A DNA stretch of 64,000 bases, taken from NCBI GenBank assembly GCA_021815445.1, contig JAKAGM010000002.1, positions 307,720 through 371,719 of the forward strand. The letters run 5' to 3'. Under the pieces are notes generated by a model. It saw only the letters and a program-made list of their open reading frames with translations. It had not been told where the DNA came from and ran no database searches. This stretch comes from a bacterium (GTDB lineage Bacteria > Patescibacteriota > Patescibacteriia > UBA10025). Shown piece by piece: positions 1 through 64,000 of the stretch. The translations under genes and the position numbers were made by a program. The first letter of the stretch is position 1; every line of letters begins with the position of its first letter.

Positions 1-141
1 TCCTGCGACGCAACCCCAGCGGGTATGGCCGGTCACTGTCAGCAATGGTAGAATAATCTTGAAACAATAGTACTGGGTAGGCTCCAGTCGAGGGCTTACT
101 CGTGCAGGATCAAAAAAGCCTTTATTACTAACTTTACTCTT

Positions 142-516
142 ATGCGTATCCGACAAGTGGTTATACTCTCAGTAGTCGCCGTAGCACTTCTAGTGCTTTC
201 TGGGTGCACCCCTTCAAATATGACGAATACGCCGGCGACAAACACAACATCAAACACAACATCCGGGTCATCTGTCTCAATTCAGAATCATTCATTCAGC
301 CCGAGCTCACTCACTGTTGCGAAAGGGACTGCTGTTACTTGGACGAATAACGACTCGACCAGCCACACGGTCACGGGGGACACGAGCGGTACCCAAAACA
401 GTTCGACTCTCGCACCAGGCGGGACATACAACTACACATTCAGCGCCGCCGGCACATATTCCTACCACTGTTCGTTCCACCCAGACATGACAGGCACTAT
501 CACAGTCACGCCATAG
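142..516 (+). CDS. Type-1 (blue) copper protein / cupredoxin, lipoprotein
   Basis: Lipobox LVLSGC in the signal peptide. C-terminal copper-site spacing YHCSFHPDM (Cys-x2-His-x2-Asp-Met) plus an upstream His, as in plastocyanin/azurin/pseudoazurin. Confidence 0.8.
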   Translation: MRIRQVVILSVVAVALLVLSGCTPSNMTNTPATNTTSNTTSGSSVSIQNHSFSPSSLTVAKGTAVTWTNNDSTSHTVTGDTSGTQNSSTLAPGGTYNYTFSAAGTYSYHCSFHPDMTGTITVTP

Positions 517-534
517 TTCCACAGGTATCAATGA

Positions 535-560
535 AACGGCCGATCTCTTCGGCCGTTTTT
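535..560 (+). terminator. Rho-independent terminator after the cupredoxin gene
   Basis: GC hairpin ACGGCCGA-tctc-TTCGGCCGT followed by TTTTT, directly after the stop codon at 514-516. Confidence 0.7.
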
Positions 561-642
561 GAATTCAATTGGATTTGAAATAAGGAGATGAATGAACAAA
601 ACCATTTCAAAACGATCCGGGACTTCTGTGTACTTTTCTGAT

Positions 643-671
643 TTGACGTAACTGGGTATATCAGGATATAA
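643..671 (+). promoter_or_regulatory. Sigma70-like promoter for the primase-like gene
   Basis: TTGACG, a 17-nt spacer, then ATATAA. AGGAGGG sits before the ATG at 741. Confidence 0.35.
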
Positions 672-740
672 CAACGTAATCGTCCTTTTACAAATTTATC
701 GTCTTTCCACGAGTCAAAACCGAATGCAGGAGGGTCAGTC

Positions 741-3464
741 ATGAATGGGAACGCCGAATTTCCAGGGGTAACTCTGGACGATATCAGGCGCGTCCCCAAT
801 CCGACTCCTGCGTTTTGGAGTTGGATGTGGGATGCGTTCGCTAACGGCCGGCTTGATATTGCCGTGCAAGCGGCACTCAGCGCCGGACAGGCAACGGGTG
901 TCGAAAGCGCCCTATCGTTTTTGCAGGAATTGGGGAGCCGCTGTCAGGGCGAACCTTCAGCCGTGCACGTCGCGGACATTCAAAGGAAGCGACATTCCTC
1001 TCGGCATACCAGTACGCTACAGAAGATGTTAGGGGCGCCTACCTGGGCGAAGGATCCGCAGCTTATCTTAGGAGCACGCGGTCACGCCGTAGCCTCAGCA
1101 CTTTTGCGAGGAGCATACGATTCACATCGTAGTTCTTCCAAACATTACAAAGGTCCAGCCGGACAGCTTTCGTTATTTCCTCCCTTTGTTGATGTACCAC
1201 CCGGCGGGCAAACCAGACTTTTTTCTGGACCAGCCAGTTATAGTGAGCCACGGAATCCTCAAGGCGTCCGTCGGGCATCGTACCCAGTATTGATTCACCG
1301 CATCGAAAAGCACTGGGACGTCATTCGTAGGCTTATCGAGAATGGTGATCTCAACGCTTGGCGGACACGCAAAGGTGTAGTCCACAGGCTTGAACAAGCA
1401 ATCGAACAGATTGTCGGTGATCCGATCAACAAGCTCTGGCGAGAAGGGTGGGATCCCAGCGGCAACCTCGTTGTCCTCACCATCTTAAGCTGGGCGGCGA
1501 TGATTATCTCCCGCGGTCTGCAACGAATTCCCCACGCACTTTTTACTGAGATTGGAGTTCTCGGACAGCAGCATGGTTTGGGCGGCGGACGGATTGACGC
1601 AATTGAAGTGACTAGTATCAACGGTAAAAATCCGACTCCGTACCAGCAGAGGCTGCTTGGGATTCTCAGCAAAGGGCATTATCGATCCACAGGCCATTTG
1701 ATGAGAGTGCTCCTGGGGAATTTCCGCAACCCGGAGATCGTCGTTATCGACTGGAAATTTTTAGTCGGTGACATGATGAGTCGCGGATCCCAGCCTGATT
1801 TGCGCGCTCTTTGCGCCTCGCCCTTGTCTCACCACGAGGACCAGATGAGACGGTATTTAACGCTTATCCAGCTTGACTACCATCTCACTATTCGTCACCC
1901 CGAGCTCTGGCAGACAAATGAATTCTCGTTGCACGGGGAGCTTCATTACATCTTTCCGCACTGCAAACCTGTCGTTCACAACGTATCCATGACGCCCCAG
2001 GAGCTCGAGCAGTGGTTTGCGAATTCTGTGGCGCTTCGATGGTCGGCTGTCCAACGCCGAGCAATAGTACGCGTGGTAGACAACTTCATTATGGGAACGC
2101 TCGTCGGATTGCTCAACGGCCGTCCGCGGAAAAGAAACGGTACCCTGCACAACGGTGAAGCCGGTGAGCAGATTGAGCTCATACCAGCAGAGCCGCGAGT
2201 AACAGCTGCAACCATCGTTGAGCGAACTCAGGATTCCCACAGGAGGTTTGTTGATGAACATCAGATCATAGAGATTGTCGAGGAAAGACCATCGGGACAG
2301 GTCATCGAAATGCGACTGGATCGTCTTATGGAATGCGTCAGCCAGGGGTCTGTCTCAACGTTCGGGTTCTCCGCAGCACGTGGCGGAAAAATCCAATGTC
2401 TCATGCCTGGTCATCGGGACTCCACTTTCTCCCTGCAGGTGTATCTCGCTGATTTCCGTCCGCATTTTCACTGTTTCGGATGCGGGGCACACGGAAAAAT
2501 TGCGAGTGAATCAATTTCTCGCGAGTTTGCCCTTGCGTTCATTGCGAATCACCAAACTGACGCGCGTACAATTCAGCCGGTGACCAGCTCCCGACTGCCG
2601 GTCATTCCTGAAGAGCACCACCGTATCATGTCGTGCGCGCAAAAACTGCTTTCAGGAAATTTCTGGAACAGTGAGGGAGAGAGATACCTTGTGCAGACCC
2701 GCAAACTTGATGTTCAGCTCGCGTTTGAAAAGGGCGCGGGCTACGCCGATAGTCGGTTCATTTGCGCTCTCCTGGAGGAAGGGCTGACAGTTGATGAGCT
2801 GATCGTCTACGGATTCGTCGGTATTTCGCGCTCGGTATCCAGCCGACACGGACTAGCGCCGCTTCTGTTTGATCGCGGTTTCAAGCTTAACGAGATCAAG
2901 CGCCCGCTCCCCGGTTCAACTTCTGGGAAACCTATCTGGGGGATGCCGTATTCAACCCTTAACAACCGCGTCACCTTTCCGTTGACGCTTGAGGGGAGGG
3001 TTACCAATATCTATGGCCGGGCGGCGTACCGATGCGATAGAAGATTCTCGCATAGGAAGCTCTCGACCGAAAAGACAAAAGTTCCCCAAGGCGGATTCCA
3101 CATGGAAGCGCTCGAGGGAGAGGAAGGCGAGGTCGTAATCTCCGAAGGTGCGATTGATGCACTATCGCTCATCGAGCTCGGATGGCCCCGATCGCTGGCG
3201 ATGATAGGCGTCAGTAATACTGCCATCATCCGCGTCATGGCGCGGTCGCAGCGGAATTTCGCTATAGCGTTAGATAACGACGATACGGGAAGGAGGGAGA
3301 CAGCGAAGCTTGTAGAGCGACTCCGGGGCTTCGGATGGAAAGGCCAATCGCGCGACTTCACGGGCGAGTTTGTCCGACAACATCATGATCGCCAGTTCAA
3401 GGATTACAATGATTGGCTTATTGCTACCCGACTGCCGGCACCCGACGATGATCCGCCCTTTTAA
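741..3464 (+). CDS. DnaG-type primase (CHC2 zinc finger + TOPRIM) with a ~500-aa N-terminal extension of unknown function
   Basis: Primase zinc-binding motif CLMPGHRDSTFSLQV...HFHCFGCGAHGKI. A TOPRIM follows: VVISEGAIDALSL...FAIALDNDDTGRRE. The N-terminal half has no motif I recognise, apart from a possible PD-(D/E)xK-like pair (GRIDAIEV ... VVIDWKF). Confidence 0.6.
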   Translation: MNGNAEFPGVTLDDIRRVPNPTPAFWSWMWDAFANGRLDIAVQAALSAGQATGVESALSFLQELGSRCQGEPSAVHVADIQRKRHSSRHTSTLQKMLGAPTWAKDPQLILGARGHAVASALLRGAYDSHRSSSKHYKGPAGQLSLFPPFVDVPPGGQTRLFSGPASYSEPRNPQGVRRASYPVLIHRIEKHWDVIRRLIENGDLNAWRTRKGVVHRLEQAIEQIVGDPINKLWREGWDPSGNLVVLTILSWAAMIISRGLQRIPHALFTEIGVLGQQHGLGGGRIDAIEVTSINGKNPTPYQQRLLGILSKGHYRSTGHLMRVLLGNFRNPEIVVIDWKFLVGDMMSRGSQPDLRALCASPLSHHEDQMRRYLTLIQLDYHLTIRHPELWQTNEFSLHGELHYIFPHCKPVVHNVSMTPQELEQWFANSVALRWSAVQRRAIVRVVDNFIMGTLVGLLNGRPRKRNGTLHNGEAGEQIELIPAEPRVTAATIVERTQDSHRRFVDEHQIIEIVEERPSGQVIEMRLDRLMECVSQGSVSTFGFSAARGGKIQCLMPGHRDSTFSLQVYLADFRPHFHCFGCGAHGKIASESISREFALAFIANHQTDARTIQPVTSSRLPVIPEEHHRIMSCAQKLLSGNFWNSEGERYLVQTRKLDVQLAFEKGAGYADSRFICALLEEGLTVDELIVYGFVGISRSVSSRHGLAPLLFDRGFKLNEIKRPLPGSTSGKPIWGMPYSTLNNRVTFPLTLEGRVTNIYGRAAYRCDRRFSHRKLSTEKTKVPQGGFHMEALEGEEGEVVISEGAIDALSLIELGWPRSLAMIGVSNTAIIRVMARSQRNFAIALDNDDTGRRETAKLVERLRGFGWKGQSRDFTGEFVRQHHDRQFKDYNDWLIATRLPAPDDDPPF

Positions 3465-3581
3465 GTCTCTGTATGCAGGACACCTACATTTTGGTGACCT
3501 GCTTTTTTATTCCTATCTGATTTATTCGTTTCAAAAATATTTTTTCTTACGTCACTCCCCCCGATTTATCCACCTCATAAT

Positions 3582-3620
3582 TTGACGTTTATTCTTTTGT
3601 GTACTACCCTGTGTAGTAGG
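3582..3620 (+). promoter_or_regulatory. Promoter with BlaI/CopY-type operator dyad (copy 1 of 3)
   Basis: TTGACG, a 17-nt spacer, then TACCCT. The -10 region is overlapped by the inverted repeat TACTAC-cctgt-GTAGTA. A 23-nt core, TGTACTACCCTGTGTAGTAGGCA, is identical to the site at 7783. Confidence 0.65.
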
Positions 3621-3651
3621 CAGGCGTTTCTTGCTTAATAACTGCTAAGAT

Positions 3652-4038
3652 ATGGGCAAAAAGTCGTTATCCACAACCGTAATTGTCGCATTTGTTCTTG
3701 CGTCTCTTTTGAGCCCTATTTTTCTCGCCTCATGCTCACTGGGCGCGGGGCACGATATAGTCATGAGGACTATCGGAATGAGTTGTTCGACAGAACTGCT
3801 CCGTCACCTCACTAAATTACAGGGGATATTTCTTGCATTTGCCATAAGCTTGGTACTGGCTATTCTCGCACCATATTTCGTACGTTCCGTAGATGATGAG
3901 AGTGAACTGACGCGTACACGACAAATATTTTTTTCTTTTCGGGCTTTTTCACACAACATGAAATTTTTTGACGCTCTTCGCCTAGCTTTTGCAGAGGGGG
4001 TCATCGGCGCAAAACGCTTCGACACACTGGCGGTCTAG
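3652..4038 (+). CDS. Hypothetical small membrane protein, first gene after operator 1
   Basis: ORF with two predicted hydrophobic helices. No recognisable motif. Confidence 0.4.
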   Translation: MGKKSLSTTVIVAFVLASLLSPIFLASCSLGAGHDIVMRTIGMSCSTELLRHLTKLQGIFLAFAISLVLAILAPYFVRSVDDESELTRTRQIFFSFRAFSHNMKFFDALRLAFAEGVIGAKRFDTLAV

Positions 4039-4169
4039 AACGGGTCCAAACAACCTCAACGGAGTATCGTCGAGTCAGGATCCGTTTTTTGGCATTCGAA
4101 GCGCTTTTAATGTATTTAAAAACTATGTCCAGACATTCACGTCAAAACAACTCATCTCATGTCATCGTA

Positions 4170-4772
4170 ATGAAAAAGAAACACTTCTATCTTTCGCTTG
4201 TTATGGTTATCGTCGCTGTCGGGATTTTAACCGCTGTCATTTCTTCGGGCAAAGGAAAGATAGGAAGCGTGGAGAGCTCCTCAGAAGTGTCGGGCAATAT
4301 ACAGTTTGAGAATGCAATCGGTAAGCGGGCGCCGGATTTTGAGCTTGAAAATACCAACGGCGCCAAGGTCAGTCTCAAACAGCTTCGGGGAAAGGCCATC
4401 GTCCTCTTCTTTAACGAAGGAAGCATGTGCTATCCGGCGTGTTGGAATCAGGTTAAAGAGCTCGCCGCCGACCAACGACTGAACAATGATCAGATTCAGG
4501 CTTACTCCATTGTCGACGAGTCAAAAGGCGCGTGGCAAAGCATCATGAAGAAGCAGCCGGAATATTCGACTGATAAAATGTTGTTTGATACCTCGCGGAA
4601 AGTATCTCTGGCGTATGATGTTCTTTCGCTTCCTTCCTCGATGCATAAAGGAGCATTTCCGGGACACACCTACATTGTGATAGATAAAGAGGGGATAATC
4701 CGCTACGTGCTTGACGATCCGAGCATGGCAATCCGCAACGACCAGATTCTGGCCGAGGCACAAAAGATCTAA
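4170..4772 (+). CDS. Membrane-anchored thioredoxin-like thiol:disulfide oxidoreductase (TlpA/ResA/redoxin family)
   Basis: Start MKKKHFYL, then an N-terminal TM. The motif FELENTNGAKVSLKQLRGKAIVLFFNEGSMCYPAC carries a CxxC-type redox pair in a thioredoxin fold. Confidence 0.75.
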   Translation: MKKKHFYLSLVMVIVAVGILTAVISSGKGKIGSVESSSEVSGNIQFENAIGKRAPDFELENTNGAKVSLKQLRGKAIVLFFNEGSMCYPACWNQVKELAADQRLNNDQIQAYSIVDESKGAWQSIMKKQPEYSTDKMLFDTSRKVSLAYDVLSLPSSMHKGAFPGHTYIVIDKEGIIRYVLDDPSMAIRNDQILAEAQKI

Positions 4773-4786
4773 CCCGTACTTCCCCT

Positions 4787-5683
4787 ATGGATCTTCTTAT
4801 CTCATCATCACTGATTACCGCATTTCTTGCCGGTGTTGCCGCGCTCTTCGCCCCCTGTTGCATTACCGTGCTCTTGCCCGCGTACCTCGCCTCGATATTC
4901 AAAGAAAAGCGCACGGTCTTTCTGATGACGTTTGTGTTTTTTCTCGGGCTGTTGACCATCTTCTTGCCGCTCGGGCTCGGATTCGCGGGTCTCGGGAAAT
5001 TTCTGACGCGAAACCATACGTGGGTCTTTATCGGGGGAAGCATTATTATGTTCGCGCTCGGAACCATGATATTGCTGGGCAAGCATATTTCCCTTCCTGT
5101 CCACCTGCCATCGACGAAGATTACCAATACCGGATCGGTGTATCTGCTCGGTATCTTTTCTGGAATAGCCACAGTATGTTGCGCGCCGGTGCTGGCAGGA
5201 ACACTTACCTTGTCTGTCCTGCCCGGGTCGGTGCTATGGGGAGGCGTATATGCGGTCGTGTATGTACTGGGCATGGTGATCCCGCTCTTCGTCATCGCCT
5301 TCTTCCTTGATGAAACACATGCAATAAAGAAATTGAAGATTTTCCGGGCTACGATGTCGTATTCCATCGGTGCGCGACAGGTGCATTTACGCATCGCCGA
5401 TCTTATTTCAGGTTTTACCTTCCTTCTTATGGGTGTCGTCACGGTGATTGTCGCGATAAAGAATCCTTCCGGCGGAATGGTCTTTTCGGGATCTGCTCTG
5501 CAGACAGCAGTCAATATCACAGCCTCGCAGATTACCGACGCGCTTTCACGCACCTCAGGCTCGGTTCCCGCATTCGCCTGGCTGATCGCCGTAGGCCTCA
5601 TTATTCTCGGTATTGTCGTCTATGCATGGAAAAGGTCGCATGATCCGTTAGCTGACAGCACGAAAGGAGGTGAAGAATTATGA
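4787..5683 (+). CDS. DsbD/CcdA-superfamily polytopic membrane protein with vicinal Cys-Cys motifs; a possible metal or thiol transporter
   Basis: FAPCCITVLLPAYL and TVCCAPVLAG occupy the two positions where CcdA has single Cys residues. Multi-TM protein. The stop overlaps the next start. Confidence 0.6.
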   Translation: MDLLISSSLITAFLAGVAALFAPCCITVLLPAYLASIFKEKRTVFLMTFVFFLGLLTIFLPLGLGFAGLGKFLTRNHTWVFIGGSIIMFALGTMILLGKHISLPVHLPSTKITNTGSVYLLGIFSGIATVCCAPVLAGTLTLSVLPGSVLWGGVYAVVYVLGMVIPLFVIAFFLDETHAIKKLKIFRATMSYSIGARQVHLRIADLISGFTFLLMGVVTVIVAIKNPSGGMVFSGSALQTAVNITASQITDALSRTSGSVPAFAWLIAVGLIILGIVVYAWKRSHDPLADSTKGGEEL

Positions 5684-6300
5684 AAGTGAAATACATTTTG
5701 AATGGAATTATATTCATCTATGCGTTCTTTTTTGTCGTCTTGAACGGGTTTCTGCTTGCCAGCACAGCCGTCATGGCGACCACCGCGATGGTGTCGCCAT
5801 CCCCAACAACTACGCAAACACAGCAGTCGCAAGGTCCCACGAATGCGCAGGTAGCTTCTGTCGTTGCCCAAGTTATCCCTGCGGGCATCCCGCCGGTGTA
5901 CGGATCGGAGCTCAATGTGAATTTCTCGAATCCTGTTGCGAGTCTGACTATCCTTGACGGCTATGACCGAGGCGCAAATAAAATTGATCTTCAGGGCGAT
6001 GCGCTCGCGCGATACATCAAGATAGCAATGAAAACGGCCTGTGAATTCTGTTGCGGAGCAAAAACGCTCGTGTTCAAAGATGGCAGTCCGGCATGCGGAT
6101 GCGCCCATTCAGCGGCAATGCGCGGCGTTGCCAAGTACTTGATCCAAAAACACGGCACTGAATTCACCGATGAGCAAATTCTGACTGAAGTGAATAAGTG
6201 GAAAGCGATATCGTTCCCCAAGCAGACGGTGGAGCGGGCGCTCGCGAGTGCCGGAGGGAGCAGCTCCGTAAATCTTCCCTCGCAAGTGGGCGGATGTTAA
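5680..6300 (+). CDS. Secreted Cys-rich protein ending in LPSQVGGC
   Basis: Signal peptide, a Thr/Gln-rich linker, then the cysteine cluster CEFCCGA...SPACGCAHS. The C-terminus is NLPSQVGGC. Confidence 0.5.
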   Translation: MKVKYILNGIIFIYAFFFVVLNGFLLASTAVMATTAMVSPSPTTTQTQQSQGPTNAQVASVVAQVIPAGIPPVYGSELNVNFSNPVASLTILDGYDRGANKIDLQGDALARYIKIAMKTACEFCCGAKTLVFKDGSPACGCAHSAAMRGVAKYLIQKHGTEFTDEQILTEVNKWKAISFPKQTVERALASAGGSSSVNLPSQVGGC

Positions 6301-6341
6301 CCGCCTCCAATATTCTAATATCCATAATCAATGAATAGCAT

Positions 6342-6641
6342 ATGAGCCAGATTTCCTCCCCGCACGGAGACGTGCTTCACAGACATGAGGATGCCCCGAA
6401 GGACAAGGTTGTTCAAATCCGCCTGAACCGGAGCACATTCATGAGCGGCATTTTACTTCTCTTTGCCATCGTGGTGACGGTGCAGTTCTTCCAGATCAAG
6501 GGCCTCAGGGCTCAGGTGACTAATTCCGGATCCGCACAGCAGCCGTCGGTGTCCGCCCCCGCCTCACAACAACCGGCTGCGCAACCGGCGCAGTCCTCGG
6601 GAGCGTTGCAAAACCTGCCAAGCCAGGTTGGAGGCTGTTAG
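6342..6641 (+). CDS. Small membrane-anchored Gln/Pro/Ala-rich protein ending in LPSQVGGC (alternative start 6441)
   Basis: The C-terminus QNLPSQVGGC is identical to the preceding protein's, with different codons. One TM helix (ILLLFAIVVTVQFF). Confidence 0.45.
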   Translation: MSQISSPHGDVLHRHEDAPKDKVVQIRLNRSTFMSGILLLFAIVVTVQFFQIKGLRAQVTNSGSAQQPSVSAPASQQPAAQPAQSSGALQNLPSQVGGC

Positions 6642-6645
6642 CCAT

Positions 6646-6885
6646 ATGAAGAGAGCCGAGCTAATCTTTTTTTCGCTCGTCGGACTCGTACTCCTAGTAG
6701 TGCTTGCCGCATCATTTGCCCCGCAGGCGCAGAAGTCGTTCCGCAATACCCCGGAAAACTATGCTCGCGCAAAGGCAGCGGAGGTCGCCGGCAACCCTTG
6801 TGCAACCCCGCCGGGGTACACTGATGCCCAATGGCGCCAGCATATGAGCCACCATCCGGATCAATATCCCGGCTGTCTGAAATAA
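6646..6885 (+). CDS. Small membrane-anchored His/Cys-containing protein
   Basis: TM anchor, then NPCATPPGYTDAQWRQHMSHHPDQYPGC. The two Cys and the His cluster suggest metal binding; that reading is inference. Confidence 0.4.
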   Translation: MKRAELIFFSLVGLVLLVVLAASFAPQAQKSFRNTPENYARAKAAEVAGNPCATPPGYTDAQWRQHMSHHPDQYPGCLK

Positions 6886-6889
6886 AGGT

Positions 6890-7630
6890 ATGAATCTCGT
6901 AGCCTTCCCATTTCTCTTCGGCATCCTCGCGTTCTTGTCACCCTGCATTATGCCCATGCTGCAGGTATATTTGTCCTTAGTTACCGGAACAACGATTTCC
7001 GAGCTAACGACAAAAGATCCGGATGCAGAGGTCCGCCGTAGAGTTTTGGGAAGGACTGCGTGCTTCATCCTGGGATTCAGTGTTGTATTCGTACTGGCCG
7101 GTATGTTTGCTGGTTCAGTAGGATCGTTCCTGAAGGAGAGATCGGTCGTGCTCAATTATATCGGGGGGTTGATCATCGTTCTGCTGGGCCTCAAGATGCT
7201 CGGAGTGTTCCAGATGAAATTTCTCAGCAATCTGCATCTAGAGCCGGAGCGATTTCCCTTGCTCAAGAAGGATACCATGGCTGGAGCATTCTTGGTCGGC
7301 CTCTTTTTCGCGGTAGCCTGTTCGCACTGTTTCGGACCGCTGTTGTACTCCACGCTTATCGTTGCTGCCAATACCCAGTCCGCAACCAGCGGACTCGTAG
7401 TGCTCTTGAGCTTCTCTGCAGGCTTGGCTGTTCCGTATTTTATCACTGCCGCAGCGCTGCCGAGCGTTCTCGGGATGCTTCGACGGTTCAGCGCTGCAAT
7501 TACCGTGATCATAAAGGCGAGCGGGGCGTTCCTGGTCATTTTCGGCGTATTGGTGTTCTTCAACCAGTTTCAAATTCTCGCAACGCTTCTGGGCAAGATT
7601 GTTCCATGGGGAAATATCCTTTCCCTATAA
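6890..7630 (+). CDS. ccdA: Cytochrome c-type biogenesis / thiol-disulfide electron transporter CcdA
   Basis: LSPCIMPMLQVY in TM1, then a second conserved Cys motif, CSHCFGPLL. Roughly six TM helices. Confidence 0.8.
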   Translation: MNLVAFPFLFGILAFLSPCIMPMLQVYLSLVTGTTISELTTKDPDAEVRRRVLGRTACFILGFSVVFVLAGMFAGSVGSFLKERSVVLNYIGGLIIVLLGLKMLGVFQMKFLSNLHLEPERFPLLKKDTMAGAFLVGLFFAVACSHCFGPLLYSTLIVAANTQSATSGLVVLLSFSAGLAVPYFITAAALPSVLGMLRRFSAAITVIIKASGAFLVIFGVLVFFNQFQILATLLGKIVPWGNILSL

Positions 7631-7762
7631 AGGTCGGTATGTCGCTACATATTAATCATTTACAATGACACCTATGAAAAAAATACCAGGCGGCGGAGGA
7701 TGCTGTTAGTTCTATTTGCAAAATAAATTCACAAGAGTAACTCTTAAAAAGCCAAGCATTAT

Positions 7763-7800
7763 TTGACGGCCGTTTTATTTTGTACTACCCTGTGTAGTAG
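7763..7800 (+). promoter_or_regulatory. Promoter with BlaI/CopY-type operator dyad (copy 2 of 3); autoregulatory site of the repressor operon
   Basis: TTGACG, a 17-nt spacer, TACCCT, and the dyad TACTAC-cctgt-GTAGTA. The 23-nt core TGTACTACCCTGTGTAGTAGGCA is identical to site 1. Confidence 0.7.
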
Positions 7801-7825
7801 GCACTTATCCACACACCAAAATCAT

Positions 7826-8209
7826 ATGGCCAAACCTTCATTTCACCTCCTTGGAGACCTTGAGAAGCAGATCATGGAAATTGTTTGGAAACAGGAGCAG
7901 GTTACCGTCAGAGGCGTTGTAGAAATACTCCATAAAAAGCGTGAGATTGCTTATACGACAGTCATGACAGTTATGAACCGGCTTTCCGAGAAAAAGCTGC
8001 TCACCCGAAAGGAAGACGGCGGCGCTTTTGCATATGTAGCCACCCAGAAACGGGAATTATTCATGAGTAGGGCATCCGAAAATGTTATTCGTGGGCTGTT
8101 ATCCGAGTGCGGAGAGGTGGCCATAGCCCAATTTGTTGAAGCACTCGAGGATGTTGATCCGGCGAAGTTAGCACTGCTTGAAAAAAAGATTAGGGAAAAA
8201 CGGTCATGA
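7826..8209 (+). CDS. BlaI/MecI/CopY-family winged-helix transcriptional repressor (no C-terminal Cys-rich metal-binding tail)
   Basis: N-terminal penicillinase-repressor fold (IMEIVWKQEQVTVRGVVEILHKKREIAYTTVMTVMNRLSEKKLLTRK). No CxCx4CxC tail. Confidence 0.8.
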   Translation: MAKPSFHLLGDLEKQIMEIVWKQEQVTVRGVVEILHKKREIAYTTVMTVMNRLSEKKLLTRKEDGGAFAYVATQKRELFMSRASENVIRGLLSECGEVAIAQFVEALEDVDPAKLALLEKKIREKRS

Positions 8210-9258
8210 ATAAGCGAGACAGATCTACATTTTGGTCGTTTGTCCTCTACAGCGCGAGCGGAATATTCGGTATTAGTGCCGCCGCGGTGCTTGGCGGTGC
8301 GCTCCTGCCTCATATATCTTCCTCAGTGGGAATTCTCCTCGCACGCGTGGTGCATACGTGCAGCCAATTACTTTCGACTGTTGCAGGGCGGGATATTTTC
8401 CTCAGCTCATTGAACGCGCTTATTCTGCTTTTCGTGGGAGCCTTTTTCCTGACAGGTGCTGGTCTTTTTTTCCATGCCTCGTGGAAGACTGGACGGTACG
8501 TCTCATCTTTGCGAAAAAAAATTTTTCACCTTTCGGATTCTCGAAAAAAGATGTTCAATACAATGTTTCCGTCACTTACCCTCGTCGGAGTGGATGATCA
8601 GCATCCCTTCGTAGTGAGCGCCGGTTTGTTCAAACCGAAAATATACGTCAGCGCCGGTTTGTTGACTCTCTTATCGGACGATGAGCTTGTAAGCGTTTTT
8701 AAACACGAGGAATACCATTGCAGAAATCGGGACACCGCACGTTTGTTTATCGTGCATTTTTTCAGAAAACTGTTTTGGTTCGTTCCCGGCATTTCAAAGT
8801 TTGCCGCACAGGTCCAGACACTTTTTGAAATATCAGCTGATGAGCACGCTATCCACGCACTTGGTGATGATACGGCACTCGGGAGTGCACTTGTAAAAGT
8901 ACTTCGCCACCCGTCTCATTCGGCGATACCGGAACTCATTCCGGCTTTTTCTTCGGTGAATGATCGCATTGGGCGGCTTCTAGACGCGTCCTACAAACCT
9001 TCGACACGTGCAGCCGTGGCGGTGCCGATTTTTGGGATACTATTCCTGCTTCTTTCGGTGTTCTTTGCCCGAGGCAGTTTCGCCGCACCCAATGTTGCTT
9101 TTGACGGTTTCGAATTGCATAAGATGTCCCAGTCAAGAATATGTCCACAAATTGTTCCCGAACTGCTCATGAGCGTTCCTCAGAACCGTGTCTGCGTCCA
9201 CCCGCAAAATAGTACGCAGGCGCCGTCATGCGGCGAAACACACCCTACAACTAACTAG
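8206..9258 (+). CDS. BlaR1/MecR1-like M56 integral-membrane metalloprotease (anti-repressor), lacking a penicillin-binding sensor domain
   Basis: Four TM helices. The motif HEEYH (HExxH) sits in FKHEEYHCRNRD. At 350 aa there is no room for the C-terminal BlaR sensor domain. Start overlaps the repressor gene stop. Confidence 0.75.
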   Translation: MNKRDRSTFWSFVLYSASGIFGISAAAVLGGALLPHISSSVGILLARVVHTCSQLLSTVAGRDIFLSSLNALILLFVGAFFLTGAGLFFHASWKTGRYVSSLRKKIFHLSDSRKKMFNTMFPSLTLVGVDDQHPFVVSAGLFKPKIYVSAGLLTLLSDDELVSVFKHEEYHCRNRDTARLFIVHFFRKLFWFVPGISKFAAQVQTLFEISADEHAIHALGDDTALGSALVKVLRHPSHSAIPELIPAFSSVNDRIGRLLDASYKPSTRAAVAVPIFGILFLLLSVFFARGSFAAPNVAFDGFELHKMSQSRICPQIVPELLMSVPQNRVCVHPQNSTQAPSCGETHPTTN

Positions 9259-9276
9259 AGAACATGCACTCATTAT

Positions 9277-10230
9277 ATGTCTGATACCATCACAAAAGAT
9301 ATTTGGATCCAGGGTATGCACTGTGACGCATGCGAAAAAACTATCCGCAAATCATTGGAACGCATAGGGGTAGGTGTTGAAGATATTCGTTATACTAATA
9401 ATCGTGTTGAATTACTCTATGATCCGCTGAGAGTGCCTTTCTCCCAAATTGAAGGTGCCGTCGCTGACGTCGGGTACCGCGTGCGAGAAACTCCTCCCGA
9501 GGAATCAGGTCCGCGGGAAACTTCAATTGAGCGCGCCAAAAGGGTTTTTCATTCTTTTCGAAATGACCCTGAAGCGTATCAACTGGAAAAACAAGTCATC
9601 AAAAGCACGCTCGGTACGTTGTTTATTGCGGCGGCATTAGAGTATCTCATCTATTTTATTTTCTTTTGGAACATTCAAGGATTTCTCCATACCTACGGCC
9701 AATATCTTGGGTACTTGATTGTCGGTGTCGTCGCAACAGGAGGAGCGGTAAGGCACTTACGGGCGTATCAGGGGGCCGTTTCATGCATGACAGGAATGAT
9801 GATTGGAATGACCATCGGGATGATTTCCGGCCTGCTTCTGGGGGCAGTTGTTGGCGCAACCAACGGCATGTTCGTTGGCTCTGTTTTCGGGATGGCTGTC
9901 GGTATGGCCGTCGGCGGCTGGGTAGGGGTGTGTTGTGGGATCATGGGACTCATGGAAGGCATGATGGCGGGGCTTATGGGCGGCACTATGGGCGCGATGA
10001 TCGGGGTGATGATGATTCCCGACAGACTCACGCTCTTTTTGCCGATATTCTTTGTCGCATGTCTTGCAATACTCGCAGGTCTTAGCTATATGGTGTACAA
10101 GGAGCACAAAGGCGCGCGAGACGAGGTAAAGTTGTATGGATTCTGGCCGTATACTTTTATCAATTTTGCATTCGTTCTTGCGGGAACCATCATCATCGTG
10201 TGGGGACCCAAGGCGGCATTTTTACGTTAA
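9277..10230 (+). CDS. HMA (CopZ-like) domain fused to a Met/Gly-rich polytopic membrane domain
   Basis: N-terminal GMHCDAC heavy-metal-associated motif. The membrane part is glycine-zipper/Met-rich (GMMIGMTIGMISG...GMAVGMAVGGWVGVCCGIMGLMEGMMAGLMGG) and includes a vicinal CC. Confidence 0.65.
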   Translation: MSDTITKDIWIQGMHCDACEKTIRKSLERIGVGVEDIRYTNNRVELLYDPLRVPFSQIEGAVADVGYRVRETPPEESGPRETSIERAKRVFHSFRNDPEAYQLEKQVIKSTLGTLFIAAALEYLIYFIFFWNIQGFLHTYGQYLGYLIVGVVATGGAVRHLRAYQGAVSCMTGMMIGMTIGMISGLLLGAVVGATNGMFVGSVFGMAVGMAVGGWVGVCCGIMGLMEGMMAGLMGGTMGAMIGVMMIPDRLTLFLPIFFVACLAILAGLSYMVYKEHKGARDEVKLYGFWPYTFINFAFVLAGTIIIVWGPKAAFLR

Positions 10231-10236
10231 CGAAAA

Positions 10237-10461
10237 ATGGATACTCTTACGCTTTCAATTTCGGGCATGCATTGCGCATCCTGCAGTAAACTGATCACTA
10301 TGGACCTGGAAGACATCGGCGTGACAGCCAGTATTGATCGCGACACCGGAAAGGGCAAAGTTACATTTGATCCTCAAAAAGTTTCGCAGGACCAAATACT
10401 CGATCAAATCAAAAAAAGCGGTTATCAGGCGTCAGTTATCACGGGTGGGACAGCACAATGA
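10237..10461 (+). CDS. copZ: Copper chaperone CopZ (single HMA domain)
   Basis: 74 aa with GMHCASC. Confidence 0.85.
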   Translation: MDTLTLSISGMHCASCSKLITMDLEDIGVTASIDRDTGKGKVTFDPQKVSQDQILDQIKKSGYQASVITGGTAQ

Positions 10462-11216
10462 ACGTCACTCAATTACCGCTTGCACTTTCTTTTGTCTTCG
10501 GTGTTCTTTCCATCATATCCCCCTGCGTGATAGTTTTGCTGCCCGCGTACTTGGCCACCATCACGGGGTTCAGCATCGAAGAGCTCACTTCAGCAGAACA
10601 CGAGAGCATTGTCCTTCGAAGGATACTTGGAAATGCGCTCGGGTTTATTCTCGGCTTCTTCCTGGTTTTTATCCCTCTAGGTGCGCTGATCGGTGTGGCG
10701 GCAACTGCGATAGGAAGCGCACGATCGGTTTTCGCGGTCGTCGCGGGCGTCATCGTCGTGCTCCTCGGGATGAATTTCCTGTATCCGCTCCCTTTTCTCA
10801 GGTGGATCAACACCGATGTCCGGATTCGCTGGAAACCTCGCGGCTATTCGTTCATCAGTAATATTTTCTTCGGCGCCGTATTCGCTTTTGTATGGACTCC
10901 CTGCGTTGGACCGTATCTCGTGGCTGTCACAGCTCTGGTCGGGTCGACGGGAGACATCGGCAAAGGCGTAGCGTACTTTTCTCTCTACGCACTCGGTCTG
11001 GCGATAAGCATGCTCGTATTTACTGTCTTTTACACCAAAGTGGCATTCGTGACGAATTTTCTCAAACAACACTCGCGGTCTATCCAAGTAATCAGCGGAA
11101 TTCTCCTTATCACCATCGGCATTCTCATGATATCCGACAAACTCTATCTTACCAACATTGCTATCAATAAATTCTTCGGCGGTTTCCAACCCGAATCGTG
11201 GTTTATTAATTCATAA
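10458..11216 (+). CDS. ccdA: CcdA-family thiol-disulfide transporter (second copy)
   Basis: ISPCVIVLLPAYL in TM1, with a second Cys motif TPCVGPYL. Confidence 0.8.
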   Translation: MNVTQLPLALSFVFGVLSIISPCVIVLLPAYLATITGFSIEELTSAEHESIVLRRILGNALGFILGFFLVFIPLGALIGVAATAIGSARSVFAVVAGVIVVLLGMNFLYPLPFLRWINTDVRIRWKPRGYSFISNIFFGAVFAFVWTPCVGPYLVAVTALVGSTGDIGKGVAYFSLYALGLAISMLVFTVFYTKVAFVTNFLKQHSRSIQVISGILLITIGILMISDKLYLTNIAINKFFGGFQPESWFINS

Positions 11217-11227
11217 TATACAGCACT

Positions 11228-11659
11228 ATGGCCTCACAAAAATCAGACAGTTCGCATTTTATCAGAAATATGATGATCGTCATGGGCATTGTCACTGCTC
11301 TCAGCGGTGCAGCTGCCTGGCGTCTCGGTTCACGGGCGACAATTACGCCGAGAACAAGTGACACCACGGTTGCCGACGATTTGTCCGGAAGCGCGCAAGA
11401 CGCTGTTTCTATCACCGTAGCGTCCTCAGGATATACTCCGGGGGAAATCACGGTACCTCAGGGCAAGAAAGTTCGCCTCAACCTTGTCACCAACGGCACG
11501 TACGGATGCATCCGCTCTTTTGTCATCCCGAAACTTGGGATTTCAAAAACTCTCCCGACAAGCGGCACGACAACCGTCGAGTTTACTCCGACGGAAAAGG
11601 GGACACTCGCGTTCCAGTGTTCCATGGGGATGTTCAGGGGAAATATTAAAGTCATATAA
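11228..11659 (+). CDS. Cupredoxin-like (Cupredoxin_1/EfeO-N-type) protein with N-terminal TM anchor
   Basis: C-terminal YGC...FQCSMGMFRGNIKV copper-site-like motif. Paralogous to the next gene. Confidence 0.6.
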   Translation: MASQKSDSSHFIRNMMIVMGIVTALSGAAAWRLGSRATITPRTSDTTVADDLSGSAQDAVSITVASSGYTPGEITVPQGKKVRLNLVTNGTYGCIRSFVIPKLGISKTLPTSGTTTVEFTPTEKGTLAFQCSMGMFRGNIKVI

Positions 11660-11665
11660 ATTTTC

Positions 11666-12037
11666 ATGGACCCGCGCCAACTGATTGGCATTGTTCTGAT
11701 CGCACTAGTCGTAGGGCTTTTTTTTCTGTGGCTGAGGTTCCAGCGGCGCCAAGAGCGCGCCTCAGAGAGCGGTGGTATCCAAGAGGTTACCATTCTCGTC
11801 AAGGGAGCGTACGATCCGAACGTGATTACCGCAAAGGCCGGCATACCCCTTCGTATCCATTTTAACCGGCAGGAAGATACTGACTGCTCCCGGTTTGTTA
11901 CCTTCGATACGCTCCATCTAAGAAAGAATTTAAAATCCTTTTCGACAACCGAAATCGAATTTACCCCAGAAAAAGCGGGCGAGTATCCTTTCGCATGCGA
12001 TATGGGCATGTATCAGGGAAAGTTGATCGTAAAATAG
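11666..12037 (+). CDS. Cupredoxin-like protein (tandem paralog)
   Basis: FACDMGMYQGKLIVK C-terminus with the same architecture. Single TM anchor. Confidence 0.6.
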   Translation: MDPRQLIGIVLIALVVGLFFLWLRFQRRQERASESGGIQEVTILVKGAYDPNVITAKAGIPLRIHFNRQEDTDCSRFVTFDTLHLRKNLKSFSTTEIEFTPEKAGEYPFACDMGMYQGKLIVK

Positions 12038-12046
12038 TAGAGACAT

Positions 12047-14341
12047 ATGGGACAGCAGACGACGACATTATCACTTCGGGGAATGCATTGCGCGAGTTGC
12101 GCGCAGTTGATTGAGCGCGGGCTCAAAAAGGTTCCGGGGGTGCAGCAAGCCAACGTAAATTACGGCACCGAACGAGCCCATGTAGTGTTCGACTCGGTGA
12201 CTGCCTCGGTTGATTCCTTGATTCGGGGCGTGGAGAATGTCGGGTATCATGCCAAGGAACTAAAAGAAGACCGTCAGTCGCGCCAGTCAGAAGACGACGA
12301 ACGTCGCCGGGAGATACAGAAAATCAAGACAAAATTTTTTATCAGTCTCGTCCTATCCCTCCCCGTGCTCGTGCTCAGTATGGGCATGAAGATTGTTCCC
12401 GCGATCGAAAATATACCGAATCGCGAATGGATCCAGTTTCTCTTTGCGACGCCCATTCAGTTTTGGGCCGGGTGGCAGTTCTATCGTGGATTCTGGGGGG
12501 CGCTGAAGGCCCGTACGGCGAATATGGACAGTCTCATCGCCCTCGGCACCTCCGCGGCGTATTTTTACTCCTTAGTCGTTATCCTCAAGCTTGTTGAGGG
12601 GGAAGTATACTTTGAAATAGGGAGCATTCTGATTGCATTCGTTCTCCTGGGCAAATGGCTCGAGGCGCGAGCCAAAGGCAAGACAGGAGAAGCCATCAAA
12701 AAGCTCATGGGCCTGGCGCCCACTACTGCGTTTGTTATTCGCGGCGAGAGGGAGCTGGAGATCCCGCTCGAACAGGTGGTCGTCGGGGATCATATCCGGG
12801 TGAAACCGGGGTCGAAGATTCCTGTTGACGGCATGGTTGAAGATGGCGTTTCGTCGGTTGATGAGTCAATGATAACCGGCGAAAGCATTCCAGTAGAAAA
12901 AAGCGCCGGAACGGCGGTGATCGGCGGAACTATCAATATCCACGGCTCATTCGTCTTCCAGGCGAAAAAGATTGGGAAAGAAACGTTACTTGCCGGAATT
13001 ATTAAGCTCGTTGAGGATGCTCAGGCGTCCAAGGCGCCCATTCAGCGTTTTGCCGACCGGGTATCGGCGTATTTTGTCCCTATAGTCATCGCGCTCGCGC
13101 TCATTACCTTTCTGTCATGGTATTTTATCGCGGCCCAGCCGTTTGTTTCCAGTTTACTCGCGTTTGTCGCCGTGCTAGTCATCGCCTGCCCCTGCGCGCT
13201 CGGTCTCGCCACTCCTACGGCAATTATTACTGGCACGGGACTGGGCGCGTCGCGGGGCATTCTCATCAAAGGCGGTGAAGCGCTTGAAGCAGCCAGAAAA
13301 ATCGACACGGTGGTTTTTGACAAGACGGGGACCCTGACGATAGGCAAGCCGCTGGTCACGGATATTGTCCAGCTTGAAGAAGGCCAGAAAGCGCTCACCT
13401 TTTTTATTCATCAGATGGCCGGCACGCATATTGAAGATATCCTGCTCCAGGTCGCCGCATCACTCGAGGCGCAATCGGAGCACTCGTTGGCTGAGGCCAT
13501 TGTCAAAGAGGCAAAAGTTCGAAAATTGCCGTTATTTGCCATACGGAATTTTTCCGCGCAGCCGGGCAGAGGAGTGTATGCTGAAATTGTTCCCGCAGAC
13601 GGCGTTACATCAACAGTCAATGTACTTCTAGGTAATAGGAAGATGATGGTCGAAGCGGGGATACCTCTAGGTTCCGCCGAATCCTTTATGCATGCACTTG
13701 AGGAACAGGGCAAGACAGTGATGGCGGTCGGCATACTCGGCCAGCAGGGATCTACGCATGTTGTTGCGGGGCTTATCGCCGTCTCTGATGTTCCAAAGCA
13801 GGATGCCAGAGAAGCGGTTCGCGCGCTCACAGAACGTGGAATTTCTGTCGCGATGATTACCGGCGACAACAGGAGGACCGGAGAGGCTATCGCGCGGCAG
13901 CTGGGCATCACCCGAGTTCTGGCCGAAGTATTGCCCCAGGACAAAGCCGACGAAGTAAAGAAACTTCAGGCAGAAGGGAAGAAAGTGGCTTTTGTCGGGG
14001 ATGGAGTCAATGATGCTCCGGCGCTTGCCTCGGCAGATCTCGGCATTGCCATCGGCTCGGGGACTGACGTTGCGCTCGAGGCCGGGCAGATTGTGCTGGT
14101 AAAAAACAATTTACTCGATGTCGTCAGAGCTATCCGACTTTCTCAGGCGACGTTTCGTAAAATTGTCCAAAATCTTTTTTGGGCCCTTATCTACAATGTC
14201 GCCGGCATACCCATCGCGGCAGGGGCATTGTACGGGGTGCTCGGATGGCAACTGAGACCCGAAATTGCCGGAGCGGCTATGGCTCTGTCCAGTGTCTCTG
14301 TTGTGACAAATTCTCTTCTTTTAAAGCGATTTCGAGCATAA
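12047..14341 (+). CDS. copA: Copper-translocating P1B-type ATPase CopA
   Basis: N-terminal HMA (GMHCASC), CPC motif ([11 protein letters not shown]), DKTGTLT phosphorylation site and the GDGVNDAP hinge. Confidence 0.95.
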
Positions 14342-14375
14342 ACTGTTCTTGAGAAAGCTTGTGTATAACTAATAC

Positions 14376-14412
14376 TTGACCTGCGTGAATATTCTACTAC
14401 AATAAGTAGTAG
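14376..14412 (+). promoter_or_regulatory. Promoter with BlaI/CopY-type operator dyad (copy 3 of 3), upstream of the DsbA-like genes
   Basis: TTGACC, a 16-nt spacer, then TACAAT. It is overlapped by CTACTAC-aataa-GTAGTAG, which has the same half-sites and 5-bp spacing as sites 1 and 2 but a different spacer sequence. Confidence 0.6.
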
Positions 14413-14426
14413 CTCTTTGAAAGATA

Positions 14427-15209
14427 TTGCGTCTAAAGGGCAAGTTACCTTCCTTATGGTATACTGGAATCATTATGGCTGGTATCCCACCACTAGAACC
14501 CGTAAAAAAGCCGTTGGTACTCCGATGGTGGTTTTTGATGACAGTTTTTTTGGCCGTAATAATAGCCGGTTCGTTTGGGATGTTAGTGTATGAAAATTAC
14601 CGCGCCCTCCAGAAAGGTGAGATAAGCATTGCAGGAGGTATCACGCGGGATCCGAACGCTACGGCGACAAATGTAGCGATTGCCAATGTGGTCACTGATG
14701 ACGACCCTTCTCTTGGTCCTAAAGATGCCAAGGTGGTCGTAGTCGAGTTTGCCGATTTTCAATGTCCGTATTGTCAGGAGGCATTTCCCATTATCAGGGA
14801 GCTTACGGTGAAGTACGCAGACAAGGTCCGGTTTATTTATCGTGATTTTCCCGTGGGCAGTGTGCACCCGGACGCCCAAAACGCGGCAATAGCAGCGTCG
14901 TGCGTAGCCAAGCAGGATCAGGTGAAGTTTTGGCTCTATCATGACAAACTTTACCTGAACCAGGAAGATTTAGGCCAGGACGCACTCTTAAGATACGCCC
15001 TGCAGGTAGGCGCAGACGAACAGAAGTTTCTCGCATGCATCAATGATTCGAGCGTTGCCCAGGAGGTTCAAAATGATTATCAGGACGGCATTATCGCCGG
15101 CGTGACGGGGACTCCGACATTCTTTATAGACGGCAGGCGGGTACCGGGGGTGATCCCTCTCGATATCTTCACAAAGGCGCTTGATTCCGAACTTTCCAAA
15201 CAACAATAA
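14427..15209 (+). CDS. Membrane-anchored DsbA-like thiol:disulfide oxidoreductase
   Basis: FADFQCPYCQEAFP CxxC motif in a DsbA fold. N-terminal TM. Alternative start at 14475. Confidence 0.75.
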   Translation: MRLKGKLPSLWYTGIIMAGIPPLEPVKKPLVLRWWFLMTVFLAVIIAGSFGMLVYENYRALQKGEISIAGGITRDPNATATNVAIANVVTDDDPSLGPKDAKVVVVEFADFQCPYCQEAFPIIRELTVKYADKVRFIYRDFPVGSVHPDAQNAAIAASCVAKQDQVKFWLYHDKLYLNQEDLGQDALLRYALQVGADEQKFLACINDSSVAQEVQNDYQDGIIAGVTGTPTFFIDGRRVPGVIPLDIFTKALDSELSKQQ

Positions 15210-15356
15210 ACCACAGACGTAAACAGTCGGTCACCCTACGCCAGTCCAATTCTTTCTTTGGTCGCTGACATGAGAAAGTGAAGCGGGTTGACTACTTTAC
15301 GCCTGCTGGTATACTAGGACGACTACCTCTAATTATTTTTTAAAAGTTTCGTTACT

Positions 15357-16136
15357 ATGGAGAAAGAACAAAAGATAACTCACCAATCAGAGGACGGTAT
15401 TTTCCAGGCGTCGCCAAAAGTGACGTTTTACTTGGGATTGCTGTCGGGTATCACGCTTGTCAGCGTCATCGGTTTCTTTTTAACCTTTTCGATGCTACGA
15501 AGCGGATCTGTCGTGACAAAGAACACAAACTCAGGAACCAATGGGACGGTCGCCGGTGCAGATACAAACACGAATACTGCTGCTGCTCCTGCAGCTGCCC
15601 CGACAGCACCCGTTGATATCAAACTCACCGCTGATGACCACGTGAAGGGTAATGCAAATGCCAAGGTAACTCTGGTAGAATATTCTGACTTCCAGTGCCC
15701 GTTTTGCGCTACAGTCAGACCAACATTGGATCAAGTTATGAAGGACTATGGGGATAAAGTAAAACTTGTGTATCGCAATTATCCTCTGACTTCACTGCAT
15801 CCGATGGCCCAAAAGGCGGCAGAAGCATCAGAGTGCGCATCTGAGCAAGGGAAATTCTGGGAGATGCACGATAAACTCTTCGACCAGAATACTGCGGGCA
15901 CGATGAGCGTGGATAACTTCAAGAAAGCTGCCGGAGAGTTAAAACTCAACCAGAGCCAGTTTGATACCTGTCTCGACACAGGAAAGTATGCGAGCAAGGT
16001 TACAGCCTCCGAGACCGAGGGGACTTCATTCGGCGTGCAAGGCACCCCGGCGACTTTCGTCAACGGCGTGCTTATTTCCGGTGCGGTGCCATATGCGCAG
16101 TTTAAGACTGCGATAGACAACGCATTGAGCTCCTGA
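15357..16136 (+). CDS. Membrane-anchored DsbA-like thiol:disulfide oxidoreductase (paralog)
   Basis: YSDFQCPFCATVRP. An Ala/Thr-rich linker follows the TM anchor. Confidence 0.75.
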   Translation: MEKEQKITHQSEDGIFQASPKVTFYLGLLSGITLVSVIGFFLTFSMLRSGSVVTKNTNSGTNGTVAGADTNTNTAAAPAAAPTAPVDIKLTADDHVKGNANAKVTLVEYSDFQCPFCATVRPTLDQVMKDYGDKVKLVYRNYPLTSLHPMAQKAAEASECASEQGKFWEMHDKLFDQNTAGTMSVDNFKKAAGELKLNQSQFDTCLDTGKYASKVTASETEGTSFGVQGTPATFVNGVLISGAVPYAQFKTAIDNALSS

Positions 16137-16148
16137 GACCACTTTAAG

Positions 16149-16979
16149 ATGATTTTTGGAAGCGCCCTACCGAATCCGATCGCGTTGTCGGTGGGCGCTT
16201 TTGGTATTCGGTGGTACGCGCTTATCATTGTAAGCGCTATAGTAGCCGGGTTTAGCATCACGCGAAGGATGGCGCGCCAACAAGGAATCCAGGATGAAAC
16301 TGTGTGGGATATTCTGCTCTTCACGATTCCCGCGGCAATTATTTTCGGCAGATTGGCTTTTGTGCTAAGTCACCTTCCTCTCTACTATACGTTTAAAGAT
16401 ACCCTAAAAATTTGGGAAGGCGGCATTTCGAGCCACGGAACTATATTGGGAGGTTTGCTGGTCATTGTACTCATCGCATGGAAGCGACGAATTTCGTTTT
16501 GGATGCTTATGGACATCATTGTTCCCGGCGCCGTGCTCGCACAAGCGATAGGGAGGTGGGGCAACTACATGAATCAAGAGGCATTCGGCCCGCCGACAAA
16601 CCTGCCGTGGGCTGTCCCTATCCAGCCCTCTCTGCGGCCGGATAGATACGCTAACTTCGATTACTTCCATCCCACCTGGCTCTATGAGTCGATCTGGAAT
16701 CTCGTCGTTTTTGTTGTCCTCCTGCTTTTGTTCAAAAGGGTTCGGCATAAACCCGGTGTCCTCGCGGCCATTTATTTCCTTTTGTATTATGCCGGGAGGT
16801 TCGTCCTAGAGTTTTTCCGACTTGATACCGTTTTTGTCGGTGCAGTACGGTTTACCACGTACCTCAGTATCGCTGTAATGATCGTCGCTGTAAGCGTATT
16901 GATTGCGCGTATGCGGAGAGCACCTCAAACATTTGAGGATATAGAGACTATTCAGACCAACAAGCAGGGCACCGCATAG
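16149..16979 (+). CDS. lgt: Prolipoprotein diacylglyceryl transferase Lgt
   Basis: Lgt signature GRWGNYMNQEAFGPPTNLPWAV in a polytopic membrane protein. Confidence 0.85.
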   Translation: MIFGSALPNPIALSVGAFGIRWYALIIVSAIVAGFSITRRMARQQGIQDETVWDILLFTIPAAIIFGRLAFVLSHLPLYYTFKDTLKIWEGGISSHGTILGGLLVIVLIAWKRRISFWMLMDIIVPGAVLAQAIGRWGNYMNQEAFGPPTNLPWAVPIQPSLRPDRYANFDYFHPTWLYESIWNLVVFVVLLLLFKRVRHKPGVLAAIYFLLYYAGRFVLEFFRLDTVFVGAVRFTTYLSIAVMIVAVSVLIARMRRAPQTFEDIETIQTNKQGTA

Positions 16980-17111
16980 GAGCTGTTGAAAAAATATTCC
17001 GCTGACGCTTGCAACTGGCCGGATCTGCACATCGGCACTTATTATTATCTCACCTAGCTCTGTGCGCCCTTGCCTTTTTCCTATGCATAGTGTATTCTCT
17101 GGCGGTACCGT

Positions 17112-17186
17112 CGCGGGGTAGAGCAGTAGCAGCTCGCCGGGCTCATAATCCGGAGGTCGTGGGTGCAAATCCCACCCCCGCAACCA
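17112..17186 (+). tRNA. tRNA-fMet (initiator, anticodon CAT), CCA encoded
   Basis: Cloverleaf with a C1·A72 mismatch and an A11:U24 pair, both initiator signatures. Anticodon loop CTCATAA. The 3' end is ...CCCCGCA-A-CCA. Confidence 0.75.
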
Positions 17187-17200
17187 ATTCGAAAAAATGC

Positions 17201-17274
17201 GGCAGGGTAGCTCAGCTGGTTAGAGCGTGGGACTCATAAGCCCAAGGTCGTGGGTTCGACCCCCACCCCTGCTA
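17201..17274 (+). tRNA. tRNA-Met elongator or tRNA-Ile2 (anticodon CAT), no encoded CCA
   Basis: Cloverleaf with a C11:G24 pair. T-arm GTGGGTTCGACCCCCAC. Anticodon loop contains CAT. Confidence 0.7.
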
Positions 17275-17298
17275 TAAGCTCCCTCACACAGTAATTGC

Positions 17299-17334
17299 CA
17301 GCCCCCTATCATAAAAATCATAAGGGCTGTTTTA
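17299..17334 (+). terminator. Hairpin + T-run after the tRNA pair (start of structured unit 1)
   Basis: CAGCCC, a 19-nt loop, GGGCTG, then TTTTAG. Confidence 0.5.
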
Positions 17335-17470
17335 GCATATTGGGGCCGAAGGGCAGAAGCGATCCTGAGTGGAACGAAGGAGAGCGCCGACGAATGCGAA
17401 CGAGTGCAGTATTCGGCGCTGCCCGGGACAGACCCCCACCCCTACTACCAACCACGTACGAAATAATTGC

Positions 17471-17505
17471 CAACCTTCTTTTTCAGCGCGCGAAGGTTGT
17501 TTTGG
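17471..17505 (+). terminator. Second hairpin + T-run (start of structured unit 2)
   Basis: CAACCTTC, a 13-nt loop, GAAGGTTG, then TTTTGG. The flanks resemble those of the first hairpin: TAATTGCCA(G/A)CC before it, GTTTTnGCAnATnGGGGnCGAAG after it. Confidence 0.5.
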
Positions 17506-17790
17506 CACATGGGGGTCGAAGCCGACCCGAACGCGCCGTAGGCGATGAAGTGAGGGCGGCAGGCTTCGGATGAGACCGAGGAATATCGCGATGAGGTCGA
17601 GGGAAAAGGATCCTCACCTCTGTTACAAACAATCCCTCTGTGAAATACCCCCCTGCTGTCTCAAGCATACGGAGGATGTTTTTGCATAAAAAAAGAAAAA
17701 GCGCTTTGTGATTGATTTCGTATACTACGAATTCACAAAGCGCTACAGTGCCAAACTACTGGTCGATGTGTGGAGCTGTTTGTTCATGGG

Positions 17791-18663
17791 TCAGAACCCA
17801 ATGGCGATAAGGATGACTCCAATGATACCGCCGAAAATGACAAGAAGCTCTTTCCGCGACATCGTACGGGCTTCGCCAAAGAACACCATGGCAGTGAACA
17901 CGGGAATGCACATTTCAGCAACCAGCTGTATCGGTTGTGCGACGGTGTTGGGCAACAGTTCGCGTATCCAATATGACATCATCAGCGATGTCCATATTCC
18001 CCCGGCGAGGAGAAACACCTTTGACCGTTGGACCAGCGTTAGCGGTGGCCCAGCCTCATGGGGCCCGATGAGCACAAAGCGCGTCAACAGGGCTCCGCAC
18101 CAGGCGCCGAAATACCACGCGACGACGTAGGTCGGCATACTCAGCCCTTGCAGCGAGAAATAGCGCATGGAGAAAATGGCAACTCCCCAGATCGTGCTGT
18201 AGCCGATCACCCAGCCGATGAGTCGGACGGGCGCCCCGTCTTTTTTCTGCTTGATCTTCGCAAAGACAATTGCGCTGACGAGGCACAGGATGACACCGGC
18301 AGCGAGCAGGGGGGTAAGTACGCGTAGTTCGCCTAGCAGAAGGTATCCGAGTGCCATGGCTAGTAGGTCATCGAGGTTGCTCATCACCGCTGTTCGCGCC
18401 ATCGAGATGTCGTACGCGCGCCAGTGGCAGTAACATGCAAACGCATTCGCCGCGCCGATGACTGCAACGACAAGTGTCGTCATGTTTATCGCGATCCGTC
18501 CGGCAATCACTGCTGTTGCTATAGCAAGTAAGGCCGCGAAGAAGTACTGCCACACGAGTTTCCGTGTGCGCGACCCTTCGACAGCCCCTATCCTCTTGAT
18601 GGCTATATGCACGAGGCCGTATTGGTACAGGACCGCCATACACACCAGAAGCTTCCAGTTCAT
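17791..18663 (-). CDS. EamA/DMT-family (drug/metabolite transporter) 10-TM membrane protein
   Basis: Ten hydrophobic segments in two 5-TM halves. No catalytic motif. Confidence 0.6.
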   Translation of the reverse strand: MNWKLLVCMAVLYQYGLVHIAIKRIGAVEGSRTRKLVWQYFFAALLAIATAVIAGRIAINMTTLVVAVIGAANAFACYCHWRAYDISMARTAVMSNLDDLLAMALGYLLLGELRVLTPLLAAGVILCLVSAIVFAKIKQKKDGAPVRLIGWVIGYSTIWGVAIFSMRYFSLQGLSMPTYVVAWYFGAWCGALLTRFVLIGPHEAGPPLTLVQRSKVFLLAGGIWTSLMMSYWIRELLPNTVAQPIQLVAEMCIPVFTAMVFFGEARTMSRKELLVIFGGIIGVILIAIGF

Positions 18664-18844
18664 GGCTATTCCTTCCTTTCAAGGTTCAATGTTATTTTCA
18701 GACAATGCTTCAGCACTGCTGAGATTTTTAACAACACCCAAAAACGAGTCCTTTATCTTAGACGATAATCTACAAATGTCAAACTGTGTGCCCGATTTGT
18801 GTATAACAAAATAATCCCGTTCATTACGACGTTGACAGCAATTG

Positions 18845-18882
18845 CCGAAGGTGGGAGTCGAACCCACAAGAGGTTGCTCTTA
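18845..18882 (-). pseudogene. Orphan 3' fragment of a class-II (long variable arm) tRNA
   Basis: Minus-strand reading ataAGAGcaacCTCTTgTGGGTTCGACTCCCACCTTCGGCA. This gives a variable-arm hairpin, a T-arm and a 7-nt acceptor 3' strand plus discriminator A. No matching 5' half is adjacent. Confidence 0.45.
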
Positions 18883-18962
18883 TGCGATTTTGCCATGAAC
18901 CAGAGCAGGGCTCGGTTCATGGCATCCTGAACCGGACTTCGTTCTGGTTCAGGGTGAGTCCT
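18883..18962 (-). repeat. Double-hairpin element, copy A (~80 nt)
   Basis: Identical to copy B at 19357-19436 except for 3 substitutions. On the minus strand it forms two hairpins, CCTGAACC-12nt-GGTTCAGG and GCCATGAACC-12nt-GGTTCATGGC. It ends in 8 nt of tRNA-Leu anticodon-stem sequence (AGGACTCA). Confidence 0.7.
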
Positions 18963-18984
18963 ATACGGTATCTTCCCCCATCTC

Positions 18985-19068
18985 TGCCGCGGGAGAGAAT
19001 CGAACTCTCATGATGTTGCCATCGCAGGATTTTGAGTCCTGTGCGTCTGCCAGTTCCGCCACCGCGGC
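18985..19068 (-). tRNA. tRNA-Leu (anticodon CAA), intact
   Basis: Acceptor GCCGCGG/CCGCGGC, anticodon loop CTCAAAA, long variable arm GATGgcaaCATC, T-arm GAGAGTTCGATTCTCTC. The flanks are complementary: a 10-nt leader CCCCATCTCT pairs with the trailer AGAGATGGGG. Confidence 0.85.
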
Positions 19069-19086
19069 AGAGATGGGGCAAGCGCT

Positions 19087-19350
19087 TTACAAGTACTTTT
19101 GGAGGGTCTCACGGAGTACTAGTCGTAAAGTTTTCTTTCCTTTCGTTGTTTTAAAATACTGCTCCCGACGCCATGCGTCAGCTCTATGGGAAAATGCCTC
19201 GTAGAAAATTAGCCTCACCGGTCGTCGATTCTTAGTAGAATCTACTTTACCATCTTTATGCTCTTTTAGTCTACGTTCAAGTTTATCAGTAAATCCAATG
19301 TAAAACTTTCCATCTTTAAGACTCAAGAGAATATAGACATAATATGTCAT
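19087..19350 (-). CDS. GIY-YIG nuclease-domain protein (YhbQ/UPF0213 type, 87 aa)
   Basis: YVYILLSLKDGKFYIGFTDKLERRLKEHKDG ... RRPVRLIFYEAFSHRADAWRREQYFK matches the GIY-YIG fold with the conserved Arg and Glu. Confidence 0.8.
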   Translation of the reverse strand: MTYYVYILLSLKDGKFYIGFTDKLERRLKEHKDGKVDSTKNRRPVRLIFYEAFSHRADAWRREQYFKTTKGKKTLRLVLRETLQKYL

Positions 19351-19356
19351 AGGTGT

Positions 19357-19436
19357 TGCGATTTTGCCATGAACCAGAGCAGGGCTCGATTCATGGCACC
19401 CTGAACCGAACTTCGTTCTGGTTCAGGGTGAGTCCT
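19357..19436 (-). repeat. Double-hairpin element, copy B (~80 nt)
   Basis: 97% identical to copy A. One substitution converts a stem G-C pair to a G-U pair. It abuts the duplicated tRNA-Leu 5' half. Confidence 0.7.
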
Positions 19437-19465
19437 GTGCGTCTGCCAGTTCCGCCACCGCGGCA
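19429..19465 (-). pseudogene. Duplicated 5' half of tRNA-Leu(CAA) (nt -1 to 35), fused to element copy B
   Basis: 37 nt identical to 19033-19069. It ends inside the anticodon (..GGACTCA) and then continues into the hairpin element. Confidence 0.7.
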
Positions 19466-19556
19466 TAAGAATACACCGCATTGTAACGAGTTTACTTTTG
19501 TTTGTCAAAGCTCCTTTTTTTCGCTATACTGTGCGTACATTTTCTTTTGACAACGT

Positions 19557-20321
19557 ATGCCACGGATCATTTCAGTCGTGAATCAAAAAGGGGGAGTGGG
19601 AAAGACGACAACCTCTGTTAATCTTGCCAGCTACCTCGCATCATTCGGGGAGTCAGTCCTGCTCGTCGACATCGATCCTCAGGGGAATGCATCATCGGGT
19701 ATGGGAGTAGATGTGCGATCGATTACTCACGGAGTGTATGAAGTATTAATCGGTATCGCCTCGCTCCCGGATGTCTTGCACCATGCGTCCGTCGGGGGTC
19801 TTCATATTGCTCCGGCGACACTCAATCTTGCAGGTGCCAATGTGGAGCTTGTCAATTTGCCCCAGCGGGAGTATCGCCTGCATGATGCGTTAAAAGGCAA
19901 GATTGACAGCTACAATTATGTCATCATCGACTGTCCGCCTTCACTCGGACTTCTCACTATTAACGGCATCGTGGCTTCAGACGAAGTGCTGATTCCTGTT
20001 CAAACAGAATATTACGCGTTGGAAGGGTTAAGCCAGCTTTTGAACACGATAAAGCTCATTCAAGACAATCTCAAGCCCGATCTTAAGATCCTCGGCGCCG
20101 TGATGACTATGTACGACAGCACATATAGGCTTACGGAGGCTGTGTTCCGTGAAATGTATCAGTTTTTTCCTCAAAAAGTTTTTCGCACAGTGATCCCCCG
20201 GAATGTCCGCTTAGCAGAAGCGCCGAGCCACGGCAAAACAATTCTCCAATATGATCCTCGATCTCCCGGCGCGCGGGCGTATCGCCGCCTGGCGAAGGAG
20301 ATACATCATTCAGCCAAATAA
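19557..20321 (+). CDS. parA: ParA/Soj chromosome-partitioning ATPase
   Basis: Deviant Walker A NQKGGVGKTTTSVNLA. Confidence 0.9.
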   Translation: MPRIISVVNQKGGVGKTTTSVNLASYLASFGESVLLVDIDPQGNASSGMGVDVRSITHGVYEVLIGIASLPDVLHHASVGGLHIAPATLNLAGANVELVNLPQREYRLHDALKGKIDSYNYVIIDCPPSLGLLTINGIVASDEVLIPVQTEYYALEGLSQLLNTIKLIQDNLKPDLKILGAVMTMYDSTYRLTEAVFREMYQFFPQKVFRTVIPRNVRLAEAPSHGKTILQYDPRSPGARAYRRLAKEIHHSAK

Positions 20322-20329
20322 TTCTCACT

Positions 20330-21202
20330 ATGGACAACCACTATGCAGGATTGGGCAGGGGCCTCGACTCGCTGATCCCAAAAAAAAGAAACGGCGCCGT
20401 AGATCTCGGTATCCGGGAACAGATTCTCGGACCGCAGGAACGTCTCTACAGCATCGATCCGCTCATGATCGATGTCAATCCGCACCAGCCGAGAAAAAGT
20501 TTCGACCACGGAAGTTTAGAAGAGCTTGTAAACTCAATCAAGGAATACGGCATCTTGCAGCCCCTGATTGCAGGCAAGAAAGGCAAGCGCTATGAACTCA
20601 TCTCCGGCGAGCGCCGTCTTCGCGCGGCGAAAATTCTTGAGCTAGACACGGTACCCGTTATAGTTCGCGATGCCTCAGAACAGGAGAAGCTGGCCCTTGC
20701 GCTCATAGAAAACGTTCAGCGAAAAGATTTGAATCCCATCGAACGTGCGTGGGGGTATGCCAGGTTAATTGAAGAATTCAGCCTCACGCAGGAGCAGGCC
20801 GCAAAAAAAGTCGGCCAATCACGAGCAAGCCTCACGAACACGCTCAGAATGCTGAAGCTGCCAGATGAGATACAAAAGTCGCTTATCGACAATTCGCTGA
20901 CTGAGGGACATGCGAAAGTTCTCCTCGGCGTTCAGGACCAACAGGAACAGAAAAAGTTATTTCTTAAAATGCTGAAAGAACAGCTCTCAGTACGGGCTGC
21001 AGAACACTATGTCCGTATTGCGCGCCCGTCCAAGCGAAAAACCCCGGCGCACAATCCCGAACTGGAGGAGCTCAAAGAAAGATTGCAGCGAGCGCTCGGC
21101 ACTAAAGTTGATGTGGTCAAGAGAGGAAAACAGGGTGTCATCCACATTTATTTCTACTCTGACGGAGAGCTTAAGGAAATTCTGGGCCGCATAGGCTCAT
21201 AA
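20330..21202 (+). CDS. parB: ParB/Spo0J partition protein
   Basis: ParB box GERRLRAAK and an HTH. Immediately downstream of parA. Confidence 0.9.
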   Translation: MDNHYAGLGRGLDSLIPKKRNGAVDLGIREQILGPQERLYSIDPLMIDVNPHQPRKSFDHGSLEELVNSIKEYGILQPLIAGKKGKRYELISGERRLRAAKILELDTVPVIVRDASEQEKLALALIENVQRKDLNPIERAWGYARLIEEFSLTQEQAAKKVGQSRASLTNTLRMLKLPDEIQKSLIDNSLTEGHAKVLLGVQDQQEQKKLFLKMLKEQLSVRAAEHYVRIARPSKRKTPAHNPELEELKERLQRALGTKVDVVKRGKQGVIHIYFYSDGELKEILGRIGS

Positions 21203-21207
21203 ATGGC

Positions 21208-23508
21208 ATGAGACTTTTTAGAAGGTTTGCTAAAGAACACACTGCGCTACCGACCATTATCCGATGGTGCCTCCTGGCGCTGGTTGTCGCTACGCCGTTG
21301 ATTGTTTATCCGATGGCTCCGGATGCCTTTGAGCTCACCAAATGGCTTGTTTTTGGCATAATCACAGGATGTGTGTTCCTCCTCTGGATAATTGATACTT
21401 TTGTACTCTATCGCAGGGAGGTGCATTGGACTCTCGTCCACACCTTTATTTCAGCATTTACCGTCGTGGCAGTTGCTGCGGCCCTATTTTCCGTATCAGG
21501 GATACGGAGTATGATCGGACCTGAAGGTTCAGTGAGCGGCACCGTTCCCTCGATACTTATGTTTTCGATTTTTTCATTCCTGCTTGTCCAAATGTTCACC
21601 ACACTCAGGGACCTGCGCATCTTGATTTTAGTATTTTTATCCGGCGCGGGTGTTGCCCTACTTTTCTCCTTCCTTCAATATTGGGAAGTTTTTCTCCTGC
21701 CGTGGGCGGGGGCCCGGACAGAAAGTTTCACCACTCTCGCATTGTCGCCGCTCACGACGGTTATCTTTTTTGCATCAACAGTTATCCTGGGTTTATGTAT
21801 TGTATTTTTTTCAAAAAAGCGATGGGAAAAGATTACGATAGGATCGGGTGTCGGGCTCGCGCTGTTGCTCCTCGCGCTCTATGACAAAAAGATAGGATGG
21901 ATCGCTTTGGGGGTGGCTCTTTTTGCGGTAATGATCCTTTTTGCTTTTCGACCAAAGGTACTGCAGTCTCGCCGGGCAGTCATTCTCATGCTCTGCCTCG
22001 CTTTTTCGATCGGAATGCTCTTTATCCCGGTTACCCGCTGGACGAACAAGGTGATCCCCGACGATACGATCCTCCATCAGGGGAGCGGATGGAATGTCAT
22101 GCTTTCCGTGATGCGACAGCGCCCGGTACTTGGTACGGGCCCCCAAACATTCCTTGATGCCTTTCAGCGGTTCCGTCCGGCCGAGTACAATCAGTCTGCC
22201 CAGTGGCAGCTGAGATTCATTAAATCGAGCAACCAGTGGTTTGAGATTGCGACGACGATGGGTATCCTCGGTTTCGCGGCATTTCTCGGGATTCTCGTGA
22301 CCTTGGTCGATCCTTTTTTACGAAGAACGCTTTTAGCGAAAAAGATTGATGACGTCTATCTTATAGCGCTTTTTTCCGTCGGCGCGCTTATGGTTATGAT
22401 TTTCTCAAGCTTTATTTTGCCGTGGAATTTTATCCTTAATTTTCTCTGGTGGTTTTTTCTTGCCGTCGCACTGCGGGGGTTCATGCTCATCGTTCCCGAC
22501 AGAGTACGGCAGTGGTCTCCCAAGTCATTTCCATACCACCGCGTTCTGGGTATCAGTGCGATTATTATTGCCGTCGCCGCATATTGCAGCTTTATTTTTT
22601 TCGGAGTGAGAATATGGAACGGCGAGCGTCTCCGTTCCCGCTCAAATCTTTCGTCCGTGAATACCGTTGCGGATGCGCAAAAAGAGCTTGCCCTCCTCGA
22701 GAAAAGCTCACGCTGGAATCCTTACTCTACGTTCCCCCAGCTGCTCACCGCTCAGGCTTCAGCTCTCACTGCGGGGTATGAGGCGGCAAACAGCAAGGGA
22801 AGTCTTTCGCCTGACACTGAAACGCTCATAGCCAAGAGCCGGGATCTCGTCAATCGAGCTATAACACGCGATCCAAACAATGTCCTGACATATGAGAATG
22901 CAGTGATCGTCTACCGCGCTTTAGCTCCTATTGTGGCAGATGCTCCCCGCCAGATTACGGTCCTTCTCGAACAGGCAGTCGAACGCGACAGTTCAAATCC
23001 CGCTGTCTACAACGATCTCGGTGAGGCGTATCTTGTCGAGGCCCAGTTCGCCTCAAACGGCACAATTCAGCCGCTTATCGATAAAGCTAAGCGGGCGCTG
23101 GCAACGGCTTCCAGCTTAAAACCGAATTTTATCGACCCTTTGCTTTATATTGCGCTGGCCGAAGACCTGTCCGGTGATACTGCCGCCGCCGAAAAACGTC
23201 TCATCAGCCTCCACAGTCAAAGTCCCGCGACGACGGGCATTACACTTACCCTCGCAGACCTATATGAGCGTCACGGCGAGGATGATAAAGCTATCCCGCT
23301 TTACCAGGACGTCATAACCGTCGCTCCCGGCATTCTCTCGCCGTATTCAAAGCTTGAAGCCATTTACGAGAAAAAGAAAGAATACGCAAAGGCACTCGAT
23401 GTGTACCAAAAGCTTGCCGTACTCCGTTCAGGAGATGCGAGCGTTCAGCAAAAAATAAACGAGCTGTCAAAACTTATCGAAGCGCAAAAAACTCCCGCGA
23501 AGAACTAG
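21208..23508 (+). CDS. O-antigen ligase/polymerase-like polytopic membrane protein with C-terminal TPR repeats
   Basis: About 12 TM segments in the N-terminal 480 aa. The C-terminal 280 aa has TPR-like periodicity. Confidence 0.55.
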   Translation: MRLFRRFAKEHTALPTIIRWCLLALVVATPLIVYPMAPDAFELTKWLVFGIITGCVFLLWIIDTFVLYRREVHWTLVHTFISAFTVVAVAAALFSVSGIRSMIGPEGSVSGTVPSILMFSIFSFLLVQMFTTLRDLRILILVFLSGAGVALLFSFLQYWEVFLLPWAGARTESFTTLALSPLTTVIFFASTVILGLCIVFFSKKRWEKITIGSGVGLALLLLALYDKKIGWIALGVALFAVMILFAFRPKVLQSRRAVILMLCLAFSIGMLFIPVTRWTNKVIPDDTILHQGSGWNVMLSVMRQRPVLGTGPQTFLDAFQRFRPAEYNQSAQWQLRFIKSSNQWFEIATTMGILGFAAFLGILVTLVDPFLRRTLLAKKIDDVYLIALFSVGALMVMIFSSFILPWNFILNFLWWFFLAVALRGFMLIVPDRVRQWSPKSFPYHRVLGISAIIIAVAAYCSFIFFGVRIWNGERLRSRSNLSSVNTVADAQKELALLEKSSRWNPYSTFPQLLTAQASALTAGYEAANSKGSLSPDTETLIAKSRDLVNRAITRDPNNVLTYENAVIVYRALAPIVADAPRQITVLLEQAVERDSSNPAVYNDLGEAYLVEAQFASNGTIQPLIDKAKRALATASSLKPNFIDPLLYIALAEDLSGDTAAAEKRLISLHSQSPATTGITLTLADLYERHGEDDKAIPLYQDVITVAPGILSPYSKLEAIYEKKKEYAKALDVYQKLAVLRSGDASVQQKINELSKLIEAQKTPAKN

Positions 23509-23527
23509 CGGAAAGAGTGAAGTGATA

Positions 23528-24970
23528 TTAGCTATTTTTATAGAGCCATGTAGCTATGGCTTCCTGGGCGCGGTGTGTTTTGACGAATGCGAGCCAATCG
23601 TGCGACGGTCCTTTGCGTTTCTTGTCGGAAATAACCTCGACCATATCGCCGTTCTGAAGCGTTGTGCTTAGCCGGGACATTTTTTCATTTATCCTGGCCG
23701 CTGTCATATGATTTCCCAAATCAGAATGAATTTCGTAGGCGAAGTCCACGGGAGTTGAATTCTCAGGGAGATCGATGACATCTCCCTTCGGCGTGAAGAC
23801 GAAAATACGGTTTTTAAAAATATCCACCTTCAATCCCTTAATATAGACGTCATTATCCGCAACACTCTTCTGCCACTTCGCGAGCTCGCTGATCCATTCG
23901 AGCCGCCGCGTGACTGTCGATCCTTTTGCCGGCTTTCCGCTCTCCACATAATTCCAGTGGGCCGCGATGCCGAATTCAGCTGCCTCGTGCATCTGGGGAT
24001 CCCGAATTTGGACTTCGACTATTTTTTTGTCCAGGCAAAAGATGTCGGTATGGAGTGATTTATAACCGTTGGGCTTCGGCTGGGCAATGTAGTCTTTAAT
24101 CCTCCCTTTGAGGGGCGTCCATCTCCCGTGGATAACGCCAAGCGCAGTGTAACATGAGGGTATGTCGGGGACGATAATGCGGACGGCGACCAGGTCATGG
24201 ATCCGGGTGATGTCGTTGTTATATTCCCTGAGCTTCTTGAAGAGGCTGTAAAATCGCTTCGCGCGTCCATGGATATTCACCACGGTCACATGAGCGTCTT
24301 CGAGAGCTTTTTTTATCTGGGGGATGATTTTTTTTACGTACTTTTGCTGGTCTTCAAAACTTTCCTTGACCATTTTCCTCAGCTCATTGTATTCGCGCTC
24401 CATCGCCACGGGAAAAGCAAGATCTTCCAGCTGTCCGCGGACTTCTCCCATCCCGAGCCTGTTAGCTATGGGCGCGTATATTTCCAATGTCTCGCGGGCT
24501 ATGCGGGTCCGTTTTGTCTTATCGAATACATGGAGCGTCTTGACGTTATCCAGGCGGTCAGCGAGTTTTATGAGAATGACGCGGACGTCAGATGACATCG
24601 CGATGAAGAGTTTGCGCAATGACTCGGCATACCTCTCGCGGCCCTGGTATTCGAGTTTTCCCAACTTCGTGACACCTTCGACGAGAAAATACACTTCCTT
24701 CCCGAATTTTTCCTTTATTTCAGAGTCGTATTCCTGCGGTTTTTCTTCCAGCGTGTCGTGAAGGATGCACGCCACTATCGCGTCCGCGTCAAGCTTCCAT
24801 TCAGCTAGAGTGAGCGCAGAACGGAGAGGATGTTCGACGTAGTCTTCACCCGTAAGCCGCTTGGTATTGCGATGGGCGCGTTCCGCAAACTCAACAGCCT
24901 GCTCAACTCTGAGCATCTCTTTGCGGCCGACGGCGCTTTCTATGTCTTTAAAAAATTCCAGACGATCCAT
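23528..24970 (-). CDS. Short RelA/SpoT-family (p)ppGpp synthetase/hydrolase (HD + synthetase + TGS, no ACT)
   Basis: HD motif ILHDTLEE. Synthetase region GRAKRFYSLFKK...RIIVPD. A TGS-like C-terminus. Confidence 0.85.
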   Translation of the reverse strand: MDRLEFFKDIESAVGRKEMLRVEQAVEFAERAHRNTKRLTGEDYVEHPLRSALTLAEWKLDADAIVACILHDTLEEKPQEYDSEIKEKFGKEVYFLVEGVTKLGKLEYQGRERYAESLRKLFIAMSSDVRVILIKLADRLDNVKTLHVFDKTKRTRIARETLEIYAPIANRLGMGEVRGQLEDLAFPVAMEREYNELRKMVKESFEDQQKYVKKIIPQIKKALEDAHVTVVNIHGRAKRFYSLFKKLREYNNDITRIHDLVAVRIIVPDIPSCYTALGVIHGRWTPLKGRIKDYIAQPKPNGYKSLHTDIFCLDKKIVEVQIRDPQMHEAAEFGIAAHWNYVESGKPAKGSTVTRRLEWISELAKWQKSVADNDVYIKGLKVDIFKNRIFVFTPKGDVIDLPENSTPVDFAYEIHSDLGNHMTAARINEKMSRLSTTLQNGDMVEVISDKKRKGPSHDWLAFVKTHRAQEAIATWLYKNS

Positions 24971-25183
24971 AGGTGCTTTCTATTGTACCGCAGTTTATTT
25001 TTCTCCACAATCAGCATATTCGGGAGTAGTTCATATTCTTTATTACAGTGAGAATCAAGCGCTCCAGTGACGAATTGATTTTTTATTAGACGTGGTATAT
25101 AATCGATAACACTCACGGAAACGGCCGGACCAAAAGAAGGGAATGTTATTCAAACTTTTTTCACCATTTATAAGCTATCGTGT

Positions 25184-26119
25184 ATGAAAAATTTCGATGT
25201 ACTCATTGTCGGCGGCGGAGCGGCGGGATTGTCCGCAGGAATGTACGCGGGCAGGTATTTAGTGTCCGCGGCTGTTATCAGAGGGCCAGAACCGGGAGGG
25301 GAGACTGCGACAGCGTGGACAATTGAGAATTATCCGGGAATCCTCTCGATAGACGGGTTGGAGTTGGTCCAAAATATGGAGAAGCATGCTGTAGCGGCGG
25401 GAGCCCAGATGTTTGACGGAACGGTCAGCGCCATTGAGAAAAAGGGAGACTGTTTCATCTCGACAGTCGGTGAGGAACAGTTCTCATCGAAAACTATTAT
25501 CCTTGCCGTCGGATCATCACGGAGGAAGCTCGGTCTGCCCAACGAGGATAACCTCAGAGGAAAGGGCGTCTCATACTGCGCGACATGTGATGCGCCTCTC
25601 TATAAAGGAAAAATAGTGGCCATTGCCGGAGGAGGCGACTCATCGGTGAAAGGGGCCAATCTGGTTTCGCGTTACGCAACCAAGGTCTACCTTATCGTTC
25701 GCGGCAAAGAGCTGAGAGGCGAACCGGCAAATCTGAAGCAGTTGAAAGAGAAAAAAAATGTAGAAGTGCTCTACGATACCGCTGTACAAGAGATCGTCGG
25801 GACAAAGATCATAGAGAAGATTGTTCTCTCGCGTCCCGTCAACGGTTCACAAGACCTGCAGATCGGGGGTTTGTTCGTCGAGGTAGGCGCCCAACCCCGG
25901 ACTGAGCTTTCTAAAATGTTGGGAGTCGATTTGGATGAAAAAGGATATATCAAGGTAAACAAACTCATGCATACGAATATTACGGGCGTGTACGGAGCGG
26001 GAGATATTACTGATGGAGCGGGAGATTTTCGACAGGATGTGACTGCAGCAGCGCAGGGCGCCATGGCTGCAACGTCGGCGTATAAGTACATAGGAGCGCA
26101 TCCGGAGTTAGCGTGTTAG
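25184..26119 (+). CDS. trxB: Thioredoxin reductase TrxB
   Basis: FAD motif VLIVGGGAAG, redox CATCDAP and NADPH motif GGGDSS. Confidence 0.9.
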   Translation: MKNFDVLIVGGGAAGLSAGMYAGRYLVSAAVIRGPEPGGETATAWTIENYPGILSIDGLELVQNMEKHAVAAGAQMFDGTVSAIEKKGDCFISTVGEEQFSSKTIILAVGSSRRKLGLPNEDNLRGKGVSYCATCDAPLYKGKIVAIAGGGDSSVKGANLVSRYATKVYLIVRGKELRGEPANLKQLKEKKNVEVLYDTAVQEIVGTKIIEKIVLSRPVNGSQDLQIGGLFVEVGAQPRTELSKMLGVDLDEKGYIKVNKLMHTNITGVYGAGDITDGAGDFRQDVTAAAQGAMAATSAYKYIGAHPELAC

Positions 26120-26497
26120 TAAATTAAGGGCAAAACAAGTTATCCCGCAGTAACATCCGATATCCGGTATATCCACGGGATCCTTCGTCGTCCGCGCTAG
26201 GAGATACGGGCTCCTCAGGATGGAGAGTAAAAGCAAGACAGCAAGAAAGAAACCCCTAATAAAGAGAGGGCGTTGCTTTTGTATTGACGCCTATGCATGA
26301 TATGTTAGACTTCTTTTATCCTTTTTGCTCATTTCATTTCTGTAGCGAGATAAGTCAACGTACAGTTTCTGCTGCTTGTATGCCATAAAGCGGCGCGAAA
26401 GTCATTCAACAATGGCGACATCATGGAGGATTGTCGCAATGACCTGAGGGAATTGTGAGTTTGTTGTTAACCACCCACCTGTTCACTTGGAGGGTTT

Positions 26498-27286
26498 ATG
26501 AAGTCGATCAAATGGCTCGCTTACCTTGCCATTTTGCTCGTTCTCACCAGCGCGACGTGGTTCACGGTGAACACCGCGATGGCAACGACCGGCAATGACA
26601 AGGTGAAGAGGGAGGCGACGACCACGCATTCGCCTCCAATTCTGGTTGTTGTTGAAGTACAGCTGTGTACCCCCACTTCCAGTCCGGCGAGAGAAAAGAG
26701 CGCCATTGAAGTAACGGGCACGGCGAATACCGACTTGGTTGAAGTGCAAATGTACGCCTCAACGGTGGCATCAGATAAGGCCAACTATGAGGGGAGCGCG
26801 GAATTGACCGACGGTATCGAGATCTGGCTCACGGTGAGCTCCAATTCCGATCCGGCCGGCGACAAGATAATCTGGCAGAATTCCGTGTGCACGACCAATG
26901 GTGGCAGTCCGCCCACAGCGATCTGTTGGACGGCTTGCCGCGAGACCGACCAGCAGGCGATCACGTTCCACATCCCGATCGCACTGGTTTACGTAGAAGC
27001 GCTCACCGGGTCCACTAACACCTGGATGAGCGCAGATTACCTGACGACCGAGGAATCGATCGACGTGGCTATACTGCCGACGGAAAAGGTATGGTGTCCG
27101 AACATTGGATATGACGCAGACCTTTCTGCCTCTGTGGTGGCCACCATGACCGACGCTACGCCCTGTCCGCGAATCGAGGAGGTATGGCAGCCCAACATCG
27201 GTTTTCAGCAAGGTGGTCCGGCAGTATGTGGTGATGGTGACAGTTTCCTCAGTGCCCTGAGCGACTATCCCAACCCGTTCGCATGA
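26498..27286 (+). CDS. Hypothetical secreted Cys-containing protein
   Basis: Signal peptide and about 10 Cys. No recognised domain. Confidence 0.4.
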   Translation: MKSIKWLAYLAILLVLTSATWFTVNTAMATTGNDKVKREATTTHSPPILVVVEVQLCTPTSSPAREKSAIEVTGTANTDLVEVQMYASTVASDKANYEGSAELTDGIEIWLTVSSNSDPAGDKIIWQNSVCTTNGGSPPTAICWTACRETDQQAITFHIPIALVYVEALTGSTNTWMSADYLTTEESIDVAILPTEKVWCPNIGYDADLSASVVATMTDATPCPRIEEVWQPNIGFQQGGPAVCGDGDSFLSALSDYPNPFA

Positions 27287-27342
27287 ACCGATTCCGGCGG
27301 CTACCATAGCTGCGATGTACATCTCGCTAATGTCTGTTCGTC

Positions 27343-27377
27343 CCTCCCGCGCGCATGCGTTGCGGGAGGTTTTTTTA
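27343..27377 (+). terminator. Rho-independent terminator
   Basis: CCTCCCGC-gcgcatgcgtt-GCGGGAGG followed by TTTTTTT. Confidence 0.6.
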
Positions 27378-27574
27378 GACAGAAAGGAGGGCAAACCCGC
27401 TTCGTCCTCGCGAAGCGAGGCGAGCTGATCAGTCTGCCCTCCGGGGTTGTTACCACTTTTTTCATATTCAAAGAAATTGACAACACTAGTTTGATAAGAT
27501 AGGCTATTATAATTCGCTCATTAGACAATCAACCGCTGTAATCTGACACCGCGTTTCAAAGGAGGAGGTACGTC

Positions 27575-28348
27575 ATGTTGTTCAGAGTAGCATTACCAAA
27601 AAAGTTGAAACCCTGGCTGGGAAATCTCATCGGTATCGGCTTGGTCGTTCTCATCGGAACAGTCATCGTGGTAGCGGTCATTATCTCGGAGGGCACCTAT
27701 CGGTTTGACCCGCAGTTTCGGAAAGTTCTGCTTCCGGTGGCCGTGACGGTGATCCTGGCTATGATGGTGTTCACATTTGGTTTCCCCAGCATGTATCGGG
27801 AGGGTGTATTTGACTATCATGGATCATCCAAATGGATCAAGCGATTACTGAAATGGTTGCCTCATGTCGTCCTGCGCGTGGTCTTTCTGGGTGTGGCCGC
27901 GGGATTCCTATGCCCATTCATCAGAACATCGCCTGAGGCGCGCTGGTTAAGCCACGAGAGGCTGGTGATGTACCCGCAGGGCCACCCGGAGCTGGCGCAA
28001 GAGGTTTGCGGACCTGTTTGGTTCAATCCATTTCAAACCGTTTTTGAAGGGTATCCCGACAGGATGCCGGTAGATGTAGACGGCATTACGGTTATCTGCG
28101 CAGACGGAAGGTCTGCTGCTCTGCAAACTCCTGTTCTACAATTGAACAGGGATTATGGCAGTGCCGCCAGTTACTATCGGGAGATTCGCGGTGACGTTCT
28201 CGCTGTCGCCGGAAAAATCAAGGCCAGCCGGCCGGGGATCTCACCGGAAGAACTGATTGTCCAGCTGGAGGAGCAGCTCCCTGTTTTTATACCGAATATG
28301 CGATTCAGAGTTGATCTGAAGTCGTCGTGTGGCGGCAACACAGCTTGA
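27575..28348 (+). CDS. Hypothetical membrane protein
   Basis: Three or four TM segments. No motif. Confidence 0.4.
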   Translation: MLFRVALPKKLKPWLGNLIGIGLVVLIGTVIVVAVIISEGTYRFDPQFRKVLLPVAVTVILAMMVFTFGFPSMYREGVFDYHGSSKWIKRLLKWLPHVVLRVVFLGVAAGFLCPFIRTSPEARWLSHERLVMYPQGHPELAQEVCGPVWFNPFQTVFEGYPDRMPVDVDGITVICADGRSAALQTPVLQLNRDYGSAASYYREIRGDVLAVAGKIKASRPGISPEELIVQLEEQLPVFIPNMRFRVDLKSSCGGNTA

Positions 28349-28477
28349 TCGTTCTATTCTTGAATCTTTGTTCACCCCATCCGTCCTTGGGCGGGTGTTT
28401 TTTTAACTTGACGAATATTCTCAAAGCGGTAAGATAATTGCAACGACAAAAACAAACTCGCTTATGGAGGGAGGCAG

Positions 28478-28828
28478 ATGATGTGTCTACGGCATATTCG
28501 TCTGCGGTACATTCTTGGCGTGTGGATACTGGCATGTCTCGTGATAAGCTTCGATCTCAATGTCGCGTGCCATCAACATCCGCAGGAGATTTCGCACCTG
28601 ATTCCGATATCACTCATCACCCCCGCGGTCTACAGGACCTGGGAGTGGCGGAGTTCCAGGCCGAGTCTGTTCGAAGCAGTTGAGCTGCAACAGTATCCGC
28701 TGGTCCCAATTTGCCCGCCAGACGCCCTGTCAGTCTGGATGGTCCCCACCCTTTCGAGCGAAAAGGGCGGGATTTTTTATACTGATGCGCTCTTGACATG
28801 TATTTTGCCTTATGATAACGTGCTCTGA
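28478..28828 (+). CDS. Hypothetical protein (doubtful 3' end)
   Basis: The ORF runs through a terminator-like hairpin and a promoter-like motif at 28748-28821. Confidence 0.25.
   Translation: MMCLRHIRLRYILGVWILACLVISFDLNVACHQHPQEISHLIPISLITPAVYRTWEWRSSRPSLFEAVELQQYPLVPICPPDALSVWMVPTLSSEKGGIFYTDALLTCILPYDNVL
28793..28821 (+). promoter_or_regulatory. TTGACA-N12-TATGATAACGT promoter-like motif (copy 1 of 2)
   Basis: The same 11-mer with the same spacing recurs at 37032-37060. It is preceded by the hairpin CCCTTTCG/CGAAAGGG plus a T-run. Confidence 0.4.
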
Positions 28829-28967
28829 AATTGCCGTTCTTTGACCTATCATTTTGAATAAGTAGTCTTGAGGCGCTTTCCTTGAAAATTCCTAGCTGTC
28901 TCATTGTGAGACTGTCGCAGAACCGACCTACTTTACCAGGAGGAGAGGTAGGCTCAATATTTGCGCG

Positions 28968-29558
28968 ATGAAGCAGGACGATAGGGGAAAGCATGGTCAT
29001 CAACACCGAACCCCCGAAGGAGGTCCGATGAAGAAGCGTGTACTTGCATTCTTTGCCATGATCACCGTGATGTTCTTCGTGTTCATCACGATGCCAGTCA
29101 CGACTACGGCTTACACCGACAAGCCTGTCCCGACGGTCGCTCACTCAACGTCACCGCCGGCCACGTCCTCCATTCTGTCCCCGGACATCAATTGCCCGCT
29201 GGTTTCCATATCGATCTCGACGTTCTCGGCCATCGACCGTGCCGGCCCGCCGACAGTCTGTTCAACGTATTACTCTTATGCACTCGAGTCGGCCACCAAC
29301 TACAACGTATGCCATCGATACTCTGAGGAGACCCTGACGACCACTGACACGAGCGTCCACTGGTTCGCCAACATCGGTTATACCAAGCAATCGGACCCGG
29401 TGTCGGCCTCATCGAGTGTGACTTCGGTCATCTGGCGCCCCGGCAACGACATGCGGGACAGGCCTGCGGCCATCGCATTTGCGGTGGCCCGTGGTACACT
29501 CGATTATATTGAGTCCCAGATCGCGACCAGCGTCCCGGTCCCGAACAAGACCTCCTGA
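28968..29558 (+). CDS. Hypothetical secreted protein (probable start 29028, MKKRVLAFF)
   Basis: Signal-anchor and a Ser/Thr-rich region. No motif. Confidence 0.4.
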   Translation: MKQDDRGKHGHQHRTPEGGPMKKRVLAFFAMITVMFFVFITMPVTTTAYTDKPVPTVAHSTSPPATSSILSPDINCPLVSISISTFSAIDRAGPPTVCSTYYSYALESATNYNVCHRYSEETLTTTDTSVHWFANIGYTKQSDPVSASSSVTSVIWRPGNDMRDRPAAIAFAVARGTLDYIESQIATSVPVPNKTS

Positions 29559-29651
29559 TCCGGCAACACCGTGAAATCATCTTGAGCGCGCGGACAAACG
29601 TCCGATAAGCAAGGCGAGGATCGGACAAACTCGTCGCCTCAATGATGATCC

Positions 29652-29688
29652 CCCCGACTGTGCATTCTTGCAGTCGGGGTATTTTTTT
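29652..29688 (+). terminator. Rho-independent terminator
   Basis: CCCCGACTG-11nt-CAGTCGGGG followed by TATTTTTTT. Confidence 0.6.
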
Positions 29689-29991
29689 ACCAATCATTAT
29701 AACCGACCCGGTTAGCGGGGTGTGTACATTTTGCTCTCCTCCGGAGGGGCTTCACTTTTCTTTGCTCGTCCAAAGAAAAGTGGAGAGAAAAGAAAGGACG
29801 TCGCGGCGCAAACTCGGCCGTGTGGTTTATCTCTATGTTTATCGCCGGCCTCAGGCAGTGCGCCGCGCGAAGGGAAAAAGTTTCTCTGGCATTCTTTGCA
29901 AACCAGCCGTTTTCAAAGGGGCAAGACGAAAACCGCCAGCGTAAGCTTGAGGTTCACTTCCAAAGATACGAGATTGAATATTGCATGTATC

Positions 29992-32199
29992 TTACGCGGC
30001 GACTTTTTCCAGTTTATGCGGATTGTGGTTGGGACAGGTTTTGTCGCTGCACCGCTCGGGGATGGTCTTGGTGCCCTCCATCATCAGTGCGCCGCAGATT
30101 CTACCGCCTTCGCGGACATGCTCGCAGAGGCGGCCCGTCGGTTTCGCTTTAATAGCGTTCTTGCATTTAGGATAGTTCGAACAGCTGTAAAAAATACCGA
30201 ATCGCCCCCGTCGCTCAATCATCTCGCCGGTCTTGCATACGGGGCAGGTAACGCCAGAAGAGTTGGTATTATTTTCACTTCGTTTGATATATTTGCATTT
30301 CGGGTAGTTGCTGCAGGAAATGAAGAGACCGAAACGCCCCTCGCGCTCCACGAGCTTGCCGTCGGCGCAGTCGGGGCATTTTTCTCCAGTCTCTTTCGGT
30401 CCCGCAAGCTCCTTACCGTCGATGGTCCGGGCGCCATTACAGGCCGGGAAACGCGAACAGCTCAAGAATTTTCCCGTCCGGCCGAGCTTGATAATCATCG
30501 GAGATCCGCAGACAGGGCAGACAATGTGCTTTTCAGCGTCGCCGAGGTTGGTAATCTTCGCTATGCTTTCCTTTGCCTTCACGTCCTGGGTAAAAGGCCC
30601 GTAGAAGTCCTTAAGTGTTTGCACGTATTTCCGCTTTCCGTTGGCGATCTCATCAAGCTCGTTTTCCATTTCGGCGGTAAATGAATCGCTGATATATTTC
30701 GCGAAGTTCTGCTCGAGGAACCCGCTGACCACCTCACCGGTGTCGCTGGGGATAAGCGCTCGCCCTTCTTTGCGCACGTAGCCCCGCGTGACTATCGTAT
30801 TAATTATAGAAGCATACGTCGAAGGGCGCCCGATGCCCCGCTTCTCGAGCTCTTTGACCAGGCCCGCCTCGGTGTACCGCGGAGGAGGTTGCGTCTGCTT
30901 CTCGAGCGAATAAATCTTTTCGAGCGTCAGCGGATCGTTTTCTTTCACTTTGGGCAGGTCAACTTCATTATTCCGGGCAGAAGGGTCGGCCAGGAGCCAT
31001 CCGGGAGAAAGAATATGTGTGCCGATGACGGCAAAGTTCGGGATTTCCGCACCCTGTATATTTGCGATAATCTTGGTCTTTAAGAGTTTGGCGTCCACCA
31101 TCTGTGAAGCCAGCGTACGCTGTCTGATGAGTTCATAGAGCTTCTTTTGGTCATCGGTGCTGCCGGCAGTCTTTTGAGCCGCATCGGTAGGCCGGATCGC
31201 CTCATGAGCTTCCTGAGCGTTCTTGCTCGTAGTTTTATAGATGCGCTCCTTGAGCAGGTCGGGGCCAAAGTCGCGGGCAATAACTTCCTTCATGTGCGCA
31301 AGGGCTTCAAGACTGAGGTTGGTGCTGTCTGTCCGCATGTAGGTGATGTGTCCCGCTTCATAGAGCCGCTGTGCTGTCCGCATTGTCCGCGAGGGCGCGA
31401 AGCCGTACCGCGAACTTGCCGTCTGCTGCAGCGTCGAAGTGGTAAACGGCGGGCGGGGAGTGCGGAGCTGCTCTGTCGCTTTGACCTCCACCACTCGCCA
31501 AGGATGCTGTTTTCCGGCCTTCAGGATCTTTTCCACTGTGGCTATGTCCTGCGGCTCTTCAGAGCAGGTGAGGGCAATCTTGTCGCCCTGGGCTGTCTGT
31601 ACCTCCGCAGTCAGCACCCAAAAAGTTTTGGCGACAAAAGCGCGTATCTCGCGTTCTTTTTCCACAAGGATTCGCAGCGCCGGGGATTGCACCCGCCCGG
31701 CAGAGAGGCCGTAGCGTACCTTTTTCCAAATGAGACCGCTGAGATCGTAGCCAACCAGCCTGTCGAGCACGCGGCGGGCTTCCTGAGCGGCGCGGAGGCT
31801 TTGGTCGATTTCGCGTGGATGCTGGATGGCCTCGTCGATTGCAGATTTTGTAATTTCGTGAAACACGACCCGTTTTATCTTTTTCTGGTCGCCGTCAATG
31901 AGCTCGGCAATGTGCCATGCAATCGCTTCGCCTTCGCGGTCGGGATCGGTGGCCAGCAATATTTCGTCAGCTTTTTCTGCGAGTTTCCGCAATTCATTGA
32001 CTATGTCCTCCTTGTCATGCGGTACCTCGTAGTAGGGGACAAATCCCGCTTTGATATCAATGGCCTTTTTATTGCTCTTTGGGAGATCACGAACATGCCC
32101 TACGCTCGCTTTGACGGTGTACGGGGATTTTGAGCCCAAGAACTTTGTAATGGTTTTTGCCTTTGTCGGCGATTCGACGATGACCAGGCTTTTCTTCAT
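29992..32199 (-). CDS. topA: DNA topoisomerase I with C-terminal zinc ribbons
   Basis: An N-terminal TOPRIM with EGEAIAWH. The C-terminus has several CxxC...CxxC zinc ribbons. Confidence 0.9.
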   Translation of the reverse strand: MKKSLVIVESPTKAKTITKFLGSKSPYTVKASVGHVRDLPKSNKKAIDIKAGFVPYYEVPHDKEDIVNELRKLAEKADEILLATDPDREGEAIAWHIAELIDGDQKKIKRVVFHEITKSAIDEAIQHPREIDQSLRAAQEARRVLDRLVGYDLSGLIWKKVRYGLSAGRVQSPALRILVEKEREIRAFVAKTFWVLTAEVQTAQGDKIALTCSEEPQDIATVEKILKAGKQHPWRVVEVKATEQLRTPRPPFTTSTLQQTASSRYGFAPSRTMRTAQRLYEAGHITYMRTDSTNLSLEALAHMKEVIARDFGPDLLKERIYKTTSKNAQEAHEAIRPTDAAQKTAGSTDDQKKLYELIRQRTLASQMVDAKLLKTKIIANIQGAEIPNFAVIGTHILSPGWLLADPSARNNEVDLPKVKENDPLTLEKIYSLEKQTQPPPRYTEAGLVKELEKRGIGRPSTYASIINTIVTRGYVRKEGRALIPSDTGEVVSGFLEQNFAKYISDSFTAEMENELDEIANGKRKYVQTLKDFYGPFTQDVKAKESIAKITNLGDAEKHIVCPVCGSPMIIKLGRTGKFLSCSRFPACNGARTIDGKELAGPKETGEKCPDCADGKLVEREGRFGLFISCSNYPKCKYIKRSENNTNSSGVTCPVCKTGEMIERRGRFGIFYSCSNYPKCKNAIKAKPTGRLCEHVREGGRICGALMMEGTKTIPERCSDKTCPNHNPHKLEKVAA

Positions 32200-32203
32200 A
32201 GTA

Positions 32204-33388
32204 TTATGATAGTCGGACGTAGTGCATGCCTCCGATGTCTCTCACGAAGCCCTGCACCTCAAGCGTCATGAGGGTGGAATTAACTACACTGGTTTGCAGT
32301 TTACTCACTTTTACCAATTCGTCAATGTGGCGCGGCTCTCTCGTAATCAGGTTGAGAATAACGGACTCTTCATCAGAGAGCGACGGATGTGATTGATTGT
32401 CGATGATATGAGAAATGTTGTCAACTTGGGCCGGCGGTTTGTAACTGCCGAGATTCAACGCTTCAACAACATCGTCAGCCGAGGTTACCGGTCTCGCGCC
32501 CATTTTGATGAGTTGGTTCGCCCCTTCTGACGCGGCTCGGAATATGTCGCCGGGCACGGCAAATACTTCACGATTGTATTCGAGTGCGGCTTTAGCCGTG
32601 ATCAGGGAGCCCGAATCCATCCCTCCTTCTATGACGAGCGTTCCGAGCGACAGACCCGCGATGATGCGGTTTCGAATGGGAAAGTGGTGCTTTTGGGCGT
32701 ACATTCCCAAAGGAAACTCCGACAAGAGCGTTCCGCCTGATTTCACAATTGCTTCAGAAAGCCCATAGTTTGTCCGCGGGTATATCTGGTCGAGCCCCGA
32801 GCCGAGCACGGCGACGGTAGTTCCCCGTTGATCCAGTGTCGTCTGGTGCGCAATGCTGTCGATACCTAGGGCGAGCCCGGAAACGATTGCAAATCCCCGT
32901 GAAACAAGTTCGGCAGTCAGGCGACGTGCCACTTCAACTCCGTAGTGTGAGGCCTTTCGCGTGCCAACTACCGCTAATGAAGGACGCCCGACGGGCAGTG
33001 TGCCGCGCATGTACAGAAGCGCGGGCGCGTCGGGGATCTCTTTTAAAAGCGGCGGATAGTCCTGGTCGCCCGGAATCAGCGCGGTGTACCCGGCTTTTCG
33101 TATGCGTTCGAGCTCAGTGTGCGGATCGATGTGTTGGCGTTGAATAATAATCGCCTGAACTGTCTTCGGCATGAGGCCGGCCAAGATAAATTCCTGTTCC
33201 TGGGCACTCCATGCCTTTCCCAAGGCGCCAAAGTGTCCTTTCAGGCGTCCGATTTGCCGCGGTCCGAGAGTAGGAATTCGGGAAAACGCAACCCAATACG
33301 CAAGGTCATCAGTTGACCTTGCGAGATTATCAGAGTAGGGTGGTGTATGAGTTGGTTTTGACATTGTGTTCTTTATCAAGGAGGTCAA
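32204..33388 (-). CDS. dprA: DNA-processing protein DprA/Smf
   Basis: Rossmann-like DprA core LVIEGGMDSGSLITAKAALEYNREVFAVPG. Confidence 0.85.
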   Translation of the reverse strand: MTSLIKNTMSKPTHTPPYSDNLARSTDDLAYWVAFSRIPTLGPRQIGRLKGHFGALGKAWSAQEQEFILAGLMPKTVQAIIIQRQHIDPHTELERIRKAGYTALIPGDQDYPPLLKEIPDAPALLYMRGTLPVGRPSLAVVGTRKASHYGVEVARRLTAELVSRGFAIVSGLALGIDSIAHQTTLDQRGTTVAVLGSGLDQIYPRTNYGLSEAIVKSGGTLLSEFPLGMYAQKHHFPIRNRIIAGLSLGTLVIEGGMDSGSLITAKAALEYNREVFAVPGDIFRAASEGANQLIKMGARPVTSADDVVEALNLGSYKPPAQVDNISHIIDNQSHPSLSDEESVILNLITREPRHIDELVKVSKLQTSVVNSTLMTLEVQGFVRDIGGMHYVRLS

Positions 33389-33677
33389 CGCCTTGGTTCA
33401 TTGGCTTACTAAACGGGAGCTTGTTGAGCAGATATTTGCGTTGGCACAGTGCAGCGAGGAAACAAAATCCCTCACCCGTTCAGGCATAGGCCTGCTCGGG
33501 GCAGAACAGCTGTATGCCCGCTATCTTCATTGCCAGCGAGGCGCTCACATCGGTTTGCGAGATGAGTTTCTCAGCTGGTTAGCACAGGAAGTCCGCTCTG
33601 CCCAAGCGCTGCAGGCTCAAGCCAGATGCCGCAAAAAAGCTCGACAATAGTTGTCTCTATGGCTGCACACTGCGAAT

Positions 33678-36600
33678 CTAGTATTCTTTCGCAGTTTTTT
33701 CTTTTTGCTCTTCCGGGGAATCCTGATTGTCTATCTGCCAGATTTTCATTACATGCTTCAGCTCATCAAGCCAATCCTCGCCGAGATATTCGAGGTCGAT
33801 CTTAACCTGATTTTGAGTGAACTGCCAGTGGGCATTTCGCGCCAAAAGTTCACCGAGCTTTTTGGGATCGAGATGATGGGCAAAGCTCACCAGTATCCGT
33901 CGACGCTTGTTTCCCGCATCTCCGAGGAGCGTCACCGTATCGATAGTTGTTGCGTCTGTTTTTTGGGCGAGCAATTTTATCTCGAGGACGTCAAAGAGAT
34001 TTTGGAGCGGTACGGGTGGCTTTTGGCGGTACGTAACACGTTTCTTGAATGCATGGAGCTCTTCAGGTTTGCTGATATTGGCGAGCTTCTGATAGACGAT
34101 AAGCCGTTCGCTTTCCGCAGGGATATAGGACTTTGGAATGCCGATCTCTACCGGCAGATCTATTGTAACATCGCGGACGGTTTCGACTTTGCCCGTTTTC
34201 AGCTCCTGGACGGCCTGTGCGAGCAGTCTGGTGTACATAGCCAGGCCTATGGCAGATACCTTCCCGTGCTGTTCTTTCCCGAGGATATTACCTGTGCCGC
34301 GGATCTCGAGGTCGCGCAAGGCGAGCTGGAATCCGCTCCCGAGTTCTTTTGCCTCCAGGAGGGCTTGGAGCCTTTGTTTGGCCGTCCCGGTCAATTTCTT
34401 CCTGTCGTAGAGAAAGTACGCGTACGCCTGGCGGAATCCTCTGCCTATCCTGCCCCTGAGCTGGTAGAGCTGGGCCAGCCCAAACTTCGTCGCCTGTTCG
34501 ACTATCAGGGTATTCACGTTGGGCAGGTCGAGGCCGTTCTCGATGATCGTCGAACAGACGAGAATATTCGTCTTGGCGGTATCAAAGTCGCGCATGGCCT
34601 GCGCCAGATGTTTCTCCGAAAGTTTGCCGTGCGCTATTCCGATTTTTGCTTCAGGGACGAGTTTTGAGAGCTCTTGTGCGGCGAATTCGATGGTTTCGAC
34701 ATTGTTGTATAGGTAATACACCTGTCCCTTGCGGGAAAGCTCGGCACGTATCGCTTTGACGACCAGATTCGTGTCCTGGCGCTCAATGACCGTCTCAATG
34801 GGGAGTCGCCCTTCCGGAGGCGTTTCAATGATGCTGACATCGCGGATCCCGGAGAGCGCTATGTTCAGCGTCCTCGGAATGGGCGTGGCTGTCAGGGTGA
34901 GGACGGGCGCTTCGGTGCGGAGCGTCTTGAGTTTTTCCTTATGCTGGACTCCGAAACGCTGCTCCTCGTCTATGATGATAAGCCCGAGATTTTTAAACCT
35001 GATATCAGGCGACAGAAGTCTGTGGGTGCCTATAACGATATCGACATCGCCGGTGGCCAGTCCTTGAATAGTCTTTTGTTCTTCACTGTCGCTGGCAAAA
35101 CGCGAGAGGATGGCAATTTTAACGGGGAACTGCTTGAGCCGCTCAGAAAAAGTGTCATAGTGCTGCTGGGTCAGGATTGTGGTAGGCGAGAGCAAAGCCA
35201 CCTGGCGCTTGTTCATGACGGCTTTAAACGCTGCGCGAATCGCGACTTCAGTCTTCCCGAAACCCACATCTCCGCAGATGAGCCTGTCCATCGGCCGTTC
35301 CTTAGAGAGGTCGCTGTCAACGTCCGCGATTGCGCGGAGCTGGTCGGGAGTCTCCTCAAAGGCGAAAGATTGCTCCAGGCTGAATTCCTCCTTGGTCTTT
35401 TGGCTGAACGGTTTGGCATTGCTCGCATTTCTCCTCGCGTAGAGTTTTAAAAGGTCGTGGGCGAGTAGCTTGGCTTCCTCCTTGATTTTCCTGGTAATCT
35501 GGTACCATTGGCCGCCCGAGAGTCTGTGGAGCTTCGGATGCGCCAGTCCGATGTATTTATTAATTTTCTCGGCAGTCTCAATCGGCACATAGAGTTTGTC
35601 TCCTTCGGCGTATTCGAGCACAAAATATTCTTTTGCAATGCCCTCCACGACGTTTCTCGTCATGCCCTTAAACCGTGCAACGCCGTGATCAATATGGACG
35701 ACATAATCGCCCGGGCGGATCTCAGTAATGAAGGCCGTTTCAACTCTTTTGGACATGGCGTAATCAGTATCTGTGTATCCGAATATTTCCACATCAGATA
35801 GCAGCAGCAGCTTGTCTTTTTCGTTAATAAACCCGTTGAAAGAAGCGGGCGGCTCATCAAGCCAGATGATGTCCGGGGAAAGTTTTTTTGCCCTTAGAAG
35901 GCGTTCGAGATCGGCGCGTTTTTTCGTGGCAATGGCAATCCTCATTCCTTCACCGAGAAACTTTTTCATGTCGTCAGTAAAAGTATTGAGACGGTTGTGA
36001 TACAGCGGCGCGCGCCTGTAATGAAGTTGGATGCTCCGCTGCGGGGTTCGGAACGTTTCCAAGACGATACGCTTGAATTGCTTCAACGGTTCGTCTATTT
36101 TTTCCCAATCCGCCACGCGCTCCGCGAGATCGTCAGGTGACTCAAGAATGACAAGAGGCGAGCCGGCTCTCGAGAGGTATGCCCAGAGATTAGCCCTGTG
36201 GCTCGCATGCAGCTTCACCGGGATAAGTCGGATGCTGGTGAGCAGTTCCTTCCTTTTTTTCGTTATCTGGTCAAAAGGCGTTATCGAGATGATCTTCTGG
36301 TCATCACACTCGATGCGCAGGGGCATTTGCCCGCCCTGGGGAAAAATATCGACTATTCCGCCTCGCCGCGCAAACGAGCCGGGCTGGTCGGCCGTGCTGT
36401 TCCAGCTGTAGCCCCGCTTCGCGCATTCCTGGGCGATATCCGACGGGGATATCTTTTGACCTGATTCAAATCGGAGAAGGGATGCGGCAAGCTCGTCAGG
36501 GTGGGGAAGCGGAAGGAGGGTGTACTCGGCGGCAGAAACAAAAATAAACGGCTTGCCATCCTCAAAAACTATCAGCTGGTCGGGAGTCAGGTCTTCCGAC

Positions 36601-36860
36601 CCCTGGATGACTGTTGCTTTCGGATTCCAGTATTTCAGGAGGTTCGCGATGAGCTCTTCCTCTTTATCGTTTGCCGTAAGCCAAAAAAGACTGCCTGTTT
36701 TTTCCGGGAGCGGTAGAGATGAAATAAGAAATGTCTGCGCTGAACGGCTTTGGGCTCCGCTGACAAAAATTTCCTGCTCTTTCTCAAGGTGGCGAAGGAG
36801 ACGGGAAATTGCGGAAGGAACCCCAAATCCGTCGAGCGGATGGGAACCGGTTTTTTCCAC
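33678..36860 (-). CDS. mfd: Transcription-repair coupling factor Mfd
   Basis: Superfamily-2 helicase motifs GDVGFGKTEVA and LIIIDEEQRFGV, a UvrB-homology N-terminus and a TRCF C-terminus. Confidence 0.9.
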   Translation of the reverse strand: MEKTGSHPLDGFGVPSAISRLLRHLEKEQEIFVSGAQSRSAQTFLISSLPLPEKTGSLFWLTANDKEEELIANLLKYWNPKATVIQGSEDLTPDQLIVFEDGKPFIFVSAAEYTLLPLPHPDELAASLLRFESGQKISPSDIAQECAKRGYSWNSTADQPGSFARRGGIVDIFPQGGQMPLRIECDDQKIISITPFDQITKKRKELLTSIRLIPVKLHASHRANLWAYLSRAGSPLVILESPDDLAERVADWEKIDEPLKQFKRIVLETFRTPQRSIQLHYRRAPLYHNRLNTFTDDMKKFLGEGMRIAIATKKRADLERLLRAKKLSPDIIWLDEPPASFNGFINEKDKLLLLSDVEIFGYTDTDYAMSKRVETAFITEIRPGDYVVHIDHGVARFKGMTRNVVEGIAKEYFVLEYAEGDKLYVPIETAEKINKYIGLAHPKLHRLSGGQWYQITRKIKEEAKLLAHDLLKLYARRNASNAKPFSQKTKEEFSLEQSFAFEETPDQLRAIADVDSDLSKERPMDRLICGDVGFGKTEVAIRAAFKAVMNKRQVALLSPTTILTQQHYDTFSERLKQFPVKIAILSRFASDSEEQKTIQGLATGDVDIVIGTHRLLSPDIRFKNLGLIIIDEEQRFGVQHKEKLKTLRTEAPVLTLTATPIPRTLNIALSGIRDVSIIETPPEGRLPIETVIERQDTNLVVKAIRAELSRKGQVYYLYNNVETIEFAAQELSKLVPEAKIGIAHGKLSEKHLAQAMRDFDTAKTNILVCSTIIENGLDLPNVNTLIVEQATKFGLAQLYQLRGRIGRGFRQAYAYFLYDRKKLTGTAKQRLQALLEAKELGSGFQLALRDLEIRGTGNILGKEQHGKVSAIGLAMYTRLLAQAVQELKTGKVETVRDVTIDLPVEIGIPKSYIPAESERLIVYQKLANISKPEELHAFKKRVTYRQKPPVPLQNLFDVLEIKLLAQKTDATTIDTVTLLGDAGNKRRRILVSFAHHLDPKKLGELLARNAHWQFTQNQVKIDLEYLGEDWLDELKHVMKIWQIDNQDSPEEQKEKTAKEY

Positions 36861-37031
36861 AGAGGGAAGCTTTAACGGTATTTTAATTATCTATGCATCA
36901 TATTAGCGCACCTGGGAGCTTTTGGCAAGCCCCTATTGTGTTGTGTAGTAAAGTTCCTAAAACCCGCCGTTGCCACGTTTGATGTGCGCTGCGCTTCGAG
37001 GCTTTTGCTACGAATTTTCACGCACAGGGTC

Positions 37032-37060
37032 TTGACAGATTTTTTTCCCTATGATAACGT
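37032..37060 (+). promoter_or_regulatory. TTGACA-N12-TATGATAACGT promoter-like motif (copy 2 of 2)
   Basis: Identical 11-mer and spacing to 28793-28821. It lies about 265 nt upstream of the orphan gene at 37326. Confidence 0.4.
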
Positions 37061-37325
37061 TGCGTATCCCAGAAAATTGACAATCCATATCTCTTCAGGA
37101 CGCTGCTCGCAAGTCGAGCGAATACAGACAACCCCTCCTACGTCTGTGAGTAGCTCTTAAAGTTAAGGTGCTGCAGGTTTTCCTGCAATGCCTTATACTT
37201 GTGAGTGGCGTCGTGGATGGATCGGAGGTCAAAAGGCGGTTGGATAGTAGAATACTAGTGTTCAGCCGTCTTTTCAATACAAATAAACAACGTTCTGGTT
37301 GATAACTCAATAGGGAGGGAGGCAC

Positions 37326-37793
37326 ATGAGTACCGGTCAAGGACTCAATTTGGAAGCTGTTCTTCAGCGGGCAGTAACGGACCTTGATTGCATGATCATT
37401 CTCATCAGGGAACCGAGTCGACAGCACGAGCTCACCGGTGAGGTTCGGGCCGCCCGGGACAGATTTCCCGGCGACAACGCAGGTTTCGCCATCACCGTGC
37501 TTACTGAGGTAATGAACACCCTCCGTGAGCTTCATGGGTGCCATCACGTCGACGGCAAAGGGATTCTGCCCCGCCCTATCGAAGCGCTTGCCATCCTGGA
37601 TCTACTGAAGGAGCAGCTTGAAGTCATCCAGGAGGTTATGGGCGGCAAAACGCCCAGCTGCATCACCAGCCTGGTTGTCGAGATGTACGGTCGCCAGGCG
37701 GTTACCGATCCGGTCGGGGCCGTGTACAATGCTCTTGGCAACGCGGTGCAGATGCTGCAAACCAACGTGCAGGCCCATGCCAACATGCGGTAG
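37326..37793 (+). CDS. Hypothetical cytoplasmic protein (155 aa)
   Basis: ORF with a GGGAGGG ribosome-binding site. A strong terminator follows. Confidence 0.35.
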   Translation: MSTGQGLNLEAVLQRAVTDLDCMIILIREPSRQHELTGEVRAARDRFPGDNAGFAITVLTEVMNTLRELHGCHHVDGKGILPRPIEALAILDLLKEQLEVIQEVMGGKTPSCITSLVVEMYGRQAVTDPVGAVYNALGNAVQMLQTNVQAHANMR

Positions 37794-37816
37794 CGAGTTC
37801 CCCCTACTCGCATCCA

Positions 37817-37857
37817 CTCCAGTCAGGCTTTTATAGATGGCTGGAGTTCTTTTTTTG
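37817..37857 (+). terminator. Rho-independent terminator
   Basis: CTCCAG, an 18-nt loop, CTGGAG, then TTCTTTTTTT. Confidence 0.6.
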
Positions 37858-38427
37858 ATTTCCCCAAATACTCATCGCCTTTTCCGGGGATGTTTGAATT
37901 GCTTGCACGATAAGTCCGGCGATGGCGGGAATAAGCGACAAAAGCGTATGCTCGTCATCGCGTGAAAAAGCGGATAAAACAAACCGGTCAGTATCCTGTT
38001 TCTTCTGTTTATCTGTCCGGGAGTCAATGCCTATTCGGAAACGAAGCGCGTCCTTTGTCCCAAGCACTTGGATAATATGCTCAACCCCCCGATGTCCCGC
38101 CGATGACCGTCCCCGCTGGATTTTTACCTTGCCGAATGCCAGGTCAATGTCGTCGTGGACTATCCAGACATCCTCGGGAGCTGTCTTATACATATTGCTC
38201 ACAGCGGCTACTGCATCTCCCGAGAGGTTCATGAATGTTGCCGGTTTAATGACAACAACTTTTTCACGGCCGATGCGTCCCTCAGCGACCTCCGCGCGGA
38301 GTTTTGACTTTTTTGCCCATTTGGCATCAAAGTTCGCGACGAGCGCCTCGACAATCCGAAACCCGAGGTTGTGCCTCGTGTTTCTGTACTGAGCGCCCGG
38401 ATTGCCAAGACCTACAATTAATTTCAT
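37831..38427 (-). CDS. pth: Peptidyl-tRNA hydrolase
   Basis: MKLIVGLGNPGAQYRNTRHNLGF. Confidence 0.9.
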   Translation of the reverse strand: MKLIVGLGNPGAQYRNTRHNLGFRIVEALVANFDAKWAKKSKLRAEVAEGRIGREKVVVIKPATFMNLSGDAVAAVSNMYKTAPEDVWIVHDDIDLAFGKVKIQRGRSSAGHRGVEHIIQVLGTKDALRFRIGIDSRTDKQKKQDTDRFVLSAFSRDDEHTLLSLIPAIAGLIVQAIQTSPEKAMSIWGNQKKNSSHL

Positions 38428-39770
38428 GGTCGTACTTCTCTTGCTGTTACCAGTTTAAAGCTGATGGGAATTCCCGTAAAATCAAACTCTTTCCGCATCC
38501 TGCCCTCTATATACCGCAGGTATGCGTGAGCCACGGCGCCCGGTTCGTTGACGAGCATTTGGAAGCGGGGAGGATCCACGTGGTACTGGGTGAGTGAGGA
38601 AATATACGGACGCTTCTTGCCCAGCCGCTGTCCCGGCGGATGCCTGGTGATTAACTTCAGCAGGAAATGCTGAAGGTCATTTTGCGGAATCTCGCGGAGC
38701 TGGAGCCGGCGGATATCCTGCGCGAGCGGAAAAAGATCCACAATCCTTTGCCTGTTCAGTGCGGAGGTGAAAATAATGGGCGCCCACGGGATCATAGGAA
38801 GGGCGCGGCGGTAGTATTCGGTATATTTCTTGAGGGTTTGATGCGTCTTATCTTGGATAAGGTCCCATTTATTCGCCAGTATGATAATTCCTTTCTTCGC
38901 TTTTACAGCGAGGTTGATGACGTGTAAATCGTGCATGGTGAGCGTTTGGGTGACGTCGGTGACTACCACGGCTATATGAACCGATTCGATAGCATGCCTG
39001 CTCATCAGAACCGTGGTGCGCTCCAGGGCATCCGATATTTTCCTCTCTTTTCTGAGACCGGCCGTATCAACAAAGGTATAGTCGCGCTCTTTCCAGTTTA
39101 TCGTCACGTCCCGCGGTTCCCTGGTCGTGTGCGGAGTAGAGGACACGATATATCGCTCTTCCCCGACTAACGCATTCATGATGGTTGATTTTCCCGTATT
39201 CGTCTTTCCTATCAGCGCGAGGCGGATGGGGGCCTCTTCGGCCATCGCCCTTCCTTTAGGCGCGCCGCAACGTTTCGCTATTGCGTCTAACAGATCACCG
39301 ACACCGGCGCCCGTCATCGCCGAGATGAGGAATATATGTTTAAAGCCGAGCCTGTAAATCTCAGTCGCAGGGGAGAGCAGGTCTCTCGGGCTGTCCAGTT
39401 TATTCACCACCACAAAAACTTTAGCGGAGATTTTACGCAGGCTTCGGGCCAAAACGAGATCGTCATCGGTGACGCCGACGCTTCCGTCGATCATGCAGCA
39501 TACCAGGTCGGCATCGGCGACCATGGCCAGTGACTGTTTTTGGACAGAGGTATTCACGCTGTTGGTCGTTTTTTGTACCAGGCCCCCGGTATCGACGAGG
39601 AGGAAATGGGTCCGTTGCCATTCCACGTCCGCCTGGTTCATATCACGCGTCGTTCCGGGTACTTCTGAAACCAAAGCCTGCTTTTTTTCAAGAATGGCGT
39701 TAAAAAGAGTTGACTTGCCAACGTTAGTACGCCCGACGAGCGCGACGACGGGAAGCTTTGGTGGGGCCAT
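38424..39770 (-). CDS. der: Ribosome-biogenesis GTPase Der/EngA (tandem GTPase domains + KH-like C-terminus)
   Basis: Two G1 motifs, GRTNVGKS and GKTNTGKS. Confidence 0.9.
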   Translation of the reverse strand: MAPPKLPVVALVGRTNVGKSTLFNAILEKKQALVSEVPGTTRDMNQADVEWQRTHFLLVDTGGLVQKTTNSVNTSVQKQSLAMVADADLVCCMIDGSVGVTDDDLVLARSLRKISAKVFVVVNKLDSPRDLLSPATEIYRLGFKHIFLISAMTGAGVGDLLDAIAKRCGAPKGRAMAEEAPIRLALIGKTNTGKSTIMNALVGEERYIVSSTPHTTREPRDVTINWKERDYTFVDTAGLRKERKISDALERTTVLMSRHAIESVHIAVVVTDVTQTLTMHDLHVINLAVKAKKGIIILANKWDLIQDKTHQTLKKYTEYYRRALPMIPWAPIIFTSALNRQRIVDLFPLAQDIRRLQLREIPQNDLQHFLLKLITRHPPGQRLGKKRPYISSLTQYHVDPPRFQMLVNEPGAVAHAYLRYIEGRMRKEFDFTGIPISFKLVTAREVRP

Positions 39771-39785
39771 AGGGGTGTCCTGATG

Positions 39786-41276
39786 CTATATATTTTTTGT
39801 GAGTCGGGACGCCTGATCAGCCCCTAAGACTACGAGAAAATCAGGGGATACCGCGGAATTTGCAACGTTTTTGAGCGCATTTGCGTTCAACGTTCCATTT
39901 TGTATCTTTACCGGAACGGCGTTCCCGACTATTTGCGTATTAAAGAAATTCTTGAGGCGATCGAGAGAATTCGGTTTAGTCCCGCCGGTGAAGTCGTAGA
40001 TGACTGTCTGAGTAAAATCGCGGCGGGCGGCATTCTTTACATTTATGACATCAAATGATTCTGCGCCAAGCTCCTGTGAAATCTGCGCGGCAAGACCGGC
40101 GACTTGAGAACCGTTTTGAAGTTCTATGCGCGGACGCTCTTTTGCTATGAGATTCTCCATAAAGATATTCTTTGCGAGTAGCTTCACCGCGTCAAAGTTG
40201 CCGCTCTTCGGTAAAAGGATATACGCGCCGTCTTGGGTAGTCGCTGACTTAAGGAGATTATCGGGCGAATCATCAAGCACTTTGGTAATCATGGAATCCG
40301 TCTGCAGACTGCCGGCCATTTTTGCTAATCTCAGTATTTCCCATAACTGGAGGTTAGTCCTGTTGTGCTGGCCGATATCATCGAGTGCGGTAATGATGCT
40401 CTTGGGGGTTGTCAGCGTTGCAAGCGAAAGTCCTTGGTCCTTCACTGCCAGCAGGACTTTTTGCTGCCGTTTGGAGCGGGCGAAATCCGAGCCTTCGCCA
40501 TTGGTGCCGTGGCGGGAACGCACGTATTTGAGTGCCGTTGCGCCATCCATTTTCTGAAGCCCTTTTTGGAAACGGACCGTCTGGTATCCGTACTGTTCTG
40601 TAGGGTAGGAGTAGTCGGCAAAGCTCGTGTCGACATTTACCCAGATGCCGCCGAGATCATCAATGACCTTTTTAAAACCCGTGAAATCTATGCGGGCGAA
40701 GTAGTTGATGGGCTGTCCCGTCACGTCCGATACAACCCGGCTGAGGAGCGTTTCTCCCCCTCCCGGGTACTGGTCACTATGCCCGAAGGCCATGGCGTTG
40801 TTAATCTTTCTGGCGCCGTATCCGGGAATGTCGACATAGAGGTCTCGGGGAATCGAAAGCATGGCTACTTCGCGTGTCGAGGGCTTGATGCTGACCATAA
40901 TAATGGTGTCAGCCAAGTATGCCCCGTCATGTCCTTCGCCGCCTATCCCTATAAGGAGGATATTGATACGATCGGCTGATTCGCCGTCAAGCTGTTTGTC
41001 CGGGCTGGATATCAACCGCTTAAGCTGGTCGAAGAAAACGACCTTCTCGCCTGTTTGAGTGTTCGTGCTGTTTACCGAAAGTATTACCTTGGCCGTTATT
41101 CCAAGAGCGAAGCCGACGAGGACCATTCCCAATAAAACAAAAAGCCATCCGAGCTTCCTGGTTTTTATCCGCTTCATTTCGGGCTGTTTGATTACCTCGT
41201 CCTTTTTCGTTTGTTCCTTTGGCGTTTCTTCCATAGCGCATTGAGTATAGTGGACAGTATAGGAATTTTTAGACAA
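39786..41276 (-). CDS. LytR-CpsA-Psr (LCP) family cell-envelope phosphotransferase
   Basis: N-terminal TM. LCP core INILLIGIGGEGHDGAYLADTIIMVSIKP...LSIPRDLYVDIPGYG. Confidence 0.8.
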   Translation of the reverse strand: MSKNSYTVHYTQCAMEETPKEQTKKDEVIKQPEMKRIKTRKLGWLFVLLGMVLVGFALGITAKVILSVNSTNTQTGEKVVFFDQLKRLISSPDKQLDGESADRINILLIGIGGEGHDGAYLADTIIMVSIKPSTREVAMLSIPRDLYVDIPGYGARKINNAMAFGHSDQYPGGGETLLSRVVSDVTGQPINYFARIDFTGFKKVIDDLGGIWVNVDTSFADYSYPTEQYGYQTVRFQKGLQKMDGATALKYVRSRHGTNGEGSDFARSKRQQKVLLAVKDQGLSLATLTTPKSIITALDDIGQHNRTNLQLWEILRLAKMAGSLQTDSMITKVLDDSPDNLLKSATTQDGAYILLPKSGNFDAVKLLAKNIFMENLIAKERPRIELQNGSQVAGLAAQISQELGAESFDVINVKNAARRDFTQTVIYDFTGGTKPNSLDRLKNFFNTQIVGNAVPVKIQNGTLNANALKNVANSAVSPDFLVVLGADQASRLTKNI

Positions 41277-41353
41277 TTCGTCAATTCTTCGACATACATT
41301 TCATATCTAAGTCACATCTGGGGCACAATCTGCCATTGGTAAGTCGGGAATAG

Positions 41354-41382
41354 TGGACAAATACCGACTTTTCGTGTATACT
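41354..41382 (+). promoter_or_regulatory. Sigma70-like promoter of the giant gene
   Basis: TGGACA, a 17-nt spacer, then TATACT. Confidence 0.4.
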
Positions 41383-41456
41383 ATGAATGTTAAAAATTGG
41401 TAAGTGAGACCGTTTTTTTCTCTGTATAAAGCCAAAAGTTCATTTGGGAAAAAACA

Positions 41457-44400
41457 TTGCGTTTCATCTCTCTAGGACAATTTAAGGAAAAAATCAAGCG
41501 AAACAAAAGGTTTGATTTTCGCTCTCTTCCGAAACTCCTCAGTCTCGAACAAGTGAGCGAGATTCTTGGCGTCCATCAAAATACCCTCCGCAACTGGGAC
41601 AACATCGGCAAGCTGAAATCTGTCAGGATTGGAAAGCGCCATGACAGGAAGTACGAACGTGATCGGATCGAGAAACTTTTCCTCGACATGCGCGCCTCAC
41701 AAGCAGGGGCAAAGAGAGACGCCCAGAAAAACGGAAAGAAACATAGGCGAGGCGCGGAGCGCAGGAATGAAGGCCCGCTTCTCGGCTTTTGGCTGATAGG
41801 GAATGTCCGTTCAGTGATCATCTATGGCCTTCTCGGATTGGTGGTTTTCTTTTTTTCTGTCCAGAACATGTCGCTTGGCAAGATACTCTTTGCCAGAGCG
41901 GAGAATGATGCGCTAGTAACCATGCGGCTACAGTCGGCAGATTGTTCCGGATGGCTCAATCCAGAAAAAGCAAGGTTTATCGACGCACTCGCGAAGACTC
42001 CGCTCGATGAATTCCTTGAGACCAATTCCGCGGTGTACTCAAATCAATTTGCTTTCCGCAGTGCAGGCCCCCCCGCGCTTAATGAAGTGCCCGGCCAGCC
42101 CGTGCAGCCCGAGAATACAGCGGCAAACACCAGCGCCGCACCGGTAAATGATGCGGCGGCTCCTCCCGCCAACACTGCTCCCGCACCCGTTCCATCCGCC
42201 GATCCTGCCCCGGCTTCTTCTGACCAGACGGCTCAGGTCAATCCGCAATTAATATGCCAGGGATATACGTTCGACCAGCCGGTCCCTGACGGTTCTCGCT
42301 TAGAAAAAGCGACCCTCGTAGTCTCGTTCGCGGCTGACACCTTTGCAAACAACGAAGACGTCGTTGATTTTTCTTACTCGTTCAACGGCAAGGACTGGAA
42401 GAAGCTCAGTTCTTTTGCCCTGCTCCAGGATATGAGCAATGCGACAAATGACGGCTACTTGTCCTATCCCATCGAAGTAAGCTCCTTCGATGATATTAAA
42501 AACCTCTCTGTCCGCGTCGACTACAACGCCTTTCCCGCGACTCAAGGTTCGAGAGCTTTTTTCGACGGCGCGGCGCTTGATGTCCTCATCCGCAAGCCCC
42601 CCCCTCCGAAGCTCGCGAATGAACTTACGCAAAGCACGACAATCGTAAAAGCCGACGTTGCCCCTTCAGAGGATCCGACGCTTGACGTCACAGTCGAAAA
42701 AAAATCAACCCTCGACTTCCTCGGGGTCGGTCCCACCACGCGCGACGTCCAGTCTGTGACAATCACCGATCCCGGCGGCAATACTAAGACAGTGAATCTT
42801 GATATCCAGGATAAGCAGGTAGGAAAGAATACCGTGGCTCAATATGTTATCCCAAAAGAAGATCTCTCCAGGCCTGGTCTCTATAAGGTGAGCATGCAGG
42901 TAGAACAGGACGGGTATATCCAAGAGGTTTCAAAAGAATTCAGCTGGGGAGTCATCGCAGTCAACGTGAGGTCCTCGGTCATCGAACCGGATACGTACAC
43001 CGAAGTCGGAATGTCGGTCCTCGATGACTTTGGGCACGCGCAGTGCGCCGCTTTCATCGAGGTGACGGTGCGCCATCCGGGAAATTTTGTGGAAAAATTC
43101 TCCACAACTGATAAAACAGTGGTAAAAAATCCCACCTGCAAGGACCAAAGTGTAACAAATGAGCCGGATTATTCGGCATTTTTTACCACAACGACAGTGG
43201 GGAAATATACCGTCGACGTTACGGCTACAACAGAGAAGGGGACGCACACCATTTCCGATTCTTTTGAAGTGAGAAGCAATCCGCAGTTTACCATCGAAAG
43301 GACTGAGTTTCCTACGCGCATTTTCCCTTTTGTGGATTACCCGGTCAAATTCACCGTCACCTCTCAGCAGGATTTCACGGGGGTCTTTATGGAAAAAGTC
43401 CCTGTCGGTTTCCAGATTTACGATATCACTCAGCGCGGGGCGGAGCTTGGCGGAAGTAACGACCCGCAGTATAAAGTCATCACCTGGCCGGTCGCTCTCA
43501 CCGCGGGGAAGCCGTACACGCTCGGGTACACGTTCAATCCCCCCGACCAGGTGCCTTTTCTGTATAAACTCGGGCCGGCAAATATCGGTAATTTTACGGA
43601 AGCCCGCCAGTGGCAGATTGCGTCTGATGCGGCATGCTCGTCCGCAGGATCCGGTGCCTGGACCACGACAGCCACCTGGTCTGGGTGCAGGGTAGGCGGA
43701 CCCATTGCCGGCGATACCGTACAGATTAATTCCGGGCACATGATTACGATTTCAAACAGTACCGCGGTAGCTGCAGCAAGTGTCACCATTATCACGAATA
43801 ACAGCGCCACGGTGAACGGTCTTACGTTCGGAAACTCGGGTTCTTCATTGGCTATTACTGGCGCCATTACCATCCCTGCGGCCACGGCGTCGGGCGGATC
43901 GCTCGTTGCCGTAGATGCCGGAAGCATTACCACTACAAGCGGGACCAGTTCAGTGTCCATATCAGGCGCAGCGGCGCTGACCAGTATTTTTAGAATTAGT
44001 ACAGGGTCTGTTACTTTGACTGGTGGCGTTACATTTGGTGGCACGCAATCGAATGCGCAGCTCACATTCACAGGCGCCGGTTCACTGACTATCGGGGCCG
44101 GCATGGGTACCGGAGGTACGTTTACCAAGAGCACGAGCACGGTCACCTTCAACGGCACCGGAGCGCAGAATATTACCGGGTATAACTACAACAACCTGGT
44201 GGTCAATAACGCCGGCTTGACGCTCACAACGGTTCAGGATGGCGCTAATACATTCACGGTGGGCGGCACCACGACAATTACTGCCGGCACGCTGACCATG
44301 GGAAACTTCGCGCACACCTTTACCGGCGCGACCTCGGTTACAGGAACCCTGAACACAAGTGGCGGCACTACGGGTAATCGGACATTTACCGGGGCAGTAA

Positions 44401-47400
44401 CGGTTAATAGTTCCGGTACGTGGGATTTATCCGGGCAAAATCCGGCGACAATTTTCGCAAACGGCATAACGGTCAGCACCGGGGCGACGTCATTCAATAA
44501 CGGCACCGGAACGGTAGCTTTTAACACAAATAACCAGGCGCTTGCGGGTTCCGTAGGTATGACTTTTGGCGGGACTGCGACTATAGCCAGCGGTGTTACA
44601 TTGACGAATAACAACACGGGCACGGTTAATTTCAGCGCGGCTACTAATTGCCTTACCGGCGCCAGCGCAACCTTATCGATTTTTACGACCGGGACCAATT
44701 CAACCACCCAATGCGCCAGCGCTCTTCTGGGTGCAGGCGGATCCAGCACCGGCTTGTTAAATCCTAGCGGTACCGGGAGCACAGTTGAGTACAACGGGGG
44801 CAGCCAGACGGTAAAAGCGCATAATAGTACGAATAATTATGTCAATATTAAGTTAAGCGGCTCAGGCACCAAGACGCTCACGACTACCGATGTTACGTAT
44901 ACCGGTAACTTCGATATTACCTGCTCGTCGGCCTGCTCGACTGCTCTTGTGGTCGCCAACACCGCTATCCAGGGTACCCTGACAGTCGGTGCAAACGCGA
45001 CCTTCACCGCCGGCGCATTCGCTCTCACGGTAACCGGGACCACCAATGTGCAAAATACCGGCGTTTTATCGATAACATCGGCCACCGGCACCAAGGCGTT
45101 TAACGGCGACGTCACAATCGACAACGGCGGGAGGTGGAGTGTCGCTATATCGGTCAACTTTACATTGCCGGGCAATTTGACAAACAACGGCACATTCACT
45201 CCCAGCACCGGCACCTATACGCTGTCAGGCGCAGGAAAAGCAATCTCCGGCACTTTTGCCAGCCCCTTTACCACCGTCACCCTCACCGGCGGCGGCGCTC
45301 AGAATAATGCGGGGACTTTTACAACGGCAACGCTGAATGTGAATGCCGCGTTTGCCAATACGGGAACGATTACTGTCACCTCGGCTTTGGCCGGGACAAA
45401 TACATTGACTAACAGCACGAATGGAAATTTGAATATTAATGTGGCGGCGGCGAGTTATACGCTCACCGGCCTTGCGGCAAGCGCCTCGGGTAATACAGTT
45501 TCATGGGGATTTGCCGGCGCGCAGACCGTCACTCCGTCGATTAGCTACTACAACCTTACTCTGGCCGGCAGTGGCGCCAAGACACTGACCAACGTAACTA
45601 CGGTTAGCAACAATCTCACTATGGCAGGTACAGCAACTGCCACTATTGTTACGGCCACCATGGCTATCGGCGGAGATTTGGTAGTGGGCGGAGGGACAAC
45701 TATCACTATCGGCGCCACTACGACTATCGGCGGCGGTGATATTACGACTTCCGGCACTTCGGCTACAGTGGGCACTTCAGGCACGCCGACAGTGACCATT
45801 TCCGGCACAGGGAGTCTCGGCGGCGGCACATCACCGGGCCTGACTTTTTACGACCTGACCATTTCTGGTACGCAGACTATCAACGACCCTTATGCCATGA
45901 CCATCAATCACACACTGACGGTCAACGGCACGCTTAACGGCACGGGAAGTCCCGCAACGCTGGGCAGTATCGTCGGTACGGGCACTATTACGATGGCCAG
46001 CCCGTCGGCGTGGCTCGTGTATCCAACTGCCTCAATTAATTTCGGCACCACTTCCGGCTCTACGGCATGGACATTCTATAGCATGACAGTGAGCGCCGTC
46101 CTTGCAAGCGCCGATGTCACTCTTACTACGCAGGCAGGCACCGGTGATATTACCTTTAATGGCACTTTGCAATTGTCCAGTTTTGGCGACTCGTTTTATA
46201 CCAATTTAAATGCCGGCGGCAGAAATTGGATTATGTCGGCTACGAATAATGCAAAGCCCTTTGAGCTCGATGTCGGCGGCGCCGGTGTCCTGATAGCCAG
46301 TACTTCTACGTTCCAATTTACGGGCAATAATGCCTCCGGCAATGTAACCCTGCAAAATGCCACATATAATAATCTGACTTTGGGCGGGGCATCCGCCGAA
46401 ACTTTTGACACTGAGGCCTCGCTGACGGTTTCCGGCACGCTGAACGTTGCCGCGAACGGCACTTTGGCCATCGGCAGTACGCACACCGTGACGCACAGCG
46501 GCGCCACATTGACCCTAGCCGGAATCATCTCCGGCGCCGGACGGCTGGCGTATCAGAGTGCCACGGCATTTCCTACTACGGGGACCATTTCATCGATCGT
46601 GCGATTCGATGCGACGAATAATGATCAAACAATGTCAGCCCGCACATACGGCGGCAACGTCGAGATTTACAACGTCAGCAGTTCATTTACGCGGGCCGTC
46701 ACCATGACCGCGACTGCTACCCAGGTGATCAGCGGCTCCCTAAGCATCAATGCCGCTGGAACTGCCGGGATCACCCTCGATGCATCGGTAAACAACCCGA
46801 CGGTCACTGTCGGGGGGAGTATCTCTTCAACAGCGGGCGGAGGGGGGCTTCAAGTGCTTTACGCAGGTACCGGCTCGTGGACTGTCGGCGCGAACTTCGA
46901 TATGACCAATATCCAGCTGACCGTAGGTACGGGAAACACGATTATAATGTCCGGTACGGGGACCTTTACTTCCGGTGGGTATAACATGCAAAATCTTACG
47001 CTCTCCGGAACTATTACACTTGCAAATGCCGCCCATACGGTATACGGCAACCTCGATATGACGGGGGGGACCATTACCGCCGGGACGTCAACAATGTATA
47101 TGAGAGGGACGGCAAATTTGGTTGGCGGCAACCAGAGTCTCTATAATCTGACCGCAAATGGTAACGCCAATACGCTGACCGTTACCTCCAATGTTACAGT
47201 GACGAATGTGTTGACTATCGGCTCGGTGGGGGACAACAACAACGATACGATGTCCATAAATGGCGGTATCAGCGTGACTTCCGGCACATCGGGTACCGTC
47301 ACGCTCTCGGGAAGCGGGACTGATACCATCTCCGGCGCGGGAACATTGGTAATGCAAAACTCCAACCTGAATACTCTCGGCGTTCTCTCTTCGAAGGTGA

Positions 47401-50400
47401 GATTCGATGCGACCAGCGGCGACATCAACATGCCTGCCCGCACGTACGGCGGCGCCGTAGAGATTTATAACAATCATGCAACCACTGCCCGCGTCGTCAC
47501 CATGCTCGCAACCGCCACGCAGACTCTTTCCGGCGATCTGACGGTCATCGCGGCCAACGGCGGTGACATCACTCTTGCCGGAGCTACATATAATCCTACC
47601 GTCAGCATTACAGGCAGTGTTGCATTTACCAAGAGCAGTACCGGAACGCCTATTATTACCACGGGCACTGGTACGTGGACAGTGGGCACAACGCTTGATT
47701 TGACCAACGGTACGTTTACCGCTGCGGCAACCAATACCGTGCTCATGGGCGGCACCGGCAATCTGATCGGAGCCGGCCAAACATTAATTAACCTCACGAT
47801 TGACGGAAACGGCAACACCGTTACCATAACTACTTCGGATATATCCGTCAGCGGGACGCTCACTATCGGCGGAGCGGCAGACGGTAATAACGATACGCTG
47901 TCGATAGGCTCGGGCAGGCTTGTCACCTCCACGTCCGCAGGCACTGTTACGCTTATTGGCAGCGGCACTGACACCATTTCCGGTACGGGGACTCTTGTCG
48001 TAAAAAACAATAATTTAGGCACGGCTGGGACACTCTCTGCTCCCGTCAGATTCGATGCGACAGCGGCAGATCTGACTATGCCCGCACGGACGTATGGGGG
48101 TGATGTGACAATTTACACATTTAAAGTTGTTGTCGATCGTACGGTTACTATGTCAGCAGGGACATATATCATCTCAGGAAACTTGGACATGAATCCTAAT
48201 AATCCTCAGGGAGGTGTGCGGGCATTAACGCTGGATGCCGCAACAAATGATCCCGCAGTAAATGTCACCGGAAACGTTACAAATTCAGAAACAGGGGTTC
48301 TGGGGTACTCGATTATATTAGCTGGAGCAGGTACATGGACGATTACGGGGTATGCAAATTTTCAAAGTCAATGGGGAACAGGAACTGATTTTTTAACCGA
48401 AACAAACAGCACGCTTGTGATGAACGGGACCTCAAAAACGCTGTACCCGGGCAACAACTTGACTCTGTATAATTTTACTAGCGGGGGCACAATCGCTGCC
48501 TCAGGCATGACTGTAAGTAATACTCTGTTGATATCTTCTGGTACATTAACTATGGATATGACTCTCTTGACCGTGGGGAACAACTTTACTAATAATGGCG
48601 CCTATACGGCTAGCTCAGGCACTGTAAATATGACCGGTACCAGCGGCTCCATAGGCGGATCGGCCTCCACGACATTTTATAACCTTTTGATTAATGGGAC
48701 GAATATCACAACTACGGTGAATACGAGCGCAACGGTAAGCGCTACGCTTACCGTCGGCGCCGCCGGCGACGGTAACAACGACGAGCTCTCTATCGCGAGC
48801 GGCAAGACGCTAACGTCCGCGACTACGGGCACCGTGACGCTCATCGGAAGCGGAACGGACTCAATCACGGGCTTAGGCACGTTAGTCGTGAGAAATTCGA
48901 ATTTAGAAGCCACCAATGGCACTATTTCCGCCAACGTCCAATTCAACGCATCGAGCGGGAGTATTAACATGCCTGCGCGGTCATACGGCGGAAATGTGGA
49001 AATATACAGCTCCGGAATATTGCCGCGCACGGTTACTATTGCATCATCCGGGACAGTCAACATCACCGGAAATCTTACCGTTACTGACGCCGGAACCGGT
49101 GTGTCATTGTCCGGGATGAACAATCCCACTGTGAATATCACCGGCAGCATAAATCCGTGTAATCCAGCCACCGACGCATTTATTACGACCGGAACCGGCG
49201 TATGGACGGTCTCTGCCGGCGCGGACTTTACTCTGTGCTCGCTTACTGCGACAAGCGGCAATACCCTCGTGATGAATGGCGCCGGCACGCTGAGAACCTC
49301 TGTAAATACCCTGCAAAATCTGACGCTCTCCGGTACAATAACCCTCGCCAATGAGGTAGAGACCATCGCAGGCAATCTCGACATGACCGGCGGAACGATT
49401 ACTCCCGGCACATCCACCATAGTAATGACCGGGACTAAAGATCTGATTGGTGGAAGCCAGACTCTTAATAATCTCACCATTAACGGAGTCAACACTACAG
49501 TCACAGCAAAGACTTCGAATCTCAGCGTCTCCGGCACCCTGACGATTGGCGGCGCAGCTGACGGCGATAACGACACATTCACGATCAACAGCGGTATCGC
49601 GGTAACCTCGGGAACTGCAGGTACCGTAACGCTCGTCGGCAGTGGCACCGACTCAATCACCGGTGCGGGAACACTCACTGTTCAAAATTCCAACCTTGGC
49701 ACAGGCGGGGTATTGTCCCCGATAGTACGGTTCGATGCCACAAACGGGGATATCGCAACGATGCCTGCGCGCACATACGGCGGGTTAGTGGAAATTTACA
49801 ACGGCCACGCCAGCACGGCGCGCACAGTGACCATGAGCGCTCTAGCCACCCAGACTCTCTCGGGAAACTTAAGCGTCATTGCAAATAGCGGAGGCAACAT
49901 CACGCTTATCGGCGCTCTAAACAATCCGACAGTCAACATCACCGGCGGCGTTTCGTTCGCCAAAAATAGCACGGGCACTATCACCGTCACTTCGGGCACG
50001 GGCACATGGAGCGTCGGCGGAGCAGTGAACTTTACCAACGGCACCTACACGGCGGCAACTGGTAATGTATTGGCGATGAGCGGCTCTGTCAATCTGATCG
50101 GGAACGGCCAAAGTCTCTATGACCTGAACGTGAACGGGACGACCAATACTGTCACGGCGACGACATCGGACGTCAGCATCGCTGGAACGCTCACGGTGGG
50201 ATCGGGCAACATATTGTCGATTGCATCCGGCCGCACGGTAACATATTCCGGGAGCGGGAATGTCGCCGGTACAGGTACTATCAGCGGCGCCGGAACCATT
50301 ACCTTTACTGATACATCCGGCGGTCCGGGGACGGCACTTACTACCCTGAGCGCTGTCTCGCGCTATGACGCGACAAACGGCAATATCGCCTCCACGACAT

Positions 50401-52559
50401 TGGATGCGAGGACGTACGGAGCAAGAGTTGAGATCTACAGCAATAGCACGACGGCGCGCACAGCTACCTTCGCGACTGGCACATATACGCTCTCCGGCGC
50501 ATCGTCACATCTCTACGTCATTGCCGACGGAGCATCTCCGGGTGATGTCACGCTTATCGGCGCCACGAATAATCCCACGGTAACTATAGGCGGAGATCTT
50601 GATTTCACCGGTGTGGGTACGGCAAGTGAAGCGATCACTTCGGGCACGGGGATATGGACGGCGTCAGGCAATGTGAATTTCACTGACGGCACGTACACGG
50701 CCACGGCGGGCAATACCCTCGTGATGAACGGCACATCAAAGACGCTTACCAGCGCATCACAGACGCTCTATAATGTCACGCTCTCAGGTTCCATCACCCT
50801 CGCAAATGCTACGCACACCATAGCGGGCAACCTTGACATGACCGGCGGCACAATTACCGCGGGAACGTCCACAGTGACGATGACCGGCACGTCGAATACC
50901 CTGAAGGGCGGCGGGAACACGCTGGCAAGTCTCACTATTGACCCTCCATCTGCGGGCACGATTACGCTCTCGACGTCAACGCTTGGCGCGGGAAATGTAT
51001 CGGTAGGCACGAATGGCATACTTGCCGGAACGGTTGATGTTACAGTGACGGGCAATGTTACCGGCGGCGGCGCTATCACTCTCACCGGCGGCACCTTCAA
51101 ACAGCTGGTGAATGCCACAAAGACATTTGGCACCGATGTCGCGTCTGCCAACGACTGGACATTCTATAATCTTTCTTTTGAGGCTGCGAGTACGACAAAG
51201 ACTATTACCTTTAACGGCACGGGAACAGGAAAAATTATCGCTACCAACGATTTAGCGACGGTCTTTAACACGGGATCTGTCGTTGTCGACGACGCAACGA
51301 ATGACCGTATCCTCCAGGTGAATGGGAACGTCAGCATTGTATCAAATACCGAGTTAAAAGCTCCCCCGGCAGCAGCTTTCTCTGTGGCCGGCAATTGGAC
51401 AAACGCGGGTACTTTTACCCCCGGGACCGGAACGGTCACATTCAATGCAACCACCGGAACAAAAACAATTGATACAAGTGCGGCCGCGGCGGGGAATTTC
51501 GGAAATGTTGTGCTGAACGATGGGGTAGGAAACGCGACGTTCCAAATTGCCAATGGGCCGATTACCGTGAATAACAATCTCACGATTACCCATGGGACGC
51601 TTGATACCGGCGCCGCGGGAAACTATGGGATCACTATCGGAGGTAATTGGACCAACAACGGAGTTTTTACGGCAAATAGCGGTCTCGTCACAGCAAATGG
51701 TACCAGCCAGCAGACATTTTCCGGGACGATGACGGGCAGTTCAAAGTTCAACAATCTGACCATTACCAATGTTTCCGGGACTGATCCCGATACCTCACCC
51801 TCGGTGATATTCGGTTCGAGTGCGCAGACCGGGGGCACGTTCACGGCAGCCACGGCCAACACGAAGCTCAGGTTCCTCGCAGGCGGCACCTTCACTTTCC
51901 AGAATATCAGCTTCAACGGCCAGGCAACGGGCACAAGAGTGTCGCTCCGCTCCTCCACATACGGGAGCGTGTGGAATATCAATGTCGCCGGCACGCGGAG
52001 CGTGTCGAATACCAATGTTGAAGATTCCGACGCCTGCGGGCAGGCGCCCGACATCGACGCATCAGATGGGACGAACGTCGATAAAGGCAACAACCATTGC
52101 TGGGATATCAACAGGATATCAGTGTCGCTCTCGGCCAATACAATCAACTTAGGCACCCTGAGCACGAGCACGGTGTCGCAGGGCTCCATGATTTCTACTG
52201 TGACGACAAATGCGCCCGACGGGTATGTCAGCGTTATTTACGATACCCAGGACTTCTCGACGGTAGGAGGGGGGACTATTGCGGATGCCGGCGGTTCTAT
52301 TACTAACGGCACCGCGGGGTACGGAGTATCGAGCTCCATGGCGAGCCAAACGGTTGCCCAGACGACGGGAGCATGTTCATCAGGCGCAGGGACCTTTAAT
52401 GCAACGAGCCTCACCGCGACTCCGCAGACATTCGCGTCGAGTGCCAGCGCTGTTACAGGCCAAGCGACGACGCTCTGTTTCCTGGCGACCCCGAGCGGCA
52501 CCACCGAAGCCGGCGGATACTCTGATACGGCGACTCTGGTGACCACAGGGAGGTTCTAG
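41457..52559 (+). CDS. Giant (3700 aa) membrane-anchored surface protein: N-terminal excisionase/MerR-type HTH, one TM, a Thr/Gly/Asn-rich beta-helix-like repeat region, and a conserved C-terminal domain ending LVTTGRF
   Basis: A continuous ORF whose track start is a TTG codon. The HTH_17-like segment is LSLEQVSEILGVHQNTLRNWDNIGKLKSVRIGKRHDRKY. A basic stretch then precedes the TM helix LLGFWLIGNVRSVIIYGLLGLVVFFF. At least six ~270-aa repeats carry the motif ARTYGG(N/A/D)VEIY. Confidence 0.7.
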   Translation: MRFISLGQFKEKIKRNKRFDFRSLPKLLSLEQVSEILGVHQNTLRNWDNIGKLKSVRIGKRHDRKYERDRIEKLFLDMRASQAGAKRDAQKNGKKHRRGAERRNEGPLLGFWLIGNVRSVIIYGLLGLVVFFFSVQNMSLGKILFARAENDALVTMRLQSADCSGWLNPEKARFIDALAKTPLDEFLETNSAVYSNQFAFRSAGPPALNEVPGQPVQPENTAANTSAAPVNDAAAPPANTAPAPVPSADPAPASSDQTAQVNPQLICQGYTFDQPVPDGSRLEKATLVVSFAADTFANNEDVVDFSYSFNGKDWKKLSSFALLQDMSNATNDGYLSYPIEVSSFDDIKNLSVRVDYNAFPATQGSRAFFDGAALDVLIRKPPPPKLANELTQSTTIVKADVAPSEDPTLDVTVEKKSTLDFLGVGPTTRDVQSVTITDPGGNTKTVNLDIQDKQVGKNTVAQYVIPKEDLSRPGLYKVSMQVEQDGYIQEVSKEFSWGVIAVNVRSSVIEPDTYTEVGMSVLDDFGHAQCAAFIEVTVRHPGNFVEKFSTTDKTVVKNPTCKDQSVTNEPDYSAFFTTTTVGKYTVDVTATTEKGTHTISDSFEVRSNPQFTIERTEFPTRIFPFVDYPVKFTVTSQQDFTGVFMEKVPVGFQIYDITQRGAELGGSNDPQYKVITWPVALTAGKPYTLGYTFNPPDQVPFLYKLGPANIGNFTEARQWQIASDAACSSAGSGAWTTTATWSGCRVGGPIAGDTVQINSGHMITISNSTAVAAASVTIITNNSATVNGLTFGNSGSSLAITGAITIPAATASGGSLVAVDAGSITTTSGTSSVSISGAAALTSIFRISTGSVTLTGGVTFGGTQSNAQLTFTGAGSLTIGAGMGTGGTFTKSTSTVTFNGTGAQNITGYNYNNLVVNNAGLTLTTVQDGANTFTVGGTTTITAGTLTMGNFAHTFTGATSVTGTLNTSGGTTGNRTFTGAVTVNSSGTWDLSGQNPATIFANGITVSTGATSFNNGTGTVAFNTNNQALAGSVGMTFGGTATIASGVTLTNNNTGTVNFSAATNCLTGASATLSIFTTGTNSTTQCASALLGAGGSSTGLLNPSGTGSTVEYNGGSQTVKAHNSTNNYVNIKLSGSGTKTLTTTDVTYTGNFDITCSSACSTALVVANTAIQGTLTVGANATFTAGAFALTVTGTTNVQNTGVLSITSATGTKAFNGDVTIDNGGRWSVAISVNFTLPGNLTNNGTFTPSTGTYTLSGAGKAISGTFASPFTTVTLTGGGAQNNAGTFTTATLNVNAAFANTGTITVTSALAGTNTLTNSTNGNLNINVAAASYTLTGLAASASGNTVSWGFAGAQTVTPSISYYNLTLAGSGAKTLTNVTTVSNNLTMAGTATATIVTATMAIGGDLVVGGGTTITIGATTTIGGGDITTSGTSATVGTSGTPTVTISGTGSLGGGTSPGLTFYDLTISGTQTINDPYAMTINHTLTVNGTLNGTGSPATLGSIVGTGTITMASPSAWLVYPTASINFGTTSGSTAWTFYSMTVSAVLASADVTLTTQAGTGDITFNGTLQLSSFGDSFYTNLNAGGRNWIMSATNNAKPFELDVGGAGVLIASTSTFQFTGNNASGNVTLQNATYNNLTLGGASAETFDTEASLTVSGTLNVAANGTLAIGSTHTVTHSGATLTLAGIISGAGRLAYQSATAFPTTGTISSIVRFDATNNDQTMSARTYGGNVEIYNVSSSFTRAVTMTATATQVISGSLSINAAGTAGITLDASVNNPTVTVGGSISSTAGGGGLQVLYAGTGSWTVGANFDMTNIQLTVGTGNTIIMSGTGTFTSGGYNMQNLTLSGTITLANAAHTVYGNLDMTGGTITAGTSTMYMRGTANLVGGNQSLYNLTANGNANTLTVTSNVTVTNVLTIGSVGDNNNDTMSINGGISVTSGTSGTVTLSGSGTDTISGAGTLVMQNSNLNTLGVLSSKVRFDATSGDINMPARTYGGAVEIYNNHATTARVVTMLATATQTLSGDLTVIAANGGDITLAGATYNPTVSITGSVAFTKSSTGTPIITTGTGTWTVGTTLDLTNGTFTAAATNTVLMGGTGNLIGAGQTLINLTIDGNGNTVTITTSDISVSGTLTIGGAADGNNDTLSIGSGRLVTSTSAGTVTLIGSGTDTISGTGTLVVKNNNLGTAGTLSAPVRFDATAADLTMPARTYGGDVTIYTFKVVVDRTVTMSAGTYIISGNLDMNPNNPQGGVRALTLDAATNDPAVNVTGNVTNSETGVLGYSIILAGAGTWTITGYANFQSQWGTGTDFLTETNSTLVMNGTSKTLYPGNNLTLYNFTSGGTIAASGMTVSNTLLISSGTLTMDMTLLTVGNNFTNNGAYTASSGTVNMTGTSGSIGGSASTTFYNLLINGTNITTTVNTSATVSATLTVGAAGDGNNDELSIASGKTLTSATTGTVTLIGSGTDSITGLGTLVVRNSNLEATNGTISANVQFNASSGSINMPARSYGGNVEIYSSGILPRTVTIASSGTVNITGNLTVTDAGTGVSLSGMNNPTVNITGSINPCNPATDAFITTGTGVWTVSAGADFTLCSLTATSGNTLVMNGAGTLRTSVNTLQNLTLSGTITLANEVETIAGNLDMTGGTITPGTSTIVMTGTKDLIGGSQTLNNLTINGVNTTVTAKTSNLSVSGTLTIGGAADGDNDTFTINSGIAVTSGTAGTVTLVGSGTDSITGAGTLTVQNSNLGTGGVLSPIVRFDATNGDIATMPARTYGGLVEIYNGHASTARTVTMSALATQTLSGNLSVIANSGGNITLIGALNNPTVNITGGVSFAKNSTGTITVTSGTGTWSVGGAVNFTNGTYTAATGNVLAMSGSVNLIGNGQSLYDLNVNGTTNTVTATTSDVSIAGTLTVGSGNILSIASGRTVTYSGSGNVAGTGTISGAGTITFTDTSGGPGTALTTLSAVSRYDATNGNIASTTLDARTYGARVEIYSNSTTARTATFATGTYTLSGASSHLYVIADGASPGDVTLIGATNNPTVTIGGDLDFTGVGTASEAITSGTGIWTASGNVNFTDGTYTATAGNTLVMNGTSKTLTSASQTLYNVTLSGSITLANATHTIAGNLDMTGGTITAGTSTVTMTGTSNTLKGGGNTLASLTIDPPSAGTITLSTSTLGAGNVSVGTNGILAGTVDVTVTGNVTGGGAITLTGGTFKQLVNATKTFGTDVASANDWTFYNLSFEAASTTKTITFNGTGTGKIIATNDLATVFNTGSVVVDDATNDRILQVNGNVSIVSNTELKAPPAAAFSVAGNWTNAGTFTPGTGTVTFNATTGTKTIDTSAAAAGNFGNVVLNDGVGNATFQIANGPITVNNNLTITHGTLDTGAAGNYGITIGGNWTNNGVFTANSGLVTANGTSQQTFSGTMTGSSKFNNLTITNVSGTDPDTSPSVIFGSSAQTGGTFTAATANTKLRFLAGGTFTFQNISFNGQATGTRVSLRSSTYGSVWNINVAGTRSVSNTNVEDSDACGQAPDIDASDGTNVDKGNNHCWDINRISVSLSANTINLGTLSTSTVSQGSMISTVTTNAPDGYVSVIYDTQDFSTVGGGTIADAGGSITNGTAGYGVSSSMASQTVAQTTGACSSGAGTFNATSLTATPQTFASSASAVTGQATTLCFLATPSGTTEAGGYSDTATLVTTGRF
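46600..50500 (+). repeat. Tandem ~640-890-nt coding repeats inside the giant gene
   Basis: The ARTYGGxVEIY-containing units recur at about 46631, 47444, 48083, 48975, 49762 and 50407. Confidence 0.6.
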
Positions 52560-52841
52560 AATCTTGAAGCAAAAACAGGTTTTCTGCAAAATCTAGGCAA
52601 CAAGAGCCTTCTCCGCAGAGGCGGATCCGCTTCCGGTGGAAAAGGTCTTTGTTATTGCCAGGGAATCCTGCCCGCCCCGCTTTGCGGAGCGAGGCGGGGG
52701 AATCAAGTCCATGGTTGATAGACACTCAAGAGCAAAGTATTTGACAAGAAACGATAAGTGTGCTATGCTGTAGCCAAGTGAAATGACAGTTTGAGTTTTT
52801 TCTGAAAACAAATTCTTAAAATCACCCAAAAATAAGATTGT

Positions 52842-53933
52842 ATGAGTCGAGTCTGCTCATATCCTCAATCAAAGTCCGCACATAAATACGTGAACCTGTT
52901 TTTGGTCATCCTTTACGTGGCAGTTTTTGCTTTTCTCGTGCCATTGCAGCCCGCCTCTGCCGCCACTCTCTCTACCTCCCGTGATTATCTGAACCGTGAA
53001 ATAGCCGACCTTGCCAGCGGTCTCCAGCACGAAGTCTTTCTCACCACCGTCGGCGCAGTCAGCGGCGGAGCCGGTATCAACAAAGTCATCCTCGTCTTCC
53101 CTGATGCAGACGACGGCAAATGGTGCCGCACCGCAGGCACTGACCTTGTCGCGACAGGCATTGCCAATCCTTCCGGCGGCGCCACGGAAACCGCCACAAT
53201 CCTTCCCGGCACCCTGACAGCCGCCTGTACCCAGGGAGCGGGGGCTTCAAGCTATGACACAATTACCGTCTCGGGCGTTAACAATCTTTCGGCGACTACC
53301 AAGTACGGCGTCCGCATCGCCCAGGCAGGATCTCCGGTAGGCCTGCTTGGCACCGCAACAGCCGCAGCCAACAATATCCAGGTGACGGTCAAGACGAACA
53401 ACGGCACCTCGGACATTGATACCGGAACCGTCGCCCTTTCACTCATCACCAACGACCAGGTGTCAGTCACGGCAACCGTGACTCCGACCCTGACCGTCGT
53501 CTTGAGCGCCAATACCGTCGCTCTCGGCACGCTTGCCACAGGAACGGTGACCCAGGGCTCTATCACCAGCACCGTGACCACCAATGCTAGCGGGGGCTAT
53601 GTCTCGCAGGTGAAGTACAACAATACGCTGACGTCGTTGGCGTCTGACACCATTGCCGACGCCGGCGGCACCATCACCAACGGCACCGCGGGATTCGGGG
53701 CTTCAACTTCGGCAACCAGCCAAGGCATTGCCACCATCACCACAGCCTGTTCGTCAGGTGCCGGAACCTTTAATGCATCATCCCTGACCACGGCCTTCCA
53801 GACCTTTGCCTCTGCAGCGGCGGCCGTCAGCAGTGATGCCACCACCCTTTGCTTCCTTGCCACGATCAGCGGCACCACTCCCGCCGGGTCTTACTCGAGC
53901 ACGAGCACGCTGGTGACGACAGGGAGGTTCTAA
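52842..53933 (+). CDS. Secreted Thr/Ala/Gly-rich protein sharing the giant protein's C-terminal domain (paralog A)
   Basis: Signal peptide cleaved near ASA-ATLS. The C-terminal ~150 aa aligns with the giant protein's C-terminus (conserved C...C pair, LATxSGTT, ends STLVTTGRF). Confidence 0.6.
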   Translation: MSRVCSYPQSKSAHKYVNLFLVILYVAVFAFLVPLQPASAATLSTSRDYLNREIADLASGLQHEVFLTTVGAVSGGAGINKVILVFPDADDGKWCRTAGTDLVATGIANPSGGATETATILPGTLTAACTQGAGASSYDTITVSGVNNLSATTKYGVRIAQAGSPVGLLGTATAAANNIQVTVKTNNGTSDIDTGTVALSLITNDQVSVTATVTPTLTVVLSANTVALGTLATGTVTQGSITSTVTTNASGGYVSQVKYNNTLTSLASDTIADAGGTITNGTAGFGASTSATSQGIATITTACSSGAGTFNASSLTTAFQTFASAAAAVSSDATTLCFLATISGTTPAGSYSSTSTLVTTGRF

Positions 53934-53936
53934 GAC
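52946..53936 (+). repeat. Tandem duplication, unit 1 (~991 bp, apparently 100% identical to unit 2)
   Basis: The sequence from GCAGCCCGCCTCTGCC through TTCTAAGACT recurs at an offset of 1189 bp. Both strands translate identically in the two units. Confidence 0.8.
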
Positions 53937-54027
53937 TTAATAAGAATAATTCTCGCTTAAAGCTGGTTGACCCTTCTCTGTTTGCTTGATACCATCATAT
54001 GCATAGGGGAAACACAAAAGTTACATT

Positions 54028-55122
54028 ATGATACACAAAAGAAAATTACTGCTCATGAGTAAAATGTTTCGGCGCGTTAGTTGTGCGTTCTCAACCATTG
54101 CAGTTCTTGTAGCGGTCATTTTAAATTTAACTATGCAGCCCGCCTCTGCCGCCACTCTCTCTACCTCCCGTGATTATCTGAACCGTGAAATAGCCGACCT
54201 TGCCAGCGGTCTCCAGCACGAAGTCTTTCTCACCACCGTCGGCGCAGTCAGCGGCGGAGCCGGTATCAACAAAGTCATCCTCGTCTTCCCTGATGCAGAC
54301 GACGGCAAATGGTGCCGCACCGCAGGCACTGACCTTGTCGCGACAGGCATTGCCAATCCTTCCGGCGGCGCCACGGAAACCGCCACAATCCTTCCCGGCA
54401 CCCTGACAGCCGCCTGTACCCAGGGAGCGGGGGCTTCAAGCTATGACACAATTACCGTCTCGGGCGTTAACAATCTTTCGGCGACTACCAAGTACGGCGT
54501 CCGCATCGCCCAGGCAGGATCTCCGGTAGGCCTGCTTGGCACCGCAACAGCCGCAGCCAACAATATCCAGGTGACGGTCAAGACGAACAACGGCACCTCG
54601 GACATTGATACCGGAACCGTCGCCCTTTCACTCATCACCAACGACCAGGTGTCAGTCACGGCAACCGTGACTCCGACCCTGACCGTCGTCTTGAGCGCCA
54701 ATACCGTCGCTCTCGGCACGCTTGCCACAGGAACGGTGACCCAGGGCTCTATCACCAGCACCGTGACCACCAATGCTAGCGGGGGCTATGTCTCGCAGGT
54801 GAAGTACAACAATACGCTGACGTCGTTGGCGTCTGACACCATTGCCGACGCCGGCGGCACCATCACCAACGGCACCGCGGGATTCGGGGCTTCAACTTCG
54901 GCAACCAGCCAAGGCATTGCCACCATCACCACAGCCTGTTCGTCAGGTGCCGGAACCTTTAATGCATCATCCCTGACCACGGCCTTCCAGACCTTTGCCT
55001 CTGCAGCGGCGGCCGTCAGCAGTGATGCCACCACCCTTTGCTTCCTTGCCACGATCAGCGGCACCACTCCCGCCGGGTCTTACTCGAGCACGAGCACGCT
55101 GGTGACGACAGGGAGGTTCTAA
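54028..55122 (+). CDS. Secreted Thr/Ala/Gly-rich protein (paralog B), identical to A after the signal peptide
   Basis: A different N-terminal signal peptide (MIHKRK.../MSKMFRR...), then mature sequence identical to paralog A. Confidence 0.6.
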   Translation: MIHKRKLLLMSKMFRRVSCAFSTIAVLVAVILNLTMQPASAATLSTSRDYLNREIADLASGLQHEVFLTTVGAVSGGAGINKVILVFPDADDGKWCRTAGTDLVATGIANPSGGATETATILPGTLTAACTQGAGASSYDTITVSGVNNLSATTKYGVRIAQAGSPVGLLGTATAAANNIQVTVKTNNGTSDIDTGTVALSLITNDQVSVTATVTPTLTVVLSANTVALGTLATGTVTQGSITSTVTTNASGGYVSQVKYNNTLTSLASDTIADAGGTITNGTAGFGASTSATSQGIATITTACSSGAGTFNASSLTTAFQTFASAAAAVSSDATTLCFLATISGTTPAGSYSSTSTLVTTGRF

Positions 55123-55125
55123 GAC
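54135..55125 (+). repeat. Tandem duplication, unit 2
   Basis: See unit 1. Confidence 0.8.
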
Positions 55126-55159
55126 TATATCTTTGGATGTGATCATAAGGAGGAACTCT

Positions 55160-56263
55160 ATGATATTCAAAAATAAATTAGCCGCGATCCTGTTTTTCAG
55201 TATTATCGCCGGACTAGTCGTTATTCCGCACGCAAGCCATGCCTTGACGCTGATTCCTCCGTCTCTTGAGTTCCAAGCCACTCCGGGTCAGACGTACCAG
55301 ACGACTGTCAAAGTATTTAACGAAGAGGAAAAAGATATCCAGGTATATACCGAGGTCGCCAATTTCGGTCCCCAGGGCGAGTCAGGCGTTCCCGCGTTTG
55401 ATTTTACCCAGCAAAGCACTGATTTAAGCGCATGGATTACGGTAGATAAGGGACCGTTTGCGATCAAGCCCGGGGAACGGATAGAGATTCCCATCAAAGT
55501 GAATCCGCCAAAAAACGCGGAGCCCGGCGGCCATTATTCCGCGATTTTCTTTTCACAAAATGCTCCCACTGATTCCGCGGGGACTCAGGTCGGGATTGCG
55601 TCAAAAATCGGCGTCCTTCTCCTCGTCAAAATCTCAGGTGACGTCAAAGAAGAGGGAAGTATAAAGGAATTCTCAGTGAGTGCGACAAAGATGCTGACTC
55701 GGTTGCCCGTCGATTTTAACGTACGTTTTGAAAATACTGGAAATGTCCATCTTCGTCCTACCGGGGCCATTACCATCAGCAATATGTTCGGACACGTCGT
55801 AGACACCGTGCAGATCAACCAGCAAAAAGGCGCCACGCTGCCCAAGTCGATCAGAAAGTATGACGCCCTCTGGGAACGGGCGCAGGTGAAGGCGACCACA
55901 GGAAACGGCTGGAGTAAGTTTTGGTCCGAATACAGAAATGAGCGCCTGAACTTCGGAATTGGGAAATACAAAGCTGCTCTCAGCATGGTCGCAGGGACTA
56001 ACGACGGTATCCGTGACACAAAGACCTTAAGTTTCTGGATTGTACCGTGGCACGTCCTGTTGATTTACGGGGTTGCGCTTGTTATTATCTTGCTCGCCCT
56101 GTGGCACCTGATTAAGCAATACAACAAGTGGTTGATCAACAAAGCCCTCAAATCACGGGCAAGCGTCCCGGGTGATAGCGATAAACAAAAAGAGAAAGCT
56201 GTCGTCAAGAATGAAAGCGGCAAGAGTGCCGGAGATAAGAATCAGCGGGATAAGGGCAAGTAA
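55160..56263 (+). CDS. Cell-surface protein with N-terminal signal, beta-rich ectodomain, C-terminal TM anchor and charged tail (DUF916-like architecture)
   Basis: AAGGAGG ribosome-binding site 6 nt before the ATG. The signal peptide IIAGLVVIPHASHA, the C-terminal TM WIVPWHVLLIYGVALVIILLALW and a Lys/Asp-rich tail are all present. Confidence 0.55.
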   Translation: MIFKNKLAAILFFSIIAGLVVIPHASHALTLIPPSLEFQATPGQTYQTTVKVFNEEEKDIQVYTEVANFGPQGESGVPAFDFTQQSTDLSAWITVDKGPFAIKPGERIEIPIKVNPPKNAEPGGHYSAIFFSQNAPTDSAGTQVGIASKIGVLLLVKISGDVKEEGSIKEFSVSATKMLTRLPVDFNVRFENTGNVHLRPTGAITISNMFGHVVDTVQINQQKGATLPKSIRKYDALWERAQVKATTGNGWSKFWSEYRNERLNFGIGKYKAALSMVAGTNDGIRDTKTLSFWIVPWHVLLIYGVALVIILLALWHLIKQYNKWLINKALKSRASVPGDSDKQKEKAVVKNESGKSAGDKNQRDKGK

Positions 56264-56292
56264 ATTATTTTATACCGTTCAATGACGCCGAT

Positions 56293-57156
56293 ATGACGAC
56301 ACTGCGCGCATTGTGTCGCTGTTTGCGATACATTATTGCCGGAGTCCTCGTTGCGGCGATGGTTATACCCTCGCAAGTTTTTGCGCTTGATATTAATGTC
56401 ACCGCGGAAGTGCCCGTACCGGTACCGCCGGAGATTATCGATGCAACCGTAATATTCAGCGGCTTTTCATATCCGAATTCCGCAATGCGGATACTCAAGG
56501 ACGGTACGCAAGTTGTAACAGGCGCTGCTGACGCCCAAGGCCGGTACACTATCACGGTCACGACAGCGCCGGGCGCATATACGTTCGGCGTCATTGGCAA
56601 AGATATTCGCGGGAGAGACGGAGCAGTCACCAACTTCTCCCTCGCTCTCACCAGTGGGGCGACAGTGACTATTAGCGATGTCTTTTTGGCGCCGACTATC
56701 GCGACGAACGCCACAAGCGTTACCGCGGGCGAGACTGTCGCTTTTTCAGGGTTTACCGTGCCGCAAAGCACCGTTACCCTTACGGTAAATTCGTTTCAGG
56801 AAAAGATATACACGGCTACCTCGAATAGCGCCGGAGAGTGGCTGATCAACGTTGCCACGAGTACGTTTGAAGCCGGTACGCACACCGCATCAGCGAAATC
56901 GACAACGGGGACATTGGCATCGGAAATTTCCGGCATCGTCAGCTTTATCGTAAAAGGCGCCCAGCCCCCGAACAAATGCGACGGTAAGGTTTCCGGTGAC
57001 ATTAATTGTGACGGAAAGGTAGACCTTATTGATTTCAGCATCATGCTGTATTATTGGAATGTGACCCATCCGGCGAATGCCCGGGTAGACATCAATGCTG
57101 ATGGCGTCGTGGATGAGGCAGATTTCAGTATTTTACTCTTTTATTGGACAGGGTAG
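56293..57156 (+). CDS. Secreted Ig-like-domain protein with C-terminal type-I dockerin
   Basis: Two 22-residue Ca-binding dockerin repeats, DINCDGKVDLIDFSIMLYYW and DINADGVVDEADFSILLFYW. Confidence 0.65.
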   Translation: MTTLRALCRCLRYIIAGVLVAAMVIPSQVFALDINVTAEVPVPVPPEIIDATVIFSGFSYPNSAMRILKDGTQVVTGAADAQGRYTITVTTAPGAYTFGVIGKDIRGRDGAVTNFSLALTSGATVTISDVFLAPTIATNATSVTAGETVAFSGFTVPQSTVTLTVNSFQEKIYTATSNSAGEWLINVATSTFEAGTHTASAKSTTGTLASEISGIVSFIVKGAQPPNKCDGKVSGDINCDGKVDLIDFSIMLYYWNVTHPANARVDINADGVVDEADFSILLFYWTG

Positions 57157-57163
57157 TCATCGT

Positions 57164-58306
57164 ATGCGAAAAGTTCAATCAGTGAAATATTTGATTGCCG
57201 GTGCGCTCGTTGTGGCGGGTTTATTCGGTATTCGCAGTGCTGCGCATGCCGCATTACTCTTTACCTACCCGCAGGAATACCAGGCGGTGGCGAATGACAC
57301 GCTTGTCGTCGATATTAGGCTGGACAGCAAGCTGGATCCCGTGAATGTGGTGAAAGGGACGTTGCTGTATCCCACTGACCTTCTCGCCGTGGAGGACGTT
57401 TCATACCGCGGATCATTCCTGACGCTGTGGATCCAGCAGCCCACCGTTGACGCAAAGGCGGGAACCGTCACATTCCTGGGGGGCGTTCCTCATGGCAGCT
57501 ACGTAGCCGGTGGACGCGTTATGACCGTTACTTTCCGTGCGTTGTCCCAGGGTACTGCGAAGCTTGTTTTTGACCAGGGGTTGTCGAGCGTTCTCCTGAA
57601 TGACGGCAAGGGAACCAAGGCCCCGCTCCAGACACAGCAGGGGACCTATTATATCGTGGATGCTTTAACAAGCATCGTCCGAATAGACTCATCGACCCAT
57701 CCGGACGAAAATACGTGGTATCCCTTTAACCTGCTTAAAGTTCATTGGGATCCAAAACCCGGCGCTTCCTATAGTTATGTGCTGAGCAAGGATCCTTTTG
57801 AAACCCCTGATGATCTCGCAGATTCGGCCATCGGTGATGTACAGTTTACCGATCTCGATGACGGGGCATATTACTTTACCCTCAAGGAGCTTATCCCGGG
57901 TCATGCCTGGAGCGTCGTAGGCAGGCGGAGAGCGCTTATCGACAGGATAGGCCCGACAGGTTTGGAGTATAAGATCGGCAGCGATCCCACCGCGTATGGA
58001 GGGAAAACATTTTTAGCATTCACAGCGTCAGATGCGGCGTCGGGCATCGATCACTTTGATGTAGTCGAAGGAAATACGGTGACATCACCGGCTACAAGTC
58101 CGTACATTCTCGCAGATCAGACCCGCCACAAGGGGATTATCCTCCGGGTATATGATAAGGCGGGTAATATGACCGAGGCCACGGTTTCCCAATCTTCTCC
58201 GATTACCTCCTCAACAGCGACATTCATAGTCGTTGGCGCCGGTATTGTTCTAGGTGCTATTGTAGTAATATGGATTCGCACGCGAAAGCGCAAAAAAGAA
58301 CAATAA
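57164..58306 (+). CDS. Surface protein with N-terminal cohesin-like domain, a conserved STHPDxNxWY domain and a C-terminal TM anchor
   Basis: Signal peptide, a ~140-aa beta-sandwich-like region that is paralogous to the N-terminus of the next gene, then the C-terminal TM FIVVGAGIVLGAIVVIWI followed by RTRKRKK. Confidence 0.55.
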   Translation: MRKVQSVKYLIAGALVVAGLFGIRSAAHAALLFTYPQEYQAVANDTLVVDIRLDSKLDPVNVVKGTLLYPTDLLAVEDVSYRGSFLTLWIQQPTVDAKAGTVTFLGGVPHGSYVAGGRVMTVTFRALSQGTAKLVFDQGLSSVLLNDGKGTKAPLQTQQGTYYIVDALTSIVRIDSSTHPDENTWYPFNLLKVHWDPKPGASYSYVLSKDPFETPDDLADSAIGDVQFTDLDDGAYYFTLKELIPGHAWSVVGRRRALIDRIGPTGLEYKIGSDPTAYGGKTFLAFTASDAASGIDHFDVVEGNTVTSPATSPYILADQTRHKGIILRVYDKAGNMTEATVSQSSPITSSTATFIVVGAGIVLGAIVVIWIRTRKRKKEQ

Positions 58307-60699
58307 GCCGGGGACACTTTGCACGAAAGATTTTTATCTTTCTTGCCGCCATCCTTGCCTCGGGCGGTATGTTTTTTGTTTTGCGTCCTGTGCCGGCTTC
58401 TGCCGCCACGTTCAGCCTGGTCCCGTCGAGCGGGACTATTACTATCGGGCAACAGACGGATATCACGCTGACTCTAGGCAGTCCGGGGCAGGCGATTAAT
58501 GCGGCCGAAGCGGTAATAACATTTCCCAGCACCTACCTTGCGGTAGATAGCGTCACCAAAGGCGCGCTCTTCAACCATTGGCCGGTAGGTCCTGTTTTCT
58601 CGAACGCACCGGGTACTGTCACGTTCGCAGGCGGCCTGCCATCCCCGGGATTCTCCGGTGACTCAGGAACGGTGTTCGCCGTCGCTTTTCGCGGAGTGTC
58701 CCCGGGTGCCGGCGTACAGGTATGCATCACAGCTGCGCGGATACTCGCAAACGACGGGAACGGCACGGACGTACTTCAGCCTCCTGATTGCGCGGTTTAT
58801 GACGTCGTGGCTGGGAAGGTTCCCCCTGCTCCACAGGTAACCTCCTCGACTCACCCCGACCAGAATGCATGGTATCCGCTTTCCAGTCCCGCAATATCGT
58901 GGACTATAGGCGAGGGCGTACTTGATTTTAGCTACGTGCTTGACCGCACATCGGGCACCCAGCCTGACGAACAGGGAGAAGGAATAGGCACGGCGAAAAC
59001 CTACACCGGTCTTGACGACGGAATATGGTATTTTCACGTACGCGCAAAAAATATATTCGGGTGGGGAGCTACGGGGCATTTTACCCTGAGGATAGATACT
59101 GTCGCTCCGCTTCCTTTTGCCATCAATCTCCTCGATGGGCAAAACACAGAATCGCATACTCCGCGGATCAGCTTTGAAACGACCGACGCCACTTCTGGCG
59201 TCCAGTACTATGAGATCATGCTCAATGGAGGTCCGGCGGTAACCTTGCCCGTCGGATCGACTCTCCCATACACATTTTCACAGCTCCAAAACGGAGAATA
59301 TACGGTTATCGCGACGGCCGTGGATTACTCGGGAAATCGTACAACGGCGTCGACGCTCTTTACCGTAGTTTCTCCGACACTTTTGAACCGCATAGACCAG
59401 ATCATCAATATTACAAAGGAGCAGATTGCGAAAATCCTGCCCGCACCCGTGATATCCACTATCACAAATGTCACAAAGGACATCGCTAAAACGATCGAAA
59501 CCCTGCGCTCGAACACTGAAGTAACGAATGTTTTTAAGGATATCGTCCAGCCGACCACGAGCACCGCAGCCATCATCGCAACTGTCGGCGTCGCGACATC
59601 AACGGCGACAGTCGAATTGACCAACATTTTTTACTTGCTCTTCCGTTTCGGGTATTTCTGGCTGCTGCCTATCTCGTTCGGCAAAAAACGAAAGCCGTGG
59701 GGCGTCGTCTTTGACAGCTCGACAGGCCGGCCTATCAAAGGAGTGATGGTCAGAATCTTTGCGAAAGAATTCAACAAGCTCAAAGAAACCCAGATTACCG
59801 ATGATCAGGGAAGGTTCGGCTTCCTGGTGGATATCGGAGAATACTATGTGACGGTGTCGCGTCCCGGATATTTTTTTCCTTCCCGCCTCATCCTTACCCC
59901 CGTTATCAGCCGTTTCGAAAACATTTACCGCGGGGAAGTTTTTTCTATCAAAGAGCGGATTGAATCCGCTATTTCAATCAATGTTCCCATCGATCCCGAC
60001 GACCAGCATGTTTCGCGCCTCCGCCTCAACTGGCTGCGGGTCATTAATCTCTTGGGTGTTATTCTCGACAAAATGAATGCTCCGCTGTTGATCGGCGGCA
60101 CGCTCTTGAGCTGGGCGACGCTGATCATGCAACCGCGGCTTGGGAACTATCTCGTGCTTGCGCTGTATGGATTCCTCATCTTGGTAAAATTTTACCTCGC
60201 GAAAAGGGTCCAGCGGTCATGGGGAATCGTCAGAGACGCCGTGACGGACAAGCCCGTCGAACTCGCCGTCGTGCGCATCCATAATATTGCATCCGGTGCC
60301 GTGGCTGCCACCAAGATTACCAACGGCGAAGGCAAATTTTCCGCCCTTGTCATGCCCGGTCAGTATTACCTCATGGTAATAAAGGCCGGCTATCAGGCGT
60401 ACCAAAGCAAGACCGTGAACATCGTCAAGCAGCGCGGTTTGATCACCACGGAAGTGCGGTTGAGGCCTATTGAAAAAAAACAACCGCAAATTTCATCTAT
60501 GCCCCACTTAGGCGAACCTCCAGCGGTACAACCGCGCACAACCGATGAGCAAGAAGCCATAGCAGAACATGGCCCCGGTTTCACTGATGCTTCTTCTGGC
60601 GAGAAACAACTGCCGCATTCCATGCCGCCCAAGAGTGACGATCTTCTCTCAGGAGAAGAAGGAGATTCTACCCCAGGCAATCCTCAAAAAAAATTGTAA
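58270..60699 (+). CDS. Cohesin-like + STHPDxNxWY domain protein with a multi-TM region and two carboxypeptidase-regulatory-like (CarbopepD_reg) domains. The start is uncertain: the first 33 codons (58270-58368) overlap the preceding gene, and the hydrophobic signal-like segment precedes Met34.
   Basis: The N-terminal domain is paralogous to the 57164 gene. The CarbopepD_reg-like segments are WGVVFDSSTGRPIKGVMVRI...TDDQGRFGF...GEYYVTVSRPGYF and WGIVRDAVTDKPVELAVVRI...GEGKF...GQYYLMVIKAGYQ. Confidence 0.55.
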   Translation: MDSHAKAQKRTISRGHFARKIFIFLAAILASGGMFFVLRPVPASAATFSLVPSSGTITIGQQTDITLTLGSPGQAINAAEAVITFPSTYLAVDSVTKGALFNHWPVGPVFSNAPGTVTFAGGLPSPGFSGDSGTVFAVAFRGVSPGAGVQVCITAARILANDGNGTDVLQPPDCAVYDVVAGKVPPAPQVTSSTHPDQNAWYPLSSPAISWTIGEGVLDFSYVLDRTSGTQPDEQGEGIGTAKTYTGLDDGIWYFHVRAKNIFGWGATGHFTLRIDTVAPLPFAINLLDGQNTESHTPRISFETTDATSGVQYYEIMLNGGPAVTLPVGSTLPYTFSQLQNGEYTVIATAVDYSGNRTTASTLFTVVSPTLLNRIDQIINITKEQIAKILPAPVISTITNVTKDIAKTIETLRSNTEVTNVFKDIVQPTTSTAAIIATVGVATSTATVELTNIFYLLFRFGYFWLLPISFGKKRKPWGVVFDSSTGRPIKGVMVRIFAKEFNKLKETQITDDQGRFGFLVDIGEYYVTVSRPGYFFPSRLILTPVISRFENIYRGEVFSIKERIESAISINVPIDPDDQHVSRLRLNWLRVINLLGVILDKMNAPLLIGGTLLSWATLIMQPRLGNYLVLALYGFLILVKFYLAKRVQRSWGIVRDAVTDKPVELAVVRIHNIASGAVAATKITNGEGKFSALVMPGQYYLMVIKAGYQAYQSKTVNIVKQRGLITTEVRLRPIEKKQPQISSMPHLGEPPAVQPRTTDEQEAIAEHGPGFTDASSGEKQLPHSMPPKSDDLLSGEEGDSTPGNPQKKL

Positions 60700-60708
60700 A
60701 CTAACACT

Positions 60709-61416
60709 ATGCGTGCTGCGATTGTTATTCCAACATATAACGAAAAAGAGAATATTATCCCGCTCCTGCGGTCTATTCTATCTCAAAAGGTGGCTGCCGC
60801 CTTGGAGATTATAGTGGTCGATGACAACTCCCCCGACGGTACCGGTTTACTCATTGATGAGGAAAGCAAGCTTCATCAAGAAATTTCGTGTATCCATCGC
60901 AAGGGAAAACTCGGCTTGGGGAGCGCATACCGCGAGGGATTCCGCACGGCCTTATCGCGAGGCGCAGATGCAATTGTCGGCATGGACGCGGATTTTTCAC
61001 ACTCCCCAAAATATCTGCCTGCGCTACTTGCCGGCACCGCTCACGCGGACCTTGTCATCGGATCACGGTACATCAAGGGCGGCGGCCAAAAAGGATGCTC
61101 GCTCGGACGGAGGATTCTGAGCAGGGGGGCTAATGCGCTGGCACGGCTCCTCCTCGCGCTTCCGACGCGGGATGCTACTTCAGGATTTCGGTGCTACACG
61201 CGGGCAGTTTTTGACCGCATAGATCTTTCGACAGTCAGATCAGACGGATACTCATTCCTGGTAGAAATGGTGGTCAGATGCCGCCGCGCCGGACTGACGA
61301 TAAGGGAGGTGCCGATTATTTTCGAAAATCGAACCCGCGGGGCTTCCAAAATATCCCGCAGGGAAGTGTGGCACGGGATGATGACGATTCTACACCTTCT
61401 ATTTCGGAGGTTCTGA
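60709..61416 (+). CDS. GT2 polyprenol-phosphate glycosyltransferase (Dpm1-like)
   Basis: IVIPTYNEKENI...IIVVDDNSPDGT...GSRYIKGG. Confidence 0.85.
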   Translation: MRAAIVIPTYNEKENIIPLLRSILSQKVAAALEIIVVDDNSPDGTGLLIDEESKLHQEISCIHRKGKLGLGSAYREGFRTALSRGADAIVGMDADFSHSPKYLPALLAGTAHADLVIGSRYIKGGGQKGCSLGRRILSRGANALARLLLALPTRDATSGFRCYTRAVFDRIDLSTVRSDGYSFLVEMVVRCRRAGLTIREVPIIFENRTRGASKISRREVWHGMMTILHLLFRRF

Positions 61417-61980
61417 TGTATCGTTCGCTTTTCCGGTCTGAGTAAAGCGCACTTTCAAAACATACAATACAGTAGCTATCCACAGCCCCCCGCATATATA
61501 ACCTGCCAAGACGTCACTCATCCAATGCACTCCCAGGTACACGCGGTCGTAGCCAACTAGCAAAATATATATCGTGCCTGCAAGATACAGTAGCCAATGT
61601 CTGCCCTTGTGAACATGCGGGAGGATACAATACAGCAAGGTAAAAACTAAAAGTACCGCACCAAGAGCATGCCCGCTCGGAAAGCTTGGGCTGGTGATGC
61701 GCTCCAAGACATTGACGACATAAGCCGTCGGTCTGGGCCGGCCGATCAGAAATTTTGCCAGCGGTATGATTGCGTTCCCGGAAAAGAAAATAATAATACA
61801 CACCGCCGTATTCTTTTTTCCCTGAAATATGAGATACGCAATGACGGGTACCGCCAGGACGAGGTAGAGTTCCGGTGCGCTGATGATGCCAAAAAATTTC
61901 ATTGCCGCAGTCAGCCAGGCCGGCTGGGCCGACTGGATAAAATGGGATACTGAAATGTCTATTGGCCACGGGACGCTCAT
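61399..61980 (-). CDS. PAP2-family membrane phosphatase
   Basis: KxxxxxxRP (GRPRPTAY), PSGH (SFPSGHALG) and SRxxxxxHxxxD-like (DRVYLGVHWMSDV) motifs. Confidence 0.8.
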   Translation of the reverse strand: MSVPWPIDISVSHFIQSAQPAWLTAAMKFFGIISAPELYLVLAVPVIAYLIFQGKKNTAVCIIIFFSGNAIIPLAKFLIGRPRPTAYVVNVLERITSPSFPSGHALGAVLLVFTLLYCILPHVHKGRHWLLYLAGTIYILLVGYDRVYLGVHWMSDVLAGYICGGLWIATVLYVLKVRFTQTGKANDTSEPPK

Positions 61981-62212
61981 GTGCGTATATCTAAATAGTA
62001 CATTAACTTCGTTCGTACTGCGAGCCGGTAAAAAATCGAATATCGCAAAACTACCGGTTAAGCGAAAAAACCGTCAATCTCACCCCCCTCATTTGGCAGT
62101 CTCAGCGGTCGATCTCCTGAGGCTTGATTTCCTGTGATTTTGTGCTATACTATTGCTAATTCTCGTGTATTTTCAGTGTTTTTTACATGCAGAGGATGGG
62201 TAATCTGGACAG

Positions 62213-62289
62213 GGGTGATTAGCTCAGCTGGTTAGAGCGCGGCGTTCACATCGCCGAGGTCCCTGGTTCAAATCCAGGATCACCCACCA
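62213..62289 (+). tRNA. tRNA-Val (anticodon CAC), CCA encoded
   Basis: Acceptor GGGTGAT/ATCACCC, anticodon loop TTCACAT, T-arm CCTGGTTCAAATCCAGG. The 3' end is ACCA. Confidence 0.8.
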
Positions 62290-62302
62290 CCAGGGAGCTT
62301 AA

Positions 62303-62938
62303 TTGACTACTTCTAGTGTTCACCAAAATATGATCAAACTTTTTCAGAAATCTCAGAAAAAACCCCATGAAGAGCGATCGACCTCGGCAGGCGGGTTTAT
62401 CTTCGAAATAGGAAAGACTATCGTCATCGCGATTGCCCTGGTATTGGTGATCAGATTTTTCCTTATCCAGCCTTTTTACGTCAAGGGAGCATCCATGGAA
62501 CCTAACTTTCATGACCACGAATATCTCGTGATTGATGAAATCAGCTACCGCCTGCACCAGCCTGAACGCGGCGATGTCATTGTTATCCGGTATCCTCGCG
62601 ACCCGTCGCAATTTTTTATTAAACGCCTGATCGGTCTGCCGGGAGAGACCATAGAAATCCACAGGGATGAAGTGGTCATCACCACTGCAGGGTCCCAAAC
62701 GATAGTACTCAGTGAACCGTACCTTGCGCCGGACACTCCGACAACCGGCGAAATACGCCTGACGCTTGCCAGCGATGAATACTTCGTCCTCGGAGATAAT
62801 CGAACGGCGAGTCTCGACTCCCGGTCATTCGGCGCTGTTAAAAAAAGTTACGTGGTCGGACGGACATGGATTCGCGTGTGGCCCTTTGACCGTTTTCGGA
62901 TTTTTAAGAATATAAACTACCCGACGTCGGCGCCCTAG
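62303..62938 (+). CDS. lepB: Signal peptidase I
   Basis: S26 boxes GASMEPNF and GDNRTASLDSRSFG. Confidence 0.85.
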   Translation: MTTSSVHQNMIKLFQKSQKKPHEERSTSAGGFIFEIGKTIVIAIALVLVIRFFLIQPFYVKGASMEPNFHDHEYLVIDEISYRLHQPERGDVIVIRYPRDPSQFFIKRLIGLPGETIEIHRDEVVITTAGSQTIVLSEPYLAPDTPTTGEIRLTLASDEYFVLGDNRTASLDSRSFGAVKKSYVVGRTWIRVWPFDRFRIFKNINYPTSAP

Positions 62939-62962
62939 CGCACCCGTCAGGAAGCTTTTTTC

Positions 62963-64000
62963 ATGTCAGAGAAATCTAAAGACAAACTTCCGCGTCTGCT
63001 GCGGGGGATGAAAGATATCCTTCCGCAAGATCAGTCCCAATGGGACCATCTGAGGCAGAAGGTGAAAGCGTTTGCGACAAGTTACGGTTTTTCGCGTATT
63101 GACACGCCCGTACTCGAACAGACGAGTCTTTTTGTGCGGTCGGTGGGAAAGGGGACCGATATAGTGGAAAAGGAGATGTTTTCTTTTGTGGACCAGGGAA
63201 ATGAACAGGTGACGCTCCGTCCTGAAGCGACCGCAAGTATTGCACGGGCGTTTATCGAGCATGGCTTTGTCAATCAGCCGAAACCGGTCAAGCTTTTCTG
63301 GATGGGGCCGCTTTTTCGGCATGACCGTCCCCAAGCCGGCAGGCAACGGCAATTCTGGCAATTTGACTTCGAATCACTCGGAGAAGCGCATCCGGTGGTT
63401 GACGCTGAACTGATCCTTGTCGCGTATACGATTGTTCGGGAGCTGGGGCTGGAGCCCGTGGTCCAGATCAACAGCATCGGAGACGCGCAGGACAGAGAAA
63501 GGTACAAAAAAGCCCTCGTAGAGTATTTTCGTCCCCGCCGCAACCAGCTTTCTGATGAGATAAAAAAACGCCTTCAGCGCAACCCCTTGAGAGTGCTTGA
63601 CGCCAAGGAGGAAGAAGTGCGGATCCTCGTCCAAGACGCCCCGCAGATTGTTGATTTCCTCTCTGAGGAAGCCAATAAACATTTTGTGAAAGTGTTGGAG
63701 CACCTCGACGAGCTTGATATTCCGTATGTTCTGAACCCGCGGCTGGTTCGCGGGTTGGATTATTATAACAGGACAGTCTTCGAGATTTGGCCGACAGGCG
63801 ATGATACCGGGCAGCTGGCTCTCGGGGGCGGCGGACGGTACGACGGACTGGTAGAATCTCTCGGCGGCCAGCCGACGCCTGCTGCCGGTTTCGCGATCGG
63901 CATCGAGCGGCTTCTTATGAAAATGCGCGAAGCAAATGTCCCGATCCCGCAGCCTGAAACTCCGAGAATATTTATCGCCCAGCTCGGCGAGGCGTCAAGG
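62963..64000 (+). CDS. hisS: Histidyl-tRNA synthetase (5' partial; continues beyond the window)
   Basis: Class-II motif 1 region EKEMFSFVDQGNEQVTLRPEATASIARAF and motif 2 FRHDRPQAGRQRQFWQFDFE. This ORF is absent from the supplied track because no stop codon falls inside the window. Confidence 0.85.
   Translation, partial: MSEKSKDKLPRLLRGMKDILPQDQSQWDHLRQKVKAFATSYGFSRIDTPVLEQTSLFVRSVGKGTDIVEKEMFSFVDQGNEQVTLRPEATASIARAFIEHGFVNQPKPVKLFWMGPLFRHDRPQAGRQRQFWQFDFESLGEAHPVVDAELILVAYTIVRELGLEPVVQINSIGDAQDRERYKKALVEYFRPRRNQLSDEIKKRLQRNPLRVLDAKEEEVRILVQDAPQIVDFLSEEANKHFVKVLEHLDELDIPYVLNPRLVRGLDYYNRTVFEIWPTGDDTGQLALGGGGRYDGLVESLGGQPTPAAGFAIGIERLLMKMREANVPIPQPETPRIFIAQLGEASR

Follow-up and report, generated by a model that had tools for sequence, protein, structure and literature searches.

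A rare protein family of Patescibacteria joining a putative RecB-like nuclease module to a DnaG-type primase core

The gene and its primase half

The window, by which we mean the whole 64-kb stretch of DNA analysed here, contains a 907-aa ORF on the forward strand that is confirmed as a real gene. It starts with ATG, Met1 of its product aligns with the N-termini of homologues, and protein P0001 of the MAG GCA_027341205.1 is 100% identical to it. The gene is monocistronic, and the initial annotation's view that it has a promoter and terminator of its own was largely borne out (Table 1). The terminator hairpin of the upstream cupredoxin gene has a folding energy of -22 kcal/mol (z = -4.5), with none of 200 shuffled sequences folding equally well, and it shields the primase gene from upstream transcription. 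A second terminator closes the gene, and a near-consensus promoter-like site precedes it; our consensus scan, which follows a stricter rule, skipped this site because its -10 hexamer ends in C. The remainder of the window is core chromosome, with genes for TopA, DprA, Mfd, Der and RelA.

The C-terminal half of the protein had been read as a CHC2 zinc finger followed by a TOPRIM domain, and this reading stands. Pfam matches are found to Toprim_2 (aa 799-873, 5.7e-11) and to Zn_ribbon_DnaG (aa 548-587, at 2.8e-4, where the window sequence alone stays under the gathering score), and C553, C578 and C581 are invariant across 101 family members. Further to that, the family profile matches the zinc-binding and RNA-polymerase domains of Aquifex DnaG (2au3) at 1.6e-25, as well as the zinc-binding domain 1d0q. 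Foldseek searches with an AF2 model, built on an alignment of the 101 sequences (a 3-sequence alignment gave a pLDDT of only 36), returned DnaG RNA-polymerase domains, T4 gp61 and T7 gp4. Aligned to a canonical CPR DnaG, the catalytic motifs of the window protein pair with RIIFPI, EGQMD and DNDVAG, and as judged from sequence the primase catalytic motifs are intact. In the AF2 model the polypeptide stops 11 residues past the last TOPRIM helix, and there is no Pfam match to DnaB_bind, a domain that the canonical CPR DnaG encoded in one of the homologous genomes (L012) does match. Thus the protein does lack a DnaB-interacting C-terminal domain, as had been proposed.

Table 1. Positions of features in and around the nuclease-like module/primase gene, numbered from the first nucleotide of the window
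Feature	Position	Strand	Remarks
Intrinsic terminator of upstream cupredoxin gene (stop codon 514-516)	533..560	+	hairpin GAAACGGCCG...CGGCCGUUUUU
Promoter-like site TTGACG-18 nt-TATAAC	643..672	+	10/12 against sigma-70 consensus; direct indexing; putative function
Ribosome-binding site GGAGG	729..733	+	ATG 7 nt downstream; direct indexing
Whole ORF, nuclease-like N-module + DnaG-type primase	741..3464	+	907 aa; AF2 pLDDT 88.7, pTM 0.86
N-terminal helical region, aa 1-131	741..1133	+	helices 12-122 in AF2
Disordered loop, aa 132-175	1134..1265	+	pLDDT <50 in AF2; two clamp-binding-type motifs
QLSLF, aa 142-146	1164-1178	+	matches clamp consensus
QTRLF, aa 157-161	1209-1223	+	second clamp-binding-type motif
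Putative RecB-like PD-(D/E)xK nuclease module, aa 181-458	1281..2114	+	conserved residues and AF2 strand/helix order
E270	1548-1550	+	strand 1
D286	1596-1598	+	start of strand 2
D337-W-K339	1749-1757	+	strand 3
G343-D344	1767-1772	+	after D337-W-K339
H365..Q368xxxY372	1833-1856	+	helix after strand 3
Small alpha/beta connector, aa 489-535	2205..2345	+	N-module to zinc finger; disordered linker aa 466-476 before it; AF2
CHC2 zinc-binding domain, aa 540-590	2358..2510	+	C553, H558, C578, C581 (nt 2397-2483)
DnaG RNA-polymerase domain, aa 624-896	2610..3428	+	Pfam, NCBIfam, PHROGs, profile, Foldseek
RVTFPL	2967-2984	+	primase motif; followed by YGR760, HRK773
TOPRIM, aa 796-896	3126-3428	+	within RNA-polymerase domain
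E802-G-x-x-D806	3144-3158	+	TOPRIM motif
D845-x-D847-x-x-G850	3273-3290	+	TOPRIM motif
D888-x-N890	3402-3410	+	last motif of RNA-polymerase domain
Intrinsic terminator, hairpin + U6	3475..3508	+	11 nt past stop codon; -15.5 kcal/mol, z = -2.96

The N-terminal module and its loop motif

The N-terminal ~530 aa returned no match in Pfam, NCBIfam, PHROGs, PADLOC or PDB sequences, in agreement with the earlier description of this half as uncharacterised. What had been noted there as a possible PD-(D/E)xK pair turned out to be real and family-wide: D286, K339, G343, D344 and Y372 are invariant in the family, and E270, D337, H365 and Q368 are conserved in at least 90% of it. The span from (D/E)xK to QxxxY is the same as in RecB (median 30). 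An extended RecB-type signature, which was defined post hoc, is present in 112 of 150 family members, 17 of 25 RecB proteins and none of the background sets. Direct similarity searches gave little: in Pfam, one of 49 family members had a marginal match (0.019) and none of 38 isolated cores had any, and hhalign of the core against the RecB nuclease domain and two CPR Cas4-like proteins was not significant (E = 0.12-0.22), with motif III alone aligned confidently. Comparison of the core with a single RecB sequence by hhalign has no power. Taking residue conservation and the modelled strand/helix order together, we suggest that the core of the ~480-aa N-module is most likely a RecB-type PD-(D/E)xK nuclease. 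The helical region in front of it carries family-invariant G111 and H115 and a near-invariant D79; the idea that G111 and H115 belong to an HEPN-like Rx4-6H motif was dropped, as the Arg is not kept in the closest members.

A feature overlooked in the initial annotation is the QLSLF motif, located in a disordered loop together with a second motif of the same type. Short linear motifs can arise by chance. Across the 101 family members the five columns of the motif hold Q in 86, L in 46, any residue, L in 57 and F in 75, so that conserved Q (85%) and F (74%) columns are set between unconserved flanks. The strict motif is enriched 70-fold in the loop, being present in 34 of the 101 members against 0.7 in shuffles, and a revised consensus is likewise found in 34 of 101, against 1.4 in shuffles; about one third of members thus carry the strict clamp consensus and ~70% a loose form. 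The consensus for clamp binding has been given as QL[S/D]LF or Q-phi-x-[LM]-[FL], and the E. coli RecB nuclease domain has been reported as a beta-clamp binder in the same study (bioRxiv 10.1101/2025.08.20.671105). The loop motif may therefore act as a beta-clamp docking peptide, a proposal that draws on its match to this consensus and its conservation.

Distribution and genomic neighbourhoods of the family

An exhaustive search of 1.84 billion representatives yielded ~197 clusters containing the N-module, about two thirds of them with the fused N-module and primase architecture. Most clusters are 860-980 aa long, and 28 of the 150 listed representatives are stand-alone forms of 440-530 aa (~480 aa) with no primase part and no primase ORF adjoining their genes. 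Every taxon-labelled member belongs to the Patescibacteria (CPR), as does the window genome. In GTDB the search pattern was found in 16 of 185,579 species. TopA, unlike this small family, has >8,000 close relatives, and the nearest relative of the window protein is 36-39% identical, against 84% for the TopA of sister genomes. As known so far, the family is CPR-restricted, rare and patchy. No nuclease-DnaG fusion in CPR was found described in the literature; we conclude that this protein family was previously undescribed, and its N-module has no Pfam model.

Homologous loci were found with a 15-sequence alignment, and 35 non-redundant loci were compared. The neighbours of the homologues are varied housekeeping genes, with no conserved operon partner across the family. 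In five loci the next gene downstream encodes a GIY-YIG protein, in two others or the like the neighbour is a solo Cas4-like gene, and NUDIX, UDG and HhH-GPD genes adjoin stand-alone forms; such DNA-repair-type neighbours are found in a minority of loci. A VirD4/TraG-like ATPase is encoded a few kb away in three loci, and HicAB, PemK and a transposase lie beside one stand-alone form.

A proposed role in priming, and comparison with known systems

We propose that the window gene encodes an accessory chromosomal nuclease-primase, recruited by the sliding clamp, that would serve replication restart or repair, and we put the probability of this at roughly one half. The clamp motif would dock the enzyme on DnaN rings left where primers end, where DNA is gapped or where forks have stalled, and this docking would take the place of the replicative helicase, which usually recruits primase. 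The nuclease might then trim or open a DNA end or flap, after which the primase could prime the exposed single strand with RNA, resulting in helicase-independent repriming, restart or gap repair, with the enzyme acting as an accessory function beside ordinary dnaG. Counting against this proposal are the lack of a significant profile link between the N-module and PD-(D/E)xK families and the lack of a conserved partner gene that points to a specific pathway. More tentatively, it may be that CPR bacteria possess a so far unrecognised priming route independent of the helicase, in which the beta-clamp, not DnaB, recruits the enzyme, the RecB-like nuclease processes the end and the DnaG core reprimes.

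The initial annotation had instead suggested that the gene may belong to a horizontally acquired metal-resistance island, which would cover 0.1-17 kb and end at the tRNA-Met pair, and that it encodes the replication or mobilisation protein of this copper/redox island or of a plasmid, phage or ICE. Such a reading is in keeping with a monocistronic gene that has its own terminators, with a DnaG-type primase lacking a helicase domain, as is typical of plasmids and phages, with the VirD4/TraG-like ATPase near three family members, and with the frequent mobility of copper-resistance clusters. However, the composition of the gene and of the 0-17 kb block is typical in GC, GC3 (0.57 versus 0.55-0.64) and tetranucleotides (distance 0.122 for the block, other blocks 0.095-0.247; z about -0.8 for the gene itself); the 10 kb upstream contain no integrase; no tRNA-derived att repeat was found, and the block lies 5' of the tRNA-Met genes. 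Copper genes adjoin homologues in 0 of the 35 loci; no family of integrase, transposase or conjugation genes recurs among these loci, and their neighbours are housekeeping genes. As an indel test for the island, the FAD/Rieske gene that flanks it upstream was used to scan metagenomes and returned no relatives. Nor does the N-module have relatives among IMG/VR viral contigs, 50,697 phage genomes and 72,556 plasmids, where one TOPRIM-only match was seen. The island is, in our estimation, the least probable of the readings considered. That the protein is simply the housekeeping primase with a lineage-specific N-terminal extension is also very unlikely. The fusion is conserved among relatives, its context is chromosomal at all loci, no second primase is encoded within the 64-kb window, and CPR genomes are reduced and unusual, all of which would fit; yet in at least one genome (L012/L036) a canonical dnaG lies 3.7 kb from the family member and encodes a 569-aa DnaG with Zn_ribbon_DnaG (1e-31), DNAG_N (1e-32), Toprim and DnaB_bind. 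With the dnaG equivalog TIGR01391, for which the cutoff is 283.6 bits, the window protein reaches 45 bits, it has no helicase-binding domain, and both the rarity of the family and the lack of a primase part in the stand-alone representatives speak against a housekeeping role.

A different possibility is a single-gene defence system against phages or plasmids, with the nuclease as effector, the DnaG-like part as a sensor or maker of aberrant primers, and the clamp motif directing the protein to replicating foreign DNA. A conflict gene would equally well be expected to be patchily distributed and to share as little identity with its nearest relative as the window protein does, the best PADLOC matches are to DRT-associated DnaG-like models, and GIY-YIG and Cas4-like nucleases at some loci, as well as the single stand-alone form beside HicAB, PemK and a transposase, could be taken the same way. 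We nevertheless consider defence unlikely: in PADLOC 2.0 neither the N-module, nor the stand-alone forms, nor the recurrent neighbours match any defence model; the neighbourhoods are mostly housekeeping and not defence islands; the family has kept the catalytic motifs of the primase and a clamp motif of the replication type; and no relatives were found in the phage and plasmid collections, whereas many genes for defence or counter-defence do have relatives there. More doubtful still is a non-catalytic N-module that would target the primase as a DNA-binding or protein-interaction scaffold, for example as a clamp or SSB adaptor. The missing similarity to nuclease families and the conserved linear motif hint at such an adaptor, but the invariant and near-invariant residues match the RecB active site in order, spacing and secondary-structure position, and the module also occurs as a protein on its own.

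DnaG-type primases are thought to reach DNA via the replicative helicase. If the clamp-recruited nuclease-primase proposed here is real, priming would be coupled differently to DNA processing, with a clamp peptide and a nuclease in place of the helicase-binding domain; it would be the first primase known as clamp-tethered, and in function it would be the bacterial equivalent of the eukaryotic enzymes that reprime and process DNA ends, while the ~480-aa N-module would represent a new family of clamp-binding nucleases that acts alone too. Patescibacteria have minimal genomes, are episymbiotic and are nearly all uncultivated, and an unannotated family of ~200 clusters would add to the sparse knowledge of their replication and repair. 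The present analysis also corrects a tempting mis-annotation, in which "DNA primase" is taken to mean dnaG or a marker of a mobile element.

With bacterial DnaG (TIGR01391; 2au3, 1dd9, 4edg) the window protein shares the order of a CHC2 domain followed by an RNA-polymerase domain with TOPRIM, and it keeps R-h-h-FP-h...GR, EGxxD, DxDxxG and the final acidic motif. It differs in being ~21% identical, in having a 530-aa N-module and no DnaB-binding domain, and in belonging to a rare, probably accessory family that is found alongside canonical dnaG in at least one genome. T4 gp61 and the primases of PHROG 47, 849 and 6444 resemble it in having a zinc finger and TOPRIM core and no DnaB-binding domain, and TraC of the RP4 type is another DnaG-type primase without a helicase domain; however, the N-module is absent from the phage, plasmid and viral collections, and the window family is chromosomal. 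The PADLOC models RTasDnaG-like (1e-16) and RT_UG29 (4e-13) match the zinc-finger and TOPRIM region only, and these matches reflect the generic DnaG fold because the N-module has none; in contrast to the DRT-associated proteins, no reverse transcriptase is present in the window protein or nearby.

As modelled, the N-module follows RecB/AddAB, Cas4 and PF12705 in motif order, with E on strand 1, G-x-h-D on strand 2, (D/E)-x-K on strand 3 and QxxxY in the helix after it, and has G-D and His positions in common with the RecB family. Unlike that family it carries a ~50-residue two-helix insertion between motifs II and III and a large helical N-terminal region, it is fused to a primase and not to a helicase, and its profile similarity is not significant; unlike Cas4, it has no conserved Fe-S cysteines. 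A further likeness, of function only and with no sequence similarity detected, is to clamp-tethered nucleases such as NucS/EndoMS, a RecB-like nuclease brought to DNA by a short sliding-clamp-binding peptide, although NucS is a small two-domain dimer that carries its clamp motif at the C-terminus and has no primase.

Gene, primase half and N-terminal module

The gene called in the initial annotation is real. Its 907-aa reading frame carries a ribosome-binding site evident on direct reading of the sequence, and a protein 100% identical to its product (P0001) is encoded on contig DAIENG010000002.1 of MAG GCA_027341205.1. The same annotation credited it with its own promoter and terminator: intrinsic terminators do lie on both sides, while the promoter is a predicted site only, seen in the sequence and unreported by a simple consensus scan.

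The C-terminal half is a DnaG-type primase. Pfam searches of the window protein returned Toprim_2 (aa 799-873, 5.7e-11), Toprim_3 and a sub-threshold Zn_ribbon_DnaG match at aa 548-587 (2.8e-4), and PHROG primase families matched it as well. A profile of 101 family members matched the zinc-binding and RNA-polymerase domains of Aquifex DnaG (crystal structure 2au3, 1.6e-25), together with further DnaG catalytic cores; Foldseek with the AlphaFold2 model (pLDDT 88.7, pTM 0.86) retrieved DnaG, T4 gp61 and T7 gp4; and the motifs RVTFPL, EGAID and DNDDTG align with RIIFPI, EGQMD and DNDVAG of a canonical DnaG from Patescibacteria (CPR). The CHC2 zinc finger and TOPRIM domain recognised earlier are confirmed. 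The reported absence of a DnaB-interacting C-terminal domain also stands, as Pfam finds no DnaB_bind domain in the window protein, which ends 11 residues past the last TOPRIM helix. Judged by its motifs, the primase core is catalytically intact, with the helicase-binding tail missing.

A word-indexed search gave just two relatives of the window protein, at 35-36% identity. When 1.84 billion representatives of clusters at 50% identity were searched exhaustively in HMMER, using a profile built on residues 1-530, 197 clusters with the N-terminal module (N-module) emerged, 117 of them at E <= 1e-30. Among 150 listed members, 101 are at least 840 aa long and 28 measure 440-530 aa. The 101 long members retain the cysteines of the zinc finger and the motifs of the primase, and the fused architecture is therefore the norm. 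No primase ORF was found beside the short members, which are genuine stand-alone genes. The N-terminal half is thus a conserved module with relatives, occurring both fused and alone, rather than an orphan extension. Its description as uncharacterised still holds: the window protein, 49 diverse members, plus the profile or 38 excised cores, had no match among Pfam, NCBIfam, PHROG and PADLOC models or PDB sequences.

Table. Coordinates of the gene, its signals, modelled core residues and neighbouring features (window coordinates, residues of the window protein, or positions within the loci, L, that carry family genes)
Feature	Location	Strand	Details
ORF	741-3464	+	907 aa
Ribosome-binding site GGAGG	7 nt 5' of ATG	+	direct sequence reading
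Intrinsic terminator, 5' side of gene	533-560	+	-22 kcal/mol, z = -4.5
Intrinsic terminator, 3' side of gene	3475-3508	+	hairpin plus U6, z = -3.0
Promoter-like site TTGACG-18-TATAAC	643-672	+	predicted
E270	first strand, aa 267-272		AlphaFold2 model
D286	opening of next strand, aa 284-293		AlphaFold2 model
D337-x-K339	third strand, aa 331-340		AlphaFold2 model
H365/Q368/Y372	long helix after it, aa 363-384; then two more strands		AlphaFold2 model
Tandem tRNA-Met(CAT) pair	17112-17274
GIY-YIG neighbour	L013 6557-7471; L014 8807-9655; L019 9797-10642; L035 2740-3624; L046 2520-3377
Cas4-like PDDEXK_1 neighbour	L010 1720-2493; L016 1748-2521	-	GTMDCLAEL / LDIKTS / QTAAY
Canonical dnaG	L012 8302-10011; L036 14376-16085		Zn_ribbon_DnaG, DNAG_N, Toprim, DnaB_bind

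Putative nuclease core and clamp-binding-type peptide

Across the family G111, H115, D286, K339, G343, D344 and Y372 are invariant, and D79, E270, G283, R284, D337, P361, H365, Q368 and Y403 are at least 90% conserved. RecB-family PD-(D/E)xK nucleases are recognised by a motif I E, a motif II G-x-h-D, a motif III (D/E)xK and a following QxxxY, and the N-module presents its motifs in the same order. In the E. coli RecB nuclease domain, used as the reference for comparison, the motifs read GFIDLVF / LLDYKSNWLGED / H..QYQLY, and the span from (D/E)xK to QxxxY has a median of 30 in RecB as in the N-module family. An extended signature (D-x-K, h-G-(x)-D/E, H, QxxxY), defined post hoc, was present in 112/150 family members and 17/25 RecB domains, and in none of 459 neighbouring ORFs, 120 TopA proteins or 7,600 shuffled cores; in a six-frame scan of the window, the gene studied here was its sole match. 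Profile-profile comparisons of the N-module with RecB-type nucleases were not significant (E = 0.12-0.22), motif III being the only core aligned in each. Given conserved RecB-type motifs but non-significant profile comparisons, we therefore speak of a probable RecB-like nuclease, at a probability of about 70-75%, and not of a demonstrated PF12705 member. What had been noted as a possible PD-(D/E)xK-like pair has become a RecB-type motif set conserved family-wide (D286, D337-x-K339, QxxxY).

In the model, aa 132-175 form the sole extended stretch of low confidence, and within it only one pentapeptide is conserved, which reads QLSLF in the window protein (aa 142-146) and QLDLF and QLALF in its relatives P0002 and P0003. 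In the alignment of 101 sequences its columns are Q 86, L 46 (plus I/M), x, L 57 (plus F/I) and F 75 (plus L), and roughly 55-60% of members have a second LF ~15 residues on (QTRLF, aa 157-161, in the window protein). The canonical beta-clamp-binding motif QL[S/D]LF has been revised to Q-phi-x-[L/M]-[F/L], and the E. coli RecB nuclease domain has been reported to bind the clamp (bioRxiv 10.1101/2025.08.20.671105). Compared to the rest of the proteins, the loop is enriched 70-fold for the strict motif, which 34/101 members have, as against 0.7 after shuffling of the loops; the corresponding values are 72/101 against 12.8 for the loose motif and 34/101 against 1.4 for the revised consensus Q-phi-x-[LM]-[FL]. 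Stand-alone N-modules carry it as well (6/26 strict, 15/26 loose). A conserved clamp-binding-type peptide accordingly lies in a flexible loop of the N-module, clamp binding being predicted from this short motif only.

Distribution and genomic setting

All 16 family loci in GTDB species representatives belong to Patescibacteria (Saccharibacteria, Paceibacterota, Nomurabacteria, Yanofskybacteria and Minisyncoccia), taxon labels being available for a fraction of family members only. Metagenomes add 18 loci, several placed by their contig names at the Hainich 'Hain-H4x' sampling sites. No relatives were found in IMG/VR viral contigs or in 50,697 phage genomes, and 72,556 plasmids gave one match, to TOPRIM only. 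Core CPR genes outnumber the family by orders of magnitude. The window, too, comes from a Patescibacterium, whose TopA shows 84% identity to the nearest relative, 72-75% to proteins that carry the label Patescibacteria group or Kerfeldbacteria, and 67-68% to those of Kaiserbacteria, Pacebacteria and Paceibacterota. Elsewhere the window consists of core chromosome (TopA, DprA, Mfd, Der, RelA/SpoT, LytR).

None of the neighbours is universally conserved among 35 non-redundant loci. Housekeeping functions account for the Pfam families that recur within 5 kb (TrxB-like, FtsZ/FtsA, Obg, MurB, IF-3, YbeY, ABC transporters), with no integrase, transposase, phage or conjugation families among them, and no copper genes occur at homologous loci. 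Some loci have neighbours linked to DNA metabolism. Directly downstream and on the same strand, five non-redundant loci encode a ~285-aa GIY-YIG protein, which may be a functional partner in one subclade; its C-terminal nuclease signature is GVYxI...VYVGKS...R...E...N, and 'L.F..PF' motifs recur in its N-terminal part. In two Paceibacteria-type genomes a gene for a solo 257-aa Cas4-like PDDEXK_1 nuclease lies convergent to the family gene, right at its 3' end. Stand-alone forms adjoin NUDIX in two loci, UDG once and HhH-GPD once, and a VirD4/TraG-like ATPase lies a few kb off in three loci. On two short metagenome contigs (L044 460-2369, L047 695-2694) the family gene is seemingly split into two overlapping ORFs, which could reflect a frameshift, sequencing error or pseudogenisation.

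The initial annotation suggested that the primase may belong to a horizontally acquired copper/redox island (0.1-17 kb) ending at the tRNA-Met pair, with a housekeeping dnaG as the alternative. The gene's composition is typical of the window (tetranucleotide z about -0.8, GC3 0.57), and the tetranucleotide distance of the 0-17 kb block, 0.122, falls within the range of other 17-kb blocks (0.095-0.247). The proposed upstream search returned no integrase in the 10 kb 5' of the gene and no att-like repeat of either tRNA-Met between -9 kb and +17 kb, and the block lies on the 5' side of the tRNA genes; these results argue against a mobile element. The cluster itself runs over ~4.1-14.3 kb, with a redoxin, multiple DsbD-type membrane proteins and a BlaI/BlaR1-type pair (Penicillinase_R plus Peptidase_M56) preceding HMA-domain proteins, two cupredoxins and a P-type ATPase, and in no case is it linked to the primase family in other genomes. 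A housekeeping role is likewise disfavoured by the rarity of the family, by a TIGR01391 score of 45 bits against a cutoff of 283.6, and by the canonical 569-aa DnaG encoded 3.7 kb downstream of the family member in the Minisyncoccia MAG of L012 (also in L036). With both readings disfavoured, we conclude that the window gene is accessory and chromosomal, and that it belongs to a CPR-restricted family whose co-occurrence with dnaG is known from L012 and L036.

Several other features of the region were recorded. The 10 kb 5' of the gene (L001 1-9330, mostly outside the window) are unusually redox-rich for a CPR genome, encoding Nramp, Cyt-b5, heliorhodopsin, DsbB, UbiA, a cupin and a 723-aa FAD/Rieske oxidoreductase with no close relatives in JGI metagenomes. 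A 13-nt copy (GACCCCCACCCCT) of the 3' end of the second tRNA-Met at 17431, 157 nt downstream, could have arisen by chance or be what is left of an att-like repeat on the 3' side; the 0-17 kb side holds no comparable copy. The window's only compositional outlier (tetranucleotide z up to 3.2; GC about 0.54-0.55) is a 3,700-aa ORF at 41457-52559 (+), presumably one of the giant, repetitive surface proteins that CPR genomes commonly encode. Cumulative GC skew has its minimum near 7-8 kb and its maximum near 41 kb, with turns that do not simply track the coding strand.

Proposed role and comparison with known systems

The high pTM suggests that the two halves of the window protein pack together. 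We propose that the clamp-type peptide would tether the enzyme to DnaN rings located at primer termini, gaps or stalled forks, where the nuclease could process an end or flap and the primase could prime the exposed single strand without DnaB, the outcome being helicase-independent repriming, restart or gap repair. The main rival is a conflict or defence role for the nuclease-primase, as might be expected given a patchy distribution, low identity to the closest relative and DRT-type PADLOC matches; however, genomic context lends it no support and no defence model matches the N-module.

As to the proposed clamp-docked nuclease-primase, the searchable literature yielded no account of the N-module or of any fusion between a nuclease and DnaG, and a phylogenomic study of Cas4 lists fusions to helicase and Cas1 but not to primase. 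Its parts come from known superfamilies and therefore do not constitute a new category, yet a clamp peptide, a putative RecB-like nuclease and a helicase-independent DnaG core, restricted to CPR, make an unusual combination that is directly testable.

Follow-up and report, generated by a model that had tools for sequence, protein, structure and literature searches.

In the BlaI/BlaR1 and MecI/MecR1 systems of Staphylococcus and Bacillus, a dimeric repressor acts at an operator over the promoter, including its own, until an M56-family membrane zinc metalloprotease lifts the repression. The locus described here, located in a 64-kb window (the whole stretch of DNA analysed), resembles these systems in its repressor fold and, as far as binding can be predicted, in its dimeric operator over the promoter and in autoregulation, and an M56 protease is proposed to play the same role. 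However, it includes neither a beta-lactam-binding transpeptidase domain nor a beta-lactamase or PBP2a target, and its operator reads TACTAC-N5-GTAGTA rather than the TACA/TGTA of BlaI/MecI. Sensor-less BlaIR pairs, as found here, are also represented by M. tuberculosis BlaI (Rv1846c) with BlaR (Rv1845c), C. difficile CenIR, and P. aeruginosa PvmSR. The reported regulons of M. tuberculosis BlaI (blaC, ATP synthase, and cytochrome bd) and CenIR (cell-envelope genes) differ from the present one, and none of the three pairs has been reported to head a copA/dsbA regulon. The motif of M. tuberculosis BlaI is reportedly TAC[GT]AC-N5-GT[AC]GTA, which would equal the operator found here.

In Synechocystis sp. 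PCC 6803, the protease PetP degrades the repressor PetR only in the presence of copper (10.1101/2020.07.31.226407; PNAS 2021, Garcia-Canas et al.), and PetR does not bind copper through CopY-type sites (10.1101/2020.07.31.226407). The present locus shares with petR/petP a BlaI-family repressor devoid of the CopY cysteines, a downstream membrane protease (M48/M56 in PetP) devoid of a penicillin-binding domain, a protease start codon overlapping the repressor stop codon, an inverted-repeat operator with a 5-nt spacer (GAC-N5-GTC for PetR versus a TAC-N5-GTA core here), and a link to copper. In contrast, the four genes under PetRP control serve to exchange the photosynthetic electron carrier and not to resist copper, and a 2023 review states that the system has no copper-homeostasis output. 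PetR also doubles as an activator, unlike the repressor role proposed here, and its authors reported petRP mRNA to be unchanged by copper addition, whereas an operator lies in the repressor's own promoter here. A pair of Met residues in the TM2-TM3 loop has been proposed as the copper ligand of PetP; the present protease lacks this pair, its loop spans only ~3 residues, and its candidate sensor is instead a C-terminal tail rich in Cys.

CopY/CopR of Enterococcus, Lactococcus, and Streptococcus belongs to the same superfamily, represses copA and copZ, and autoregulates via an inverted repeat in its promoter. However, sensing of Cu(I)/Zn(II) by CopY is direct, via a C-terminal CxCx4CxC motif, and CopY works at a TACAnnTGTA cop box and has no protease partner, whereas the present locus lacks both the motif and the box and encodes an M56 protease. 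The Scs (suppressor of copper sensitivity) and DsbC/DsbD systems of Proteobacteria likewise link tolerance of copper to proteins of the thioredoxin fold and to a DsbD/CcdA-type supplier of reductant in the cell envelope, but they have different regulators and no BlaI-type operator, so that the analogy is functional and limited to the cargo.

Promoter/operator modules and their transcription units

Exact matches to TACTACNNNNNGTAGTA occur three times in the window, where 0.01 occurrences of TACTAC-N5-GTAGTA would be expected, and none of 100 dinucleotide-preserving shuffles reached three. No copies with one or two mismatches were found in the window, and matches with three mismatches (18 versus 9.9 expected) are close to background. 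This search covered the whole window, a step that the earlier note had left incomplete. All three dyads are embedded in forward-strand promoter modules: module 1 at 3582-3620 (-35 TTGACG, 3582-3587; -10 TACCCT, 3605-3610; dyad TACTAC-CCTGT-GTAGTA, 3602-3618), module 2 at 7763-7801 (-35 TTGACG, 7763-7768; -10 TACCCT, 7786-7791; dyad, 7783-7799), and module 3 at 14376-14412 (-35 TTGACC, 14376-14381; -10 TACAAT, 14398-14403; dyad, 14395-14411). The gap from the TTGAC(G/C) box to the dyad is 13-14 nt in every case, the spacers between -35 and -10 measure 17, 17, and 16 nt, and the -10 hexamer starts at base 4 of the left half-site, so that base 3 of the dyad spacer, being position 6 of the hexamer, is always T. 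The positions, the common architecture, and the overlap of the inverted repeat with the -10 region, all described in the earlier note, were thus recovered, as was the 23-mer TGTACTACCCTGTGTAGTAGGCA, which is identical at 3600-3622 and 7781-7803 and flanked by mismatches on both sides. Because the dyads overlap the -10 boxes and the predicted transcription starts, a bound repressor would obstruct RNA polymerase at each of the three units.

In a promoter scan of 3300-17300, module 3 ranked among the two best sigma-70-like matches (10/12), and modules 1 and 2, whose weak -10 boxes retain only T1, A2, and T6, fell under the scanner threshold. No convincing terminators were found, so transcription of unit 1 may continue into unit 2, and that of unit 2 into unit 3.

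Unit 1 (3652-7630, + strand; ORF list and Pfam) comprises seven genes, encoding a 128-aa membrane protein (3652-4038), an AhpC/TSA (TlpA-like) thiol reductase (4089-4772), a DsbD_TM-like protein with two CC motifs (4787-5683), a Cys-rich exported protein ending in LPSQVGGC (5680-6300), a small 99-aa protein with the same C-terminus (6342-6641), an 85-aa ORF (6628-6885), and CcdA (6890-7630); public gene calls match the 99-aa and 85-aa ORFs. Unit 2, also on the + strand, is headed by the repressor gene (7826-8209), which starts 26 nt downstream of module 2, a placement that would make the system autoregulatory. The M56 protease gene (8206-9258) follows, and then the copper cargo (9277-14341; Pfam and synteny), which consists of a fusion of an HMA domain with a Met-rich membrane domain (9277-10230), CopZ (10237-10461), a second CcdA (10458-11216), two cupredoxins (11228-11659 and 11666-12037), and the Cu-type P1B ATPase CopA (12047-14341), which scored 601 bits against TIGR01511 (ATPase-IB1_Cu; cutoff 397). 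Module 3 lies 34 nt downstream of the copA stop codon and precedes unit 3 (14427-16979, + strand; Pfam and promoter scan), which encodes two DsbA proteins (14427-15209, with an alternative ATG start at 14475, and 15357-16136) and Lgt (16149-16979). A good promoter-like site lacking an operator (15288-15315) lies ahead of the second dsbA and lgt, and control of unit 3 over these two genes may therefore be partial. Pfam and NCBIfam bore out the gene list proposed earlier. The placement of one module before three metal/thiol-redox units also stands, whereas their description as a "complete programme" was overstated, because the search covered only 64 kb of the genome. Within that scope, the three copper/thiol-redox units appear to form one real regulon under a single BlaI-family repressor.

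The repressor and its probable membrane protease partner

The 127-aa winged-helix repressor matched PF03965 with 101.6 bits, supporting the BlaI part of the BlaI/CopY-family assignment made in the earlier note. The CopY part was rejected: CopY_TcrY (TIGR02698), although its best NCBIfam match, scored 60 bits where the cutoff is 122, the sequence contains no CxCx4CxC, CxC, or C-terminal metal motif, and the cop box TACANNTGTA is found nowhere in the 64-kb window. Its single Cys is not C-terminal and is not invariant among 35 aligned homologues. Scores against NCBIfam BlaI and MecI were far under their cutoffs. The proposed likeness of the dyad to TACA/TGTA operators proved loose only, and the dyad appears to be the operator of a distinct subfamily. 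The nearest solved relative is M. tuberculosis BlaI (2G9W), whose recognition helix is near-identical (AYTTVMAVLQRL versus AYTTVMTVMNRL here). BlaI and MecI are cleaved at an NF pair, located in helix 5 of MecI; the Phe of this pair corresponds in the alignment to F103, which is invariant across the 35 homologues. The preceding residue is Gln in the repressor versus Asn in BlaI/MecI.

The start of the gene for the M56 membrane zinc metalloprotease (350 aa, PF05569) overlaps the repressor stop by ATGA. This gene had been overlooked when the repressor was proposed as the sole regulator; the repressor itself stands, and the adjacency of the two genes points to a two-protein BlaI/BlaR-type switch rather than a lone CopY-like metal sensor. 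The protein carries HEEYH (HExxH) at residues 167-171, and its AF2 model shows a BlaR1-like fold without a penicillin-binding domain, with cryo-EM structures of S. aureus BlaR1 as the top six PDB matches in Foldseek; its score against blaR1_generic was 38 bits (cutoff 400). Residues ~293-350 form an extracytoplasmic C-terminal tail in which H305, C313, C330, and C342 are conserved in the orthologue alignment. M56 tails contain 5-6.4% Cys, compared with 1.4% in the remainder of the protein, and those of CPR members show a recurrent C-x9-13-C-x7-10-C-x10-13-C spacing. Because the tail is modelled at pLDDT <50 and is poorly conserved except for the cysteines, its role as a sensor is a guess.

We infer DNA binding, proteolysis, signal, and sensing site as follows. 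The three dyads would serve as operators for a dimer of the repressor, and derepression would probably occur through its cleavage by the co-translated M56 protease, as in BlaI/BlaR1 and PetR/PetP; given the M56 partner and the non-CopY character of the repressor, destruction in the manner of PetR/PetP is the likeliest route, and CopY-style direct metal binding is unlikely. The proposed signal, copper(I) and/or a disturbed thiol-disulfide status outside the membrane, would reach the protease through the conserved cysteines of its short tail. The output would be a set of proteins that export and handle copper (CopA, CopZ, the HMA/Met-rich fusion, and both cupredoxins) together with an oxidizing DsbA pathway and a reducing CcdA/TlpA-like pathway for exported cysteines.

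Conservation in relatives, other phyla, and metagenomes

In three independent Patescibacteria (loci L001, L003, and L004; repressor identity 65-69%), the dyad is kept ahead of the repressor gene while its flanks have diverged, and the module before dsbA is also retained. L003 additionally keeps the module before its unit-1 orthologue (at 3508) and the gene order of unit 1, and the copper-cargo synteny of unit 2 holds in all three. Alignment of these orthologous intergenic regions, as the earlier note had suggested, shows that the promoters are conserved and that invariant columns are concentrated within TTGAC and the dyad. By sequence, the three modules thus appear to be a conserved operator and not copies of a repeat, as had been argued.

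A cross-phylum set of 81 loci from GTDB species representatives, chosen solely by the TVMTVMxRL recognition helix of the repressor, contains 50 exact dyads (0.07 expected). With up to one mismatch allowed, 41 of 78 loci from many phyla have the dyad ahead of the repressor gene, which agrees with the autoregulation proposed earlier, and 26 of 58 have it just 3' of the M56 gene. The repressor gene is followed by an M56 gene in most of the 81 loci. In the non-CPR loci L050 and L064, copA is divergent from and adjacent to the repressor-protease pair, and the intergenic region between them contains dyads. A motif-first metagenome scan for promoter plus operator recovered at least 120 modules; among the matches listed, the first gene 3' of the module was by far most commonly DsbA (45 of ~113), with 11 cases of the LPxxVGGC family and five of cupredoxins, and other first genes encode DUF305, a CsoR-like repressor, and multi-thioredoxin proteins. 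Cargo in other phyla includes MerB, FtrD-like, and PCYCGC, which suggests that the signal may be thiophilic metals or general thiol stress, not copper specifically. The recurrence of this operator across many phyla opens a way to test which signals the many non-antibiotic "BlaR-like" sensors detect.

Alternative readings and an accessory motif

The most serious alternative, possible but clearly less probable than the copper/thiol switch, is that the repressor-protease pair homeostatically senses oxidative protein folding through tail disulfides whose status depends on DsbA and CcdA, in which case the copper genes would be passengers. The predominance of DsbA behind metagenomic modules favours it, as do the thiol-centred cargo elsewhere (TlpA-like, CcdA, and multi-thioredoxin proteins, and a CxxC membrane protein) and the three to four tail cysteines, whose spacing is conserved while the rest of the tail sequence varies freely, a pattern that a disulfide-bonded mimic of a substrate should show. 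However, the pair directly heads the copA-copZ-cupredoxin operon here and in the closest relatives, dyads lie between the pair and copA in L050 and L064, and PetP is copper-dependent. Mechanistically, copper stress is tied to thiol stress, as Scs illustrates, and the two readings may thus be inseparable. A CopY-type repressor that is released from the DNA by binding Cu(I) directly, making the M56 protein irrelevant to induction, would fit the common superfamily, the best NCBIfam match, and the presence of copA and copZ; it is nevertheless improbable, given the subthreshold score, the lone, variable Cys, the missing cop box, and the M56 gene trailing the repressor gene in most related loci.

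It is still harder to credit that another transcription factor, encoded elsewhere, binds the dyad and that the adjacent BlaI-type gene is coincidental. A second conserved motif, TGTGNATAA, does imply at least one further factor or promoter element at some promoters, but the dyad recurs directly upstream of repressor genes in loci selected by recognition helix alone, its half-site centres lie 11 bp apart, fitting a winged-helix dimer, and a hexamer-N5-hexamer layout is common to other BlaI-family operators, such as GTCTAT-N5-ATAGAC for C. thermocellum BlaI_0696 (DAP-seq and EMSA). The least plausible reading takes the sites as repeat copies, mobile-element remnants, or RNA hairpins without operator function. 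The identical 23-mer and the weak hairpin formed by the inverted repeat (-5 to -10.6 kcal/mol) are compatible with it, but orthologous intergenic positions are kept with only half-sites and promoter boxes invariant, hairpin z-scores at sites 1 and 2 are unremarkable, and the sites have no Rfam match. Moreover, the dyad arms never vary, so they display no compensatory change as in RNA stems, and the left arm, overlapping the -10, would not be transcribed from its own promoter.

The host is an uncultured groundwater-type bacterium. A 9-mer matching the DnaA-box consensus lies at 14360-14368 on the minus strand (TTATACACA, equal to TGTGTATAA on the plus strand), 7 nt 5' of the module 3 -35 box, and companion 9-mers are found at 3566-3574, 3667-3675, and 7805-7813. 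The copy near module 3 is invariant in the site-3 alignment of relatives, and the 9-mer appears to be an accessory conserved motif.

Three operator-bearing promoters and the genes behind them

Three promoter modules at 3582-3620, 7763-7801 and 14376-14412 combine a TTGAC(G/C) -35 box with the dyad TACTAC-N5-GTAGTA, and the sequence at all three places reads exactly as an earlier note had given it, including the 23-mer common to sites 1 and 2 (3600-3622 and 7781-7803). The dyads themselves occupy 3602-3618, 7783-7799 and 14395-14411 on the forward strand, and all are exact. Three exact copies in the 64-kb window, against 0.01 expected from dinucleotide-preserving shuffles of the window, lie far beyond chance; within the same 64 kb the dyad has no one- or two-mismatch copies, and three-mismatch matches are near background. 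The half-sites are spaced 11 bp centre to centre, and the gap from the TTGAC(G/C) box to the dyad is 13-14 nt at all three sites. The 16-17 nt spacer places the start of the -10 hexamer at the fourth base of the left half-site, and all three dyads overlap the -10 region and the predicted start site. The hexamer is TACCCT at sites 1 and 2, which keep only T1, A2 and T6 of the -10 consensus, and TACAAT at site 3, which is the joint best sigma-70-like match in a promoter scan of 3300-17300.

The gene list of the earlier note was borne out by Pfam and NCBIfam, except that its second unit lacked an M56/M48 protease gene at 8206-9258. Unit 1 (3652-7630, forward strand) encodes a small membrane protein, an AhpC/TSA (TlpA-like) protein, a DsbD_TM-like protein, two LPSQVGGC proteins, an 85-aa ORF and CcdA. 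Unit 2 (7826-14341, forward strand) encodes the repressor, the M56 protease, an HMA/Met-rich membrane protein, CopZ, a second CcdA, two cupredoxins and a P1B ATPase of the copper subfamily (TIGR01511, 601 bits against a cutoff of 397), and unit 3 (14427-16979, forward strand) encodes two DsbA proteins and Lgt. No convincing intrinsic terminators were found between the three units, and since site 3 starts 34 nt past copA, read-through into unit 3 is possible. In addition, a strong sigma-70-like promoter without a dyad (15288-15315; TTGACT, 16 nt, TG-extended TATACT) lies ahead of the second dsbA and lgt, so these two genes may be just partly repressor-controlled. This layout suggests constitutive expression of the second dsbA and lgt beside a regulated first dsbA.

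Directly upstream of module 1, a gene at 741-3464 encodes a 907-aa primase-like protein that combines a CHC2 zinc finger with a Toprim domain at its C-terminus, and its neighbour is a lipoprotein cupredoxin (142-516, lipobox LSGC). tRNAs lie at 17.1-19.1 kb of the window. A genomic island or mobile element finds no support, as GC content is flat (0.48-0.54) over 1-30000.

A BlaI-family repressor and an overlapping membrane protease

The repressor (7826-8209, 127 aa) matches PF03965 Penicillinase_R over residues 9-123 (101.6 bits against a cutoff of 22.6). Its PDB relatives are 2G9W, MecI and BlaI, and the nearest solved one is M. tuberculosis BlaI (2G9W), with a nearly identical recognition helix. 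F103, which aligns with the Phe of the BlaI/MecI cleavage site, is invariant in 35 homologues. The dyad of site 2 overlaps the repressor gene's own -10 region, 26 nt before its start codon, and is kept in relatives, which is consistent with the autoregulatory role proposed earlier. A CopY identity was rejected. CopY carries its metal site as a C-terminal CxCx4CxC; the repressor ends in ...LLEKKIREKRS, contains neither CxCx4CxC nor CxC, has C95 as its sole, non-conserved cysteine and scores 60 bits against the TIGR02698 cutoff of 121.95, and the cop box TACAnnTGTA has no match anywhere in the 64-kb window. A CopY-type mechanism is therefore unlikely.

The overlooked gene changes the mechanistic reading. 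It encodes a 350-aa M56/M48 membrane metalloprotease of BlaR1 type (8206-9258, forward strand), whose start overlaps the repressor stop codon in an ATGA at 8206-8209. The protein matches PF05569 (51.4 bits against 31) and also PF01435, and carries HEEYH at residues 167-171, between transmembrane helices. A sequence search against the PDB gave no matches; with the AF2 model (pLDDT around 90 in the protease core, low confidence in the tail), the top six Foldseek matches in the PDB are S. aureus BlaR1 structures. A protein search with the protease returned just eight homologues, too few for a survey, and the repressor served as the entry point to the family. The system belongs to the BlaI/BlaR class of regulators. 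It is not a beta-lactam BlaR1 system, because the protease has no sensor domain: a penicillin-binding domain is lacking (no PF00905 match; NF000326 37.9 bits against a cutoff of 400), and only about 58 residues follow the last transmembrane helix.

This short tail, of which roughly 55 residues form the candidate sensor, is rich in cysteine. Its residues H305, C313, C330 and C342 do not vary within the window's clade, and across 52 tails cysteine makes up 5-6.4% of residues, compared with 1.4% elsewhere in the protease. Most tails from Patescibacteria (CPR) follow the pattern C-x9-13-C-x7-10-C-x10-13-C with the remaining sequence free, and Thermoleophilia-type tails carry CxxCH. On account of these features, we tentatively propose the tail cysteines, which lie in the low-confidence part of the model, as the sensor: they may bind Cu(I), or may report their own oxidation state. 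On signal, the protease would cleave the repressor, whose dimer would otherwise occlude the three promoters, and because DsbA and CcdA belong to the regulon, sensing by the tail would close a feedback loop. The core of the regulon as originally interpreted is supported, and its mechanism is corrected from a CopY-like repressor to a probable repressor-protease switch.

Conservation of the operator within and beyond Patescibacteria

Homologues of the repressor are all from Patescibacteria, the nearest from Candidatus Kerfeldbacteria, and the window itself matches assembly GCA_027341205.1. Three independent relatives (loci L001, L003 and L004; repressor identity 65-69%) share the gene order repressor, M56 protease, HMA/Met-rich protein, CopZ, CcdA, two cupredoxins, CopA and DsbA, with the second DsbA and Lgt additionally present in two of them. 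The dyad precedes both the repressor gene and dsbA in all three, and L003, which has unit 1, keeps a dyad ahead of that unit as well. In alignments of the orthologous intergenic regions, a comparison that the earlier note had named as a check, the invariant columns are concentrated in the TTGAC box and the dyad, and the remainder has diverged. T is found without exception at the third spacer base, since this base doubles as position 6 of the -10 hexamer; dsbA sites always read TACAAT, and autoregulatory sites have weaker hexamers.

A scan of one genome per GTDB species with the repressor alignment yielded 80 loci spanning Patescibacteria, KSB1, Chloroflexota, Actinomycetota, Armatimonadota, Acidobacteriota, Bacillota and others. 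In these loci exact matches to TACNAC-N5-GTNGTA number 60 in 1.28 Mb (1.2 expected), and exact matches to TACTAC-N5-GTAGTA number 50 after removal of duplicates (0.07 expected). With at most one mismatch, 41 of 78 GTDB loci have the dyad upstream of the repressor gene, and 26 of 58 have it just past the M56 gene. For M. tuberculosis BlaI the motif is reportedly TAC[GT]AC-N5-GT[AC]GTA, in which case the operator itself has already been described for Actinobacteria. An RNA element was rejected: tRNAs are the only Rfam matches in 1-20000, the hairpins are weak, and the arms stay invariant in sequence without covariation. The comparisons support the dyad being a conserved operator rather than a repeat copy. 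One-mismatch operators are commoner in the autoregulatory position (24 of 41 ahead of the repressor gene, 11 of 26 behind the M56 gene), the left half-site usually reading TGCTAC or TACTAT (L012, L035, L043, L070, L082, L084 and many others), a bias consistent with self-repression that is looser than repression of the cargo.

A motif-first metagenome scan (TTGAC-N14-16-TACTAC-NNT-NN-GTAGTAG) recovered at least 120 contigs. Among the matches listed, the first gene after the module encodes DsbA in 45, a homologue of the LPSQVGGC proteins in 11 and a cupredoxin in five, and others encode DUF305 proteins, CsoR-like repressors, multi-thioredoxin proteins and a GCASCG-motif membrane protein. Outside Patescibacteria, the cargo includes TlpA-like proteins, CcdA, FtrD-like proteins, a PCYCGC protein, MerB and a divergently transcribed copA. 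The common theme of the cargo is thiophilic-metal and exported-thiol chemistry.

A second conserved motif, the DnaA-box consensus TTATNCACA (other strand, TGTGNATAA), accompanies the modules. DnaA-box-like 9-mers lie at 3566-3574, 3667-3675, 7805-7813 and 14360-14368 of the window, and also occur in other loci (L008-L010, L021, L043, L075, L089-L197). Exact TTATCCACA is found only twice in the 64 kb, 6 nt past operator 2 and 49 nt past operator 1. In 20 of 135 distinct modules TGTGNATAA, mostly as cTGTGGATAA, stands 7-8 nt upstream of the -35 box (about 0.5 expected), and 25 of the 51 exact copies of TGTGGATAA in 1.97 Mb of loci fall within 80 nt of an operator. A replication origin as the source of the 9-mers finds no support: the nearby cluster at 20.8-21.4 kb sits within long ORFs (20330-21202 and 21208-23508), which lie directly downstream of a ParA-like ORF, and no intergenic origin was seen. 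The 9-mer could be bound by DnaA acting as a transcription factor or by another regulator, or could be a promoter element.

Known systems, significance and accompanying gene families

Among the systems compared, the working mode is probably most like that of PetR/PetP of Synechocystis, in which copper must be present for a sensor-less M48/M56 protease to degrade a BlaI-family repressor (Garcia-Canas et al., bioRxiv 10.1101/2020.07.31.226407; PNAS 2021). By its published description, petRP is laid out as here, the BlaI-family repressor gene overlapping a downstream gene that encodes a sensor-less M48/M56 protease. The PetR operator core GAC-N5-GTC agrees in geometry and differs in base from the inner triplets TAC-N5-GTA here. 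However, the Met pair of the TM2-TM3 loop, the proposed copper ligands of PetP, is absent from the window protease, whose region between the second and third hydrophobic segments (...VAGRD...) has no Met; the candidate sensor differs. In addition, the operator here lies clearly in the repressor's own promoter, and the output comprises copper export and Dsb/Ccd genes, whereas that of PetRP is electron carriers. If the present reading is correct, copper-dependent proteolytic control of PetRP type is no longer confined to a photosynthesis-specific switch but takes in bona fide copper resistance and many non-photosynthetic phyla.

No description of this regulon was found in the literature searched. 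In a 2026 survey of some 15,000 proteases annotated as "BlaR", only about 6% were able to bind beta-lactams, the other signals being unknown; recent papers likewise assign no known signal to sensor-less BlaR proteins, and a 2023 review left open the role of BlaR/PetP-like homologues in heterotrophs. The locus is an unusually legible case for this question, with a sharply defined, conserved operator, a sensor candidate that can be mutated, and a regulon that points to physiology, namely copper export and the formation and reduction of disulfide bonds. It is of interest for its breadth, the same operator occurring in many phyla, and because it opens this question to experiment. To our knowledge, regulators are scarce and genetics is lacking in Patescibacteria, and this would be among the few transcriptional regulons that can be reconstructed for them. 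We regard a more general reading as possible but rather unlikely: that a widespread cross-phylum BlaI/BlaR-type subfamily uses one operator for an extracytoplasmic thiol and thiophilic-metal stress response, senses through its Cys-rich tail (as DsbA/CcdA substrate or Cu(I) ligand), has a regulon (DsbA, CcdA/TlpA, CopA) that feeds back on the redox or metal state of the sensor, and serves as the main envelope stress circuit in small-genome CPR bacteria, a DnaA-box 9-mer at a fixed position in many of its promoters hinting at a second input.

The dyad may also be used as a marker for regulon members in metagenomes, such as the LPxxVGGC, CC-motif DsbD-like and GCASCG families. Two exported proteins of unit 1 (5680-6300 and 6342-6641) end in LPSQVGGC and belong to no Pfam or NCBIfam family. 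Homologues occur in L003, L015, L021, L045, L047, L065, L092 and L096. Across CPR lineages the extreme C-terminus keeps the motif (L/A)P(S/N/G)(Q/M)VGGC-COOH, both in a Cys-rich protein of about 200-270 aa and in its small partner of about 90-130 aa. Their genes are often the first cargo behind the operator. A relationship of the 206-aa Cys-rich protein to PCYCGC (PF13798) finds no support, as the BLASTP match (E = 0.24) covers a transmembrane stretch only and Pfam gives none. The DsbD_TM-like protein (4787-5683) has adjacent cysteines in two motifs, APCC and VCCAP, at places where those of CcdA stand singly; it has homologues in L083, L092, L151 and L185, and these co-occur with LPxxVGGC genes in other CPR loci.

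In L010 (Magasanikbacteria, 6524-6796) and the metagenome loci L099 and L153, the cargo operator is followed first by a gene for a CsoR-like repressor (PF02583) and then by one for a large cupredoxin protein; copA comes after these in L010 and L099, whose contigs extend far enough. Such an order would make a two-tier arrangement, with a BlaI-type switch placed over a second copper sensor. A GxGCASCG membrane protein of about 170-190 aa without a Pfam family is common behind operator-controlled dsbA in the metagenome loci, being the second gene after dsbA in L110, L131, L126 and L091, and could be the missing re-oxidant of DsbA in those genomes, in a DsbB/VKOR-like role.

Follow-up and report, generated by a model that had tools for sequence, protein, structure and literature searches.

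Conserved cysteine pairs in copper-island proteins and a distinct CcdA-like clade with a redoxin partner

Here we describe paired cysteines in three membrane or secreted proteins of a bacterium, which are real, vary hardly at all across large protein families, and mark a little-studied set of copper-stress genes. Within the CcdA/DsbD_TM family, ORF 4787 belongs to a separate clade whose marks are two Cys-Cys doublets and an outward-facing histidine. It most likely hands reducing power to a thiol protein outside the cell, unlike a mercury-type importer, and perhaps passes copper as well. The window is a stretch of 64,000 nucleotides (GCA_021815445.1 JAKAGM010000002.1:307720-371719), in which 4787-10230 is the region under study, and it holds the following features.

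3602..3618, + strand: palindrome TACTACCCTGTGTAGTA, resembling an operator, ahead of the first operon
3652..4038, + strand: small 128-aa protein with two TM helices, whose gene opens the operon
4170..4772, + strand: membrane-anchored extracytoplasmic redoxin, peroxiredoxin/TlpA fold, with MCYP[AS]CW (CxxxC) and His159/His166
4787..5683, + strand: CC-type CcdA/DsbD_TM protein, seven predicted TM helices (N-out, C-in), CC in TM1 and TM4, conserved His77
5680..6300, + strand: Cys-rich extracytoplasmic protein with an N-terminal anchor, CE[FY]CC..A...AC.CAHS.AMRG, ending VGGC-COOH
6342..6641, + strand: small single-pass protein (99 aa), ending LPSQVGGC-COOH as ORF 5680 does
6628..6885, + strand: small anchored protein (85 aa), conserved C..P.GYT...W..HMSHHP..Y..C
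6890..7630, + strand: CcdA paralogue, SPC in TM1 and CSHC in TM4, DsbD_TM 66.2 bits
7783..7799, + strand: exact second copy of the palindrome TACTACCCTGTGTAGTA, preceding the repressor gene
7826..8209, + strand: BlaI/MecI/CopY-family repressor, Penicillinase_R 101.6 bits
8206..9258, + strand: BlaR1-like M56 membrane metalloprotease (HEEYH), Peptidase_M56 51.4 bits
9277..10230, + strand: cytoplasmic HMA domain, then a Met/Gly-rich membrane domain; conserved His, Cys170, CC219/220 and MEGMMAG
10237..10461, + strand: CopZ-type HMA chaperone, HMA 41.5 bits
10458..11216, + strand: canonical single-Cys CcdA, DsbD_TM 49.2 bits
11228..11659 and 11666..12037, + strand: two Cupredoxin_1-domain proteins (Pfam)
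12047..14341, + strand: P1B-type ATPase (CopA) by Pfam; HMA, CPC, YN and MALSS motifs read from the translation
14395..14411, + strand: variant palindrome TACTACAATAAGTAGTA, operator-like, overlapping the -10 hexamer of a promoter-like site
14427..15209 and 15357..16136, + strand: two DsbA-like thioredoxin-fold proteins (Pfam)

Translation places the doublets of ORF 4787 in LFAPCCITVL (C24, C25) and ATVCCAPVL (C131, C132), that of ORF 5680 in CEFCCGA (C121, C124, C125), and that of ORF 9277 in GVCCGIMG (C219, C220), exactly where a first-pass annotation of this DNA had put all four. At the cysteine frequency of the window's ORF set (1.07%), about 2.3 doublets are predicted per 20,215 aa, so that the three proteins (821 aa) hold four against about 0.09 expected by chance; since this excess was counted post hoc, conservation is the real test. 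The annotation would have given up its idea had the doublets not been conserved in orthologues, and they are conserved in all three families. Both doublets of ORF 4787 are retained in 119 of its 120 best homologues, at 48-70% identity, and in 66 of 66 full-length representatives of the CC type from clustering at 50% identity. CEFCC and all six cysteines of ORF 5680 occur in each of 120 homologues. For ORF 9277, 104 of 120 homologues retain C219 and 114 retain C220.

The Pfam match of ORF 4787 to DsbD_TM (PF02683) is marginal (29.5 bits, cut-off 27.1); 30 of 32 members of the CC-type family match the same profile, and the Rhodococcus and Rubrobacter orthologues gave no match to it. Aligned to the Thermus CcdA structure (5vkv, E = 4e-10), C24 and C131 coincide with the catalytic cysteines of TM1 and TM4, so both doublets lie inside the membrane. 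The prolines that accompany the essential cysteines of a CcdA are conserved as well (P23, P31, P134). Among the cluster representatives the outward-facing H77 co-varies with the doubling of the cysteines, and the four cysteines together with His77 stay unchanged even in clusters of archaeal and bacterial proteins that have diverged widely. The two further CcdAs of the window, 6890 and 10458, are confirmed as such by their DsbD_TM scores and resemble one another (79 bits). ORF 4787 scores 20.8 bits against 6890 and has no reportable match to 10458, and its single-Cys relatives emerge only at E ~1e-30 or weaker; it thus stands apart from characterised single-Cys CcdAs, with which a firm clustering would have spoken against the annotation. 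In public annotations the relatives of ORF 4787 go by the name 'cytochrome c biogenesis protein CcdA'. Of 161 members, 22 have a tail or domain with soft ligands on the cytoplasmic side (YHS, HMBD, CC, ...CH-COOH), and in two cluster representatives a P1B-ATPase is fused to the CC-type CcdA.

The cognate extracytoplasmic thioredoxin-fold partner expected of a CcdA is encoded next door. The redoxin gene adjoins the CC-CcdA gene on the same strand in 79 of 80 loci, in varying order, and natural fusions of the two exist (P0361, and a 524-aa ORF in L051); the redoxin is an obligate partner of the CC-type CcdA. Its motif MCYP[AS]CW is invariant across relatives, as are a Met and a His. The best Pfam match is AhpC-TSA (67.2 bits), the match to ResA has E = 1e-8, and PDB alignments relate the protein to ResA, Etrx1/2 and BCP, with its cysteine pair on their active site. 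BCP and 2-Cys peroxiredoxins are the best PDB profile matches, and in these alignments C87 stands at the peroxiredoxin Thr position and H166 at the Arg position. A true peroxiredoxin, recognised by Pxxx(T/S)xxC and an Arg, does not fit a protein with C87 and H166 there and no Pro, strong as the AhpC-TSA match is at the level of the fold. Sco1/SenC does not fit either, since the SCO1-SenC profile (PF02630) gave 15.8 bits, below its 22.8 cut-off, and no Sco structure was found among the 60 best PDB profile matches. The redoxin of the window does carry CxxxC and a His; its orthologues in cultured bacteria carry CxxC.

On five plasmids, from Burkholderia, Rhodococcus, Streptomyces, Rubrobacter and Microvirga, the CC-type CcdA is followed by a CxxC redoxin and then a glutaredoxin in one operon. 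The glutaredoxin is leaderless, cytoplasmic and of CxxC type, the genes overlap, and PF00462 identity was tested for the Rhodococcus copy. A three-gene operon with a cytoplasmic glutaredoxin has the layout of an electron relay. The Burkholderia operon also holds a second, canonical peroxiredoxin. Vicinal cysteines in TM1 are found in ordinary actinobacterial CcdAs as well (SPCCVPLVPGYL, SPCCLPLVPGYL), one encoded just after a TlpA gene and the other divergent from the CC-type operon, at whose far end a TlpA gene lies; a doublet alone is therefore not the signature of a metal importer.

That signature was what the first-pass annotation had read in these proteins, likening them to MerT/MerF. ORF 4787 does have a vicinal cysteine pair in a TM helix, a resemblance only, and the sequence searches do not support the reading: the Pfam families MerT, MerC and MerE gave nothing at E <= 1 against 32 CC-CcdA members, and ORFs 4787, 5680 and 9277 gave nothing at E <= 0.1 against Mer families. 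In the loci examined there was no mer operon context (merR, merP, merA) and no MerA-like cluster. The Streptomyces locus has, at its edge, one gene for an alkylmercury lyase, ~5 kb from the module. The broader proposal, that soft-metal handling replaces electron shuttling, holds in part: the copper context, the soft-ligand tails, the P1B-ATPase fusions and the co-varying H77 favour a metal, while the retained catalytic cysteines, the near-constant redoxin and the plasmid glutaredoxin tell against giving up electrons.

The islands that hold the CC-CcdA module are dedicated to copper or heavy metals. In 59 of 80 loci a CopA is encoded no more than 8 kb away, and CsoR, CopZ, DUF2933, DUF3105 and HMA-DsbD_2 are other recurrent neighbours; CueR or BlaI-M56 regulators stand near it in cultured-bacterium loci, and Rhodococcus has the same repressor/M56 protease pair beside its module. 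In the protease of the window, Pfam found no penicillin-binding sensor domain. The palindromes, three matches against 0.64 expected, stand one ahead of each of three gene blocks (3602, 7783, 14395), which lends some support to the word regulon in the annotation. Pfam assigns no family to the small protein that opens the first operon.

The start of ORF 5680 overlaps the stop of ORF 4787 by 4 nt (5680-5683). Its relatives conserve His143 along with the six cysteines, and its invariant C-terminal [MQ]VGGC tail recurs in a family of small proteins with a single membrane pass. The AF2 model is confident (pLDDT 91.4), neither Pfam nor NCBIfam assigned a family, and Foldseek returned nothing from the PDB at E < 1. 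ORF 5680 is a new Cys-rich extracytoplasmic domain, in which a Cys-thiolate metal site is plausible. The proteins typified by 6342-6641, 60-130 aa long and ending [MQ][VI]GGC, occur in 39 of the 80 loci holding an ORF 5680 relative, and the 6628-6885 family neighbours such relatives in 14 of 39 loci.

The third protein, ORF 9277, has an HMA domain (PF00403, 32.1 bits) whose CxxC is well kept (C16 in 109/120, C19 in 110/120) and a membrane domain that matched no family. It lies in a conserved cassette with CopZ, Cupredoxin_1 and CopA, and given this setting and its Met/Cys/His-rich membrane domain a Cu(I) reading is reasonable. We read it as a separate part of the cassette for Cu(I) efflux, in which a membrane domain lined with Met and Cys carries a tethered CopZ-like domain.

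The explanation that we favour, at about even probability, is that ORF 4787 is the membrane part of a dedicated thiol relay of the copper island. With the CcdA scaffold and both catalytic cysteines kept, it would carry electrons from the cytoplasm to the adjacent anchored redoxin outside the cell, drawing them from a glutaredoxin-like protein where the operon encodes one and otherwise from thioredoxin. Under copper stress the redoxin would then hold extracytoplasmic Cys-based copper-handling proteins as thiols, as ScsB/ScsC-D or DsbD/DsbC do in guarding the envelope from copper. Candidate clients here are ORF 5680, with its many cysteines, and the small VGGC-tailed proteins; the link to ORF 5680 is weak because its relatives usually lie away from a CC-CcdA (adjoining it in 4 of 39 loci). 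The extra cysteines and the co-varying histidine may tune the relay or permit transient binding of Cu(I). The homology, the conserved motifs, the gene linkage, the fusions and the copper setting are observed, whereas which way the electrons flow, which proteins are the clients and whether copper binds are inferred; genomic context suggests that the relay is under copper control. There is precedent, since Scs/DsbD systems are copper-induced reductive relays whose components also bind Cu(I), use CX3C and serve peroxiredoxin-like partners (PMC10907172). Against the relay, four invariant intramembrane thiols and a clade-specific His exceed the needs of the known two-Cys mechanism, the tails and P1B-ATPase fusions would suit a metal transporter better than an electron carrier, the redoxin's Cys and His in place of Thr and Arg, with its invariant Met and His, resemble a Cys2His copper site, and a glutaredoxin gene is scarce (2 of 80 CPR/DPANN loci).

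These same features suit a Cu(I) translocator, whose thiols and His77 would alternate through the CcdA elevator and load a Cys2His redoxin, a possible reading that we consider unlikely. Cox17, with a CC, hands copper to Sco1, with CxxxC and a His, which may offer an analogy for the step from CC-CcdA to redoxin. The invariant CC, CC and His, the cytoplasmic tails, the CopA fusions and a redoxin whose CxxxC, His and Met replace peroxiredoxin catalytic residues all speak for translocation. So do the DsbD fold, common to LysE-superfamily metal exporters, in a family with members linked to mercury and copper resistance (PMC4608589), and the binding and transfer of Cu(I) by Scs proteins (PMC10907172). 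Yet similarity to MerT, MerF and MerC is absent, most loci already have a CopA exporter, the redoxin falls outside Sco, the partner in cultured bacteria is an ordinary CxxC redoxin in an operon with glutaredoxin, and ordinary CcdAs share the TM1 doublet, one of them next to TlpA.

That the redoxin is instead an extracytoplasmic peroxiredoxin recycled by the CC-type CcdA, as ScsB recycles PprX in Caulobacter (PMC10907172), seems improbable: the profile matches and the Burkholderia peroxiredoxin agree with that precedent, but Cys87 and His166 replace the Thr and Arg, the Pro of PxxxTxxC is absent, and the genomic context is metal-specific and not one of oxidative stress. Least credible is an ordinary CcdA with a housekeeping role, either in maturing cytochrome c or in reducing disulfides at large, its extra cysteines being neutral decoration specific to the lineage, a reading that the public annotations favour and that is opposed by the invariance of the four cysteines and His77, by two more CcdA paralogues in the window, and by a setting of copper islands and plasmids and not of cytochrome c maturation genes.

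Among the closest known systems are the Gram-positive pairs CcdA/ResA and CcdA/Etrx (PF02683 with a membrane-anchored TlpA-like thioredoxin), two-component relays across a single membrane with the same fold, catalytic cysteines in TM1 and TM4 (5vkv) and an adjacent N-anchored partner homologous to ours. The CC-type CcdA differs in its doubled cysteines in both helices, clade-specific His77, seventh TM helix leading to a cytoplasmic C-terminus, Pfam score barely above or below the cut-off, and position in copper islands and not by cytochrome c or MsrAB genes; its partner has CxxxC (CPR/DPANN) or CQPC, peroxiredoxin-like features and an invariant His and Met. ScsB/ScsC/ScsD and DsbD/DsbC likewise couple a copper-associated DsbD-family protein to thioredoxin-fold or peroxiredoxin-like partners, with CX3C in the Scs relay and Cu(I) bound by its components (PMC10907172). 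ScsB, however, is a DsbD whose eight TM helices carry single cysteines and which has alpha and gamma domains in the periplasm, whereas the core here is a minimal CcdA with doublets, no fused periplasmic domains, and BlaI/M56, CsoR or CueR as regulators. MerT/MerF/MerC share the vicinal cysteines in a TM helix, and some CC-CcdA members a cytoplasmic Cys pair, but fold and size differ and neither sequence similarity nor merA/merP/merR context is present. Sco1/SenC resembles the redoxin alone, in its thioredoxin/peroxiredoxin-like fold, CxxxC with a His near the cis-Pro/Arg position and extracytoplasmic membrane anchoring, and is separated from it by the profile and structure searches and by the CxxC of cultured orthologues. 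HMA-DsbD_2 (PF13386), found by CopA in related copper loci, is a DsbD-superfamily protein with a cytoplasmic metal-binding domain; it belongs to another Pfam family, has single-Cys motifs and has no obligate redoxin partner.

A bolder and doubtful proposal is that the CC/CC/His clade forms a thiol-lined channel for Cu(I), or else carries copper and electrons alike, and loads a Cys2His redoxin with copper, with ORF 5680 and the [MQ]VGGC-COOH proteins as copper carriers. If true, the ORF 5680 domain and the tail proteins would make up a class of extracytoplasmic copper carriers, so far unrecognised, with a C-terminal Cys 'arm', and copper systems of this type would occur widely among CPR bacteria and DPANN archaea and also on metal-resistance plasmids of cultured bacteria.

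Translation bears out the vicinal cysteines that the first-pass annotation had pointed to in three proteins of the window, exactly as it had described them:

Window proteins with Cys-Cys doublets
4787-5683: CC-type CcdA (ORF 4787), 298 aa, doublets LFAPCCITVL and ATVCCAPVL
5680-6300: Cys-rich extracytoplasmic protein (ORF 5680), 206 aa, CEFCCGA
9277-10230: HMA plus membrane domain protein (ORF 9277), 317 aa, GVCCGIMG within a Met/Gly-rich hydrophobic segment

With cysteine at 1.07% of the window ORF set, about 0.09 doublets would be expected in the 821 residues of the three proteins and four are observed; such a count is post hoc, so the real test is conservation, which is strong. ORF 4787 has 3635 scored relatives, and both doublets are retained by 119 of the best 120 (at 48-70% identity), their contexts FAPCCITVL and AT[LMIT]CCAPVL hardly varying. 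Searched with a profile, 1.84 billion cluster representatives at 50% identity gave 2323 matches, 139 of them at E <= 1e-30, and all 66 full-length representatives with two CC doublets keep all four cysteines in alignment. Six cysteines of ORF 5680, including its very last residue, are invariant in 120 of 120 sequences (195 relatives), and ORF 9277 (626 relatives) keeps C219 in 104 of 120 and C220 in 114 of 120, so that the paired positions persist in the orthologues of all three proteins.

The annotation had taken these pairs for a metal-binding signature of the MerT/MerF kind and not one of electron transfer. Judged by its sequence, ORF 4787 is related to CcdA and lies at the margin of that family, scoring 29.5 bits against Pfam DsbD_TM (cut-off 27.1), where the other two window CcdAs, ORFs 6890 and 10458, score 66.2 and 49.2. 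In pairwise comparison it matches ORF 6890 at 20.8 bits and ORF 10458 with no reportable match, and those two match each other at 79 bits. Its sole solved relative is the Thermus CcdA (5vkv, E = 4e-10), in whose alignment the first cysteine of each doublet falls on the catalytic cysteine of TM1 and TM4. None of 32 CC-CcdA members matched any Mer-family model, even at E <= 1, so that the comparison with MerT/MerF falls as a statement of membership and is only partly apt as one of mechanism. The general rule behind it does not hold either, since two ordinary actinobacterial CcdAs, from loci that also hold the CC-type module, carry SPCC in TM1: one in Rhodococcus (L163:12381-13181), directly downstream of a TlpA gene, and one in Streptomyces (L164:4072-4842, minus strand), divergent from a CC-type operon that has a TlpA gene at its far end. 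A vicinal pair alone is therefore no sign of a metal importer, nor is it unique to the CC clade. The nearest single-Cys proteins, found by profile search at about E = 1e-30 to 1e-41, read SPCSA-LLPAFFAY.FKEK at positions where the CC clade has APCCITVLLPAYL, and this alignment makes the second cysteine a single inserted residue in TM1 and a substituted one in TM4. The doubling is tracked by His77, in the outside loop before TM3, which is kept in 65 of 66 CC-type representatives and is Arg or Gln in the 21 single-Cys sisters. Hydropathy and the positive-inside rule predict seven TM helices, one more than in CcdA, with the N-terminus outside and the C-terminus cytoplasmic. The description of the other two window CcdAs as canonical needs amending for ORF 6890, which is not a plain single-Cys protein and has CSHC (C144, H146, C147) in TM4; a search for conservation of this motif found few homologues in the fetched loci.

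The partner redoxin, encoded at 4170-4772, is a membrane-anchored AhpC/TSA-fold protein in which MCYP[AS]CW (CxxxC) and SSMH.G..PGH are invariant over 78 sequences. Among solved structures it is closest to BCP-type peroxiredoxins, the Etrx1/2 lipoproteins of pneumococcus and ResA of B. subtilis, and the PDB alignments place its second cysteine at the peroxidatic or CxxC position. Peroxiredoxin catalysis is nevertheless unlikely, because the catalytic Thr and Arg are missing, replaced by Cys87 and His166. Membership of the Sco family was rejected as well, since SCO1-SenC scores 15.8 bits (cut-off 22.8) and no Sco protein is found among the 60 best PDB matches. Its Cys2His(Met) constellation does, even so, resemble a copper site.

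A scan of one genome per species confirmed at least 580 CC-clade loci, and proteins matching the clade number in the thousands. We sampled the neighbourhoods of 80 of these loci, most of which belong to CPR/Patescibacteria or DPANN archaea and a few of which are labelled Dehalococcoidia or otherwise. In 79 of the 80 a homologue of the redoxin is encoded on the same strand no more than 1.5 kb away, either before or after CC-CcdA. At least two proteins join the pair in one chain, P0361 (508 aa; its single-sequence AlphaFold model was unusable at pLDDT 42.5) and a 524-aa ORF in locus L051. CopA-type ATPases occur in 59 of the 80 loci, and the recurrent neighbours further include CsoR (35 loci), DUF2933, DUF3105, HMA-DsbD_2, an ICMT-family protein and several families with no Pfam match. 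Other family members carry further domains in the same chain: DUF3105, a C-terminal YHS domain (P0091, P0373), an HMBD recognised by motif only (P0376), HMBD plus P1B-ATPase (P0391, 980 aa), or a whole P1B-ATPase with no HMBD detected (P0368, 967 aa). Cytoplasmic soft-ligand ends (CC, CxxC, ...CH-COOH) are present in 22 of 161 full-length members. Genes for ICMT-family methyltransferases stand in 13 of the 80 loci (L002-L081; e.g. L042:5270-5920) and in Burkholderia (L162:8921-9580); the idea that they act on C-terminal Cys tails was dropped, as a GGC-ending ORF accompanies them in only 2 of 14 ICMT loci and the window has no such methyltransferase gene.

Searching plasmids by tblastn gave 38 records in Rhodococcus, Burkholderia, Streptomyces, Paraburkholderia, Arthrobacter, Rubrobacter, Microvirga and others. 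The five loci inspected share one operon order, with overlapping genes in all five:

Plasmid operon of cultured bacteria
Gene 1: CC-type CcdA, with LFAPCCISVMLPAYFA, ASSCCAPVLAG and the His present
Gene 2: 'peroxiredoxin family' or 'redoxin domain' protein, EGL.CQPCW, an ordinary CxxC
Gene 3: leaderless glutaredoxin of 79-100 aa, C.FC motif

The glutaredoxin assignment was tested against Pfam for the Rhodococcus copy, which matches PF00462 and Glrx-like. With a CxxC donor in the cytoplasm, a CcdA-like protein in the membrane and a CxxC acceptor outside, the operon is laid out like an electron relay. The surroundings are metal islands. In Burkholderia the island has CueR, DUF2933, an ICMT protein, a protein with a PCYCGC domain and a P-type ATPase; in Rhodococcus the neighbours are BlaI and M56, CopC(D), DUF3105 and DUF305; and in Streptomyces a P-type ATPase stands with HMA proteins and a heavy-metal regulator. 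In the CPR/DPANN loci the glutaredoxin gene is seldom present (2 of 80). In plasmid NZ_CP090638.1 of Burkholderia contaminans, the start that RefSeq gives for 'CcdA' (L162:7082-7939) removes TM1 and its CC motif; the frame runs on upstream, encoding METSIFFGG...LFAPCCISV.

In view of the homology, an obligate partner of thioredoxin fold, the fusions and the operon with a glutaredoxin, we read the CC-CcdA module as a relay whose primary job is reduction, a reading to which we give roughly even chances. Direct handling of copper is favoured by the signature of four thiols and a His, by the metal-binding tails in the cytoplasm, by fusion to CopA and by a partner rich in Cys, His and Met, and yet a module that primarily translocates Cu(I) seems to us a doubtful proposition. 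The two readings need not be mutually exclusive, since ScsB and ScsC do both, reducing disulfides and also binding or transferring Cu(I) (PMC10907172). Reduction of the DsbD and Scs types is needed under copper stress, and the copper setting of the CC clade fits this (PMC10907172). That CC-CcdA and its redoxin form a peroxide-reducing pair is improbable, the peroxiredoxin fold of the partner lacking its catalytic residues, and it would be very surprising if ORF 4787, for all its CcdA homology, were a housekeeping CcdA, standing as it does among copper genes.

The ORF 5680 gene overlaps that of ORF 4787, starting 4 nt ahead of its stop, and encodes a protein in which a linker joins an N-terminal anchor to a helical domain. 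Its invariant residues are C121, C124, C125, G135, C139, C141, H143, M147 and R148, together with a C-terminal ...VGGC-COOH. The AlphaFold model from 120 sequences reaches pLDDT 91.4 (tail 87-89); Foldseek found no counterpart in the PDB (best E = 1.4), and no family member has a convincing Pfam match. The adjacent ORF 6342-6641 ends in LPSQVGGC-COOH, a tail identical to that of ORF 5680, and GGC endings occur in 131 of 2141 ORFs from 160 fetched loci. Many of these are single-pass proteins of 60-130 aa that combine a Q.FQ(L/I) helix with a linker rich in His and Met, some with a cytoplasmic N-terminal CC (MEDCCKP, MHDCCKEK). The ending [MQ][VI]GGC at the extreme C-terminus defines both this small family and that of ORF 5680 (in the window and in L082-L161). 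Of the 80 loci with a relative of ORF 5680, 39 have the small proteins, whose genes often follow immediately after that of the relative. The commonest neighbour of ORF 5680 relatives (17 of 39 loci) is a 153-aa membrane protein with no Pfam match, absent from the window and conserving W...GFG.Q...M..CC.H...P..G (L075:7990-8451 and 49 other unique sequences). ORF 6890-7630 stands where related loci have this protein. CopA is a neighbour in 13 of 39 loci and CC-CcdA in only 4, and a further family neighbours them in 14 of 39:

6628-6885: small anchored protein, C..P.GYT...W..HMSHHP..Y..C conserved, 14-nt overlap with the end of ORF 6342

A longer domain of the ORF 5680 type (YRPCCxNS...DCNHG.A.LG) is found in 30 CC-CcdA loci and adjoins the P-type ATPase in Burkholderia. 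We infer that the ORF 5680 and VGGC-tail families are Cys-based copper-binding or hand-off proteins outside the cell. The tail resembles a lipobox, and prolipoprotein diacylglyceryl transferase genes are present both in the window and in Rubrobacter:

16149-16979: lgt, after the DsbA genes of the window
L165:6893-7744: Rubrobacter lgt, after the CcdA-redoxin-glutaredoxin operon

However, lgt is found in 3 of 80 CC-CcdA loci and 0 of 80 ORF 5680 loci; it is thus not enriched or linked to VGGC, and a C-terminal lipobox for Lgt stays a speculation.

ORF 9277 has a cytoplasmic HMA domain at its N-terminus (32 bits) and a membrane domain that matches no family and conserves H...C M.GMM.GMT.GM...GATNG...G.CCG.MG.MEGMMAG.MGG.MG. 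In three unrelated contigs, one of which repeats the window's entire second operon, it sits in a cassette with a CopZ-like HMA protein, a Cupredoxin_1 protein, CopA and a regulator of ArsR type (HTH_5) or BlaI/M56. The Cu(I)-handling role that had been proposed for it is well supported by this context. Confirmed among the remaining window genes were Penicillinase_R, M56, HMA, two Cupredoxin_1, two DsbA and a P1B-ATPase whose translation carries CPC, YN and MALSS, motifs that we take to be of the Cu(I) type; the cluster look-up returned neither names nor taxonomy for window proteins. An operator-like palindrome, TACTAC-N5-GTAGTA, has 3 matches in the window against 0.64 expected, one before each of three gene blocks:

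Operator-like palindromes
3602-3618: TACTACCCTGTGTAGTA, before the block from ORF 3652 to CcdA 6890
7783-7799: TACTACCCTGTGTAGTA, before the BlaI-family repressor gene
14395-14411: TACTACAATAAGTAGTA, before the DsbA genes, overlapping a promoter-like -10 hexamer

The palindrome probably serves the BlaI-family repressor at 7826-8209 as operator; the CopY box TACANNTGTA has 0 matches within the window. Three further observations concern the island's left edge and a distant gene:

142-516: plastocyanin/azurin-type cupredoxin at the left edge, type-1 copper ligand pattern (H...CSFHPDM)
741-3464: 907-aa Toprim-domain protein directly upstream of the island, which may mark a mobile-element or primase context
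41457-52559, plus strand: single ORF of 3700 aa

Envelope copper tolerance depends on reducing pathways of the DsbD type, and studies of these have, to our knowledge, been confined to DsbD and ScsB. Relays of the DsbD family are already known as a kind of system in copper defence, and beside DsbD and ScsB the CC-type clade defines a third and very widespread type, marked by its sharp CC, CC, His signature and its obligate partner, to which cultured hosts add a dedicated glutaredoxin. Public databases label the module only 'cytochrome c biogenesis protein CcdA' and 'peroxiredoxin family protein', and in a full-text literature search neither the CC-type clade nor the operon of three genes nor the VGGC tail turned up. 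Two associated families without known relatives, those of the ORF 5680 domain and of the proteins with a VGGC tail, are flagged as further uncharacterised, copper-linked families. Because orthologues lie on plasmids of Burkholderia, Rhodococcus and Streptomyces, the function can be tested by ordinary genetics, and the module bears on how CPR and DPANN organisms, with their minimal genomes, handle copper.
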